From NCBI GenBank assembly GCA_030704615.1, contig CM060731.1:41416001-41480000 (forward strand): 64,000 nucleotides of DNA, in the 5' to 3' direction. Position numbers and translations under genes: made by a program. Source of the stretch: Takakia lepidozioides. Taxonomy: Eukaryota; Plantae; Bryophyta. The first letter of the stretch is position 1. Each line of letters begins with the position of its first letter. The notes below the pieces were generated by a model. It was given only the letters and a program-made list of their open reading frames with translations. It was not told the DNA's origin and did not search any database. Below, piece after piece: positions 1 to 64,000 of this stretch.

Positions 1-667
1 GTTTATGTGGAGTTCCATAAGTTCACTTCTGATGCATTGTTGGACGCAGCTTGAAACTTGCGGTTCCGAACCTGATAGATGTTGTGAGGGCCCGGGCTGT
101 CAGACCTTTGGGTGGAAGGGCTTGTAACCTTGCTGCAAGATGGCCTCGGTACATATGCAAATTCCGCACATGAATTTGTGATGGTGTTGTATCTCTAGCT
201 CCAAGCATTCCTTGGAAGAAAGACCGTTGCAATGGTTCCAGAAATTTCTTCCCACCAGGAAACTGGAACACCAGGTGCCCAGAACTCACAGCCATGAGTG
301 GCAGCAGGGTGACAACCGATTCGAAGCCACTTTTTGGGAATGCATTTGTTTGCATTTATCCTGAAGGTGTATGGCGGCAGCGTTACCCTTCGTCAATCTG
401 TCCATAGCAGACGATGCAAACTGATTTTGGGTAAGTGGATGACCAGACCCAGGTATGGGTATGATTTCATGTCCTCTCTCTTGCTGGTTGAAGAGGAATC
501 TCCGATCCACATGGCCATTGAAAACCATGATCTTGGTTTTGCTAAGATTGACCTGCAACCTGTAGTCTTCGGAGAAGTCTTCCAGGATGCCAAGGTGCCA
601 TTGTAGGAAGACAGGAGATTAATAGAACAACATCATCAGCATAGAGAAGTACTAATTGTGTTAGTCC
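1..667 (-). mobile_element. Degenerate non-LTR retrotransposon (family A, RTE/RTEX-like) RT fragment
   Basis: Minus-strand peptides LLYADDVVL and QVNLSKTKIMVFN are RT motifs; frameshifted; mirror copy of 15664-16329. Confidence 0.85.
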
Positions 668-1994
668 TCCATTGAGAACTTTTGTGTTGAAGTGAAACCA
701 TGAGGCCATTGGATGGCCTCTTAGGTATTTAGGGGTTAAGGGTGACAACATGCCACCAGGGCCACCGCTACGATCACTACAAAGGAGGTACCCCAAAGAA
801 CTTGCCCAAAAACAATCTGAAATCATAGGTGTAAGTGCACATCCTGAGAATGACTCCAGACAGAATTACAGTTTGCTTAGTATGAAATCGTGTGTGAAGT
901 CTACTTTCACATGCAGGCATCCAGTTTTGGACTGCTATGAAAACTTCTGGAATAGTTGAAAGAGAACCATTCCAGTGACGCCAGCTCTTAAAGCAACAAA
1001 GCAAAGACTGTAGATCACTTGTGGAAGGTGATAAGCATAAGTAACAGAGGTCCACCAGGCAGTTCACTGGGGTAGCCACTAGTCAAGCTCCAAAAACTCC
1101 AGGAAGAAGTCATCAGACAAAGCAGCCCAAGCAGCCAAAGCACATTAAACGTGTCCTTGGCACCTTAGCAAGGTCAAGTGCACACCAAAGGTAAACATTA
1201 ATCTACAGCAAGAAAGTCTAGATACCTCCCCCCTCCTATGTGGTGCTCTTTTCACTCTGTCCATGTCCTTCTCCTGACATCGACTACGAGTGATTCTCCT
1301 CCATACTCGTTTCTTTTCCTAAAAACATTTCTCTGTATACCAACGGGCTCATACGGATATCGTCATCTTCTCCACATATCTCACAAAGCACGACTCCAGC
1401 CACCTTCCAAGCAAAGCGAAGGCTTGGGGGAATCCATCCTGTTGGCATTCACGTATTCTGTAGTTATAAAGGCTATACACCACGTAATGAATGGCCGTTG
1501 CCCTCTGACAGATCGTCTCCGTCAATAATCGCCGGCCCTTCATCTCGATTGCTACGGCACAGAGCATCTTCACAACCCACATGGAATCTCATTATGTTTC
1601 GTCTGAACCAAACACCATCCAAAAACATCTTAATGGCTCCATTTTAGAGGATAGACATCAGATTCACTTCAGATCTGTCAAAGATTGGATGACCCGCAAA
1701 AACCATGTAGCATGACAAATGAGAACAGCAACAGAAGGCTAATTCCATACCACCCTCAGATGCGAAGCATGATATTGATCAAGACGGGTATGTTGGGAAG
1801 AATGGTTATGAATAACGAGGGAGACTGTTGAAACGCAAGACAGTACAAGGAGCAACCACTCGAGAAGATGGAGTGGGGGAAAACAAATAATGCGGGTAGT
1901 GCTGGTTGGGCTGGGCGCCACCCAGAACCATACCAGAGAGCCGAGATGGTCTACACTCCAGATTTCGCGACTTACATTACCATTTGTGTCAAGG
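1..1994. repeat. Left arm of a ~2-kb inverted repeat (partner 14328-16329); may extend beyond the window start
   Basis: Position 1 GTTTATGTGGAGTTCC is the reverse complement of ...GGAACTCCACATAAAC ending at 16329. Position 1994 pairs with 14328 (CCTTGACACAAATGG). The ORF track shows the same peptides on opposite strands (e.g. 334..606+ = 15725..15997-; 777..1079- ~ 15241..15543+). Confidence 0.97.
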
Positions 1995-2455
1995 TGTGGA
2001 GTTCTCTGGGCCATTTTAAATTCTGCTAACTGTGGGTAAATGCCAATGAGAAACACCATCAACATTTGCAGGTTGACTGTAACATGTTGTAAGAGCTTTG
2101 AAGTACCTGTCGGTACTTTGTATACATTTACTCGGTCAGGGTATATCTTCTCTCTTTGTCCAAAGATGTATCATTGGTATTGGCTGCCATCCACATCCTG
2201 TACTCCTTGAAATGCCGGTCCCATTCGTTGTAGTATTGATCAGATCCGGGACACTTGAACTTCATTTGCAGTATCACCTCCCCTGCTAACCACACATAAC
2301 ATGATGGAAAACCAGAATCAAGAACATTTAAAGGTGGAGGCTTACTTATGGGGCCAGCCTTCCATGACTCTAGTGATGCCATTCTGCTCACTTCTTTTCC
2401 CATTCACCTCCTTGTTTTCCAGCTGTGTGCAAATGGGTGTTGGGAGTATGATGTT
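668..2455 (-). pseudogene. Inverted 3' fragment of an RDR-gamma gene (penultimate exon ~2107-2282, last exon, 3' flank)
   Basis: GEVILQMKFKCPGSDQYYNEWDRHFKEYRMW matches the exon at 27462-27637. 2300-2450 is the reverse complement of RDR intron sequence at ~25990-26135. The last exon (FAWKVAG region) is frameshifted. Confidence 0.88.
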
Positions 2456-2459
2456 CGAT

Positions 2460-2760
2460 GTCTGCCCAAAGATTGGAGCTGCCTCTGCAAGGCTGTGAGA
2501 GATAGTGCAAGCATTTCATTGGTCCAGTTCATCAGGGTTAGGGTTGAATGCCCCTGCACCTCTTCTGTCTTCAATAGATTCAACCATATTAAAATCGCCT
2601 GCGATTATCCAACTATCTATAGATGGTTGATCCCACATTCTGGAATTAAGTACAGCCCAGAATTGAGTTCTCTCTGTCGCAGAGTTTGGAGCTTTGGCAT
2701 TCTGCTATGCTCTATCAAGGCTGTCTTGATGTCTTTCAACTACCAATAGTTACTTTGTAA
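2460..2760 (-). mobile_element. LINE AP-endonuclease remnant
   Basis: The reverse complement of ~2550-2610 reads IIAGDFNMVESIEDRRG, the GDFN motif of EEP/APE endonucleases; stop codons present. Confidence 0.55.
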
Positions 2761-4678
2761 GGTGCTCAAGAGTTCTCACCCACAGCAAATAGCCTTGCAG
2801 CACAAGGGAGATAAGATCCAAGCATTTTCTGTTCACTGTGGCAACCTAACCTACAGCAGAACTTTGGCGGAGGAGGGTGAACGCTTTGCTGAATCTTACC
2901 TGAGCATCAAAGGCTTTCCTGAGATTGGTGCTGGTTTTTTATGGGGACAGGTTGACATGATCCAGCTAGATACAAGTGATTATCTTCACCAATTAGGGAT
3001 CAGGTTGAGTAATTTTTAATCTATCATCAACTAGTGTGTGATCCCTAATTGCAGAGACATTATGGAAGCTCTCAACAGAGTTGGAGATGTTGTCAAAGCA
3101 ATGGAGTTTATTGGGCAGAGCTTTGGTAACTAAGGATTGTTTGCAATTCTCAACTGTTTAGGGCAATGGTCAACATGTAAACCTTTGATTATTTCTTTTT
3201 GTGAATTCCACCAATATTTTTAATCTTCCTTCGTCCGATAAACTCTCTTAGCTTCCCATTGATAGTGTAGAATTTCTTTTTTTCTTTGTTTCATGGTGCA
3301 GTGAACATTTTGAAACAAACTGATGATTTTCTATTGTGCAGGAAATCAGAACAGCCTCAAAAATCTCACTTCTGAAGTGAGCATTGGGGGATGGTTGGGC
3401 CCCACCTTTCTTCTTGTCCCGCCTTCCACTTTTTCCAGCTCTGTTGTGCAGACATGACATTCTACCGTCTATTTTTTTTCCACCTCTTTGAAAGTTGTTT
3501 GATGGATTCAAGTTGTAGCCCAATGGTAATGGACACACACCTCCTCGGAAGTGGTTGTGGATTCAATCCACCCATTTGTGTCACAAAGGTGTCCACCTTC
3601 GTGGCGGAAGGCAGTAACCCTTTAGGGTGAAAGAGACACCATAATTTATGCTTCCTTCGAGAGGCGTCAAATGTAAATATATATACAATTCGATGGATTC
3701 ATGTACACAGCAACAAGAGATTCAGTGCATTGAGTCAATTGAGCAGTAGTGCACTATCAGAGTACTTTGGACATAGAAAAAGACCAGGAGAGCATGTTCA
3801 GATACCCACGATTGTGGATATGTAATTTTTGTGAGGAGAGCTGGGGCGACTTGATTGCACCACTCTAGGCTCCTGGTGTGGGGCATTCCTCGATTTTCGG
3901 GCACCACCCTTGTGTGGGACCTTCCCTTGCATAAAGCATATGAAAGATTTCTTTCCACCTTCCGAATCTTTTCGACCATGCGCTTCTTTTCATTCTCTAC
4001 TCACTGCTAGCTTTTTCTGTGTGTCCTTCCAGCTTTTGTTGAAAAGAAGAAAGTCTGTCAGCGCCCCCAAGCGAGCCAATCTACTCTTGGGGAGCAGATA
4101 ATAACAAAGATAAAGATAAAGATAAAGTTTCTTTAACGTCTAGTGAATTTACTGAGCCTAACTGCTCAACAGACAGGCCATCGAGGGCCCAATGGACGGT
4201 CTGAAGGCACATGTTGAAGGATTGAACCCAGTATCACACAGGTTATGCATAGGCAAGGCACAAACACCCAACCACTGGGCAAGTGCTTTATGTTTAACGG
4301 GAAGGTCAATGAACATCCATGAGCGGATTGTTCATCCATATTTCTGGATGAACACTGGGAAGAGAGAGGGAGCGAGGCAGTCATGTTGGGTCCTTCTCCT
4401 CAATGCGATCCTGTGTCCTCGGTGCTACTTGCTTCTTCTTGCGTGCTCGCTGCCATGGACGCCCTGCATCGTCTCCTCACTATGCCGCACAACGCCATTC
4501 CAATGGCTGGGGATGCTTGTACATGCGGTATGAGGTCTTTCCCACATGTATTGATGTCTGTTGGGATTTAATATTCTGAAAGAGGTAGTGGGTTCTTGAG
4601 AGTGTGAAGTCATGGCATGGCATGCAGCTTGTGGTGGATGAAGGGTGGTGCTGCATCGGAAGCCGATCGAGGGTGAAC

Positions 4679-7600
4679 ATGAATTGGAGCGTACAGTGGA
4701 AGAGTCAAAATGTAGGATGGGCTACCTGGGCGGCGCTTGCGATTGTTGGTGTGTGCTATGTTCGCTGTGCCGTGCAGTGGCTGCCTCCTCTCTGGTCGAA
4801 ATCCAGTGCTGCATCTGCTCAAAGGTCCACGCGTGCTTCCAGCTCTCAGGGTCTACATGAACGGGCTACCGAGGATGACTGACTCAGTGGATATCAGCGC
4901 TGCATTTGCTCAAAGGTCCACGCTTGCTTCCAGCTCTCAGGATCCACATGAACGGGCTGCCGAGGATGACTCAGTGGATATCAGCTCTGCATCTGCTCAA
5001 AGGTCCACGCTTGCTTCCAGCTCTCAGGATCCACATGAATGGGCTGCCGAGGATGACTCAGTGGATATCAACCGCGGCAACCGAACCCCCAGAGGTAACG
5101 CTGTCAGCTTTCTTTCCTCCATTGAGAGAGCTACTCCGCTGGCCTCCTTGGGTGGGATTGACAATTAGTAGGGGTTATCAGACGATAGCCCACCGCCGCG
5201 AGCTTCTTTTGTGAAAATTCCGCACCTCCCAGAAGTGGTGGAAATTTGGCGGGACTTGATGAGCATAAGTCCTTCTCACCTTGCGCCAACTTGTTTGAAG
5301 TATGGGGAGTAGTTCGCACCAGACCCGATCTGAATGAAGAAGCACTGTTCTGGTGTTAAGTTTAGGAACTATCCATGGTAAACATGATGACATGATTAAA
5401 CTGACCCTTTTGCAAGTCAACCTCATCCTCTTAGGCATTCACTTTGTGCAGGAGAAGGTTCTGTTCTTCTATGTGCAGGTCCCGTGGAGAGGTATGATGT
5501 GTTTATCAGTCATAGAGGGCCGGACGTAAAGAAGACTTTCGTGGGCCACTTGGATGAGGCGCTGCGCACTGCTGGGTTTAAACCGTTCCTTGACAACAAA
5601 GATATTGGTTTGGGAGAGAGTACATGGGAGTCCATCGATCATGCTATCCGCAGTGCTCGAATCTGCATACCGGTGTTCAGTAAGGGTTATACGGAGTCCA
5701 AGTGGTGCCTGGATGAGCTATGCCTCATGTTGAAAAGCCGTGACGATGTCATCATTTTGCCCATCTTCTATGATGTGACACCCAGCGATGTACGGAGGCC
5801 AGATAATGGTTGTCTAAGGGCTGGGCTTGAGAAACTAAGACAGCGGCACACTGATGAAGAAGTGACAAAGTGGAAGGTGGCACTCACTGAAGCATCACAT
5901 CTCATGGGAGTGGAACTTGCAGATGGGTAGGGTGTGCAAAGTTTGCTTGCTTACTCCTGAGAACTCTTGGACTTTTATAAGCATTCATTACCCAATTGCT
6001 CCTACCTTGCTGTCTTCCTTTTATGACTCTACCCTTGAAGTTGTGGAGGCCTTTGGCAACAACGAGGGGCTGCATGGGGATATCGTTTTCTTTTCTTGTC
6101 GGTTTTAAGGATTTGTCATGCGTTCTTGTACCATCAGGTCATTGCACTTACTTTCTCTTGGAGAGAAAATGATGGTGGCCTGATACTTCCATACGTCTTC
6201 ATATGTTGCTTGGTCCATGGATGTGTGAGAGGCAGTCACCAAGTCTATATACTACAATTCTTAGTTCAGGGTTCATATGAATCCATGTTCATTGTTTTGT
6301 TATGGTAGCGACTTTTATACATGCTTCTTTTTTTCTTTTTCTTTTTCTTTTTCTATTACTTTTTTGTTGCTGTTTCTCTAATTGTTTTTTGTTTGCTCAT
6401 CTGAAAATTCCTCTATAATAACCTTAGATCAGATCTGCTCAACGCTTCTTATTTGGCTACCTTCAACTGTAAGTATGGATATATCTCCATATTCGTAAAG
6501 ATATTACAGCCCACTCTCTATTCCCTCATTCTTTTTATCTCCTAGGAAAGAATCGTGCATGCAAATGTAGAAGTGGGACTTTAATTATATGATTTAGGAT
6601 ATTTCATATAAATTTCATGATAGTTGTAATTGTTTGTTTTCTGACGAGATCTTTTAGTGGATCAACATCACTTTTAATGGCAAAGCCCCTTGGCACTATG
6701 AGCTTTGCATAAAAAGTTGTTTGTTGCACTCTTAGATCACAAAGTGTGGTGCTGATTGTGGTGTAGATGTTGGAGCTCCTTGGAAGCTTGCTTTTGACTT
6801 TGGATAACTGATTGAAAATTACTGATTCTTAGAAGCAATTCTTGATGAGATGCTTATGGGGCACTGCCTTATGTAGCCTTATCAATACCCTTGATGTGCA
6901 GGTCTGAAGTGAGTGTGGTGAAGAAAGCCGTGAAGAAAGTTGAAGAAGTTTTGAACATATTACCATTTGGAACTGCCAAACACCCTGTCGGGCTTAAGGA
7001 AAGAGCAAAAATTGTAATCCAAAGTCTGCAGCTTGGTCCAGGAGTTATGACATTTGGCATATGGGGCACAGGTGGAGTGGGCAAGACGACATTAGCAAAA
7101 GAAATATACAATAGTATTTTTACGGGTTTTGAGGCGGCTAGTTTTGTGGCGGACATCAAGGAGAGAGCTAAGCAGCCTGATGGGGTCACCAACATGCACA
7201 AGCAATTGCACGATGACATATGCAAAAATACAGATTTAAGGATGAATTGCGTATCTCGAGGAAAAGAAATATTGAAGGCGCGTCTACGGGGGAAGAAAGT
7301 TTTGATTGTGTTGGATGACGTTGATGATCAGTCTCAAATGGATGCTCTATTGTTCGATGCAGAGATGTTTGGAGAACTAGGAGATGGTAGTTGTTGTGTG
7401 ATGACATCACGTGACAAGCGATTGATGTTAAAACTTGGTGGTATTTACAATGTCGAGGTTCTTTGTGAGGAAGATTCGAAGAAGTTGTTCAATTTGCATG
7501 CCTTTTCGAATTCGAACCCAAAAGAACATTTTGAAAAGCTTGCAAATGATGTTGTGAAAGCTTGTGGTGGGCTTCCGTTAATTTTGGAGATAATTGGTGC

Positions 7601-10600
7601 ATCATTGAGTGGAGAGGAGAACAGAGGTATTTGGGAAGAAGTCCTTGAGAAGTTGAAGGAACGATCTTATCTCCCAGAGAACAAAAAACTATATGAGATC
7701 TTGCGAATAAGCTTTGATGCTCTCGAGGAAGATCATAAAAAAATGTTCCTTGACATTGCTTGTGTGCTCCTTGGGGAATCAAGTGAGACAGCTAAACGAG
7801 CCTGGAAAGGATCTAGGTGGTCTGCAGAGATTGGACTTCGAAACCTCATTGATAAGGCATTGGTGAAGTTGGACTATGAACGTAGATTCTTGATGCATGA
7901 TCATCTACGAGACATGGGTCGACACATTGTGATGACAGAGCATGGTTTGCTTGAGAAGTGGAGTGGCTTTTGGGTACCCCAAGACGAAGCAACAGACCTG
8001 ACTGAAAATGAGGTGATTTCATAAAAATCGAACTGTCTATTCCATTGTTGTTAAAGTTTGTTCGAAGCAAGTAAAGACTCAAATATTTGATTGATGGGTG
8101 AAGAGGGAGCGAACTGATTGTTCCAAGTGTTAACACATTTTGAGAGCTGCACTACTTCAAGGCTTGACTGTAAATCAACAACTTGATGGACATTCATTGT
8201 ACAAGAGAAACACAAAATGTAATGCACGTTCAATTCTTTTCATAGATGCCATATGATTGGAATTTCTATTTGAAGATGTCAAGAATGTATGTTGTGGTGT
8301 TGTCCAGATCAAATCCAAGGTCCAAGTGCTTTCACTAAATTTGGAGAATGTGGACAGAGATTCCAAAAGATTGGCTATGGAGAGCTTTCATACCATGAAA
8401 AAGCTAAGAATACTTTTCTTACATGATTTCACATGGGAATCTTCCATTACTTTTCCAAAGAGTTTGACATGGTTTCGCATGTGTGATTTGCGATCCGACT
8501 ACTTGCCGCACGGGCTTTCTTTTGTGAATAATTTGCGCGTGCTTCATGTGCGAGACAGTACCATCCAAAAGTTGTGGGAGGAAGATCATAATAATCAGGT
8601 ACATGTTACTTAAATTGAATATCATATATTGCATTCAATGTAGACTTTAGATTGTATGCTTCTTTGAAATGTTGTGTTGTAAAAATTGAGTTGGGATCAA
8701 TATCTATTATTTTGAGTAAAACTCGGTGCGGATAGTAATAAATTTTGGTGATATTGTCTTGAAGGGTCCAACACACACTTTGGCTCATATGAAAAAAGTG
8801 GAGGAGATAGAACTATCTAGGTGTTCGAGACTTGAAATGCTTCCACATTCGATTGGAGAGCTAACGATGCTTCAAAAGATGATTGTCAAGCATTGTACAA
8901 CACTCAAAGGCGTGCCAACTTCCATTGTTAAGCTTACAATGTTAAAAGTCCTCAACTTCGAGGGTTGTTTCAATATACAAGCCCTCCCTGATTGTTTGGG
9001 GTTGTTGAAAGAGCTCGAAGAGTTGGACCTCTCATCATGCACCCGCTTGGAGTACTTGCCTGAGTTCAGCGAAGGAGTGGTTCATCTCCAAAAACTGCTT
9101 CTCATGAATTGTACAGCACTCAAAGGCCTGCCAGACTCCATTGGTAATCTTGCAATGTTAAAATACCTCATCCTTGAGGGTTGTTCTAACATACAAGTCG
9201 TGCCTGATTGTTTGGGGCAGTTAAAAGAGCTCTTACTGTTGGACCTTTCTTCTTGTACGAGCTTGGAGAGGTTGCCTGATTCCATCGGAGCATTGATTCA
9301 TCTCCAAAAATTGATCCTCAAGAATTGTACAACACTCAAAGGCCTCCCAGACTCCATTGGTAATCTTGCAAAGTTAAAAATCCTCTACCTTCGGGGTTGT
9401 TCCAACATACAAGTCGTGCCTGATTGTTTGGGGCAGTTGAAAGAGCTCGAAGAGTTGGACCTCTCTTCTTGTACGAGCTTGGAGAGGTTGCCTGATTCCA
9501 TCGGAGCATTGATTCATCTCCAAAAATTGTGGCTCATCAATTGTACAGCACTCAAAGGCCTGCCAGACTCCATTGGTAATCTTGCAAAGTTAAAATTCCT
9601 CTACCTTCGGGGTTGTTCCAACATACAAGTCGTGCCTGATTGTTTGGGGCAGTTGAAAGAGCTCGAAGAGTTGGACCTCTCTTCTTGTACGAGCTTGGAG
9701 AGGTTGCCTGATTCCATCGGAGCATTGATTCATCTCCAAAAATTGTGGCTCAAGAATTGTACAGCACTCAAAAACCTACCAGACTCCATTGGTAATCTTG
9801 CAAAGTTAAAAATCCTCAACCTTGAGGGTTGTTCCTGCAACATACAAGCCGTGCTTGATTGTTTGGGGCTGTTGAAAGAGCTCGAAGAGTTGGACCTCTC
9901 TTCTCGTACGAGCTTGGAGAGGTTGCCTGATTCCATCGGAGCATTGATTCATCTCCAAAAATTGTGGCTCATCAATTGTACAGCACTCAAAGGCCTGCCA
10001 GACTCCATTGGTAATCTTGCAAAGTTAAAATTCCTCTACCTTCGGGGTTGTTCCAACATACAAGTCGTGCCTGATTGTTTGGGGCAGTTGAAAGAGCTCG
10101 AACTGTTGGACCTTTCTTCTTGTACGAGCTTGGAGAGGTTGCCTGATTCCATCGGAGCATTGATTCATCTCCAAAAATTGATCCTCAGCAATTGTACAGC
10201 ACTCAAAGGCCTGCCAGACTCCATTGATAATCTTGCAATGTTAAAATACCTCAACCTTGTGGGTTGTTCTAACATACAAGTCGTGCCTGATTGTTTGGGG
10301 CAGTTGAAAGAGCTCGAAGAGTTGGACCTCTCTTCTTGTACGAGCTTGGAGAGGTTGCCTGATTCCATCGGAGCATTGATTCATCTCCAAAAATTGTGGC
10401 TCATCAATTGTACAGCACTCAAAGGCCTGCCAGACTCCATTGGTAATCTTGCAAAGTTAAAATTCCTCTACCTTCAGGGTTGTTCCAACATACAAGTCGT
10501 GCCTGATTGTTTGGGGCAGTTGAAAGAGCTCGAAGAGTTGGACCTCTCTTCTTGTACGAGCTTGGAGAGGTTGCCTGATTCCATCGGAGCATTGATTCAT

Positions 10601-12958
10601 CTCCAAAAATTGTGGCTCATCAATTGTACAGCACTCAAAGGCCTGCCAGACTCCATTGGTAATCTTGCAAAGTTAAAATTCCTCTACCTTCGGGGTTGTT
10701 CCAACATACAAGTCGTGCCTGATTGTTTGGGGCAGTTGAAAGAGCTCGAAGAGTTGGTCCTCTCTTCTTGTACGAGCTTGGAGAGGTTGCCTGATTCCAT
10801 CGGAGCATTGATTCATCTCCAAAAATTGTGGCTCATCAATTGTACAGCACTCAAAGGCCTGCCAGACTCCATTGGTAATCTTGCAAAGTTAAAATTCCTC
10901 TACCTTCGGGGTTGTTCCAACATACAAGTCGTGCCTGATTGTTTGGGGCAGTTGAAAGAGCTCGAAGAGTTGGACCTCTCTTCTTGTACGAGCTTGGAGA
11001 GGTTGCCTGATTCCATCGGAGCATTGATTCATCTCCAAAAATTGTGGCTCAATAATTGTACAGCACTCAAAGGCCTGCCAGACTCCATTGGTAATCTTGC
11101 AAAGTTAAAAATCCTCTACCTTGAGGGTTGTTCCTGCAACATACAAGCCGTGCTTGATTGTTTGGGGCAGTTGAAAGAGCTCGAAAAGTTGGGCCTCTCT
11201 TCTTGTACGAGCTTGGAGAGGTTGCCTGATTCCATCGGAGCATTGATTCATCTCCAAAATTTGTGGCTCAAGAATTGTACAGCACTCAAAGGCCTGCCAG
11301 ACTCCATTGGTAATCTTGCAATGTTAAAATACCTCATCCTTCAGGGTTGTTCTAACATACAAGTCGTGCCTAATTGTTTGGGGCTGTTGAAAGATCTCGA
11401 AGTGTTGGACATCTCTTCTTGTACGAGCTTGGAGAGGTTGCCCGATTCCATCGGAGCATTGATTCATCTCCAAAAATTGTGCCTCAAGAATTGTACAGCA
11501 CTCAAAGGCCTGCCAGACTCCATTGATAATCTTGCAATGTTAAAATACCTCAACCTTGAGGGTTGTTCTAACATACAAGTCGTGCCTGATTGTTTGGGGC
11601 AGTTGAAAGAGCTCGAGCTGTTGGACCTTTCTTCTTGTACGAGCTTGGAGAGGTTGCCTGATTCCATCGGAGCATTGATTCATCTCCAAAAATTGTGGCT
11701 CATCAATTGTACAGCACTCAAAGGCCTGCCAGACTCCATTGGTAATCTTGCAAAGTTAAAAATCCTCAGCCTCGAGGGTTGTCCCAACATACAAGTCGTG
11801 CCTAATTGTTTGGGGCTGTTGAAAGATCTCGAAGTGTTGGACATCTCTTCTTGTACGAGCTTGGAGAGGTTGCCTGATTCCATCGGAGCATTGATTCATC
11901 TCCAAAAATTGTGGCTCAAGAATTGTACAGCACTCAAAGGCCTGCCAGACTCCATTGGTAAACTTGCAAAGTTAAAAATACTCAACCTTGAGGGTTGTTC
12001 CTGCAACATACAAGCCGTGCTTGATTGTTTGGGGCAGTTGAAAGAGCTCGAAGAGTTGGTCCTCTCTTCTTGTACGAGCTTGGAGAGGTTGCCTGATTCC
12101 ATCGGAGCATTGATTCATCTCCAAAAATTGTGGCTCATCAATTGTACAGCACTCAAAGGCCTGCCAGACTCCATTGGTAATCTTGCAAAGTTAAAATTCC
12201 TCTACCTTCGGGGTTGTTCCAACATACAAGTCGTGCCTGATTGTTTGGGGCAGTTGAAAGAGCTCGAAGAGTTGGACCTCTCTTCTTGTACGAGCTTGGA
12301 GAGGTTGCCTGATTCCATCGGAGCATTGATTCATCTCCAAAAATTGTGGCTCATCAATTGTACAGCATTCAAAGGCCTGCCAGACTCCATTGGTAATCTT
12401 GCAAAGTTAAAATTCCTCTACCTTCCGGGTTGTTCCAACATACAAGTCGTGCCTAATTGTTTGGGGCAGTTGAAAGAGCTCGAACTGTTGGACATCTCTT
12501 CTTGTACGAGCTTGGAGAGGTTGCCTGATTCCATCGGAGCATTGATTCATCTCCAAAATTTGTGGGTCAATAATTGTACAGCACTCAAAGGTCTGCCAGA
12601 CTCCATTAGTAATCTTGCAAAATTAAAAGTCCTCCACCTGCAGGGTTGTTCCAACATACAAGTCCTGCCTCATTGTTTGGGGCTGTTGAAAGAGCTTGAA
12701 GAGTTGGACCTCTCTTCTTGTACGAGCTTGGAGAGCTTGCCTGATTCCATCGCAGCATTGATTCATCTCCAAAATTTGTGGCTCAATAATTGTACAGCAC
12801 TCAAAGGCCTGCCAGACTCCATTGATAATCTTGCAAAGTTAAAAATCCTCAGCCTCGAGGGTTGTCCCAACATACAAGTCGTGCCTGATTGTTTGGGGCT
12901 ATTGAAAGAGCTCTGGAAGAGTTGGACTTCTCTTCTTGTACGAGCTTGGAGAGATTGA
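4679..12958 (+). CDS. TIR-NB-ARC-LRR (TNL) immune receptor with predicted N-terminal membrane anchor; exons 4679-5094, 5479-5926, 6902-8012, 8308-8598, 8765-12958; this allele may be disrupted by a 4-bp duplication in exon 1
   Basis: GT-AG junctions have matching phases (1,2,0,0). TIR motifs YDVFISHRGPD and SKWCLDEL; P-loop GTGGVGKTT; kinase-2 VLIVLDDVDD; GLPL; MHD (FLMHDHLRDMG); 1410-aa LRR ORF. Confidence 0.93.
4808..5070 (+). repeat. Three tandem 87-bp (29-aa) Ser/acidic repeats in NLR exon 1
   Basis: GCAT(C/T)TGCTCAAAGGTCCACGC starts at 4811, 4902 and 4989. Copy 1 is 4 bp longer because GACT is duplicated at ~4877-4884. Confidence 0.95.
5479..5926 (+). CDS. TIR domain exon of the TNL
   Basis: ORF 5484..5930 contains YDVFISHRGPDVKKTFV, IPVFSKGYTESKWCLDEL (catalytic Glu present) and LPIFYDV. 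Confidence 0.96.
6902..8012 (+). CDS. NB-ARC exon of the TNL
   Basis: ORF 6891..8024 has intact P-loop, kinase-2, RNBS-B (GSCCVMTSRD), GLPL, RNBS-D (MFLDIAC) and MHD motifs. Confidence 0.97.
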
Positions 12959-14327
12959 ATGATTCCGTCGGAGCATTGATTCATCTCCAAAAATTGTGGC
13001 TCAATAATTGTACAACACTCAAAGGCCTCCCAGACTCCATTGGTAATCTTGCAAATTAAAAGTCCTCAACCTTGAGGGTTGTTCCAACATACAAGTCATA
13101 CCTCATTGTTTGGGGCTACTGAAATAGCTTGAAATGTTGGACCTTTCTTCTTGTACGAGCTTGGAGATGTTGCCTGATTCCATCGGAACATTGATTCATC
13201 TCCAAAATTTGTGGCCCAAGAATTGTACAGCACTCAAAGGCCTGCCAAACTCCATTGACAATCTTGCAAAGTTAAAAGGCCTCAGCCTTGAGGGTTGTTC
13301 CTGCAACATACAAGCCGTGCTTCATTGTTTGGGGCTGTGGAAAGAGCTCGAAGAGTTAGATCTCTCTTCTTGCACGAGCTTGGAGAGCTTGCCTGAATCC
13401 ATCGGAACATTGATTCATCTTCAACGACTGCGGCTCATGAATTGTACAACACTCAAAGGCATGCCAGATTCCATTTGTAATCTTGTAAAGTTAAAAGTCC
13501 TCATTCTTGAGGGTTGTTCCAACATACAAGTCGTGCCTCATTGTTTGGGGCTGTTGAAATAACTCGAAGTGTTGGACCTCTCTTCTTGTACGAGCTTGGA
13601 GAGGTTGCCTGATTCCATCGGAGCATTGATTCATCTCCAAAAATTGTGCCTCAATAATTGTACAGCACTCAAAGGCCTGCCAAACTCCATTGGTAATCTT
13701 GCAAAGTTAAAAGTCCTTAGCCTTGAGGTTGTTCCTGCAACATACAAACCGTGCTCGATTGTTTGGGGCTATTGAAAGAGCTCGAAGAGTTGGACTTAGA
13801 GACTTTACGAGCTTGGATAGGTTCCGTGATTCCATTGGAGCATTGATTTATCTCCAAAAATTGTGGCTCAAGAATTGTAGAGCACTCAAAAACCTACCAG
13901 ACTCCATTGGTATTCTTGCAAAGTTAAAAGTCCTCAACCTTGAGGGTTGTTCCAACATACAAGTAGTGCCTCATTGTTTGGGGCTGTGGAAAGAGTTCGA
14001 AGAGTTGGACCTCTCTTCTTGTACGAGCTTGGAGAGCTTGCCCGATTCCATCGGAGCCTTGAATCATCTCCAAAAATTGTGGCTCAAGAATTGTACAGCA
14101 CTCAAAGGCATGCCCGACTCCATTGGTAATCTTGCAAAGTTTAAAAGTCCTCAACCTTGAGGGTTGTTCCTGCAACGTACAAGCAGTGCTTGATTATTTG
14201 GGGTTGTTGAAAGAGCTCGAAGTGTGGGATCTCTCTTCTTGCACCAGCTTGGAGTTGCCTGAATCCATCGGAACATTGATTCATCTCGAACAATTGTGGC
14301 TCATTTATTGTACAACACTCAAAGGCT
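8870..14327 (+). repeat. Tandem array of ~25 units of 216 bp (some 219 bp), each encoding three 24-aa LRRs
   Basis: Unit consensus LIHLQKLWLINCTALKGLPDSIGN-LAKLKFLYLRGCSNIQVVPDCLGQ-LKELEELDLSSCTSLERLPDSIGA. About 19 units lie in ORF 8726..12958 and 6-7 degenerate units follow. Confidence 0.97.
12959..14327 (+). pseudogene. Out-of-frame, degenerate LRR units downstream of the NLR reading frame
   Basis: +2 frameshift at ~12914 (GAGCTCTGGAAGAG vs GAGCTCGAAGAG), in-frame stops (AAATAG ~13125, AAATAA ~13560) and further indels; truncated at 14327 by the inverted-repeat arm. Confidence 0.9.
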
Positions 14328-15663
14328 CCTTGACACAAATGGTAATGTAAGTCGCGAAATCTGGAGTGTAGACCATCTCGGCTCTCTGGTATGGTTCTGG
14401 GTGGCGCCCAGCCCAACCAGCACTACCCGCATTATTTGTTTTCCCCCACTCCATCTTCTCGAGTGGTTGCTCCTTGTACTGTCTTGCGTTTCAACAGTCT
14501 CCCTCGTTATTCATAACCATTCTTCCCAACATACCCGTCTTGATCAATATCATGCTTCGCATCTGAGGGTGGTATGGAATTAGCCTTCTGTTGCTGTTCT
14601 CATTTGTCATGCTACATGGTTTTTGCGGGTCATCCAATCTTTGACAGATCTGAAGTGAATCTGATGTCTATCCTCTAAAATGGAGCCATTAAGATGTTTT
14701 TGGATGGTGTTTGGTTCAGACGAAACATAATGAGATTCCATGTGGGTTGTGAAGATGCTCTGTGCCGTAGCAATCGAGATGAAGGGCCGGCGATTATTGA
14801 CGGAGACGATCTGTCAGAGGCAACGGCCATTCATTACGTGGTGTATAGCCTTTATAACTACAGAATACGTGAATGCCAACAGGATGGATTCCCCCAAGCC
14901 TTCGCTTTGCTTGGAAGGTGGCTGGAGTCGTGCTTTGTGAGATATGTGGAGAAGATGACGATATCCGTATGAGCCCGTTGGTATACAGAGAAATGTTTTT
15001 AGGAAAAGAACGAGTATGGAGGAGAATCACTCGTAGTCGATGTCAGGAGAAGGACATGGACAGAGTGAAAAGAGCACCACATAGGAGGGGGGAGGTATCT
15101 AGACTTTCTTGCTGTAGATTAATGTTTACCTTTGGTGTGCACTTGACCTTGCTAAGGTGCCAAGGACACGTTTAATGTGCTTTGGCTGCTTGGGCTGCTT
15201 TGTCTGATGACTTCTTCCTGGAGTTTTTGGAGCTTGACTAGTGGCTACCCCAGTGAACTGCCTGGTGGACCTCTGTTACTTATGCTTATCACCTTCCACA
15301 AGTGATCTGCAGTCTTTGCTTTGTTGCTTTAAGAGCTGGCGTCACTGGAATGGTTCTCTTTCAACTATTCCAGAAGCTTTCATAGCAGTCCAAAACTGGA
15401 TGCCTGCATGTGAAAGTAGACTTCACACACGATTTCATACTAAGCAAACTGTAATTCTGTCTGGAGTCATTCTCAGGATGTGCACTTACACCTATGATTT
15501 CAGATTGTTTTTGGGCAAGTTCTTTGGGGTACCTCCTTTGTAGTGATCGTAGCGGTGGCCCTTGTTCTGGCATGTTGTCACCCTTTCCATATTAACCCCT
15601 AAATACCTAAGAGGCCATCCAATGGCCTCATGGTTTCACTTCAACACAAAAGTTCTCAATGGA
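14328..15663 (+). pseudogene. Duplicated 3' fragment of RDR-gamma (part of last intron, last exon, 3' flank)
   Basis: Homologous to ~27755-29214; peptide SLRFAWKVAGVVLCEICGEDDDIRMSPLVYREMFLG; frameshifted. Confidence 0.88.
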
Positions 15664-16329
15664 GGACTAACACAATTAGTACTTCTCTATGCTGATGATG
15701 TTGTTCTATTAATCTCCTGTCTTCCTACAATGGCACCTTGGCATCCTGGAAGACTTCTCCGAAGACTACAGGTTGCAGGTCAATCTTAGCAAAACCAAGA
15801 TCATGGTTTTCAATGGCCATGTGGATCGGAGATTCCTCTTCAACCAGCAAGAGAGAGGACATGAAATCATACCCATACCTGGGTCTGGTCATCCACTTAC
15901 CCAAAATCAGTTTGCATCGTCTGCTATGGACAGATTGACGAAGGGTAACGCTGCCACCATACACCTTCAGGATAAATGCAAACAAATGCATTCCCAAAAA
16001 GTGGCTTCGAATCGGTTGTCACCCTGCTGCCACTCATGGCTGTGAGTTCTGGGCACCTGGTGTTCCAGTTTCCTGGTGGGAAGAAATTTCTGGAACCATT
16101 GCAACGGTCTTTCTTCCAAGGAATGCTTGGAGCTAGAGATACAACACCATCACAAATTCATGTGCGGAATTTGCATATGTACCGAGGCCATCTTGCAGCA
16201 AGGTTACAAGCCCTTCCACCCAAAGGTCTGACAGCCCGGGCCTCACAACATCTATCAGGTTCGGAACCGCAAGTTTCAAGCTGCGTCCAACAATGCATCA
16301 GAAGTGAACTTATGGAACTCCACATAAAC
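14328..16329. repeat. Right arm of the inverted repeat (partner 1-1994)
   Basis: Near-identical reverse complement of 1-1994 with a few indels (e.g. 15560-15595 vs 735-765). Confidence 0.97.
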
Positions 16330-16975
16330 TGTACTGGGTGACATTCTTGGTTTTCCATTAAGATAGAATCTTGCGGCCCAATTTCCCGTCTGAAGCTCTA
16401 TCTCCCATTCTTCTGAGGGCATTTGGGAGATTCAGGGTCGGTTCCCTTGCCTGCAGATACACTGATAGGTGGGAAAATCTGTAACTGGAGGACCCCCTAT
16501 GCCCTGCTTGCGTTGCGAACAACTGGGAAATGAAAGTGCAGAACATTTCTTCTTTCACTGCCCTTTCTACTATGGGATCCGCGGTAGATTCAACTGTATA
16601 TTCGAAGACACCCAATCTCTCATGGAGATCTTCCATTACGAGGATCAGAAATTCTTGGCATCTTACCTCCATGAAGTGTCGACTCTTAGACAATCCTTTG
16701 AGCAATAGTTGCTTTGGGCTGCTTGTGGCCCCTCTCTCTTCCTTGTTTCTTGTTCCTTGTCTGTTCCAAGGTAAGTCATACTACCGGTGTCAGCCCCTGA
16801 CAAAGGTAGTTTCTGTCCCTTTGTGTCCCGCTCAAACTGAGCATGGGGACAACCGCCACAAGGCTACGGCAACAACGTCGTATGATCTCTTCCTTGTTTC
16901 TTGCTTCCTTCTGTCCCGGAAGCTCTTTGAGCTTTCTGCGGATGTTATAGAGTACCATTTCATTTCATTTTTCAT
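15664..16975 (+). mobile_element. 5'-truncated LINE family A (RTE/RTEX-like) with C-terminal CCHC knuckle and (CATTT)n tail
   Basis: YADDVVL RT motif; CLRCEQ..EHFFFHCP knuckle; ends GTTATAGAGTACCATTTCATTTCATTT. Confidence 0.87.
16753..16885 (+). mobile_element. 3'-terminal fragment of LINE family B nested in the family A 3' UTR
   Basis: Matches the 3' UTR of the 60128-61758 element; flanked by the 18-bp duplication TCTCTTCCTTGTTTCTTG (16735-16752 / 16886-16903). Confidence 0.85.
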
Positions 16976-19900
16976 TGGTTCGTTCTTTCCTGAAGACTCC
17001 AGGGCATTCCCCTCCTAGAGTTGAAGCCTGTTTGTCTCTTTTCTTGTTGTCCACGTACAAAGCTTACAAGCTTTGAACTGGTCGAGGTGTGCAGGCTTCA
17101 GTTGGCTTTGTCTCAAACAGTACAGATACCGTTGGACTTTCCAAGATTAAAGGTGGAGATTATAGATGACGAGATATGCGGGTACAGCGGCTTAACACTG
17201 GCAGTGCTTTGGAACCCAGGGGGTGGGGAGGTATAGTGACCCTTTGCATTTGCATCTTGAGAGTGTACAGAATTGATTCAGTTATCGCCCCCGCATTGAA
17301 GTCTGGATATGCACATCACTACGGTACATCTCCAACCCTCTCCACTAAACTTGGCTGCAAAGCATCCCCTGCCCCTGTTCCCCTTGCAGCCTTCTCCTGA
17401 GGCATTCTTGCTTTCATCTTGGACAAAGGTGTAGACTAGCCACTTTGGAAGGTCGCTGAAGGTCCCAGAGCAATCTGAGGACAAGTGCTGTTGTTGTTGT
17501 TTCTGGATGTATGAGTGAGCAAGCTTCTAAGGTGAGTATGTTCTTTGCAGGATGAGAGTGGGGAAGCTGTCAAAGATGGTAATAAGATTCACACAGATGG
17601 TTGCGGTTATATCTCACGAAATTTGGCCATCCTCTGCCCTAAAAGGATCTTCAAGGGGTGCAAGCAGAGGCAATCTCATCCTAAGAAAGCAGAAGAGGTG
17701 GACACCAAAACTATGAAGTGGTTAACTGGAATGTGGGTGTAACTTGTGAAGTAGTGAACCTGCTGAATGCTAATAATTTCGCCAGATGGAAGACTAATGG
17801 CAGCTAATCTTGTGTCTGGTGCATGACCACTATCAAAAAAGGAATATCCACTCATGATGCAAGTACGCCTGTTTGAGAAAGGAAATGTTTGGAAAGGGGT
17901 TCTCCTTGTCAACTGCAAGGTATGATTCTATACTAGTCACTGTCTGCTCTCATTTATAGTATAGAGAGGACTTGAACTCCTGCAGAGTTCGCTGATGTGT
18001 ACCCTTGAGCTTTGATAGACCTCCTGGAGTTGATGATGGACATATAAACTTACCAGCCTGAATATATGTACTTTCAATCATGCTGCAGTTACATGGGATT
18101 GAGTACTAACACTGTAGCTGATTTGATGTCTCATCTGTGGCTCTGATTGCACAGACAGTTGCACTGTAGAGTCTATACACTATAAACAAACTCTATAATG
18201 TCCACAGGAAGCTCAAATAGTTTCTGAGACAAGAACTTGAATAAAGGAACAAACTGCTACAAAGTTGTCTAACTGGCTCTCAATGATGGAATGATTCCGA
18301 GCTGTTATAACCTGTGCATGACTTGACGCAATCTACTCTCCTATCACATCATGCGTGGGTATGACATGAGAAAATTAGAAATATTGCACTTTCATTAGGT
18401 TGACAAAACATGCAGTCCTACTTCAGGGATGAAGGGTATCCTGTGTCCTTAGGTGGCTGAGATTTGGCTATTTGATGCTTTCATGGTTGTGCCTTGTATA
18501 CAAGCCGGTTCAAACAACTTGTCTGAAAGCTTAGTTATCAACTGACTTGTGCCTGTCCATTGGTTCACTTACATAGAGTTCTACGCTCCCATTACCGGAG
18601 CAAATATTTGCACATACTTCAACAATGAATGTTTTTTTCCAATTTGGCTAACAGTTTCAGAGCAATATTCACACTTGAGTGATTTTCTTATGCCTTTTTT
18701 GCAGTGGTTGCACTTGTAATATCCTTTCCCATCTCTGTTTACAACATCTCCTATGTATGAGCTTGTCACCTGAATGTCTGACCATATCTTATTTATTAAC
18801 TTAGGCCTTGAAGGGAATTCTACCTACAGCCCCTTCACCTCAGTACCATGCATATGAATATTTAAGAGTAAAATCGGAGTTCTTTTTCAAGTTTCTGACC
18901 TTGGTTGGTGATTTCTGTGGTGTACACTGAGACAAGCAGCTCCCTGATGACACAATCCAAGTGCGCCCGTCAATGCGTAAGGTGAAAAGGGATGAAAAAC
19001 TCAAGTCCCCTACGTTCAATTCTCTGGAGTTGTGCAACACCAGGTTTGTCATCTTGGTGAAGAATCTTGTTTAAAAATTTGGTGCTTGTGAACTTCGTAC
19101 TTACATTCTAAGCTCCATGATTGGAGAAATGATCTTTTGGGAACTGCAGGTACTCCTGTAACTTGCTGAAAATTTCTGTCTATACCACATTCCATCAGTC
19201 TGGCAGTGTTGTAAGCTTGTCTCTTGACTAAATAGGCACATTTACTGACCTCAGATTCTACCAAAGCCTGCCTGACTGATTCTTGTTTTATGTAATTGTC
19301 ACTTTTGAATTCTTTTACTTGCTTCCAACAAAACTAGTTGATAGGTCACTCGAATTAATAGTCAAGTTTAGCCATCCATTGCACAGAGACATCTTGGAAG
19401 GGCAATTAGAAGTCAAAAGCCACTCGGACAGTCAGGTAGGGCAGGGTGCCCTGTGTGTTGATGAAGTGCTTGGGATGGTGTATTAGTTTGGAAAGAAGCT
19501 CATACATCCATGTTATTTTGTGACTGTTTGTGTGCTCGGCTTGAATGGGTAGTCGCAAGCCACCAAATGCGAAGTTGTTTCAGCATCTTGTGCTGTTGCT
19601 GAAAATTGGAGGAGTTTCAGAGGAAGTTCTTATTCAATTTGTCGCAAATGGGATTGAGGAGGTCAAGACATATTTTCGCAGTCGTTATGCAGCAAGGAGA
19701 GGTTCGTTAGCCATACTTTGGTGAACAAGCTGGTCTTGAGGTTATTGCAGTTGAGGTCAGTTTTGGGAAGTGTGGCTCCTTGTTTCTGAGTGTTTCTGTG
19801 TCCAAATTCCTTCAATTTTGAATGGGTTGCCTCAGACAATTTGCGAACCACATCAGGCCCTATCCAGTTTGACTCAAACTGTGCTGGGAAATTCTCAGTC

Positions 19901-20793
19901 CTTGTGGTCTGTATTTTTAGCCTATGGTAGGATACTGTCCCTCGGCTTGGCTTCCTGACAAACCTGCTACATTATCATTGTACACTCTTGGTCCTCAGCT
20001 CAATAAGTATGTATTCATTGTAGTTGATGTGTCTTCTACTGTTGTTGATAAGCAATAGCCAATTAGTTCTCCTTGACATCCTGAACTTGTGCCATGCTTG
20101 AAACTCAGACTTGTGACATTCTGATACCACATGTTCTCTTTTCTGATTGTATCTTCATGCCTTGTTGGTTGTCCTGTTGTTGTGGGGCATATTGTGCTTG
20201 CCGTTTTGCGACCCCTGCTTTGTGCATGGAAGATGGCCAGCCAATAAGCATCTGTTGTGGTGTATTTTTCACAAACCAAGGAAGGTTATGTAGGTTATGT
20301 TTCTAATTTATGTTGATCGCCATTTATAAGTCATTCAGTCTCCCGCCTTACATTGTTTCTAGATTCTGCTTTCAGATTGTATACAACATTTGGTATCTGT
20401 CTTGTAGCTTTGGAGAGCTGCCCGGAGGACCATGATACTGCTGACCTGGCTTTACGAATGCTGTCTGCTGGACTGCTATTGGATGAACATTATCTACGGA
20501 AAATACTATGGGATATACTCAAAGGACGCCTCCAAGAGTTTAGCAAGGCACGGGTGCCTGTGCCCCAATGCAAATATCTCATGGGCTGTGCTGATCCAAG
20601 CGGCCTTTTGGAGAGAAACCAGGTCGCCATCATTCTGTGAGTTGAAGTTATAATTATAGCCACACAGACCCTTTGGTCATCCTGTTCTCCCTCTCATCCT
20701 GTTTGTTTTTTATTCCCATGTTGAACACTAGGCTTGAACTGCCTTTCTCTGTGGATGTCTTCGTTTCATCCTCTTTCTTTCTGAAAAACTAGG

Positions 20794-20992
20794 CCACACA
20801 GCAGGTTGATGCTTGTGTGAAGGGATTTCTAGAGGATATCTGGCAAACCCGGATCAATGTTCTATATCAAGGTAAGTCCTACTACTGACGTCAGCCCCTG
20901 ACAGAGGTAGGTTCTGTCCCTTGGTGTTCTGCTCAAACTGGGTGCGGGGTCAATGGCCACAAGGCTACAGCAAACAACGTCTTATGAGTACA
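20794..20992 (+). mobile_element. 5'-truncated LINE family B copy (3' end only) in an RDR intron
   Basis: Homologous to 60128-60330 (reverse complement); TSD TTCTGAAAAACTAGG at 20779-20793 / 20993-21007. Confidence 0.9.
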
Positions 20993-22070
20993 TTCTGAAA
21001 AACTAGGGCCCTTCCCTAGTGATCATAAATCTGGTGAGTCCTGTACTAGGTTATATGGATTTCGGAACCCAGAGGTGCAGATCCAAATTTATGGTGAAGA
21101 TGGAATGAAGTGTCATAAACTGTCTGTGCTATATGTATGCCATCCTCACCATTATTCCTTTGGGTGTTAGATTCCCTTTTCACTGATGGCAAAGTGCGTA
21201 ATGGGTTTTCTTTGGAATGAGAGGCCTTCTTTGACAGCATATTCTAGACTTGACCTCCAACCGTCTATTGGTCCTGGTACCATGAATTCACCTGCATGTA
21301 GTTGTCTTCATGATGAAAAATTATTTTGGATCAAACTTGGAATGCAAGAATAAGTGTTCACCAGGTTGAGAATTGTGATCCCCATTCTCCTCTGCTTTCA
21401 TCACCTTGCCCTTGTAAGCCCTTTCTCTGTTCCATTCAAATGATGCACAGAATATGGCTACACTATGCTTCTGGCATGCAGCCTCGGATGATGTGCTGAT
21501 TGAAAATCCAATCCTGTAGCATTTGTCAATGGAATGATACTTGCATACGAAAGGATACTTGCATTCGAGGATCTTCTCTAATGTAATCAATCAATAATCA
21601 ATTGATTTGGGGTTGCGGAGAGGATGGACCATTATATAAACAGAAGGTGCTGGTGTACAACCTGGAATTCATCCTGGTGACATCCACATCTTTGAAGCAA
21701 CTTGGAAGAAGGAGATCGAGGATGTTATTGGCAATGGAAAATATGGCATTTTCTTTTCTACAAAGGGCTCTAGGTCAATCACTGATGAAATGGAAAACAG
21801 CGACCTCGATGGAGATCTGTATTGGATATGCTGGAATCATGAGGTTTGTTGCTGAAGACCTTCCTGTCCTTTCGATGTGGGCAACAGTGAGATGAAGGCA
21901 AATATGTGGAGGACACGATAAATATTTTGGAAATGTGAAGGAGTGTAACCTATGTGGTAGACCTTTCTGGTATCTCGTAGGTATGGGTTCACGCACAGTC
22001 TCTGGTGGATAGAGCAAAAACAAAGTAAAAATGTTCGTATTATTCACAAAGGGAAAAACTCATCCTCAAT

Positions 22071-23570
22071 TGAAATGAAATGGTGCTTTATAACGTCCGC
22101 GGATAGCTCATAAAGCTTATGGGACAAAATGGAAGAAAACATGAGAGAGAAACAAATCCAGAACCCAAGAATAAAAACTAATGTTCTAACGATTGTCTAA
22201 GGGTGAAGGCCTTGTGCAGGTAGGCTGCCAAGCATTTTTGATCCTCATAGTGGAAGACATCAGTGAGAGTTTGGGTTCCACTGAATAAACAGTGGAATCT
22301 CCCACGGATCTCGTAGTATAGAGGGCAGTAGAAGAAGAAGTGTTCTTCAGTTTCAATTTCCTGGCTGCGCCCTATGCAAGCTGGACATAGGTGGTCGTCC
22401 CCGTTGCAGGTTTTCCCATCTGCCAGTCTCTATACCCACCCTGAACCGCCCCAATGCCCTCAGGAGGGAAGGAGATAAGGATGCTGAAAGGTAATTTGGT
22501 CTCAAGATTCTATCATCTCGGAGCACCAAGAATGTCTCTCGATAGAAGTGGAGCTTTGTCGTGAGATTGGGTAGCTTCCAAGTTCTCTTGACATGTAATT
22601 CCATAAGCTCTCTCCTAATGAGTCTGTTGCAGTCATGTCTGGATGTGATGTCCACCTCATCTGGATTCATTGGTAATAGGAGAGTCCGTTGCGTTGAAAT
22701 AAACTGTCCACTCGAGCATACCAGGAGTTCCTGAAACCTGCATCTTTGAGCCTCATAGATGTTGCGAGGGCCCTTGCCACGAGCCCCTTGGGTGGAAGGG
22801 CCTGTAATCTATGGAGAAAGATTGTAAGCCGGAAGGAAACCAGCCTGTCCCTCAGCACGAATGCGAGAGGACTCAGCCCAATCATCCAGTTCCATGGCCA
22901 CTACTGCCCCAAACAGTTTAGCAAGTAACGAGGACACCATAATAGTATGATAGTTGGTCGGTGCGAGCCTGTCACCGCTCTTGAAGAGTGGGTGGATGAT
23001 GCTCTTTGTCCACTCTGTTGGAAAGCCCCGTTGCACTACCTCATTGAAGAGGTGAGCTATAAAAGGGGCTAAAGTAGGTGCAGCATGCTTGATGAATTCA
23101 CTCTGAAGTCCTGAAATGTCGGCTGCCCTGCCATTTTGCAGCTTCTTGATTGCCTTGCTGACATTGGCCGTAGTAAAGAGAGAGAAGTGAAGGGGTTTAG
23201 AGGTTATGGGAGAATGAGTTTGGGTTGGGGAATGGTACAAAGACTGGGCATACTCATGCCAGACGTGAATGTCAGTGATTGGGGGAGGGTCTCTATGAGG
23301 TTTAAGGAGGGACCAAAAAGAACGAGGAGAAAATCTGATTTTAGCAAGGAAAGAAGATTGCAACTTGATACTGTCTGCTCCTCCAAGTCTTTGTCTCGGG
23401 CAGCGAGCACTTGCTGCAAAGTCTCCTCCGAAAGTAGGGAACTTGATCACAGGAGCGCATGGAAGCGGTCTCAGGGGCATGGGCTTGTGCCCAGTTCGGA
23501 CTGAGCAAAAATTGTCGATGGGGGACAGATAATAAGCAGGCGGAATGACTGCACTAGCATCACTGAACAC
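22071..23570 (-). mobile_element. LINE family A, internally deleted (RT core missing), in an RDR intron
   Basis: ORF 22809..23570: KKLQNGRAADISG, WTKSIIHPLFKSGD and EGQAGF are joined directly to the 3' region (RLQALPPKGL, GRFRVGIETGRW); (GAAAT)n tail at ~22071-22082. Confidence 0.88.
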
Positions 23571-24386
23571 TCCTGCAATTGTGGGAGTAATGGAGTAAGT
23601 AACATTTGTGCTGGCTTGAAACTGATTCTGCCAGTCCTAAAGTGCACCCAAATGCCTTTAGTACCCATGCAAAGCTACCATGATTGATGGCATGGAATTG
23701 AGTGTTCGATGTGCAGGATGCTATACCGATAATGTTGGATGTACACATGATGGTCTGAGACTTGGTAACATCAGCACAATATTAAGACTGCGTCTCTATG
23801 TTGCACCAGTTCAGGTCTTAAGTTGGGCTGGTGCAATTTCTGTTGGCGTCACCTTAATGTCTGCATGGACCTGTTACTCTGTACTTATGCAGATGATTTT
23901 TTCCTGACACATTTATTAATAGTAGTGACCAGCTTGTACTAGAAGGGGATGTTCCAGGTGCAGGAAGCCACTGCAGCTACCCTTTCAGCAATCCCCTTTG
24001 AGCAGTTTTGCTCAATGTTTGCTTTCTTAGGACAAGCTAATGTGAAATTTCGTTGCTACTTCATAAGTGTTAGTGAGCTAACAACATGATTGCCTGACTT
24101 CTCTGGTTCTTTCAGAAAGGGCAGAAACTGAGTTCAAAGATTTGTAGCATGGTATCCCCATGATTTGAGCTTAGGGTTCTGTGTTGGGAGCTGATGATCT
24201 CAGTGGAGAGTGGTGGCCGCTTGTGACTGCCACACATGACGAAGTTGATGGTCATAGGCTTCATGATTGACAGCACAATGTTAAGACTACACTCTATGTT
24301 GTGTTAATTTAGCTTTTAACTTGAAATGATCCAGCATCTACTTTGTGTTACCTTTTAATGTCTGCGTGGAGTTTTTATTCTGTACT

Positions 24387-24522
24387 TGAAATGAAATGAA
24401 ATGAAATGGTGCTTTATAACGTCCGCGGAAAGCTCATAGAGCTTATGGGACAAAATGGAAGAAAACATGAGAGAGGAACAAAACCAGGACCCAAGGATAA
24501 GAACTAATGTTCTAGCGATTGT
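24387..24522 (-). mobile_element. Short 3'-end copy of LINE family A
   Basis: (GAAAT)4 followed by GGTGCTTTATAACGTCCGCGG, nearly identical to 22072-22197. Confidence 0.85.
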
Positions 24523-26450
24523 CTTGAAAGAGATGATGTTAGAACCGATTTGGTCACAGATTTGACCCTGCCAATCTTAACGTGTAGGAAAGGCTGCTGG
24601 CTTTGTCATGAGTCTCCTGTCTCTAAGTGTAGGTCCAGAAACAAAGAAGGAAATAACATTCATAACAGAGAAGAAGCTTATAATACTGAAAACCCTATGA
24701 TGTTGGTAGAAAGAATGGAAAACAGAAATGTAACTTCGGCCAATCGTCCTTTCATTGGTTGTTCTGCTTTGCCATTTGCGCCTCCTGCAGATGTGCATGT
24801 ATGGCCTCTGAAGGTAGGGAACCTTTGATTGTTGGGCATTTTTTCAGTTGGTGGATCCATTTACTGTAAGTGATCCATGGGAGCCGTCGATGGACCACAC
24901 GCCAAAGGCAGAAAAAAAAATCTACTGATGATGAGGAGCAGAGGAACCATTTTGAGCAATTCTTGCGAGATCGATTTAAACCCAGGTGCGGGATCTGCAC
25001 TCACTCCATTTTCCTTTCATGTGGTCTATAAGATTTTATGCAGTTTTGTGTGGTTGACAATTATGACTGCAGAGCTATCTTTGCTACAGTGCCAAACAAG
25101 AGATGTACAGGCACATAGTTGATGTGATCCGGATCACGAAATTTTTCCCCAACGTGATTGTTCATACAAATATCTCTCCCTCTCTTCAATTCGGGGCATT
25201 TGATTTTGTGGCCTCTGGGCCGGCCCGGGACCTACTTGCCTCTGCCCCCATGCCCCACCACAGATGCCGCGGGTCTCAGGTGGGCCTCAGGGTCCAGCTC
25301 GGGAGTCAAAAGAGTCAGCAGGTTTTGCCCCTGAGCTGATCAGCTGCAAGAGTGTTGTGAAAAAATTTCTGCAAGATATGTGAGAGGGGAGATTGCATAC
25401 ACAAGACATCATATTGATCCAACATTCTTGATGCTTTTGCTTAACCAGCTATGCAACGGGTCAGATAGCAAACAGCTGGCTTGCCCAAATGGATAGATTG
25501 AACTGCAAGGATGTGACCGAAGAGGAGGAGGCAAAACTGAAGCGGAAAATTCCACAGCATGTCCATCCATATTACATGTCGCTTGATAGTAAAAAGTCGG
25601 GCGTGGAGGTGAGCCTAGCATCCTGCAAATTCTTAACTAGTTTGGTTATGCATCTTGTGTTTGACATGAGAGAGAATAGAGGATGTGAGTACATCCATGG
25701 AGAGCCCAGAGAAGGCCCCAAAATGGTGAGGGGCAAGGGCGGAATGGGACTTCTTGTTGCTACTTACGAAGTTTATACTTCCACCTCAATTCTTGGAAGG
25801 ATTTATGACCTAGTGAAGGCAGAAGACAGCAACCTCAATCCTCCTACTCGTTAAATCTCCTTTCCTTCTTTGAACATGCATAAAGGAATTTAATAAACTT
25901 CTGCTGTAAATTTGCCTCGTCTTTTTTGCCAATGTCTGGAGAAAGAGAAATTAACACTTACTGAAAGTTCGTTACTGTACTCATCTGGGCATACTCCCAA
26001 CACCCATTTGCACACAGCTGGAAAACAAGGAGGTGAATGGGAAAAGAAGCGAGCATAATGGCATCACTAGTGTCATGGAAGGCTGGCCCCATAAGTAAGC
26101 CTCCACCTTTAAATGTTCTTGATTCTGGTTTTGCAGAGTTTCTGAACAAGCACTAAGACACACAGGAGAGGGGCAGGGAGACAGACGATTGATGAGATAT
26201 CCTTCATAGTGCAGGTTTAGAGTAATACTTATCCTCCCAGAGCTCAAAAGGCAGGATTTAGCCCTCTGGATGATAAAGGTTGACGCAGTGACCAGAGAGA
26301 CTGGGCAGGCCTGAGCTCTTCATTCTCGTTAAGACCATCCAGTCTCCAGCTGACTATAAGCCATGTAACCTTCTGGTCGTCTTCAAGTCTGAAAAGTTTT
26401 CTTCTGGACACAATGTGGGGATGTTAGTCATCACCTACCTTCACTCCAAT

Positions 26451-26654
26451 TCCTGTGGTGTTTGAGAGGAGGGAGAGAAAGAGGATTATTGTCACAAAGA
26501 CCATTGGGGATGATTGTCTAACCTACCTTCATCCCAATCCTTCAGCTTGTCACACTTCCTGTGGTGTTTGAGAGGAGGGAGAGAAAGAGGATTATTCTCG
26601 CAAAGACCATTGGGATGATTGCCTAACCTACCTTCATCCCAATCCTTCAGCTTG
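26451..26654. repeat. Tandem duplication of ~100 bp
   Basis: TCCTGTGGTGTTTGAGAGGAGGGAGAGAAAGAGGATTATT...CCTTCAGCTTG occurs at ~26451 and ~26557. Confidence 0.85.
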
Positions 26655-26709
26655 CAATTTTGCTAGTGTTATTGTGGAGGAGAAATGAAATGTATCTCTT
26701 CTCTTGTTT

Positions 26710-27217
26710 CAAGCTCCTTCCCTCAATCTCCCTAAGGCATTGGCAGGTTGAGGGTGGGCTCCCAGTCTGAGGATAGAGACTGGCAGGTGGGAAGACCTGC
26801 AACATGAAGACCGACTATGCCCTGCTTGTGTGGGGAAATACAGGGAAATTGAAGTGAAGAACATGTCCTCTTTCACTGGCCTTTGTACCATGAGATCCGT
26901 GGGAGATTCCACTGTCTACTCGGGGATACCCAGTCCCTCGCAGAGGTCTTCCATCACGAGGATCAGAAATGCTTTGCAGCTTACCTGCATGAAGCATTGA
27001 CTCTTAAACAATCCCTTGAGCTTCAGTTGCTCTTGAGTTGTTTGTGGCCCCCCTCTCTTTTTTGGTTTCCTCTCACATGTTTCTTCCATTTTGTCCCATG
27101 AGCTCCATGAGCTTTTCGCGGACGTTATAAAGCACCATTTCATGTCATTTCTTCCTCTTGTCCCATAAGCTCTTTGAGCTTCCTGTGGATGCTATAAAAT
27201 ACCATTTCATTTCATTT
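26710..27217 (+). mobile_element. 3' fragment of LINE family A with a duplicated terminus
   Basis: LRIETGRW-like and CCHC region; two successive ...TATAAA...ACCATTTCAT tails (~27140 and ~27205). Confidence 0.8.
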
Positions 27218-29617
27218 CTCCTCCACCGGTCGTTATAAGGTATCGTTTTATTGATCCACAGTAGTAGCATTGGACTAACTTCTCTACTTCACTAAATGTC
27301 TGTTGCTTTACAGCTGTATAACTTGTCAGCATGACGCCTTTTACTAGATCAGCTACTACTCACTGCGGACGCTAGTGGATGAACCAATGTTCAGTGGAAG
27401 GCTAGATAATTATAGAGGATGGCTAGATAATTAATATGGCATGTTATGTGTGTGTTAGCAGGGGAGATAATACTGGAAATGAAGTTTATGTGTCCCGGAT
27501 TTGGGCAGTACTGCAACGAATGGGAGCAGCATTTCAAGGAGTACAGGATGTGGATGGCAGCGAATATCAATGATACATCTTTGGACAAAGAGAGAAGAAA
27601 TACCCAGTCCGAGTCAATGTATACAAAGTACCGACAGGTACTTCAAAGCTCTTACAGCATGTTACAGTCAACCTGCAAATGATGATGGTGTTTCTCAATG
27701 ACTTAGCATATGCCCACAGTTAGCAGAATTATAAATTGCCCAGAGAACTCCACACCTTGATCTCACAAATGCTAATGTTCAACGCGAAAATCTGGAGTGT
27801 AGACCATCTTGGCTCTCTGGTATGGTTCTGGGTGGCACCCAACCAGCACTACCAGCATTATTTGTTTTCCCACTCCACCTTCACGAGTTGTTGCTCCTTG
27901 TACAATCTTGCGTTTCATAACCATTCTTCCCAACATACCAGTCTAGATCAATATCATGCTTCGCTATGTGCATGGAATTAGCTTTCTGTTGCTGTTCTTG
28001 TTTGTCATGCTACACGGTTTTTGCGGTTCATCCAATCTTGGACAGACCTGAAGTGAATCTGATTTCTATCCTCTAAAACGGAGCCATTAAGATGTTTTTG
28101 GAAGGTGTTTGGTCCAGACTAAACATAATGAGATTCCATGTGGGTTGTGAAGTTGCTCTATGCCGGAGCACTCAAGATGAAGGGCCGGCAATTATTGACT
28201 GAGACAATCTTTCAGAGGGCTACGGCCATTCATAGCGTGGTGTATAGCCATTATAACTACAAAATACGTGAAAGACCAGATCCTATGTCAAGAGGATGGT
28301 TCCCCCCAAGCCTTTGCTTTGCTTGGAAGGTGGCTGGAATCGTGCTTTGTGAGATGTGTGGAGAAGATGATGATATCCGTATAAGCCCGTTGGTATACAG
28401 AGAAATGTTTCTAGGAAAGGAAACGAGTCTGGAGGGGAATTACTCGTAGTCGATGTCAGGATAAGGACAATAGAGTGAAAAGAACACCATAGGAGGGGGA
28501 AAGTATCTAGACTTTCTTGCAGTAAATTATGTTTACCTTTGGTGTGCACTTGACCAATGACCACAGTCCAAATGTTTCACTTCCCCTCTGATCCAGAAAA
28601 CTTCCAGGTTGATTGGCAATACTGAGTGCTGAGTACTTGCAGAGGTGCAGTATGTGCACCATAATGTAATTTATTCAGGATTGGTACTAAGGTGCCAATG
28701 ACATTTTCTCAATGTTTAATGTGCTTTGGGCTGCTTGGGCTGCTTTGTCTGATGACTTTTTCGTGGGGTTTTTGGAGCTTGACTAGTGAACTGCCTGGTG
28801 GACCTCTGTTATTTACATTTATCACCTTCCACAAGTGATTTGTAGTCTTTGCTTTGTTGTGTGTTGCATATCCTGCAGCTTTAAGAGTTGGAGTCAATGG
28901 GATGGTTCTCTTTCAACTGTTCCAAAAGTTTTCATAGCAGTCCAAAACTGGATGCCTGCATGTGAAAGTAGACTTCACACACGATTTCATACTAAGAAAA
29001 CTGTAATTCTGTCTGGAGTCATTCTCAGGATGTGCACATACACCTATGCTTTCAGATTGTTTTTGGGCAAGTTCTTTGGGGTACCTCCTTTGTAGTGATC
29101 TTAGGAGTGGCCCTTGTCTTCTGGCATGTTGCACCCTTTCCATATTAACCCCTAAACACCTAAGAGGCCATCCAATGGCCTCATGGTTTCACTTCAACAC
29201 AAAGTTCTCAATGGATACTCAACCGCATCCAAAGCTGCTATATGCAGCATCTGCATGAAGAGCTGCTCTACCAGAGATATCTACTCCGATGCAAACGGTG
29301 TGGCAGGTGAGAGAGATGAGCATGAGAAGGGTAAAGTGGATTGGGGTTTCTTGCATGGAATGGGGTGGCCCATTGTATCATTGTTGTTAGAAAACAATGG
29401 GTCGGTGAAAACCCCATCTGAAGGGGATTACATGGATGGAATCAATCAAAAATATGTGAGGACCTTCTTGACTTGATTGAAAACATTGGGACCATTTCGA
29501 TTCTCAAACAACAAAACCAATCTTTTCTTAAAATAAGAAAGGTGGCAAAGTGCTGAAAATGCTCCCCTCCATACTATCAGGACAACAGAGCGTGAGTGCG
29601 TGAGGTGGTGCAGGACG

Positions 29618-32600
29618 ATGGCGATGGTGGGCGAGGCTGCCCGATCCGCTTCCCGTCTTCTTCTATCTTGTCTTCGGAGCTCGCCTAGCCAGATTGGTGC
29701 TGGTAATGGAACTATCCAGCGTTTTGGGTCAATTGGCTGTCGGATGAGTAGCAGAGACGGATTCGTGGTAGGGCATATTCATTCTGAGATAAGAGACATA
29801 GATGTTTCCTTTCCTTTGAATATAGTTAATCGCTGATCCGTTGTAGGGATATAAAGTTCCCATTTGCTGCGAGATATCATCTCTTGCAAATGGAATCTCC
29901 GCAGGTTTCTACCCTATCATCCAGATCTGACTTAAGAAACATAGCTGTGTCATTCCCACTTGATCGAGGTAGTGAAAGGTCCTTAGACGGTCGGGAGGTC
30001 GTCTGTTGCAACAAATTATTCCGTGCAAGACGAGTCTTCGTTAGTTTAGAACTAATCTAGATTACTCTAAGTTCTCATTCTGTACGCACGGGAAGAGATA
30101 GATGATGCGCTCATCATACATGGATGCAGTATCCTTTGCATGCCCTTGGCTTGTCGCCTTAGTCGACCCAGGGTGGGGAGCTCTTAAACTCAGCTTAGAG
30201 AGAAAAGGCCCTCCACTTTGTAGACTGGTCTGGTATTTAATACCAGTACTTTATACCAGTCCTTCACTATATACCAGACCAACACTAGTGTTGTTCTGGT
30301 ATCAGGTTTAGGACATACAAGACTGGTCCTGGTACCAGACGTATCACAAAACTTTCGTACCGGGGGGATTGCGAGGAAATGAAAAGGTTTTCTGGCGAGG
30401 ACATGCCTCTGCTCACCAACCTCAGACGACTGCGCCAGCCTCAGCCTGGTGAGCCGATTGTGTGGTAATCCAATGCCTCTACTTCTAAAACTAGACTGCA
30501 GGGTGCTATGCAAATTAGTGTAGTACGGACACACTCCATCCTTCACCTATCTGGGAGACAGACTGGGGTGCTCCAATCCATTTGGAACCTGAAGTGCTGT
30601 TCGATGATGAGAACTGGCCAGTACATGACATGAGCATTCACTTGTGGCATCTCAGCATATCTGTCAAGCTGGAAGTGGGGCAGTTAACCCTTAAGCCCTC
30701 AACTGTAGGATCCTCTAGTGGAAGCTGATTTGGTGCTCAACAGGAGCCCCACACCTGCCCACAATTAGCAGGTTCTCTTGATCCCTTCAAACTTGTTCCA
30801 TGGGGTTGCAAAGTTCTCAACTTGAAAGACAAGATCTGTTACTCTGCCACCTTCGTGAAATGCTCCAGCCATGGTTTATCTGTTTTTGTTCCATCCACGT
30901 ATGGCAAACCATTGTCTAGCATTACTTGACTGCTGTTTACTTTGTCATTGACCAGTCTTCATAGAAATTACAGTGAACTTCCCCAGGCAGCTGCCAATAA
31001 GTGTCTCCAACATCCACACTATCTATATTGTATATGAGTATGGTTATGATCAATTATCACTATATGGGTAATGTCAGAAGCTATTGCGCTCAGTCATGGC
31101 TTTTCAATATGGGATACACTGTGGCAACACCCAATGAAAGGACAGTTCTGACTTCGTGCTGGGAAGTTTGTTACTGTCTTTCTTATGCGTCTGGTACATT
31201 GGTTCTGTCAACTAGATCACAGTTTTTACCATCTATTCTGTTGATGAATCCAGGTAATTCATTGACTGCCAATGTAATGGTCAGTAGTCTAACAAAATGC
31301 AATTGTAGAACATCTGCTGTTCTCAAACATTCTTTGAACTGAAAGACAGCAGCACATATGCTGACGTGGTAGTTTGCCACATGCTGAATTAGTTGTCACA
31401 TGATCAGGAAAACAGTTTTTGTTTTCAATCAAAATCCATTCACTCGACCCTCATCATGGATCATCTGCCTAGATACTATATCCATTGCTGTTTGATCTCC
31501 TCTTGAAAGCTATCATGGTGATTCTATTAGGCTTTTAGCAAATGGAATTGGCAGGGAAGCCTTACGAATGGACTGAAGGAAAAGTTTATTGAGGGTGACT
31601 AAAGTTGCATGGATATGAGCTGAATATTGAATGCTTGTGTGGTGCTTGGGTATGTAGTTCTGCATTCATGGCTCAAGTGTAGATTTGTAAATTTGATCAG
31701 CTTTGGAAGTTACTTTCTACTGAGGATGATTACGTTGTCGGGATTGGGATCTAAACGGGAACATTGATGATGTATACTGATGATCAAATTCTTAATTTAA
31801 GACAGATTCCCCTAGGTTAAATTTAATACTCCACTAGTGTGGAAATCTGGATGAAGTTCCAGCTGACAAAGTGAACAGCTGTTTCTTTCCATGTATAGAG
31901 TTACGATGTATCTTCAAGTCGCTGGGACTTCTAAACACTAGTGAGGATTGGCCTTGGACCTAGATCACTTACATCACCTGGATTTCTTCACATTGAGAGG
32001 GTCAGCTATCTGGTTAGTGGTCTGCTTAACTTGGGAGCAATTCCCGTTAGTACACAAGAAGGTTCTTTGGACCCCTGTGTTCGACGGAACCCTGGTTATC
32101 ATAAGAAAATCTACCTGTTGGTGCTTCTCCTTGCCGCTCAGCTAATGATCGCAGAGAATCTCTGGTCAGGAATATGACCTGCTCTTCAAATTTTTGTAGG
32201 CTGGATAGGTAGATTCCTTTGACCAGAACATTGAACCAGTGTGGTATCCGACTTCTAACCTACTGACAGTCGGTATCACTGTAACTTATGTGTTGTTTAA
32301 TTCTGTAAATTCTGTACCGAATTTCCAGGAAAGTGTCAATGATCTTTATTCAAGAAGTTTGGTTTAGTTAGGTGGTTGGGTAGCTTTGTACAGCTGGAGT
32401 GGTTGGAAGAGTTTTCCCAGGTACTTTTTTCTCCCATTTCAGTAATGAATTAAAGCCCATAATGCGATGGACGGAAAGCCTGTAAGGTAGACATGTGCAG
32501 AACAAAAAAAGGTGAAGACTCCAAAGCTCAGAGTCAGAACAGTCTCCAAATCTGATTTGTCACGGACATCCAAATATTATTGTAGGTTCCTGTACTAACT

Positions 32601-32992
32601 GTCACGAGGCAAACCCGGGCTCTTAACTAAAAGTGTGAATGCAGGACTGACATGCAGAACTTGCTCTTGAGAACACCCAACCCTTGTATAAGAGACAATG
32701 TGCTAGTGGTTGCTCAAGTTCTGTCAAGTGTTAACAGTCCTGATAGTTTTGGCTTATATTCATGAAAACCAAACAAGAACTTGTTATTGCAGGAACACGC
32801 CAGTTCCATGTGACAGGACCAAAGCGCTACAGTGATGACTATATTCATGCAGACCACATGTATAACATCCCCGGGATGAAGCACCGCAAGCTGAAAATGT
32901 TTGTGGGTACTTTCGGTGCTTTGGCAATTGGGACAATGGTACCTATCTGGGCTGTTCAGTATCAGATGAAGAAGCAAGGAGGGGGATTATGA
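29618..32992 (+). CDS. COX7c: Small mitochondrial membrane protein, plant cytochrome c oxidase subunit 7c-like; exons 29618-29702 and 32793-32992
   Basis: A phase-1 GT-AG join gives MAMVGEAARSASRLLLSCLRSSPSQIGAGTRQFHVTGPKRYSDDYIHADHMYNIPGMKHRKLKMFVGTFGALAIGTMVPIWAVQYQMKKQGGGL: a mitochondrial presequence, an HAxHMYN motif and one TM helix. The gene structure is read directly; the family name is from recall. Confidence 0.75.
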
Positions 32993-34139
32993 AGTGAATC
33001 TATCAACAGTGATGATCATTTCTGACTTCAAAATGGGATTGGTGTGTATTGCACGGCTACACAAAGTAGTACAATCCAAAATCAATACTCTTGTAAGGGT
33101 TCTCAAGGGATTTCTTAACTGTTGCTACACACCCTGGTACTCTTGGGGTTTTTTTTATCATGGGAGATGCTGGTGGTGGGTACCAGTTGTGGAATAATGG
33201 GTTTTTTTCGTGCCGAATTTGTTGGCTAGACAGTATAGTGTCCTGAACCTCAGTAAGGAGGGTTCGTGACACATTTTTAAACCAAGTTCAGGCTCAACAT
33301 TACTCTTTCAGCTTTTGCAAGTTTTTGCTTAAGCTTTTGTTTGCGTTCTCTTTTCTCTCAGAGCAATCTTGCAAAGAAGTTTATCGGAAGCCAATATCAG
33401 AGGCAATTAGTATACAAGAGCTGGGAAGAAACAGAAACAGGGTTGGGTTGTGATACAAAGACTAAAATGGGGCCTCAAGCCCATTAATGTTGCACAGAGC
33501 TAATGCAAGGATCAATGCTCTCTCACAACATTGTCGACCCACGATTTGAACCCAGGACCAACACAGCATGAGCCCTCGAATGAGACCCTGGGATCGAAGC
33601 CTGAATCCCACATCTTCTAGTTTAGTTTTAGTCTACGAAAGGAATTTAATAACGGTCACTGCTCGTCGGAACGTTCCAACTTCCAGCACACATGGAAACT
33701 AAAATGCGAGGCGGGACCATTTGAATTCAAATTTAAGATCGACGGCGGCGGAATAACCATCGAGGAGATCGACGGCGGATAAGGAGTAGCTGTTGGCGTG
33801 AAGGTGCAGAGAGGCAGGTGAGTGGTACGTATAAGAGTTTGTAGAGTTTGTTGTTTGTTTGATCTCGTCTCTGCCGAGTTCTGGTTTCTGTGAAGATCGG
33901 AGGCTTTCTTGGTTGCTCCAGTCTGTGGGCGTCTTGTGGTTATGGCTCTTTGTCAAGTTTCACAATAGTCGCTAGGAATTCGTGCAATTCTCAGACAGGA
34001 GTGGCGAGAGACTTGTACAAGGTTGTAGTGCTCAAAAGATTGGGCTGGGGTTGTACTGGGAAGTTTCAGAAGCACGGAGACATGATTGAAAAAGACGCTA
34101 TTCCAAACCAGACTGTGAGGGCTACCATGTAATGGACGA

Positions 34140-35300
34140 GGCCAATGCAGCTGTTGAGAGGGTGTGCCCGGAGTTGTTTCCTGTGCCGATATCATCGCAC
34201 TTGCCACTCTAGAAGCCGTTTCCCAGGTATGCACTGGCTTAGTTTTAAGATACAGGCCTTTGATTGATAGTCCTCCGTATCTTTGTTTCAAGAGTTTTTC
34301 AATGACGTTGCTGACGTTGTGCCAAATTTCAGACGGATATTCTGAATCCAGACATTGTCCTTGAACAATGACAATATTATTTCCAATTGCCATTCCAGTG
34401 ACGAGATTTAAGCAGGATCATGGAACCGCGTTAAAATTGGGTACATACATGGAAGTATGTGGAGGTTAGACTGAAAGGGGGGAATAACTAGATCTAGCAT
34501 GTGAATTTCATGCTGGCATATGCCAACAGAGATGGGCGTACATCACTAGCCAGTCTCGTCAACCTTCCGGCCTCAGATGACACCGTGGAAGAGGTTACTG
34601 AAATTTTCCTCTATTGGGATTTCTCTGGAAGAATGGGTGACTCTGATCGGTATGTAATGTACCAGAAAATATGGATCCCGCAAGCTTTGGTTTCCTTGGA
34701 GCAAGTATCGTAACCATGTTAGACAGTGCATTGCTGTTCGCTCAGTCACGAGATCTGCAACTTGGATACTCGTTGAACTCATGTGCTGTGTTAGAAGTCA
34801 ATTTGGTCTGGTCTTCCACGGGATTATGAAATTCGTATGAGAATTGCAAAACTGATGTACGTTTGATGTTTTGTCCGCAGGTGCTCACAGTTGGGGTGGC
34901 CCACTGCTCCTCTTTCGTCCACAGGCTCTACAACTTCAAGGGTACCGGTCGGCCAGATCCCGCCATGAATCCCCAGCTCGCAGCATCGCTCCGCAGAGTG
35001 TGCCCATTGTGGACCACAGCCACTGATGCAGCGGCGTCGCTCGACCTAGGACCTACGGGAAACACCTTCGACACGAGCTACTACCTTCAGTTACTGCAGG
35101 GCAAGGGCATTATGCAAATCGATCAAGAGATCGCCCACCCCCCAAAATGCTGGATTTGTGAGCACTTATGCAGGCCTCAACCCATTAGGGTTAGGAAAGG
35201 AGATTTTTGAATTTAGCTTTCGAGCGATGCCATGCTTAAGCTCGGGAATTCCAGAGTTTTGACCGGCTCCCTGGGAGCACCACTGTAGGGTCCGTAATTG
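34140..35300 (+). pseudogene. Class III secretory peroxidase fragment
   Basis: CPGVVSCADIIALA, RDGRTS..NLP, VGVAHCSSFVHRLYNF..DPAMN and FDTSYY. The first exon (RLHFHDC) is not recognisable and indels are present. Confidence 0.85.
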
Positions 35301-36230
35301 ATTTCTTCAAGAACTCGTTCTTTGAAAGAACAGCAGTAACTGAACTCAGCAAGTTTGCGAGCTCGTTCTTTCAAAGCAACAGCAGAACTGTACGTGTACA
35401 TTTAGCAGCTCTTGAGCATGTGTATATATGTTCCCGCTCTGTAACGCCAATATTACTGTACAGTAGACTTTTCAGGGAGAGACGTTGAGGGACTGAACCT
35501 CATGTACATGGAGGATGTGGTTGGGCTCCGTGCATAGGCCGTTCTTTATATTCGGTGAGAAACCCGGAAGGGATGGACCGGTGGCTCAAAGGCACTAGCT
35601 ATGGAAGTTGTGAGAAACCACAGTTACTGTCATCTGTAATATAAACTACCCAAAGCTGTATCTCATTGATTCTTTGGTACATCTCTCCCTGTATGTTTGC
35701 AGTGATCTCCTTTGCATAGATCCCTGCTCAGTTTGAGTCTCTCGGTATATCTCTGCAGGTTTGTAATTATATGTTGTCCCTGCATGTTACACTGCTACTC
35801 AATTGTGGTTTCTTTAGCCTCTCCGTTTCTGGAAAACTGGGTGAGCATTCTATCCTTCTCTTGGGACAGTAGACTAGTCCTTCAGTGTGTTGAATCAATT
35901 GCATGGCCTGTTAAACCACCACACTGCAAGTTCTGGCTAAACCTAATATATTTTAGCCAAAAAATCACATTATTTTTAGCCTGAAGGGGAAGAAGAGTTA
36001 AATCTCAAAGGGTGCCATACGGCCTCAACAGTCAACCATGACCAAGAAGAAAAACCCTAAATGCAGCGCCCTCATTCTGGCCAGCCCTCTTGGGCCTCTG
36101 GCCTTGAAAAAGTACTGAGAAAACTGTTCATACACCTTTACATTTCACCCTCCAAAGGGTGGGGGGCCCTTCACTAACAAGGGTGACCCATTGATTTATG
36201 TCAAGATATCAAGCAGGGGCAGTGCAAAAA

Positions 36231-36595
36231 GGCCTCTCATTTTTGAATAATTGGGAGTTTATGTCACGCGTGTGAGACAGGGCGCGCACGGACGCGGGGT
36301 CGCCCTCCCCTGCCCCGCCCACCCCCAGCTGCCAGCCGCGCAGCGCGGTCGGCAGCCCCGCAGCTGCCCGTAGCCCTGCCCGCCCCCGGACCGCGGCCCC
36401 CGCCCGCCCTCGCCGCTGGGTCCGCCCGCCATCGGTCCCCAGTGGGTCTGCCCTTGCTGGGGTCTGCCCTTGCGGTCTGCGCAGTCTGCCGCCAAGCAGC
36501 CCGATCCGGCAAACCCAAACGCACCCCATATGATGTGCCGCCCATCTCACCGTGATGTCGCGCTGCTATCGTAGCCGCCCGGATTTAGGGCATGG
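36231..36595 (+). repeat. Left TIR of the MULE
   Basis: CTCTCATTTTTGAATAATTGGGAGTTTATGTCACGCGTGTG...CCGGATTTAGGGCATG has an inverted partner at 48345-48675. Confidence 0.93.
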
Positions 36596-39500
36596 CAGCC
36601 TGCCAATCGTGGGGTGAAGACTGTTTCATCGATCTTTTCCTCCATTTGGTCTGTTCCTGCCAACGCGCTTCCGTCCCGCCAAGAATGTGCATGTTGTTGT
36701 CCTTCGCTTCCACTTTTCCAGGTCGTATTGCAGGTGCTTTCGAGTGCGCGAAGGGGTACTGCAGTGTATATGGCAGCGGCCGTCGATGCCCAACCAAAAA
36801 GCTTTCTTATACGTCCACTGCGACACAATCTTCAAACACCAAAAGATAGGCCATTTTCCTGCAAAGACCTTTACTGGAAGAACGAGAGTCGCTCTAGATA
36901 CATGGGCTCTCAAGTGCGGGTCCGCACGACCTGTATTCCCTGGCAGAGAGTGCCCGACTTTGTACTTGGAGAGGAGAGTAGAGACGGGTGTTCCACCCAA
37001 TTTTACATAAATGTGCATATTAACGCGAAGCCCGGACCGCGAAGAGCTCCAAGAGCTAACACATATCTAACCTCTGTCATGTCTGCACCATATTCCCGCA
37101 CTGCCTCTTTGTTCATGCCCTGTGCTTGTGCTTGCCGGACATGTACATGCATGATATATAGGGTTTAGGCTGTCTTACATGCTTGCAGAACTCCATGGGT
37201 ATCGATGACATACTCCGGTGTCGATGACATACGACCCTGTCTAGGTATCAGTGTTGCTATGGACCAGAGGACAAGCGCACCAACAATTTGTGTCACGGAT
37301 CCTAAAGTCAAGCGAGGAGGTCCGGACGTTGGGGCTGGAAGCAGTAATCCTCACAAAGGTCCAAGACGAAAGAAAAGCCAATACGGCGAGTCTTACAAGC
37401 GTGGGTGTCTCTGTTGTTTCAAAGTCTCGCAATGTTATCTTGCTCCAGACATTGGGGTCATCACATATTATAACAACATGCAACACCTGGATGTGTCCGG
37501 AAAACCCTCTCATGGCGGATATGCTGAGTTCTAGTTCAGCCGATATGCTTATGCTCCACATATTAGCGAGGAGCTCAAAAAGTGGATCATGGAATGCTTG
37601 TCTCGAGGCTTGAGTGTTGCCCAAGTCATGATTGAACACAAGGAGCACGTCATGCAAAACAGTGGCTTGGGAGACGCATGGACACGCGACGACTTTCTCC
37701 TCGAGCAAGATGTCCGAAATCTCGCTGAAAAACGAGCCTGGCAGACCTTCAAAAAACACGCTGATGACGCACAATCCGTGCGTATGTGGAAAGATCAAAA
37801 CCCGGACTCGGTTCTTCTACCAAGAGGAAATCATTGGCACCCACATTTCAACATTTTGATGGAGATTTGACCTTCACCATTGGGATTCAGACTCCTTGGC
37901 AGCGGCAGAAGATGTTGGACTTGGGCCATGCACGCATCGTAGCTTGCGACGCTACATTTGGAACTAACCATCACAAGGTCTGCCATGGACCCTCTCCACG
38001 GGCTTCTACTAGCATGATAGCATACTACAATGTTCTCCCACTCTTGTGGGCATTGCTTATTTGTCCTCAATCCCGATAGACCTAACTGTTGTAGACCCTG
38101 TCCCAGTACACCCTGTTCCAGCAGACCTTCCACTGCACTCTGTTTTAGGGCAGACCCTTTTGCGTGTTCACCCTGTTACAGTAGACCCTGTGCCTGTTCA
38201 CCAAGTTGCAGTACACCCTGTGCGTGTTCACCAAGTTGCAATACACCATGTGCGTTTTCACCTATTGCAGTCGACCCTGTGCCTGTCGGTACGACATTGG
38301 TCTGCTAATTACAAATATTTCATGCAGTTCCCCTTGTACACGTTGATGGTGTTCGACCAATGGTTGAATGGAATTCCGGTTGCATACATTTTGTCAGCAC
38401 GCAATCGAACATCAGACCTTATCCCGTGGATGCTAGCATTGCGTGATGCCCTCCTTCAGAAAAGCCCAACTGGCGGCCAAATGCCGTCATTGTCGACGAC
38501 GCTGAAGCAGAAATCAATGCAATCCAGTATGCCACATCCCAATCTGCCCTATGGTCTGCTGTATGGTCCGCTGCAAGGTCTGCCATGTCTTGTTTGGTAT
38601 GCCACATCTCATCTGCCCTATGGTCTGCCCTATGGTCCGCTTCAGGGTCTGCTGCCCTATATGGTCTGCCCTGTTAATCTCATGATTGTGGCAGTGCTGA
38701 ATACGAATGCCCGGTTCAGGCACTTCTGATTTTGTGGCCGCATGCAGGTCTGTTTTCACAGGAGTATGCATTTTCTTTGCCTTTGGCATGTACGGAAGGC
38801 CTAGGTCAAGCAATCATGCCAGAAAATCAGTGATCCGGGAACATCCTCAAAACTGTTGGCAGATATGGGCGACCTTATGTACTACAGAGGTGGACCGCGA
38901 AGCTGTGAAATGGGTTAAGAAAAAATTGAAGGCAATGAAAAAGAAATATCCGTCTGTTCAGTTGTTCCTCCACTACATTCATGTGTACTGGGTTCCCAAA
39001 ATCGCTATGTGGTGTACTGCTGCCCGCATCATTCCACATGCAAGCCAAGATACTAATGTGAGCATCGAGGCATACCATGGAAACTTAAAGGCGAGACTTA
39101 ATATGGGCAAAGGCAAAATGACCGGTCGAAGAGCCGATTGGCTGATATGGGAGTTGACTGGGCGTGTACTGGTCCACTACTGGTACGGCATTCATCTGAA
39201 GACGCATGGGTTTATTCGCAACGATAAACAGGAAAAGCACATTTCCAGTGCAATATGTGCAGCCCTGACATACTCTTTCACGTGTGACTTTGCCTGCAGC
39301 GCCTGGGCAGCCTGCTTACGTCATGAGCTCCTCCGATCCGAATACAACGTACACCGTGTTCAATCCAGAGTCGCAGTGGGCCTGCTGCACCTGCCCGTGG
39401 GCGCTGAAAGGCAATCTGTGCAAGCACCAGGTTCGGGTCATAAAGTTGCTAAAACCAGACCTGCAAGACGGTCTCATTGTCCGGACATGTGGTTCCCACT

Positions 39501-39997
39501 TCGGTACTGTTCACGGTGGGCTGGAGAATTTGGACGAACACGGCGACATGGCAGCATGCGACCTCGAAAGCGGTAACGTGCGTGCAAGCGCAACCCCGAC
39601 CACGGCAGAGTCATTGCTCACAGCAGACCTGTTGGAAGCTATTTTGAAATGGGAGATAACCGACCTGCTTGACCTTGTACACAACGACGCATACCTTATA
39701 CACCATTGCTTGTCTGCAGTGCGTGTTTGCCGAGGGCAGATGCAGGACATCCTCGTCAAAAAAGCTTCCGACATGTTACACCCGGCTGCAACACGAGCGT
39801 TCAATTGTGTAAAATACAACAACAACATGTCATTGAAGAGGAAAAAGGATTTTGTGGAACATTTTCAAGCTCGGCGGAAAATGAAACTAAATGGGGGGAA
39901 ACGTGTGTCTGCCCTTCCCCCTGTTAGCCATATTTACTCGGCTCTGAGGCGGGTGTCTCATCGTCCAGAACTGAGAAAGATGGATCAATCTAACTAA
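36592..39997 (+). pseudogene. MULE DDE transposase with SWIM zinc finger (intron-containing, disrupted)
   Basis: IPWQRVPDFV, KRGCLCCF, ACDATFGTN|FPLYTLMVFD (D1), VIVDDAEAE (D2), CLWH, NVSIEAYH (E) and SWIM CTCPWALKGNLCKH. TAG at ~38801 plus several frameshifts. Confidence 0.9.
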
Positions 39998-40959
39998 GGA
40001 AAGGACCTGCAGTTGTCCAATGCGGTAGTATCAATTCTCACCTGCAGTAGACCAGATCGGCAGACCATTATCGCAGACCACCTGAAGTAGACCATTTCGG
40101 CAGACCATGATTGCACACCACCTACAGTAGACCAGCACTGACTTGTAATAGACCAATGCGGCAGAACATCTGCGACTCCCTTAATGTGCTTTGTAAAGGT
40201 TTGATGAAGAAGACCATGAAATCAAAAAATGAGCCAAAGTGAACCAGTAAACGAATGTAGTAGAGTAATGAAGCAAGCATAGTTCAATGGAGCAGACCAA
40301 AGACAATACACTCGACTAACGATGAGATTGACTTGTGCCCCACATTTAGCCGACCACCGAATTTAGTATACCACTATGTCACGAGGCAGACCAACAACGT
40401 GGTCCAAACTCAGTCCACTCCGTGGTAGCAGACCAATAACATTAATTCAGTAGCAGACCACGTCGAGGAGTACTGCATACATCGACAGATCAATAACATC
40501 GGACCAACACACCACGTGGATCACTACTCAATACAAAACGTCGATCAGAAGTAGTAGCAATAGACCACGATAACAGACTCATGAAATGTTCCACAGACCA
40601 TATGAAGCAGACCAATACAGTACAGGGGTAGCCCAAGACAGTACACTCGAGTAACGATGGGACTGACCTATGCCACCGAATTTGGTATACCACTATTTCA
40701 TGGAGGAGACCAACAACCGTGGTCCAAACTAAGTCCACTCCGTGGAGATAGCAGACCAATCACTTCAGAAGCAGACCACGGCCACATACATCGGTTCACA
40801 AGCAGACCACGTGGAGCACTACTCAATACAAAATATCGAGCATAAATGTTTAGCAGTAGACCACGACAGCAGACTAATGAAATGTTCCACAAAAGTGTAC
40901 ATCATATATAAAAATGAACAGACCTGCACCACAGACCACATGAGTGAATTTTCATTTAT

Positions 40960-43900
40960 TGCCAGGCCTAGATGAATAACCCGGACTTCGGAAGAGTCTG
41001 ACACGTCCGAAATCTTCCTAGATGACAACTGTATTTCTACAACTACATTCTCCATAGTCCTGAGTGCTTTCAAAATGTACTCAACACACTTTAGGCGTTG
41101 CCTGCAAGCATAGCGGAATGTAAACCACTTTGAGGTAAAACGGCTTTCCTCTCTCTCTAAGTCCTTTGCCACGATCGCCCTTCAACCAGTCGTAGAACCC
41201 CTCGATAAAGGACATGACGTAAAAGCCACATTCCCAAGAGAAGGGTTGTTGTGGCACTTCAGGGACATAAAAATTGAATCCAGTGGCCTCGTCCCACAAC
41301 GTAGTGTGCGGCTCCAAGCCGAGACATGCTCCATACACATTTCGAACCCATGGCAATATCTCCACGGGTTTGTGCATCTCCTTGATTGAGTTTAGATGAG
41401 TGAACACGCGGAGCACCCGGTCAATAATCACCAAACTCCAATGATACCTGCCACAACACAGGGCGCATCAGCACAAGGGAACAGCTAAAATCAAAATGGC
41501 AGACCCATTGAGCAGACTGGTAGACCTGGGCAGACCAATGTTGCAGACCAGTGATGGTGAACCAATGATAAAGGGCAGAGAAACAGTGGTACGCACGAAC
41601 GCAGAGCACTTACCCATCAACTATTGGTACCAGTATGTACTTGCAGGTCTTCAGGTCCTTCCCCATACGATGCACTGTCAATCCGTGCTCCACCTGCGAG
41701 CAAACCCGTTCCTGACCTGCACTCCAGTGAATCTTCACTACACTCCAAACCCACGTCGGCAAAATAAAACATCATTATATGTCTTGACATCCAGATCCTT
41801 CTGATAAAACCTACACCACAACTCAAGCAATCGGTCTGTAACCTCAGATTCCTGTTTCTCTGGCGATTTGAGGTCCTTGGTGGAAATACTGCACTCAAAC
41901 TGCGGGTCGTTTTCAAAAAAGTACAGCATTGCTTTTCCCTCAGAGATATGTGCGTTGAAAGTGGAGCCAAATCGGGCATGAACCTGCACAAACTCGGAAA
42001 AACCCTTTAAGAACCGGGCTGGCGGACCCAAAAGGACCAGACCTACAACGGATACGGTTCCAAACCCAAGGACCAGACCAACGGAGCAGGCCAATGGAGC
42101 GGGACGAACGGCAACCACATCTAACCCAACAGACCCATGAAGCAGACCCATACAACCTTTTTGCTGCAGACCCATAGACTTGGTGTGTTCAGAGCATCGC
42201 AAGCAGACCAACGACACTTACTTTTGTTTGTTACGCAGCTCCGCAACTTCGCTCTCCACTTCCAAGCAGACCTTCCGGTCAGCACTCATGTATACTCCGG
42301 ACTTCGGTTTTTTTGCAACACCTTTTTGGAGGGAAATTTTTTTAGCCTCGGGTCTGCCACGCCATCTGGTATGCGCTTCTTCCCAGCTCTATTTGGTGAA
42401 GCAGGTTCCTCCAACTTCTTTTCCAATGCAACAGCCGCCTCCTTCATACCCTCCCGGAGCTGGCTAGCTCGGCTTCGCAACAAAATTTTGTCCTGGGGTT
42501 TGTTAACACTTTGTGGTCCCGTTCTAGACGCTTCCTGCACTCCATGGGTCGAACTGGCCCCTACGGGGGTTATCACTACTGGTACACCCTTTGTGCTTGA
42601 CCGCATGTTGAGCACCTGCGACGGACCACGAGCTGAGACCTCAGACGCCACAACCTTCACACGAATATCAGACAAACAAAACATCAGCAATGACCACCCA
42701 AATGCACTGGGGAAAAAAAAATGGACTGCAGAAATGCAATGAATCAGACCTTTGTGGCGCTGTGGGTGTCTGCAATTGCACCTCTCATGTGGCAGGTACA
42801 TCTTTGACTACAGTGACTGGTTCCACAGAATGAGAAGGGACAGAAACATGTGCATGTGTTTTTGACAAGGTCTGATAACTGGTCTGCTATGGGGTCGAAC
42901 ATGCGGAGCACCCTATCAACGGATTGGTCTATTGCCAGTAGTGGGTCTACAGACGAGTCGGGGTCCACAAAAGTAAGCGCAAAATGGCCAAAGATTCATC
43001 CTCATCTGCAAGACCTACCTCTAACAGATGGGGAAGGTCACCGACCAAACTGTCACAGTCATAGTCCATTGTTGCAATTGCAGAATTGGTCTGTACTATG
43101 GATAAATGAGCACTGACGCCTTCCCGGTTCTGTTCAGGCAGTGCTGTGTCAGAAGGTCTAGTGGCAAGGGTAAGGTCCACTACCATTCTCTGCTTCTCAG
43201 CAGATGTCGCAGTGGGGGGGAAAAGAATTGATCCTCTCATTTTCGGCAACTCGTATGTGCCAGGGAGGATGGGGCGTCTGATGTCCTGCACTGGCAAGGT
43301 CTGCTGATGTTTGGAATGGTGAGGTGTCGGCGTCCATACCTGCGTCGCGATGCACTTCTGCGGTGCATTTGTCAAGCAATGTACCAGCCAGGGTGTCCTC
43401 CGGCAAGGTCTGATCTTCTCTCCTCTGCTCCAGCAAGGTCTGATCAGGTCTGCACTGGTCGGGAAATGTCTGCTCTGAGACGGTCTGGTGTGGTTGGTGT
43501 GGTCTGGTATCCTCTGGTCTTTTGGGGTATGGTCTGTTGTGCACTCGGATCGTCTGGAGTCCTGCGCTGTGGTCTGGTCTGCTGTGGTCTGGTCTTCTGT
43601 GGTCTGTCTTGTCTTGTCTGGTGTGGGGTGGTCTAGTCTGTGGTGTGGTCTGGTCGTGTCTGGTTGTCGGGTCTGCTGTGGTGTGCTCTGGCCTGCACTG
43701 GTCTGCTCAGGTCTGATTTCCACTGCAGCGGTCTGCTTTGCCAAGGTGATGGGTGCCCGCTGATCTGGAAAGGTCTGCCCATGTCCGATCTAGAAGTTGT
43801 TATCTGCAAAGGTCTGCATAACCAAGGTCTCCCGATAATTTCGGGTAAGGTGTGCAATGCCTCCACGAAAGTCTGTTTTGGCAACGAAAAGTTTTTGTCA

Positions 43901-46400
43901 CCACATTCTCTGGCTTGGGATCACTGGCAATCTAGTCGGGGGTCTGCTGGTTGGCATGTCAGTACTTGGGATTTGGCTGGAAGGGTCTGCTCGCTCCACA
44001 GTCTGCTCGCTGCGGGTCTCCTGGGTCCATGGGTTGGGTTCTGTGTGTCTGTTGTTGTACGAACTCCAATGAGCCTACACTTAACGGGTGACTCGACTCC
44101 AGTATGGCCACGGAGGGCTCGTAGAAGCTGTCTTGCGCCATTGGCGTACTGGTCAAGAGCATTCCGAACAAGCTCGTCCTCTGGATCATACTTGCAACAT
44201 GTCACAAACACGTCAAAAACAAAGCACTCATCCCTGGTCTGCTAACAAACGGAAGAATACATTGGGGTTTGATTCACATGGGGCTCTGTTGGTTGTCATG
44301 GTTCATAAAGTCTGCTAGAAGGTCTTCGTTCGTGGTCAACGTCAAGGTTGTTTAAAAAGTCTGTTCCAAAGGTCTATTCCAAAGGTCTGTGTAAAAGGTT
44401 TGTTTAAAAGGTCGGTGTAAAAGGTCTGTTAACAAGGTCTGTTAGGTCTGATGACATACCATGATCTAGGACTGTGGTCCACAACCCAATATCTTTCATA
44501 AGCCGATCCATGAAGGCCTCGTCAAGCTCTCCCAGAGCTGCAACACGGTCCTCTGCTAGAAACCCGCTCCAGAGCACTTGGAAAGCATGTCGTTTGTTGA
44601 ATGCAATGTCGAAAACCGCACGCTCCTGCACAGTCGCAAACCACATCATGGCGTCTTGGATGATACTTTCCCGAGCCTCTTCGCTTCCGTGCAGCAGGTC
44701 CATCCGCAAGTTGTGAAGGTCTTTTTTTAATTTGGTGTAAGACCTGAAATTGCCAAATTGCATCCATTGACGGCGGAGGAAACAAATGCCATCTCTTCAA
44801 AAGTAGTCTTTGTCAAGCTCGCTAAGTGCTTCGGACGAACACCAAATATTGGGTGGGCGATGGCCATGTGCCTTATCTTAGTGGGCGTGGGTGTGCATGA
44901 GAAAGAGCTGCGCAATAAGCGGTGGCTCGGTCTCCTCTGCCAGAAGCGCCACTCCATACTCACGGGCTTTGTGCAAAACACGAGTCGCCTCCTCGCCGTG
45001 AACTCCATTGAGGAGTGCTGCGGAGCAAAGGTCCACCGGGAGACGACGATGCGGTGAAGCTCATTGTACCAGTCCAGATGCCGATTGCTTTCCCCACAAC
45101 AAAACTTCGGAAGAGTGGGGGTATCCTCATTAGTTGCAGGAGACGCCATGGTCTGCCAAATGGGAAAACAGTTCGACCACGCAATGTGGTCTGCTGAGGG
45201 TCTGCTGCTGAAGAGGTACGAAGGTCCACTGGAGGACGGGTCACGGAAGAAAGGTCCACTAAGCCGGGTCTGCTAGTTTGACCGGCGCTGTCAAAAGCCT
45301 TTACAGCAGACCAGTGGTACCATCCTGAATTGATGCAATGGCATCAGCCGACTGTGGATACAGACTCAGGATGTAGTCACGAATGTCACGGACCTCATTC
45401 CGGACAGGTGTATTTTCCAAGGGAGGACCGTTCAACCTGTACTTCCAGATTTGCAAAGCCCTATACACTCGGTTGTCTTGCGCATTCGCCTCCTGAAAAC
45501 AAACAGCAATATTGGCCTTCACATTAGACCAGTAGACCATAGAGCAGTAGACCATAGACTAGTAGATTTGGCCTGACAGCAGACCAGTAGACCATACACC
45601 AGTAGACCATTACAGTAGACCAGTAGAGCATATTAGTAGACCATAGCCGTGGACCCATGCAGCAGACCACAGCCACGACAGTAGTGCGTTTCAAAGCAAC
45701 TGCAGTACCATGTTGCGCAAAGCAGACCCAAAACGGTAGACGGTTCGCAACAGACCACAATATATATAATAATAATAAAACACTATGATTTGCAACAGGG
45801 GAAAGTAGTCGCACGGTTCTGGACCTATAGAGCAGACCACAACCAGAACAAGTAATGCAGTACCATGTACAGAATAGGAGACCCAGAACAGTAGACCGAC
45901 AGCAGCGGGCCACACATACAACACCCAGCATAGCAAATCGAAAGACTCAAATACGGTAGGACGACAGAAAGAGTGGTTGAAGTACCTGGAGGCCGTTATA
46001 GTCTTCATCCCTTGGGTGTGATCGTGCCTCCACCCACTTCTTCTCGGCTGTGTCAATGGTCTGCTGTATCTGCCCTGATCTCACATAAGCATACAAAAAA
46101 AGGGAAAAAGTCCGGATCTGATTCATCTGGGTACTGGTTTGGCAGAAGACCGTGGGGAAGCAGGTACAATGTGCCAGGGCGGACAGGGGTGCCCGTTACA
46201 TCTCCATGAACCTCAGTCAGGGTCTGCTGTTTCTTGGTCTGCTTGTTGGGTCTGATATGTGGTGGGCGTCGTGGGTGTTTGAGGGTGTGATTCCTCTATG
46301 GGGATGTTCGAGTTAAGGGTTATGTCATGTACCAGCGGGGCGTACCCAATGGGGTCGTTCACCAAGTACGGTCTCACAAGTAGTCTCGGCCGCTCTGTCG
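40960..46400 (-). pseudogene. Large multi-exon gene ending in a Ulp1/C48 SUMO-protease-like domain; 5' boundary uncertain
   Basis: Spliced YILVPIVDG|YHWSLVII, then HLNSI and VPQQPFSWECGFYV (His/Asn/Gln/Cys arrangement of C48 proteases) at ~41100-41640. Upstream minus-strand coding blocks extend to ~45500-46400. Confidence 0.75.
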
Positions 46401-46662
46401 ACATGTTCTGAACATGATCCTCTCTTCATGAGAGTCTTCCTTACTTGAGTCATCCCCACTGGACGATAAAGTTGAAACGGCAGCCTGTGGTCTGCTGGTG
46501 TTGGTCTGCTGGGGACTGACCTAGTTGCAATTCTTTGCTACTCACTCTCATATCCGTGGTCTACCAGTACTGGTACTGCCAGATCTGTGACTTTTGCGGT
46601 CTACATTTTTTTTAGCTTATCACTGAGCTTCCTTTTCTTCACTGGCACAACGAGGCCGGGGC

Positions 46663-47071
46663 TCAGCAGGCCGGCTTCAGTGTAATAACGCTGCCGCACT
46701 TCCTCAGCAGACGAGCGACGACATGCGCACCCCTACACTTTGCAGTGATTTCTTTTGCGGCCTTAGACGAACTTGGCTTGGGCCAAGGCTTGAAGTTCTC
46801 AGGGACCATACCTTTGCATCCTCCATCAAGGGCATGGCGGTTTAGAGTCTCTTTGTCCTTGACAATATCGGGGCAAAAGGGGCACTGAAACTGATCCTTT
46901 GGCCAATTCTCTTTCTCCTCCGCTACGCGCAAATCCAAAAATGCTTCTACTATTTTAGCATCGTACTCACTTGGCTCATACCGGTACCTTCTCTTGGCTT
47001 TGTGGCGAGGGGCATGCACATATTCCACCAAATCGGCTCCGCCCTTGGGCAAGCTTCTTCCATGGCTGCAA
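46663..47071 (-). CDS. MULE-borne exon encoding a small zinc-finger protein of unknown function
   Basis: ORF 46663..47052 contains FQCPFCPD..TLNRHA....GC and is preceded by a plausible acceptor (TTCCTCCTTAG). Confidence 0.5.
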
Positions 47072-48344
47072 CCTAAGGAGGAATTGTGTTAGAGACAGTC
47101 TGCTAAATGCAAATGAAGAAGAGCAAACAAAAAAGGAAATGAAGGTCTGGCGGTGGTGAAGAAGTCTGGTGAAGTTGATACCTTTGCATTTCGGCAACGA
47201 CGGGCATGCGGCCTTTGAAGAGCGGGCGGGCGCTACAAACGAATATCGAGTCGAAGAGGCAGGAACCGCAAAGCGCAACATACCGTGCAGTCGCAAAGTG
47301 GAGAGACGCGAAAGACGCAAGAGGAGGAAGAGGCGAGGACCCCAACGTAACGGCTCACTGCTAAGCGTGACAGGAGCACGCGTGCGACCGCCGAGGCCAT
47401 GCACGTCGGCCATTGGACTGCCGTCGAAACATCAAACGTCCGGAGGCACAATAATGGCCGCCGCCAAGGACTTCCATGGTCTGCCCTAAGTCTCCACCAA
47501 AAGGGTCGGCCAAAAGGGTCTGTGGCACTGGTCTGTCGCATTCGTGAGGCAAAGATTGTCTACACTCGGTCTGCCGTCGGGGTCTGACCAGAGTTCTCCA
47601 GGCTGGTCTGTTGGTTCGGTCTTCTTGTCTGGACTGGCATGGTGCACTCTTCTCTTCTCCTGCTCTGCCCATCTGGTGCCCTCTGTCTGCAATGAATTCC
47701 CACCCGTTTCACCATTTCAATGGTCCCCTGGCTGGGTCTCTGCATCCCCGCACTGTCATGGTAACACTTGGAAGGTCCACTGGTTCGTTGCACAAAAAAT
47801 TCCACCACACATGCCCATTTCGTCCTGCATCGATGGGTCCACCTACAAACAACATCCAAGAGACGGAACTCGGGAGGAAATCAGAATTTTATACAGCCAG
47901 CCATGCACATGCTTCCACTATTTTTGCAATGCCATTCCACACATGCTATATGAAGGACAAGCCTCAAACAAGACAATGTGATAAGGGAAAGGCCGATTCT
48001 CAATTGCTGTCCGCTAAATGAGTCGTACTTGTTAGCAAAGACCTAAATACTTCCATTCAAGTCTGCACTGTAAACTCAATGTAACTCACTTCCCGCGCTC
48101 AAACAGTCCCACGAATAGGCGAACAACAAAGCAAAAATAGTAGAAGCATATGAACAAAAGAGGCTGTGGCTTGAAACGATGGATTCCGACGTTGCCAGAG
48201 ATCCATGGAGTCATGCAAAGGGATTCTTCACAACCGCCCAGTCTGTTGGTTCTAAAACAGTCAAACAACAAACAACAAAAAAAAAGCAACACGAGAAAAA
48301 AAAAAAAAAAAAAAAGGGGTCTGAGGAGATCGACGAGTGCCATG

Positions 48345-48675
48345 GCATGCCCTAAATCCGGACGGTCTGGATAAAACCGGATCTGGACGGGCAGATGCGC
48401 GCCACATAGGTATGGGTCTGTGGTGCCGGTCTGGGGTGTCTGCCGGACGACATGCGCAGACCGAGCTTGGGCCGACCCCAGCAAGGCAGACCCGATGGCG
48501 GGCGGACCCAGGGCGGGAGGGGAGAGGGGGCGGGCGGGCCGCGGGGCCTGCGGGGCTGCCGACCGCGCTGTGCGGCTGGCAGCTGGGGGTGGGCGACCCC
48601 CGCGTCTGTGCGGGCGTGCGCGCCCTGTCCCACACGCGCGACATAAACTCCCACTTATTCAAAAAATGAGAGGGC
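48345..48675 (-). repeat. Right TIR of the MULE
   Basis: Imperfect reverse complement of 36231-36595. Confidence 0.93.
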
Positions 48676-50423
48676 GTGCAAAAAGACGGTTCTGTCTCAT
48701 CAGAATCCCCTTCTCTGTATGTGGGTACGCAAAATTGTTAAAAAGTCCAAAAGGACTCCATCGAAAGTATATCAAAAGTATCACTCTGGGTGCAGCTCGG
48801 TTGGGCCTTGTTATGTTTTTGCAGGCAGAGCGATGGCAGCTTGCTCCTGCGCTCTGCCCTGCGCCAACAAGATGCCATACTCACTGCCGTCTCTTCGCCT
48901 TGCGATGAAGCCTGGGAGGGGGATTGCGAGGGAGGCATTCCAGGGAGCATTTAAAAGGCCAGGCTGTGGAGCTGAAGTGGGCTGATCCCGCTTTGCAATT
49001 CTCGGCTCGAGACTCTTGCCAGTGCCATCCATGGCTGTGACGGCTCCCAGCCCCCAGAAAAGCAGAAGGAAGGTATGGAGATGCACCTCTTGGCGTATAT
49101 GCATGTCTTGCCTGTATCAGTAATGCAGTATGCGATCCCAGCTTTAGGATGGCCCACCAGGTTTTCTCCGCAGGGTGATAGTTTTGTCACGAATTGCGCT
49201 TGGTCCCGGAAAAGACCCAGCAGTTTTTGAGCTCTCTTCAAAGTTACGGTTCCGACAGATTTGACTTACATGCTATGGTCCCACTGGGGTAGACATCAGG
49301 CTAATCATGATGGTGAAGCAGCTCTGCTACTTCTGCTCTACCGGCCTATTGGAGACATATCCACAATGGTGGCTGTCATTTAACTGCCAGTCAGCCGCTT
49401 GAGAGAGAGAGAAATAGATAAACGTATAACATCCATAGAGCCCATGGAACAAGGGAGAATAAACCAAGAACTATGTCAGAGTAATTCAGCGATAGAGAAA
49501 GAGAGTTCGATAGGAAACTTACACTATCAATTCCTCGAGAAGGCTCATACAATATTTGAGCTTCTATTTTAGGGATGTGTGGATGCAGGCCAGGAAACAA
49601 GCATAGTCCAGCTTGGGCATGCCTTCTTCTCATATCCTTGGGAGTGGTGGTCTGATAAGGTGAGGCTATCTCCATTGTCACCGAAGCATTTGGGTTCCTC
49701 AAATATACTGGACAAGTCTGTTATCTTTTCCAATTTCCTTTATGCATCTCTCACCCATGGTCTCACACCTGGGGCATTTCAATGTTTTTCTGAGTGAAGC
49801 TCTTTTGATGAAGTATTTGCTGTAGACTGGGCAATGATTTAGCTCCTTTGAGAAATGACAATTCAAATTGTTTTCTTCCACACCTGCAGCCATGGTTCTT
49901 ATTGTTGGATTTATCCATTGACGAAATATTTGCATTGACGTCCTCCGTCCAAACTCTTGCCTTGTGTGTGAAGCGATGCTGATGGAGCTATGGTGCTATT
50001 TCCTGGTCTGTGGGAGGCTGTGGCTTGTGAAATGCTTTGGCTGCTTAGCTGCACATTTGTGGTTTTCATAGAAAAGCCCAGAGCACCGGATTTCAGCCAT
50101 AGGCTAACAAAGAGGTCCTCTGATTGAGAATTGTTCAAACCCTCCACATATGCAAGCAGAGGTAGCTACAATGATACGAGGCCAAGTAAAGTCTGGTGGA
50201 CATACTATACACCATGGAGCTCCACACACCAGGTATTGTTTTCATGATGATCCAAGGCTCAAAATGACAGATTGGTGCTGTTTATTTTTTAAGCAAATGA
50301 TTGCCGTAGTTTTGTGACCATGGATTGTGAGCAAAGAAGAATGTCCTCATGGAGGGTTCTTCTTTGAAGTATCTATGAGTTTTCACAAAGATATGTGCAT
50401 TGAGTGCAAATGCTTGTTAACAA

Positions 50424-53278
50424 GTGTTTTGGGTGAGCAGAGTGGCAGGTTTGAGTCCAGCACGGTTGTCTGTTGGATGGCAGACTCATGTCAGTAGTAC
50501 ATCCATCATCGCCACTGCCTTAGAAAGAGGACCAAGAGAGGAAATCAAAGAAGAATCTGCTGGCCCTTGTGAGGATGTCAGGACCCTATGTAAGGCAGGG
50601 CAGCTGAAAGAGGCCCTGAATATTTTGAATCAAGAACACTGCATTCGAGCAGACTCCAAGATTTATGTTTGTCTCTTACAGGAGTGCATCAATAAGAAAA
50701 GACCTAGCAGAGGGGAAGGGTGCATGCCCACATTATGAAAACCGGATTCAAGCACAAACCTCTCTACTGAACACCCTCGTGAATATGTATGCAAGTGTGG
50801 AAGCGTGGTGACTGCACGTCAAGTGTTTGACAAAATGCCTGAACGATCTATATTTACGTGGAATATAATGATAACAGCATATGCCAAGCGAGGTTGGGAA
50901 AGAGAGGCTTTTATGATCTACGAGCAATGCAACGGGAAGGGGTGATGCCCAACAGGGTTACATTCATTTGCATTCTCAAGCGTGTGCCAGCCTAGGTACC
51001 CTAAAACAGGGTAAAAAAGTCCATGCTGACATCATTAAAGCTGGAATTGGGTCATATCTAAATTTGGAGAATAGCCTTATCGACATGTATGCCAAATGTG
51101 GGAGCATACAGGATGCATGTCACATGTTCAACAGTATGGTGCAACGGGATGTGGTCTCCTGGAACACTGTGATCGCAGGATATGCTCAGCATGGTGTGGT
51201 CGAGAGGCTTTTGAGAGCTATGAGAAAATGCAAGGAGCAGGGGTGATGCCCGACAGGGTCACATTCATTTCCGTTCTCAGTGCCTGTGCCATCCCAAGAG
51301 CCCTGGAAAGGGGCAAACAGGTCCATGCTGACATCATCAAAGCAGGAGTTGCATCATGTTTGTTCTCGAGACTGCCCTCACTGACATGTATGCTAAATGT
51401 GGGAGCATAAAGGATGCGCGGGAAGTATTTGACAATATGGCTCAAAGAAATGTAATCTCATGGAATGCAATGATTGCAGGATATGCTGCATGGGTGTGGT
51501 AAGGAGGCTCTCGAAATCTATGAGCAAATGCAACGGGAAGGGGTGAGACCTGACGAGGTAACATTTTTTGCATTCTCAATGCGTGTGCCAGCCTAGGAGC
51601 TCTGGACAAAGGCAAAAAGGTCCACACTGACATCATCAAAGTTGGAATTGTTTCATATATTAATTTAGAGAATACCCTTGTTGACATGTATGCGAAATGT
51701 GGGAGCATGACAGATGCGTGTAAAGTGTTTGATAATATGGCTGAACGAGATGTGGTCTCATGGAATGCCATGATGGCAGGATATGCTCAGCATGTGGTGT
51801 GGTAGGGAGGCTTTCTCTCTCTATGAGGAAATGCAACGAGAAGGGTACTGCCCGATAGGGTCACGTTCATTTGTGTGCTCAATGTGTGTGCTGACTTCGG
51901 AGCCCTGGAAATGGGTAAAGAGGTCCATGCCCAGATTATTAAGCGGGGATTGTTTCGTACCTAAAGTTGGAGAATACCCTTGTCGACATGTATGGCAAAT
52001 GCGGGAGGTTAAAGGAGGCATGTCAAGTGTTTAACAATATGACCAAACGAGATGTGGTCTCCTGGAGTGTGATGATTGCAGGGTATACTCAGCATGGTCG
52101 TGGTAGGGAAGCGTGAGATCTACGTCGACCAAATGCAGTGGGGAGGAGAGACACCCAACAGGGTCACGTTCATTTGCATTCTCAATGCGTGTGCTAGTTT
52201 AGGAGCCCTAGAAAAAGGCAAAGATGTCCATTCTGACATCCTTAGGGCTGGAATTGAGTCATGTATAAACCTGGAGACGTCCCTGGCTGACATGTATGCC
52301 AAATGTGGGAGTATGAAAGATGCACGTCAAGTGTTCTACAATATGGCTGAAAGAGATGTGGTCTCATGGAGTGCGATGATCGCAGGATATGCTCAGCATG
52401 GGTGTGGTAGGGAGGCCTTGCGACTATTTCAACAAATGCTATGGGAAGGCTTGAAGCCAAGCAGTATCACCTTTACATCTGTTCTCTTTGCATGTAGCCA
52501 TGCGGGCCTGGTGGATGAAGGTTGTCACTACTTTGATTCCATGAGTCGAGATCATGGTCTCACTCCCACAGTTGAGCATTTTGGCTGCATGGTGGACCTT
52601 CTTGGTCGTGCAGGACAATTGCATGAGGCAGAGTACTTAATTAACAGAATGCCAATTCAACCAGATACTGGGGTGTGGATGGCCTTGCTCGGTGCCTGCA
52701 GAGTTTATGGTGATGTGGAGGTAGCAGAACGTGCTGCAAAATGTGTTCTCCAGTGTGATCCCCAGTATTCTGGAGTTTATGTGCTGCTATCCAACATCTA
52801 TGCTGCAGCGGGCAGGTGGGATGATAGTGCAAAGGTACGGAAAATGATGGAAGACAGGTGTCAGAAAGGAGCCAGGGCACAGCTGTATTGAGGTTGGCAA
52901 CCAGGTGCATACATTTTTTGTAGATGACAAATCCCATCCACAACTTGAAGAAATCCACACTGAGCTGAAGAGATTGCTTGGAAGGATGAAGGAGTCGGAT
53001 ATGTGCCTGACACGCGCTTTGTATTATATGATGTGGAGGAGGTGCAAAAGGAGTTTACTCTTAGCTACCACAGTGAGAAGCTGGCGATTGCTTTCGGGCT
53101 CATCAGCATGCCTCCTGAGACCCCTATCCGCATTATAAAGAACCTCCGTGTATGTGGTGACTGCCACACTGCCACCAAGTTTATCTCGAAGGTTGTCGGA
53201 CGAGCAGTTGTTGTTCGGGATGCCAACCGCTTCCACCACTTCCAAGACGGGGTTTGTTCTTGTGGGGATTACTGGTGA
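50424..53278 (+). CDS. PLS-class PPR protein with E and DYW domains (organellar C-to-U editing factor); many 1-bp frameshifts, so either a pseudogene or consensus errors
   Basis: About six ~303-bp PLS triplets (DMYAKCG..., [14 protein letters not shown]), [30 protein letters not shown] and terminal CSCGDYW. Confidence 0.93.
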
Positions 53279-53806
53279 AACATGCAATACGCATGAAATG
53301 AAGTTAGCTGGTTCAATGTTGGGGCAGACATGTTATAATCTGTAATTATTTTCAGTACCCTCCTGGGTGTGAGGTGTTTATGATCTCTTAACAAAACCAT
53401 GAGTTCTGTGCACAGGTGAGGCATCTGCACAGGGACTCAAACATGTAAAACCACATGAATACGAGTTTTTCAACAGTGTCATGACAATCCAGCTTGCCAT
53501 TAATCTACATGAGCCCAAAGGATCCTGTCTGTCTGTCGCAGGACAGGGGGGTGACACCCCCCTTCAGATAGGATCTGCCCTGGTTGAACCATAGGTGAAA
53601 TGGATGCAGAGGATCATTTCTTCCAGGGCACAGAGTGGTGTCTCTAGAGAGATTTTCCATTGGTGGATGCTTTAGCTATGAGGACTGAAAGTATATTGGG
53701 GCATATGCAATGCCTTTCTTTGATTCTGTGTCTGTCCTGTGTCCCCTGGGCCCAGAGGCTTCCTTGTGACGTGCATTCTTTCCCTCTCTCTCTCTCTCTC
53801 TTCTCT

Positions 53807-54659
53807 CTTTTCCACTGTAGAGGGATCAATTCTGAGGTCAAGAAAACCATTCTCTGTCACGTTATTAGACCTGCCTTGGAGTATGCATCTGCAATATGGG
53901 CTAAGTCCCTAGAATCCATTCAAGTGGGGTGCTTAAGGAGTGCATGTTAGCATGCTCCAAAACAGCCAATGTGGCGTTCGGAGTTTTGGCATCCCTTCCT
54001 TAAGCTCCCCGACGAGATGAATTCAAGGTCAGATGGTGGGGTCAGCTGCAACATATGTCCAACACCAGATATCCTAAGTTAATCTACTCTATATCTTGGA
54101 AACAGGACCGCTCTGTCAAACAGGCTAAGTCCTGGCAGAAGAGAGTAGAAGAGATTCTCGAGGATCTGAATCTGAATCCGCAAGTCTTGACCCTGCTGGA
54201 TAAATCTGACTTAGAGGCTGAAGTGTCCAAAGCTATGTCTGTTGCCAGGAAATTGTCTGATGAAAATGAAGTTAGGCCCCAAACTTGTTTCCAGTCTGTG
54301 ACATGGGGGAGGACATCAGGATGACCTCAAGGGTCTCCCACTCTCGGCACTAGACTGAAATTTAAACTCAGGGCAGGAACCTTACCTTTAAACAGCAGAC
54401 AGAAGCAGAGAGAAAGGGAGAGTGCAATTCTCCGTTGTGTGGGCAACCTGAAGACAATATTCATTTTCTGATCACTGTCCGGGGTTCTCTCACCCGAGAG
54501 ACGCTCTCCTCAAGTCTTACTACCGACCTCAGCCCCTCACAGTCTTACTACCGAACTCAGCCCCTCACAGAGGTAGGTTCTGTCCCTTTGTGTTCCGCTC
54601 AAACTGGGCACTGGGTCAATGGCCACAAGGCTACGGCAAACAACATCTTATGACTACAT
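53807..54659 (+). mobile_element. 5'-truncated LINE family B copy
   Basis: Homologous to 60128-61170 ([18 protein letters not shown]); TSD TCTCTCTCTTCTCT at ~53793-53806 / 54660-54673. Confidence 0.88.
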
Positions 54660-55326
54660 TCTCTCTCTTCTCTACAGGTTGGATGTATCAGGGTGATAGT
54701 TATGTCTCAGGTTAAATGTTTTATTAGATTATCTGTCTCAAGAATATTGTGCACATGGTTTCTTATGATCATCTGCAACATTTCTGGACACATTCCCCTC
54801 AAAGGTTTCTTGGGTTTCCATACCATGTTAGTCTCCATTAAGACCCTTTTTCCTTCCACCTTCAATGTGAATAATTGCACCACCTTGCAGCATGTTTATA
54901 GAATGTCCTATGTTTGGAAAAATAACTCTTTCTCACCACATGTGAGAATGTGTATCATGTTTATGTCAAATTTTGTCACTGCGTGAACTGAGTAGTGCCT
55001 GCCAAACTGCATAATGGCTTTCCAAACCCTTGGGGAAGGTTTTAAGAGACTCATAACCAGAGAAAATATTCAGGGACTCGTGACTCGTGTACTATAAGCA
55101 GAATGACAGGTCTCTTGCTCTAGTCAGGTAGGTCCTTTTCCACCACTTCATATGCACTGAGATCCCACATTGCAAAACAAGTAGGCCTGTATGTACTAGG
55201 TAGCGCATTGCGCAGCAGCCATTACGGGCCTCTCCTTGCTCCATCACACCAAACACTTGCAGCGTTTTCCATTCCTCCCTAGAATCCTATAAACATAAGA
55301 TCTCCAGTAATGGAAGGTGGATAATC

Positions 55327-58300
55327 TTACTTAGAAGGAAGTGGCCATAAGCCTCCAGCCATGACCGCCTCAATTTCCCAAATCTCGCGTGGACACTTCG
55401 TTAGGTTCTCACAACCATCTGCTGTCACTACCTGCAAAAGTAAGGGAACTGTGAGGGCAGTCTCCATCATCTCTTGTTCATAGCCTGTACGAAATAACAT
55501 AGAAGAGTGTGTGAATCCCATTGTAACCAAAGAAAAACCAAGGACATCAGACCAGTGCCTCATATCAAAGCTGGAAGACTGCTTGTACATCTTGTACAAA
55601 CAGAACTCTCTCTTTCACTGGACCACATGAGGTATAGATTTATGTGAACCTCTCTCACCAGGTCATCCTCAAGCCTCACACCCCCACTGCTACGCAACCT
55701 TTGTAGGGCCTGCTTCACGAAGAACTGAGACATTGCAGGGTCTTCGAGTGCAGGTGCCAGTAATGCTTCTATGAAATAACATCCTGGCTCCACTGTCACG
55801 ACCTGCATCATCCACAATGCCCTTACAGACTGCAATTGTACGACTACCTATGAAAATTGTTCAATAGACGAGAAGATAAGCACCATCGGATTGCAGACAG
55901 GCAAGCAGAGAATCTTGTTCCTATGGTGGCCAAGGTGAATCCAACCAGGGAGACACAAAAGAAGAAAGACAGCTGCAGGGACCGGGGGAAGACTTGCACG
56001 TAGGCAGCTGGATAGGTCTACACAACAAATCTCAGCAGCATACCCAATTACGGGAATACTCCAAAGTAAGAAACACATAGACCAAGTACCCTTACCATTC
56101 CCTCCTCCAACGTGCGTACTGTCCTCAGGACTTCAGACCAGGCTCACAGATCCTGTCCGTGCCCTGCTCATCGACCGAGGAATTAAGTTATCTCCTCACA
56201 TAGGATGTGTCAACACTGATGTGACTGAGACTCCAAGATCTAGTATACATTGACATACTGAGAATTCACTTTTGTAATATCAGCAGAAATGAAGGATCAT
56301 AACTTGTACTCTCAAGCTCACTGGCAATAATAATAATAAGGCCACCACATATGAGGAGACTTGCTTTTGGATAGCCGCCTGTATCATGCGTATCCAACCC
56401 CAAAAATGGCCAAGGCCATGTGCATGAATACCGCTCCCCTGTTCTTCATCATCTCCTCCAGATCCCTGAACATTGTCAAAGTCTCATTGCTTGTAATAAG
56501 ATCTCCTTGTTTTGAATCGGATCCATAAAAAGAAAGTTGCAAATGCTCGCGCTGCGAATGGTGACGATTGCTGAACCCTTGTCAGCATGCTAGCCAGCAG
56601 CTTCCCAAGCAAGCAAATTTGACAGCAAGCAGATATTGCTTCGGATTGTCTGTCATCCACGTAAGTAGAGATCTCTTGGATTTTTATCAAAGCCCAGCCC
56701 AACATCTACTACAGCAGTAAAGCAGTAAATTTGATTATTTTCCCCAATTCCCGGAAGCCCTACAAGCCCCCAGCTTGAAAAGCAGTACTGCAAGCCAGTT
56801 CCTGATAAGAAAATCAAGGAAAATAAAGATTCACATGTCCAGGAGGATCTGCGTACTTGTGCATATCAACCCAACTCACGCCAGGTCTCATTGTTGCTAT
56901 CACAGCCTTCTGTGCCTCTAGCACTGCCCTGCACGTTAGCAACAAAGCAACGCTGCTGAACTATTTCCTAATAGTCCTCAGTAGATGGTGGAACAGTTGA
57001 AATTTTATGCTTTTGTGTAATACGATTTACAGCTGGAAACAGTCAACTCAACTTGTGGTCATTGTAGCTGCTAAGATCACATTCATGAACAATGATTGCT
57101 CACAGGATGAGCCAGTGAGGAACAAAATGGATGGTGCAACAGCGCGGAAAGTGGACTCACCCCATATACAGCGCGCTGGTCATCTGTAAATTTCCCATTG
57201 ACCTGGGTAACATTTCCCAAGGAAAACAGACATGACAAATTGACAACGAGTCAGGGCCCTAGTGGAACAACAAACTATCCCACAGTGCCCAACTATGAAT
57301 GCTTCATGATCATTATATCTCCTGCAATTCAGTGATCCCTACTCCAGTCATAAAGAGCTTGTGCACTTCATACTCCTTTGAATGATTGCGAACAGGAACC
57401 ACCCAACACCCTCTCATGAGAATATCGGGTTCCCTGTCCAACAATCAAGGAAAGCTCCAAGGAGACAACCGAGACAAAATAATAAAAGCACCGCTGTCTT
57501 CATAATGAGTATGTTATGCAATATATTCTACTCACAGGAAAGGAGCAAGTGATGTCTGAGCCATAGAAATGATACTCAGCTCCCATGTCAAGAAGCGCCA
57601 TATCACCATCCAGCAACACCTTCAATCAAGCAACCACACAATCACAGAAAAACTCAACCAGTCAGAGTGCATAACAAATTTGAGCATGAGATTTTGCTCC
57701 ACCCTTTGCCAAGCAACACAAAAATCTCAAAATACGAAACTCATGCAGAGCTCACATTTTGGCAAAGCAGTGATTCTTTGGCATTCTGGCATCACTTTAG
57801 ATATCGTTGGGCCAAAACAATTCATTCATTCCCTGCCAGTGGGAAAGGTGTGGTGCAGACACAAATCACAGGGAAGAAGATGGTTCACACCCGATCATTT
57901 GGAGCAGAAGCATGCCCATAATGCAAGATGGAACTGCCACCAACCCACCCCAGCATTACACACTACATTGACACCCACTGTCGTCCCCCTCATTATAACC
58001 TTCATGCCCCCATCCATTAACATATCCAGGTTTGGAGAGGATCCTTCCATTTCACACTCTGTGCAATTTTAATTATTATCAGTCTTCACATGCCATCAAC
58101 ACAGCAGGTATGAAATATCTTGGACCAGGATCAACACGTATAAAAGACTAGTGTTAAACACAACTGGAGACCAAATTGCAACGGTTTGATATCCTCACAA
58201 GGCAGGCAAATATCCCACAACTGCCCACTTTTGTGATATAACAGCCCTTGGACATGGGGATTTGTGTAAGATGAATGTGCAATATTATAACTCTAAAGAT

Positions 58301-61300
58301 TGAAAACACGGCTACGGCAAACAACGTCTTATGAGTACATTCTTAGGATTGAAAACATAAGGAGGAAGGCCACCTGTTTGCACCAGTCGCGCAGATGCAG
58401 GTATATGAGCAGTGGCGGCAACCTCCATGCATATAGACATGGTGCAAAAATGTACTCTCCAGTTGGTACTCCTTCATGCCCACCGTTGCTGTCCTCATAA
58501 CCTGTACCATGTCTCCTCCTTGTAAGTTACTCACTTCAATGTTCAATGTAACACCCCCCTTTCCAGCCAATTCTATATCACGTCCACGTCAATGGCCACA
58601 AGGCTACGACAAACAATGTCTTATGAGTACAATCTATATCACGTCCACAAATGCCAAGCGCAATATTGCTCATGACTGGGGATGCTGTGGACCAGCCAGC
58701 CGTCTTAGAGGCAGAGACTCATGCAGATATGCTGCTAAGCATTTCTGAACCTCGTAATGGAAGACCTCTGTGAGATAGTGGGTATCTCAGAATAGATAAA
58801 GAATCTCCCACAGATCTCGCAGTAGAGAGGACAGCGAAAGAAGAAATGTTCTTCCCGATTGATTTCCCTGTTGTTTCCAGCGCAAGTGGGACACAGGCAG
58901 GCCTCACGTTGCAGATTGTCCCACCTACCAGTCTCTATCCGCAGACTGTGGGAGCCCACCCTAAACCTCCCCAATGCCCTAGAGAGAGCTGCAGACAGGT
59001 AATTGGGCCGCAAGATTCTTCGTCACTGAGGACCAAGAATGTCTCCCAATAGAACTGCAGTTTTGTTGTAGGATTGGCTGGTTTCCATGGTCGCTTAACG
59101 TGAAATTCCATAAGTTCTCATCTGATGCATCTGTTGCGGTCCCGCTGGACAAAATTTCTACTCTTTTGTGGCAGTAGGGAAGCAACGGAGAGTCCGTGGT
59201 GCTCAAAAAAGTTGAACAGAAAGATTGCATGGATATCTACATTGTGATCTAAAACAGGGGTAAGATTGATTCCTATCCAGCTGAATTGTGCAGTTCTTTT
59301 CCAGTTTCTTGTGATCCGGCCAGCTTGTCAGTAATGGGACTGCGTTGGTAAGAGATGATTACATTGGTAGAAAATCTGAACATTTGTTGGATAAACTTGG
59401 AAGGAGTAGAACCTTCCTCGGATAAACAGTAAAACTATGCAAAAGCTCAAGAGTAGACCTCAACATGGGCTGCAGAGCTGACGTTGTTGACATAGCGCAT
59501 AAGATCCAGCTCCAACTTCAACTTATGCACACGGCACTCACTCAGTACTGGATGCAGAAGTTCCATGTCACTCTTGAACATCTCTATGCCCTGCATCCAC
59601 AACATCAATAAACCATTAATAAGCAAACAAATCATACAATTGTAAACACAATGGAGTTCAGTTGTCATGAGACAAGTGCTGTCTCCTGGATGTAACAATT
59701 AAGTGAAGCCCACAGTGCCCAGGAGCCTGGCCTGACCCATTCCTAGCATAGACTTTTCCCAGAATCCCCAAGCCTGAAAATCTAACTTGCAAAATGGTTT
59801 CTATTTGTTTGTCCCCATGCATTAAGGTGTCCACCATTTCTTCCAGCTTCCGTGAGACAGTTTGGAAAAGCACGATATTCTCAAGTTTCAGAGATTTGAC
59901 AGACTCGCCCTCTCTAAAAGAACTAAATGCTTCTACTTCACCTACATCGAAGCTTGATCTGTGTCTGAAAAGTTGCATCCTTAACTAGAAGGATAATTCA
60001 CTAGGACATAATTTTGAGCTGGAAGTCAGTGGAGGAGGTTGAGGAGTGATCTAGCGTGAGTGAGAACTGGAAAGATCCATAGGAAAAAAAAAAAAAACAT
60101 AGAGAAGATATAGGAAAGATCCAGAGATTGTACTCATAAGACGTTGTTTGCTGTAGCCTTGTGGCCATTGACCCCGCGCCCAGTTTGAGCGGGAACAAAA
60201 GGGACAGAACCTACCTCTGTCAGGGGCTGACGTTGGTAGTAAGACTTACCTTCATATATAGAATTAATCCGGGTTTTCCAGATATCCTCTAGAAATCCCT
60301 TCACACAAGCATCAATCTGCTGTGTGATTTGCCCAAAAACTAGGCCTCAGGAGGGCCTGGGCTTTTGGCTCAGCCTCGAGCCTTTCAAAGTTGGTAAACA
60401 GGGGTACAGGCACAATTCCCTTGATAGATTTGAAGAGAGTGTCTCTTTGGTGAGAGAACCCCGGACAGTGTATCAGAAAATGAATACTGTCTTCAGATTG
60501 CCCACACAACGGGCAATTGCACTCTCCCTTTCCTCTCTGCTTCTGTTTGCTGTTCAAAGGTAGGCTTCCTGCCCTGAGTTTAAATTTCAGTCTAGTGCCG
60601 AGAGTGGGTAGACCCTTGAGGTCATCCAAGATGTCCTCCCCCATGTCACTGACTGGAAACAAGTTCAGGGAAGTTTTCTGCCTAACTTCATTTTCATCAG
60701 ACAATCTCATGGCAACAGACATGGCTTTGGACACTACAGCCTCTAAGTCAGATTTATCCAGCAGGGTCAAGACTTGCGGATCCAGGTCCAGGTCCTTGAG
60801 AATCTCTTCTACTCTCTTCTGCCAGGACTTAGCCTGTTTGACAGGGCGGTCCTGTTTCCAAGATATAGAGTCAATTAACTTAGGATATCTGGTGTTGGGC
60901 ATATGTTGCAGCTGACCCCACCATCTGACCTTGAATTCATCTCGTCGGGAGCTTAAGGACGGAATGCCAAACTCACCCCGAACAGCCACATTGGCTGTTT
61001 TGGAGCATGCTGACATACACTCCTTAAGCACCCCCACTTGAATGGATTCTAGAGACTTAGCCTGGTTGGAGTTATCAACCCATATTGCAGATCCGTACTC
61101 CAAGGCAGGTCTAATAACGCGACAAAGCATGGTTTTCTTAACCTCAGAGTTGACCCCTCTGCAGTGGAAAAATTTAGTGAGCCCCAGAGCTTTGCCCTTG
61201 CCAGTTTGAACAACTTTCCGGATATGTGCATCCCAATTACAATTGGAGGAAAACTCAACGCCCAGGTAAGTGTAGGAAGGGAGGACCGGGATCTCTTGGC

Positions 61301-62937
61301 TACCCCACTGCCACTTAAGATCACTTCCTCCCTCTCCTCTGTCGTTGAATGCTACCACTGCACATCTGACATTAGCCTCTAGCCCCCAAAGATCAAAGTA
61401 TCTCTTCGCGCAATCAATCAACTCGTGGAGATTGGTTGGAGTCTCCCCTATGCCTGCGAAGTCATCCGCAAACATAAGGGCTGGTATGGTGGTATCACCC
61501 ACCCTTAACCCAAATTCCTCACTCTCCACATCCTCGAGGAGTTGATTGATGAAAACATTGAAGAGCAGAGGGGAGAGTACATCCTTGAGCTACACCTTGG
61601 TCTATGTCAAAGAAGTTGGACTTCTGTCCGTTAACAGTGACACAGCTTTTGGTGTGAGCATACAAGTTGTGGACAACTCTCCACATCTTTCCCTTGATCC
61701 CACAAGACCAGAGGCGGAACCATAGGCCATCTCTCCACACTGTGTCATAAGCCTTTTTGAAAGATCCAGAGAGTAAGTTATTTAGGGCTAGCCTTGAAAG
61801 AGGCAGGTTTGCAGTAGTTGCCACTGTCTGTGTTGACACCATAAAGGAGATATAGCGTCAAATCTCCTTCTCCTTGCTTCACTCCTTTCAAGACATCAAC
61901 TAGCTCATCCACATAGTGCACGGAATCAACTTCATACATTTTCTGCAATGGCCCATTACCCAATGTAAGTAGGTGGTCAGAGACACATATACCACAAAGG
62001 CATCCAATCATGACTATTTGTACTTGGTCTCTTAGGAGACATTGGCAAATAGAAGAGATTCTTTTCTATGTACCATTCTCTGTGGAAATCACTGGGACAT
62101 TGTGCGGTTAACTGGAAAACTTAATACATAAACTGTGCCACAGCATCGATGTTTGGGGTCTGGCTGGGGGGAATTCACGTGTCTACAAGTGACAGACTAG
62201 CGCCAGGATTCTCTTTCAACTCAAATGCAACCCCTGACACAACTAAAAGCACAGAATGTATTGGTACTTAAGACAACCAAAACAAAGTAAAGGCCTTCGG
62301 AAACTCCACAAAAGTCCTTCCACATCCCAGATCTCACTCCTGGAGTCTCTCATAGGATGTTATCTTACCTGAAAATAGGAAGGTGGCTCTATTTTACCCA
62401 ACCACACTGCATACTCCGGATTAAGCCGTGGGATGAACAGAAATGCCCTCCCGGTAGATACATCCTTGTCAGTGAATCATCACCAAGTCACAAAGTCAGA
62501 TTTCAGGCATACCTACCTTCTACCCAACTGTCAACGATAACATACCAGTACTCATGAACGTGCCGTCAATTTTGTTGTTAGGTTATCATAAAATTGGTAA
62601 GACTACACCCATATTAGAATCTTGATGGATGGAAATATGACACCAGAAAAAAGCCCGTATGTTCCTTCATAAGCAGCACACTGTTTACACAGAGCCACTG
62701 TTGGTGTTTGATGGATGGTACATCGATGCACTACTATCGAACTGCTGCCACAAAATGGGTGAATTTTGTGTGACTGGGATCCTGGCAATATAGAGAACGG
62801 TGAATCACACACTGCCCCAACCCCAAAACCCTGCAAATATAGCTCTAATTTTAACAAAGAGTGTGGTCGCATACCAGAGCACCATAGAATCCTGGCTCCT
62901 TCACGCCGAACAAGTATGCAAAATAGCTCTCCTGCCT
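55327..62937 (-). CDS. PEPD: Xaa-Pro dipeptidase (prolidase, peptidase M24B); 5' end not found and probably lies beyond the window
   Basis: Exons [16 protein letters not shown] (~62877-62937), [13 protein letters not shown] (~62367-62464), GVNTDSG (61793-61942), LSECRVHK (59459-59591), [15 protein letters not shown] (58374-58500), [20 protein letters not shown] (~57535-57610), HGLGH..DTHD (~56362-56467), [16 protein letters not shown] (55659-55802) and the last exon 55327-55431. Confidence 0.94.
58309..58340 (+). mobile_element. Ultra-short 3' tip of LINE family B
   Basis: CGGCTACGGCAAACAACGTCTTATGAGTACAT flanked by the imperfect duplication TCT(AAA/TAG)GATTGAAAACA. Confidence 0.75.
58588..58632 (+). 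mobile_element. 45-bp 3' tip of LINE family B
   Basis: GTCAATGGCCACAAGGCTAC...TTATGAGTACAA with the perfect 16-bp TSD TCTATATCACGTCCAC (58572-58587 / 58633-58648). Confidence 0.88.
58700..59230 (-). mobile_element. LINE family A 3' fragment in a PEPD intron
   Basis: [20 protein letters not shown]...CPTC...[10 protein letters not shown]. Confidence 0.85.
60128..61758 (-). mobile_element. 5'-truncated LINE family B with RT and C-terminal CCHC knuckle in a PEPD intron
   Basis: [28 protein letters not shown] and [15 protein letters not shown]; 14-bp TSD GAAAGATCCAGAGA at 60114-60127 / 61759-61772. Confidence 0.93.
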
Positions 62938-62999
62938 AGCAAGCCCGCACAACTAGGTCATTCATTCTCCAATATGAAAACATAATACCTTATAATCAA

Positions 63000-63170
63000 C
63001 TTAGCTCAATTAAGGACAGGGGGCCTACCTTTGAACAGCAAGGGAAATTGTAAATGCCCATCGCGTGGGCAACCTGAAGACAGTATCCACTTCCTCTTTC
63101 ACTGTCCACGGTACTCTAGCCAGAAAGGAACCCTCTTCAATTGCATCAAAAACATTGAACTGGTTCACCC
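63000..63170 (+). mobile_element. Old internal fragment of LINE family B
   Basis: LPLNSKG.C.CP..GQPEDSIHFLFHCP is similar to the C-terminus of 60312..61529. Confidence 0.65.
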
Positions 63171-64000
63171 TAACTTCACCCTTTCTGTTCCCATGCATAT
63201 GTTCCCACGAACTGTGTTCCCAATAATGTGGTCCTGATTATGCGCTGGGTGTGTAGGTACTAGGAGGAGGGGAATGTAGGGAGTTAAGAGTTTTCGGATG
63301 CAGCGCTGATCGGCCTCTGGTTATTGGTAAACTAGGCCCTCCCCACCAAACCATGATCTAAGCCTTCCCCTATCAAAAATAGTGCAGCTGAATATATTTA
63401 CACATAGTCTCTTAAGACCAAGCTGACCCTTCCCAGTACCTTGTAATCACCACAAAATAGAAAAACTTATGATATTGACAGGGAGGTCCACTTTTGCAGA
63501 ACAGACAAACTTCTTCCAGCGCTGCTCCATGCTCCGGAGTAGGTAGACCGTTGTGACTCTGACAGTATCAACATTCTGACCGGGTCCATTAGTGTAGTTT
63601 TTTCAACAACATTCCTGCAGATCACTGATGGAGGCCTCCATCATCAGAAGTTTGGACGTGTTCCTCCATTGGACTCTACACAACGAGGAACACCTCCAAA
63701 CTTATACAGATGCTAAACAAGCTGTGCATGACAAGGCTGCCCCTCTAATCCAGTCAGAGAGTCATACTCTTCATCTGCAGACATTTAAAGGAGCTCCGCC
63801 TCTACAGCAGAATCAGAGCCCCTCTGTAATATATGTCCTCCATCACCAGATTGTTCCGGATCTTCTGGCATTGTACATAATTAGTTTTTCTTTCACTTTC
63901 CATGTGTATTGAACCAACCGCCCATCAACGAGCCGTCTTGTGTAGGCTGTTTGTCTGTCTCCTGGACAGACAAACAGCTGTTAGTAGCTTTCTGTTTACA

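Follow-up and report, generated by a model that had tools for sequence, protein, structure and literature searches.

A transcribed TIR-NB-ARC-LRR gene of the moss Takakia lepidozioides with a very large, mosaic leucine-rich repeat array that varies mainly at predicted surface positions

Results

The window analyzed herein is a 64-kb stretch (64,000 nucleotides) of contig CM060731.1 of Takakia lepidozioides, and all positions refer to it. It contains a gene of the bryophyte TIR-NB-ARC-LRR (TNL) class. The Pfam matches to TIR, NB-ARC, and LRR agree with a preliminary description made from the sequence alone, which had recognized a plant TIR-NLR. The spliced gene model was searched exon by exon. 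The features of the locus are as follows.

1..1994, minus strand: left arm of an inverted repeat, running off the window start
5479..5926, plus strand: TIR exon (Pfam TIR, E=2.7e-31), with acceptor cag before 5479 and donor GT at 5927
6902..8012, plus strand: NB-ARC and winged-helix exon (Pfam NB-ARC, 1.3e-29; WHD_ROQ1, 5.8e-14), splice sites read from the sequence
8308..8598, plus strand: linker/first-LRR exon, with a weak LRR_3 match in ORF 8257-8613
8599..8764, plus strand: GT..AG intron, confirmed by RNA
8765..12958, plus strand: single large LRR exon of 1397 codons, stop at 12956-12958, matched by several Pfam LRR families
8886..14327, plus strand: tandem array of 25 units of 216 bp and the first 28 nt of a 26th (TRF, anchor scan, and unit alignment)
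9102..12782, plus strand: homogenized core of the array, in which units 2-18 match the core consensus at 93-100% identity, form a mosaic, and are hypervariable at LRR positions 3/5/7
12914..12915, plus strand: 2-bp (TG) insertion in unit 19 (unit alignment, indel list)
12959..14327, plus strand: decayed tail, from the end of unit 19 to unit 25, with stops in all three frames
14328..16339, plus strand: right arm of the inverted repeat, a dispersed-repeat copy 99.1% identical to the reverse complement of 1-1994

The TIR exon carries the motif SKWCLDEL with a catalytic-type Glu. It lacks its own start codon, so at least one further exon lies upstream. It ends in phase 2, the phase of the NB-ARC exon, and a TIR-to-NB-ARC splice fits. 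The P-loop (GTGGVGKTT), LIVLDDVDD, GGLPL, and MHD motifs are all readable in the NB-ARC exon. Two in-frame AG acceptors place the start of the linker exon at 8284 or 8308, and its 3' end at 8598 is fixed by spliced RNA contigs. A search of positions 1-20000 against Rfam gave no match.

Independent runs, which consist of short k-mer contigs from another genotype (approximately 1-2% diverged), were compared with the window. The splice joint 8596>8763 (cut +2) was present, in frame, in contigs of RNA runs X5 and X6 from two studies, and DNA run X1 reads straight across the intron. Independent contigs also matched the array entry, several unit-specific stretches, and the frameshifted unit 23. In RNA run X5, one contig ran from the pre-array sequence (8869-8890) straight into a consensus-type unit and another matched the diverged unit 1 of the window, which indicates that two array starts coexist in one sample.

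TRF reported one array (8886-14326; period 216, 25.1 copies, 90% matches). Each 216-bp unit corresponds to three 24-residue LRRs, giving 75 LRRs for the whole array, and unit starts are spaced by 216 bp, or by 219 bp where the unit has an additional 3-bp CTG. The LRR frame opens at 8726, and a single uninterrupted ORF (8765-12958) contains every in-frame unit, in total 19.6 units or ~58 LRRs; the ~19 in-frame units and ~58 LRRs counted previously are thus confirmed. No unit-like sequence was found outside the array in the 64-kb window. Unit count and order are given as assembled, the assembly being their sole source.

The array had been portrayed as giant, homogenized, and shuffled. It is indeed very large and mosaic, and its core is homogenized. 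Units 2-18 share a mean pairwise DNA identity of 94.1% (range 86-100), and identity to the core consensus falls to 80-92% at the array edges. These diverged edge units are consistent with homogenization by unequal exchange. Units 4, 10, and 16 are identical to one another, and the 17 core units comprise 15 distinct sequences. The claim that near-identity extends to third codon positions was overstated: variable sites in units 2-18 are distributed 16/15/17 over the codon positions, and pS is 0.042.

Recurrence of sub-unit variants was found as described, with DNLAMLKYLNL in units 7 and 13, LKILSLEGCP in units 14 and 19, and DLEVLDISS in units 12 and 14. The GCSCN variant occurs in units 5, 11, and 15, and additionally in units 21, 23, and 25. 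By the four-gamete test, 142 of the 300 informative site pairs were incompatible, and neighboring sites were more compatible than shuffled ones (p<0.0005). No higher-order repeat structure was detected: at unit offsets of 1 to 11, mean identity stays level (0.93-0.95).

Variation clusters at the x positions of LxxLxLxx. In units 2-18, positions 3/5/7 of the three LRRs, that is, 9 of the 72 codons, hold 54% of the amino-acid entropy (permutation p<1e-5) and 24 of the 57 variants (binomial p=2e-8). The dN/dS ratio is 7.7 at these codons and 0.69 elsewhere, and non-synonymous and synonymous changes are in a ratio of 23:1 versus 21:12 (Fisher p=0.004). For the scaffold codons, the 21 non-synonymous and 12 synonymous changes (neutral expectation 0.765; p=0.10) indicate purifying selection that is weak and non-significant. 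All of the codon series previously noted (TTC/TAC/ATC/GTC, TAC/AAC/ATC/AGC/CAC, CGG/GAG/GTG/CAG/CCG, TGG/ATC/TGC, and GAC/GTC/GGC) were found. Such multi-allelic series at positions 3/5/7, in which single-step replacements leave the third base unchanged, point to replacements of recent date. In an AlphaFold model (pLDDT 94.9), strands recur every 24 residues and cover positions 3-5, and the variable x positions fall on and just after the beta-strand. The best solved-structure match to the model is a regular LRR horseshoe (4u08, TM 0.90). The dN/dS, mosaicism, and structure-mapping checks proposed in the preliminary description revealed variation that is clustered at positions 3/5/7 and mostly non-synonymous there.

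The open frame ends at 12956-12958 because of the 2-bp TG insertion in unit 19. The span 8870-14327 given in the preliminary description includes six units (12959-14327) that have lost the frame and contain many stops. The end of the frame, the decay of these units, and the repeat copy at the array end had not been mentioned there. Units 20-25, with their shifted frame, retain 86-92% identity to the consensus and carry further frame-breaking indels at ~13055, 13728, 13805, and 14140. The stretch of unit 23 that includes the 1-bp deletion at 13805 was matched exactly by a contig of DNA run X1 (13768-13912, 0 differences). Contigs of the RNA runs also map on the decayed tail.

The right arm of the ~2-kb inverted repeat starts exactly at the array end (14327/14328), and the two arms differ by 4 mismatches and 5 gaps. 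A third copy of this dispersed repeat (27764-29215, 86-89% identical) starts within 7 nt of the same end. ORFs in the arms had no Pfam match. The inner junction of the left arm (1994/1995), which corresponds to the loose end at 14328, is present in DNA run X1. The array/repeat junction 14327/14328 was not seen in the independent runs, and the X1 contig goes on into the left-flank context. The post-LRR domain C-JID is typical of many, but not all, seed-plant TNLs. No Pfam match was obtained in ORFs of at least 100 aa downstream of the array, the end of which abuts the repeat element, and a former C-terminus of the gene may have been lost.

Discussion

The present study revealed a transcribed bryophyte TNL, the LRR array of which was probably expanded by module duplication and then homogenized and reshuffled by recombination. 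The LRR domain appears to have grown by tandem duplication of a 216-bp three-LRR module inside one exon. Unequal crossing-over and gene conversion between units (concerted evolution) are the most likely reason why the central units stay alike, and these exchanges would also bring a limited number of amino-acid variants into new combinations, the variants being located almost only at the solvent-exposed beta-strand positions 3, 5, and 7 of LxxLxLxx. The likely product is a very long solenoid with a patchwork-like concave surface in which each repeat draws on a few alternative residues. We infer that ligands select among these residues and that this TNL has an immune function. The length and residue pattern could change by recombination over generations, in a germline mode as in the fungal NWD/HNWD genes. 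The present allele is no longer pristine: its frame ends in unit 19 through the TG insertion, decay has turned the six distal units into untranslated sequence, and the dispersed-repeat copy cuts the end of the array.

The in-array stop, decayed tail, and truncated 3' end suggest that this allele may be becoming a pseudogene. A stronger form of this view is that the array is a recently amplified, satellite-like repeat in a dead or dying NLR and that its surface pattern was inherited from a few ancestral units and is not being maintained at present. The premature stop after the 2-bp insertion, the four additional frame-breaking indels in units 20-25, the 3' end truncated by the repeat copy with no post-LRR domain in downstream ORFs, and a scaffold-codon dN/dS not significantly below 1 are all in its favor. 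However, 1397 codons are open across 19 units without a frameshift, compared with five frame-breaking events in the next 1.4 kb, even if an array of recent amplification could remain open in the absence of selection. Moreover, the gene retains intact TIR, P-loop, GLPL, and MHD motifs, contigs from two studies show in-frame splicing of its transcript, and the replacement series at positions 3/5/7 point to recent changes. We consider a dead or dying gene to be rather unlikely.

It is considerably less probable that the unit count, unit order, or inverted-repeat junction arose by mis-assembly of a shorter array. The short k-mer contigs come from another genotype and none spans the array, the 14327/14328 junction was unseen with the X1 contig entering the left-flank context there, and three units are identical. 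Nevertheless, the 15 distinct sequences among the 17 core units form a non-periodic mosaic, the independent contigs match the array entry, several unit-specific stretches, and the frameshifted unit 23, and the differences between the inverted-repeat arms argue against one sequence having been used twice. We concluded that the array is real and the largest of its kind among the ~270 relatives inspected. The preliminary description also proposed a rapidly re-programmable receptor. In a programmed or somatic system, the array would be rearranged within an individual, for instance in clonal growth or sporogenesis, and thereby yield new specificities, as has been proposed for Ectocarpus. The single hint in this direction is the second array start in RNA run X5, which could equally well reflect two alleles, two paralogs, or a mixed sample. 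Beside the array, neither recombination signal sequences nor flanking cassettes nor dedicated enzyme genes were seen, and ordinary meiotic or mitotic unequal exchange suffices for the pattern. Such rapid re-programming is unsupported, and we regard somatic diversification as extremely improbable. An array expanded by duplication and homogenized by recombination remains our preferred explanation.

The nearest relatives of the moss gene are plant TNLs, with best matches that are 41-47% identical in the LRRs and 37-45% in the NB-ARC. Neither a close homologue nor an annotation of the gene itself was found, and exact-pattern scans of metagenomes with conserved unit stretches gave no match. The LRRs of angiosperm NLRs had been characterized as normally fewer and mutually diverged; this contrast was too strong because near-identical LRR arrays occur in TNLs of Populus alba, Camelina, and Ipomoea. 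An annotated TNL of Populus alba has an array of 31 x 72 bp, SUGI_0840960 of Cryptomeria japonica has 25 LRRs that differ only at the x positions, and further annotated examples are Camelina SNC1-like, Ipomoea nil N-like, Ceratopteris, and Sphagnum (3 proteins). The LPDSIG-type repeat is common to these proteins and the moss array. They are built of tandem 24-residue LRRs or of 2-, 3-, or 6-LRR blocks that vary mainly at the x positions, and have 600-830 self-similar residues as opposed to 1283 in frame in the moss gene. Their identity to the moss gene is just 35-47%, so these arrays arose independently. The moss array is thus an extreme case of a repeat-shuffling pattern that is present, on a smaller scale, in other plant receptors. 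A full-text literature search did not reveal any paper that groups the homogenized LRR arrays of plants into a class.

Resistance genes with duplicated LRR blocks include Arabidopsis RPP5/SNC1, flax M, and tomato Cf-2/Cf-5, and intragenic unequal exchange is the accepted mechanism for such blocks. In melon Vat/Pm-w, the number of conserved LRR blocks (R65aa, 1-5) goes with specificity (PMC10807702). Vat and the moss gene share highly conserved tandem LRR blocks in a plant immune-type receptor; however, the moss array has 25 blocks (75 LRRs, 58 in frame). High internal repeat conservation has been described for the fungal NWD/HNWD genes (HET-E/D/R) and other fungal NLRs (Paoletti 2007; Dyrka 2014, PMC4986451). 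Dyrka (2014) considered repeats that share over 85% identity across 100 residues or more, with replacements focused on the predicted interaction surface. In the moss gene, windows with 85% or higher identity to another unit cover 1283 of 1410 residues, and the replacements are similarly focused. Both are STAND/NLR genes with C-terminal repeats more than 85% identical, replacements at a few surface positions per repeat, and repeats shuffled within the gene. In contrast, the fungal repeats are WD40, ANK, or TPR, and those of the moss gene are LRRs combined with a plant-type NB-ARC and an N-terminal TIR. For Podospora, polymorphism in repeat number and exchange between paralogs have been demonstrated, whereas the moss array is known from one assembly. 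The Ectocarpus LRR-ROCO genes have many near-identical LRR modules with diversifying selection and evidence of reshuffling (PMC3341825). However, each of their repeats is a separate phase-0 exon (exon shuffling), all moss units lie in one continuous exon, and the signalling domains differ. The earlier comparison with HNWD and LRR-ROCO fits with respect to the mode of operation.

As scaffolds, long regular LRR solenoids in which the variable positions are defined are also of interest for the engineering of binders. The diversity of plant NLRs is usually ascribed to gene duplication, point mutation in diverged LRRs, and integrated decoy domains. The route through homogenized arrays is best known from fungi. 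The moss gene offers a clean and unusually large case of this other route, in which ligand-facing positions with a small variant alphabet are recombined in new orders. Smaller versions of the design are distributed across poplar, a conifer, a fern, Brassicaceae, Ipomoea, and Sphagnum, and this is possibly a general, overlooked mode of NLR evolution. We tentatively speculate, as a possibility that is still doubtful, that intragenic recombination in homogenized LRR arrays is a regular source of new specificities in the TNLs of bryophytes and, more widely, plants, with unit number and order differing between conspecifics in a manner convergent with HNWD. If so, in a haploid, clonally growing moss, recombination of the array might even occur mitotically within one individual.

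Array structure and variation among units

Tandem Repeats Finder reported a single array at 8886-14326, with a period of 216 bp, 25.1 copies and 90% matches. A 40-nt anchor occurs 25 times in the array; the unit number and order given here are those of the assembly. The anchors are spaced at 216 bp, or at 219 bp where a unit carries an extra CTG, and spacings of 218, 215 and 217 bp appear within the last six units. A unit codes for three LRRs, each 24 residues long and of the form LxxLxLxxCxxLxxLPDSIGxLxx. Units 2-18 are 93-100% identical to the core consensus, with units 4, 10 and 16 identical to one another, and the identity falls to 80% in unit 1 and 86-92% in units 19-25. No higher-order period was found across the units. 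An alike middle with diverged edges would be expected of homogenisation by unequal exchange. The extra CTG changes GCSN to GCSCN in the middle LRR of six units:

9835-9837, + strand, CTG insertion
11134-11136, + strand, CTG insertion
12001-12003, + strand, CTG insertion
13301-13303, + strand, CTG insertion
13735-13737, + strand, CTG insertion
14170-14172, + strand, CTG insertion

The window also contains a PPR/E-motif gene at 50904-52416 (ORF 52076-52891), the repeats of which register as a tandem array of 302 bp x 5 with 74% identity. Diverged repeats of this kind are ordinary for a repeat protein, and they contrast usefully with the homogenised LRR array.

Variation among units 2-18 is concentrated at LRR positions 3, 5 and 7. 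These nine codons hold 54% of the amino-acid entropy (permutation p<1e-5) and 24 of the 57 variants, although they make up 9 of the 72 codons (binomial p=2e-8), a variant density five times that elsewhere. Replacement variants outnumber silent ones by 23 to 1 in these codons and by 21 to 12 in the other 63 (Fisher p=0.004). dN/dS (Nei-Gojobori) was 7.7 at positions 3/5/7 and 0.69 elsewhere, the latter not significantly under neutrality (p=0.10). A small alignment of homologues and segments of the array served to predict the structure of units 4-8 (mean pLDDT 94.9, pTM 0.91); the best solved-structure match of the model was 4u08, a regular bacterial LRR horseshoe (TM 0.90). The model places a three-residue strand every 24 residues, spanning LRR positions 3-5, with position 7 immediately after the strand. 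In the canonical LRR fold, strand residues 3 and 5 face the concave surface. At the GCSCN variant, the local pLDDT was about 71 and the neighbouring helix was longer.

Sub-unit variants recur in new combinations, exactly as the preliminary description had reported. Of the 300 pairs formed by 25 parsimony-informative sites, 142 failed the four-gamete test, and compatibility was higher for neighbouring than for shuffled sites (observed value reached in 0 of 2000 permutations). The incompatible sites and the recurring variants are consistent with repeated exchanges among units. Recurrent mutation at hypervariable codons adds incompatibilities; however, it leaves the distance effect unexplained.

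Gene model and transcription

A Pfam scan of the open stretches upstream of the array identified the following:

5484-5930, + strand, TIR domain (E=2.7e-31)
6891-8024, + strand, NB-ARC and WHD_ROQ1, a TNL-type winged helix (1.3e-29 and 5.8e-14)
8257-8613, + strand, LRR_3, weak match
8726 onward, + strand, several LRR families

SKWCLDEL is legible in the TIR domain, as are the P-loop GTGGVGKTT, LIVLDDVDD, GGLPL and MHD in NB-ARC. Based on these domains and motifs, we concluded that the gene is a TIR-NB-ARC-LRR (TNL) gene. The TIR exon starts at 5479 behind a cag acceptor and lacks its own ATG; therefore, at least one further exon lies upstream. Two bases are left over before its donor at 5927, and the NB-ARC exon, starting at 6902, supplies the one base that completes the shared codon. 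This second exon runs to 8012 and closes in phase 0; for the exon that follows, in-frame acceptor candidates give a start at 8284 or 8308. At 4804-5070, a short distance before the TIR exon, lie 3.0 copies of an 87-bp unit (92% matches). They fall in an open frame for a 29-residue repeat rich in Ser and Asp, a stretch that may belong to the missing 5' exon of the NLR gene.

Contigs from four public runs were aligned to 8451-14450. All runs diverge from the window by approximately 1-2%, and thus derive from another genotype. RNA runs X5 and X6, from different studies, share a GT..AG joint that excises 8599-8764 and keeps the frame (..EEDHNNQ|GPTHTLAHMKK..), whereas DNA run X1 is continuous there. 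The gene is, therefore, transcribed, and its transcript is spliced to the array exon. In one X5 contig (at 13657), the sequence before the array (8869-8890) passes straight into a consensus-type unit, and a second contig matches the diverged unit 1 of the window. Therefore, two different array starts coexist in one sample. This hints at a second allele or a paralog with another array start, although a mixed sample would give the same picture. None of these results shows the rapid re-programming proposed in the preliminary description, or somatic re-programming; this second start in one RNA run is the only hint.

The 3' end of the array

In unit 19, the reading frame is shifted by a 2-bp TG insertion (12914-12915) and meets a stop at 12956-12958. 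Units 20-25 carry more frame-breaking indels at about 13055, 13728, 13805 and 14140, and stops in all frames. Assembly error does not account for this decay because an independent X1 contig matches 13768-13912 without any difference, including the deletion at 13805. Contigs of the RNA runs also align to the tail, so it is probably an untranslated part of the transcript.

In the assembly, the array breaks off at 14327, 28 nt into a 26th unit, where a repeat begins:

1-1994, - strand, left arm, running off the window's left end
14328-16339, + strand, right arm, an inverted copy of 1-1994 (99.1% identical)
27764-29215, third copy of the arm (86-89% identical), starting within 7 nt of the same end

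The arms bracket the whole NLR gene, and the inverted repeat continues beyond the window. Since the third copy shares the same end, we infer that each arm is a copy of a dispersed repeat, the terminus of which abuts the array. The inner ends of all three copies coincide and so look like a transposable-element terminus. An arm ORF (542-826, - strand) carries a YADD-like motif and had no Pfam match. The 14327/14328 junction was not seen in contigs of the other genotype, in which the repeat terminus enters the left-flank context only; therefore, the junction may be specific to the assembled individual.

Comparison with other arrays

A search of the protein collections with the gene model, one exon at a time, found no close relative. 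The best LRR matches were 41-47% identical (Sphagnum, Populus, Pinus and Cryptomeria) and the best NB-ARC matches 37-45% identical (angiosperm TNLs). Self-similarity was measured in 266 retrieved proteins, among which many plant TNLs contain near-identical tandem LRRs.

Tandem LRR arrays in retrieved proteins
P0009, Cryptomeria japonica: 25 x 24 residues, differences at x positions only
P0002, Populus alba: about 29 x 24 residues
P0262, Camelina (SNC1-like): 13 x 48 residues
P0016, Ipomoea: 11 x 71 residues
P0094, Ceratopteris: 10 x 93 residues
P0001 and P0008, Sphagnum: 145-residue blocks

The fetched Populus alba locus (L001:3412-5653; GCA_005239225.2, CM100074.1), an angiosperm TNL annotated 'LOW QUALITY PROTEIN', has 31.2 copies of a 72-bp unit (87% identity). 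Each unit holds one LRR of the same LPDSIG type, the frame is open, and blocks of nearly identical units differ at x positions. The in-frame array of the window, with 1283 self-similar residues, is the largest among the 266 proteins; other plant TNLs reach at most about 830. Classical parallels to the array include RPP5, flax M and tomato Cf-2/Cf-5. In melon, Vat/Pm-w carries 65-residue LRR blocks that are highly conserved, and their number, one to five, goes with specificity (PMC10807702). Fungal NLRs include some whose WD, ANK or TPR repeats are conserved internally and shaped by both concerted evolution and diversifying selection (PMC4986451). In Ectocarpus LRR-ROCO genes, every repeat is a separate exon (PMC3341825), a layout that differs from the present array.

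The array observation in the preliminary description was confirmed, but the frame end in unit 19, the decayed tail and the abutting repeat had been overlooked, and the interpretation was supported in part only. The best explanation, which we consider likely, is a TNL whose LRR domain would evolve via tandem amplification of a three-LRR module, with the modules homogenised and reshuffled and replacement changes kept at ligand-facing positions. At its 3' end, the allele described here has been truncated and has decayed in part. The array is an extreme new case of a kind already known, and the recurrence of such arrays among the TNLs of land plants may be the better lead.
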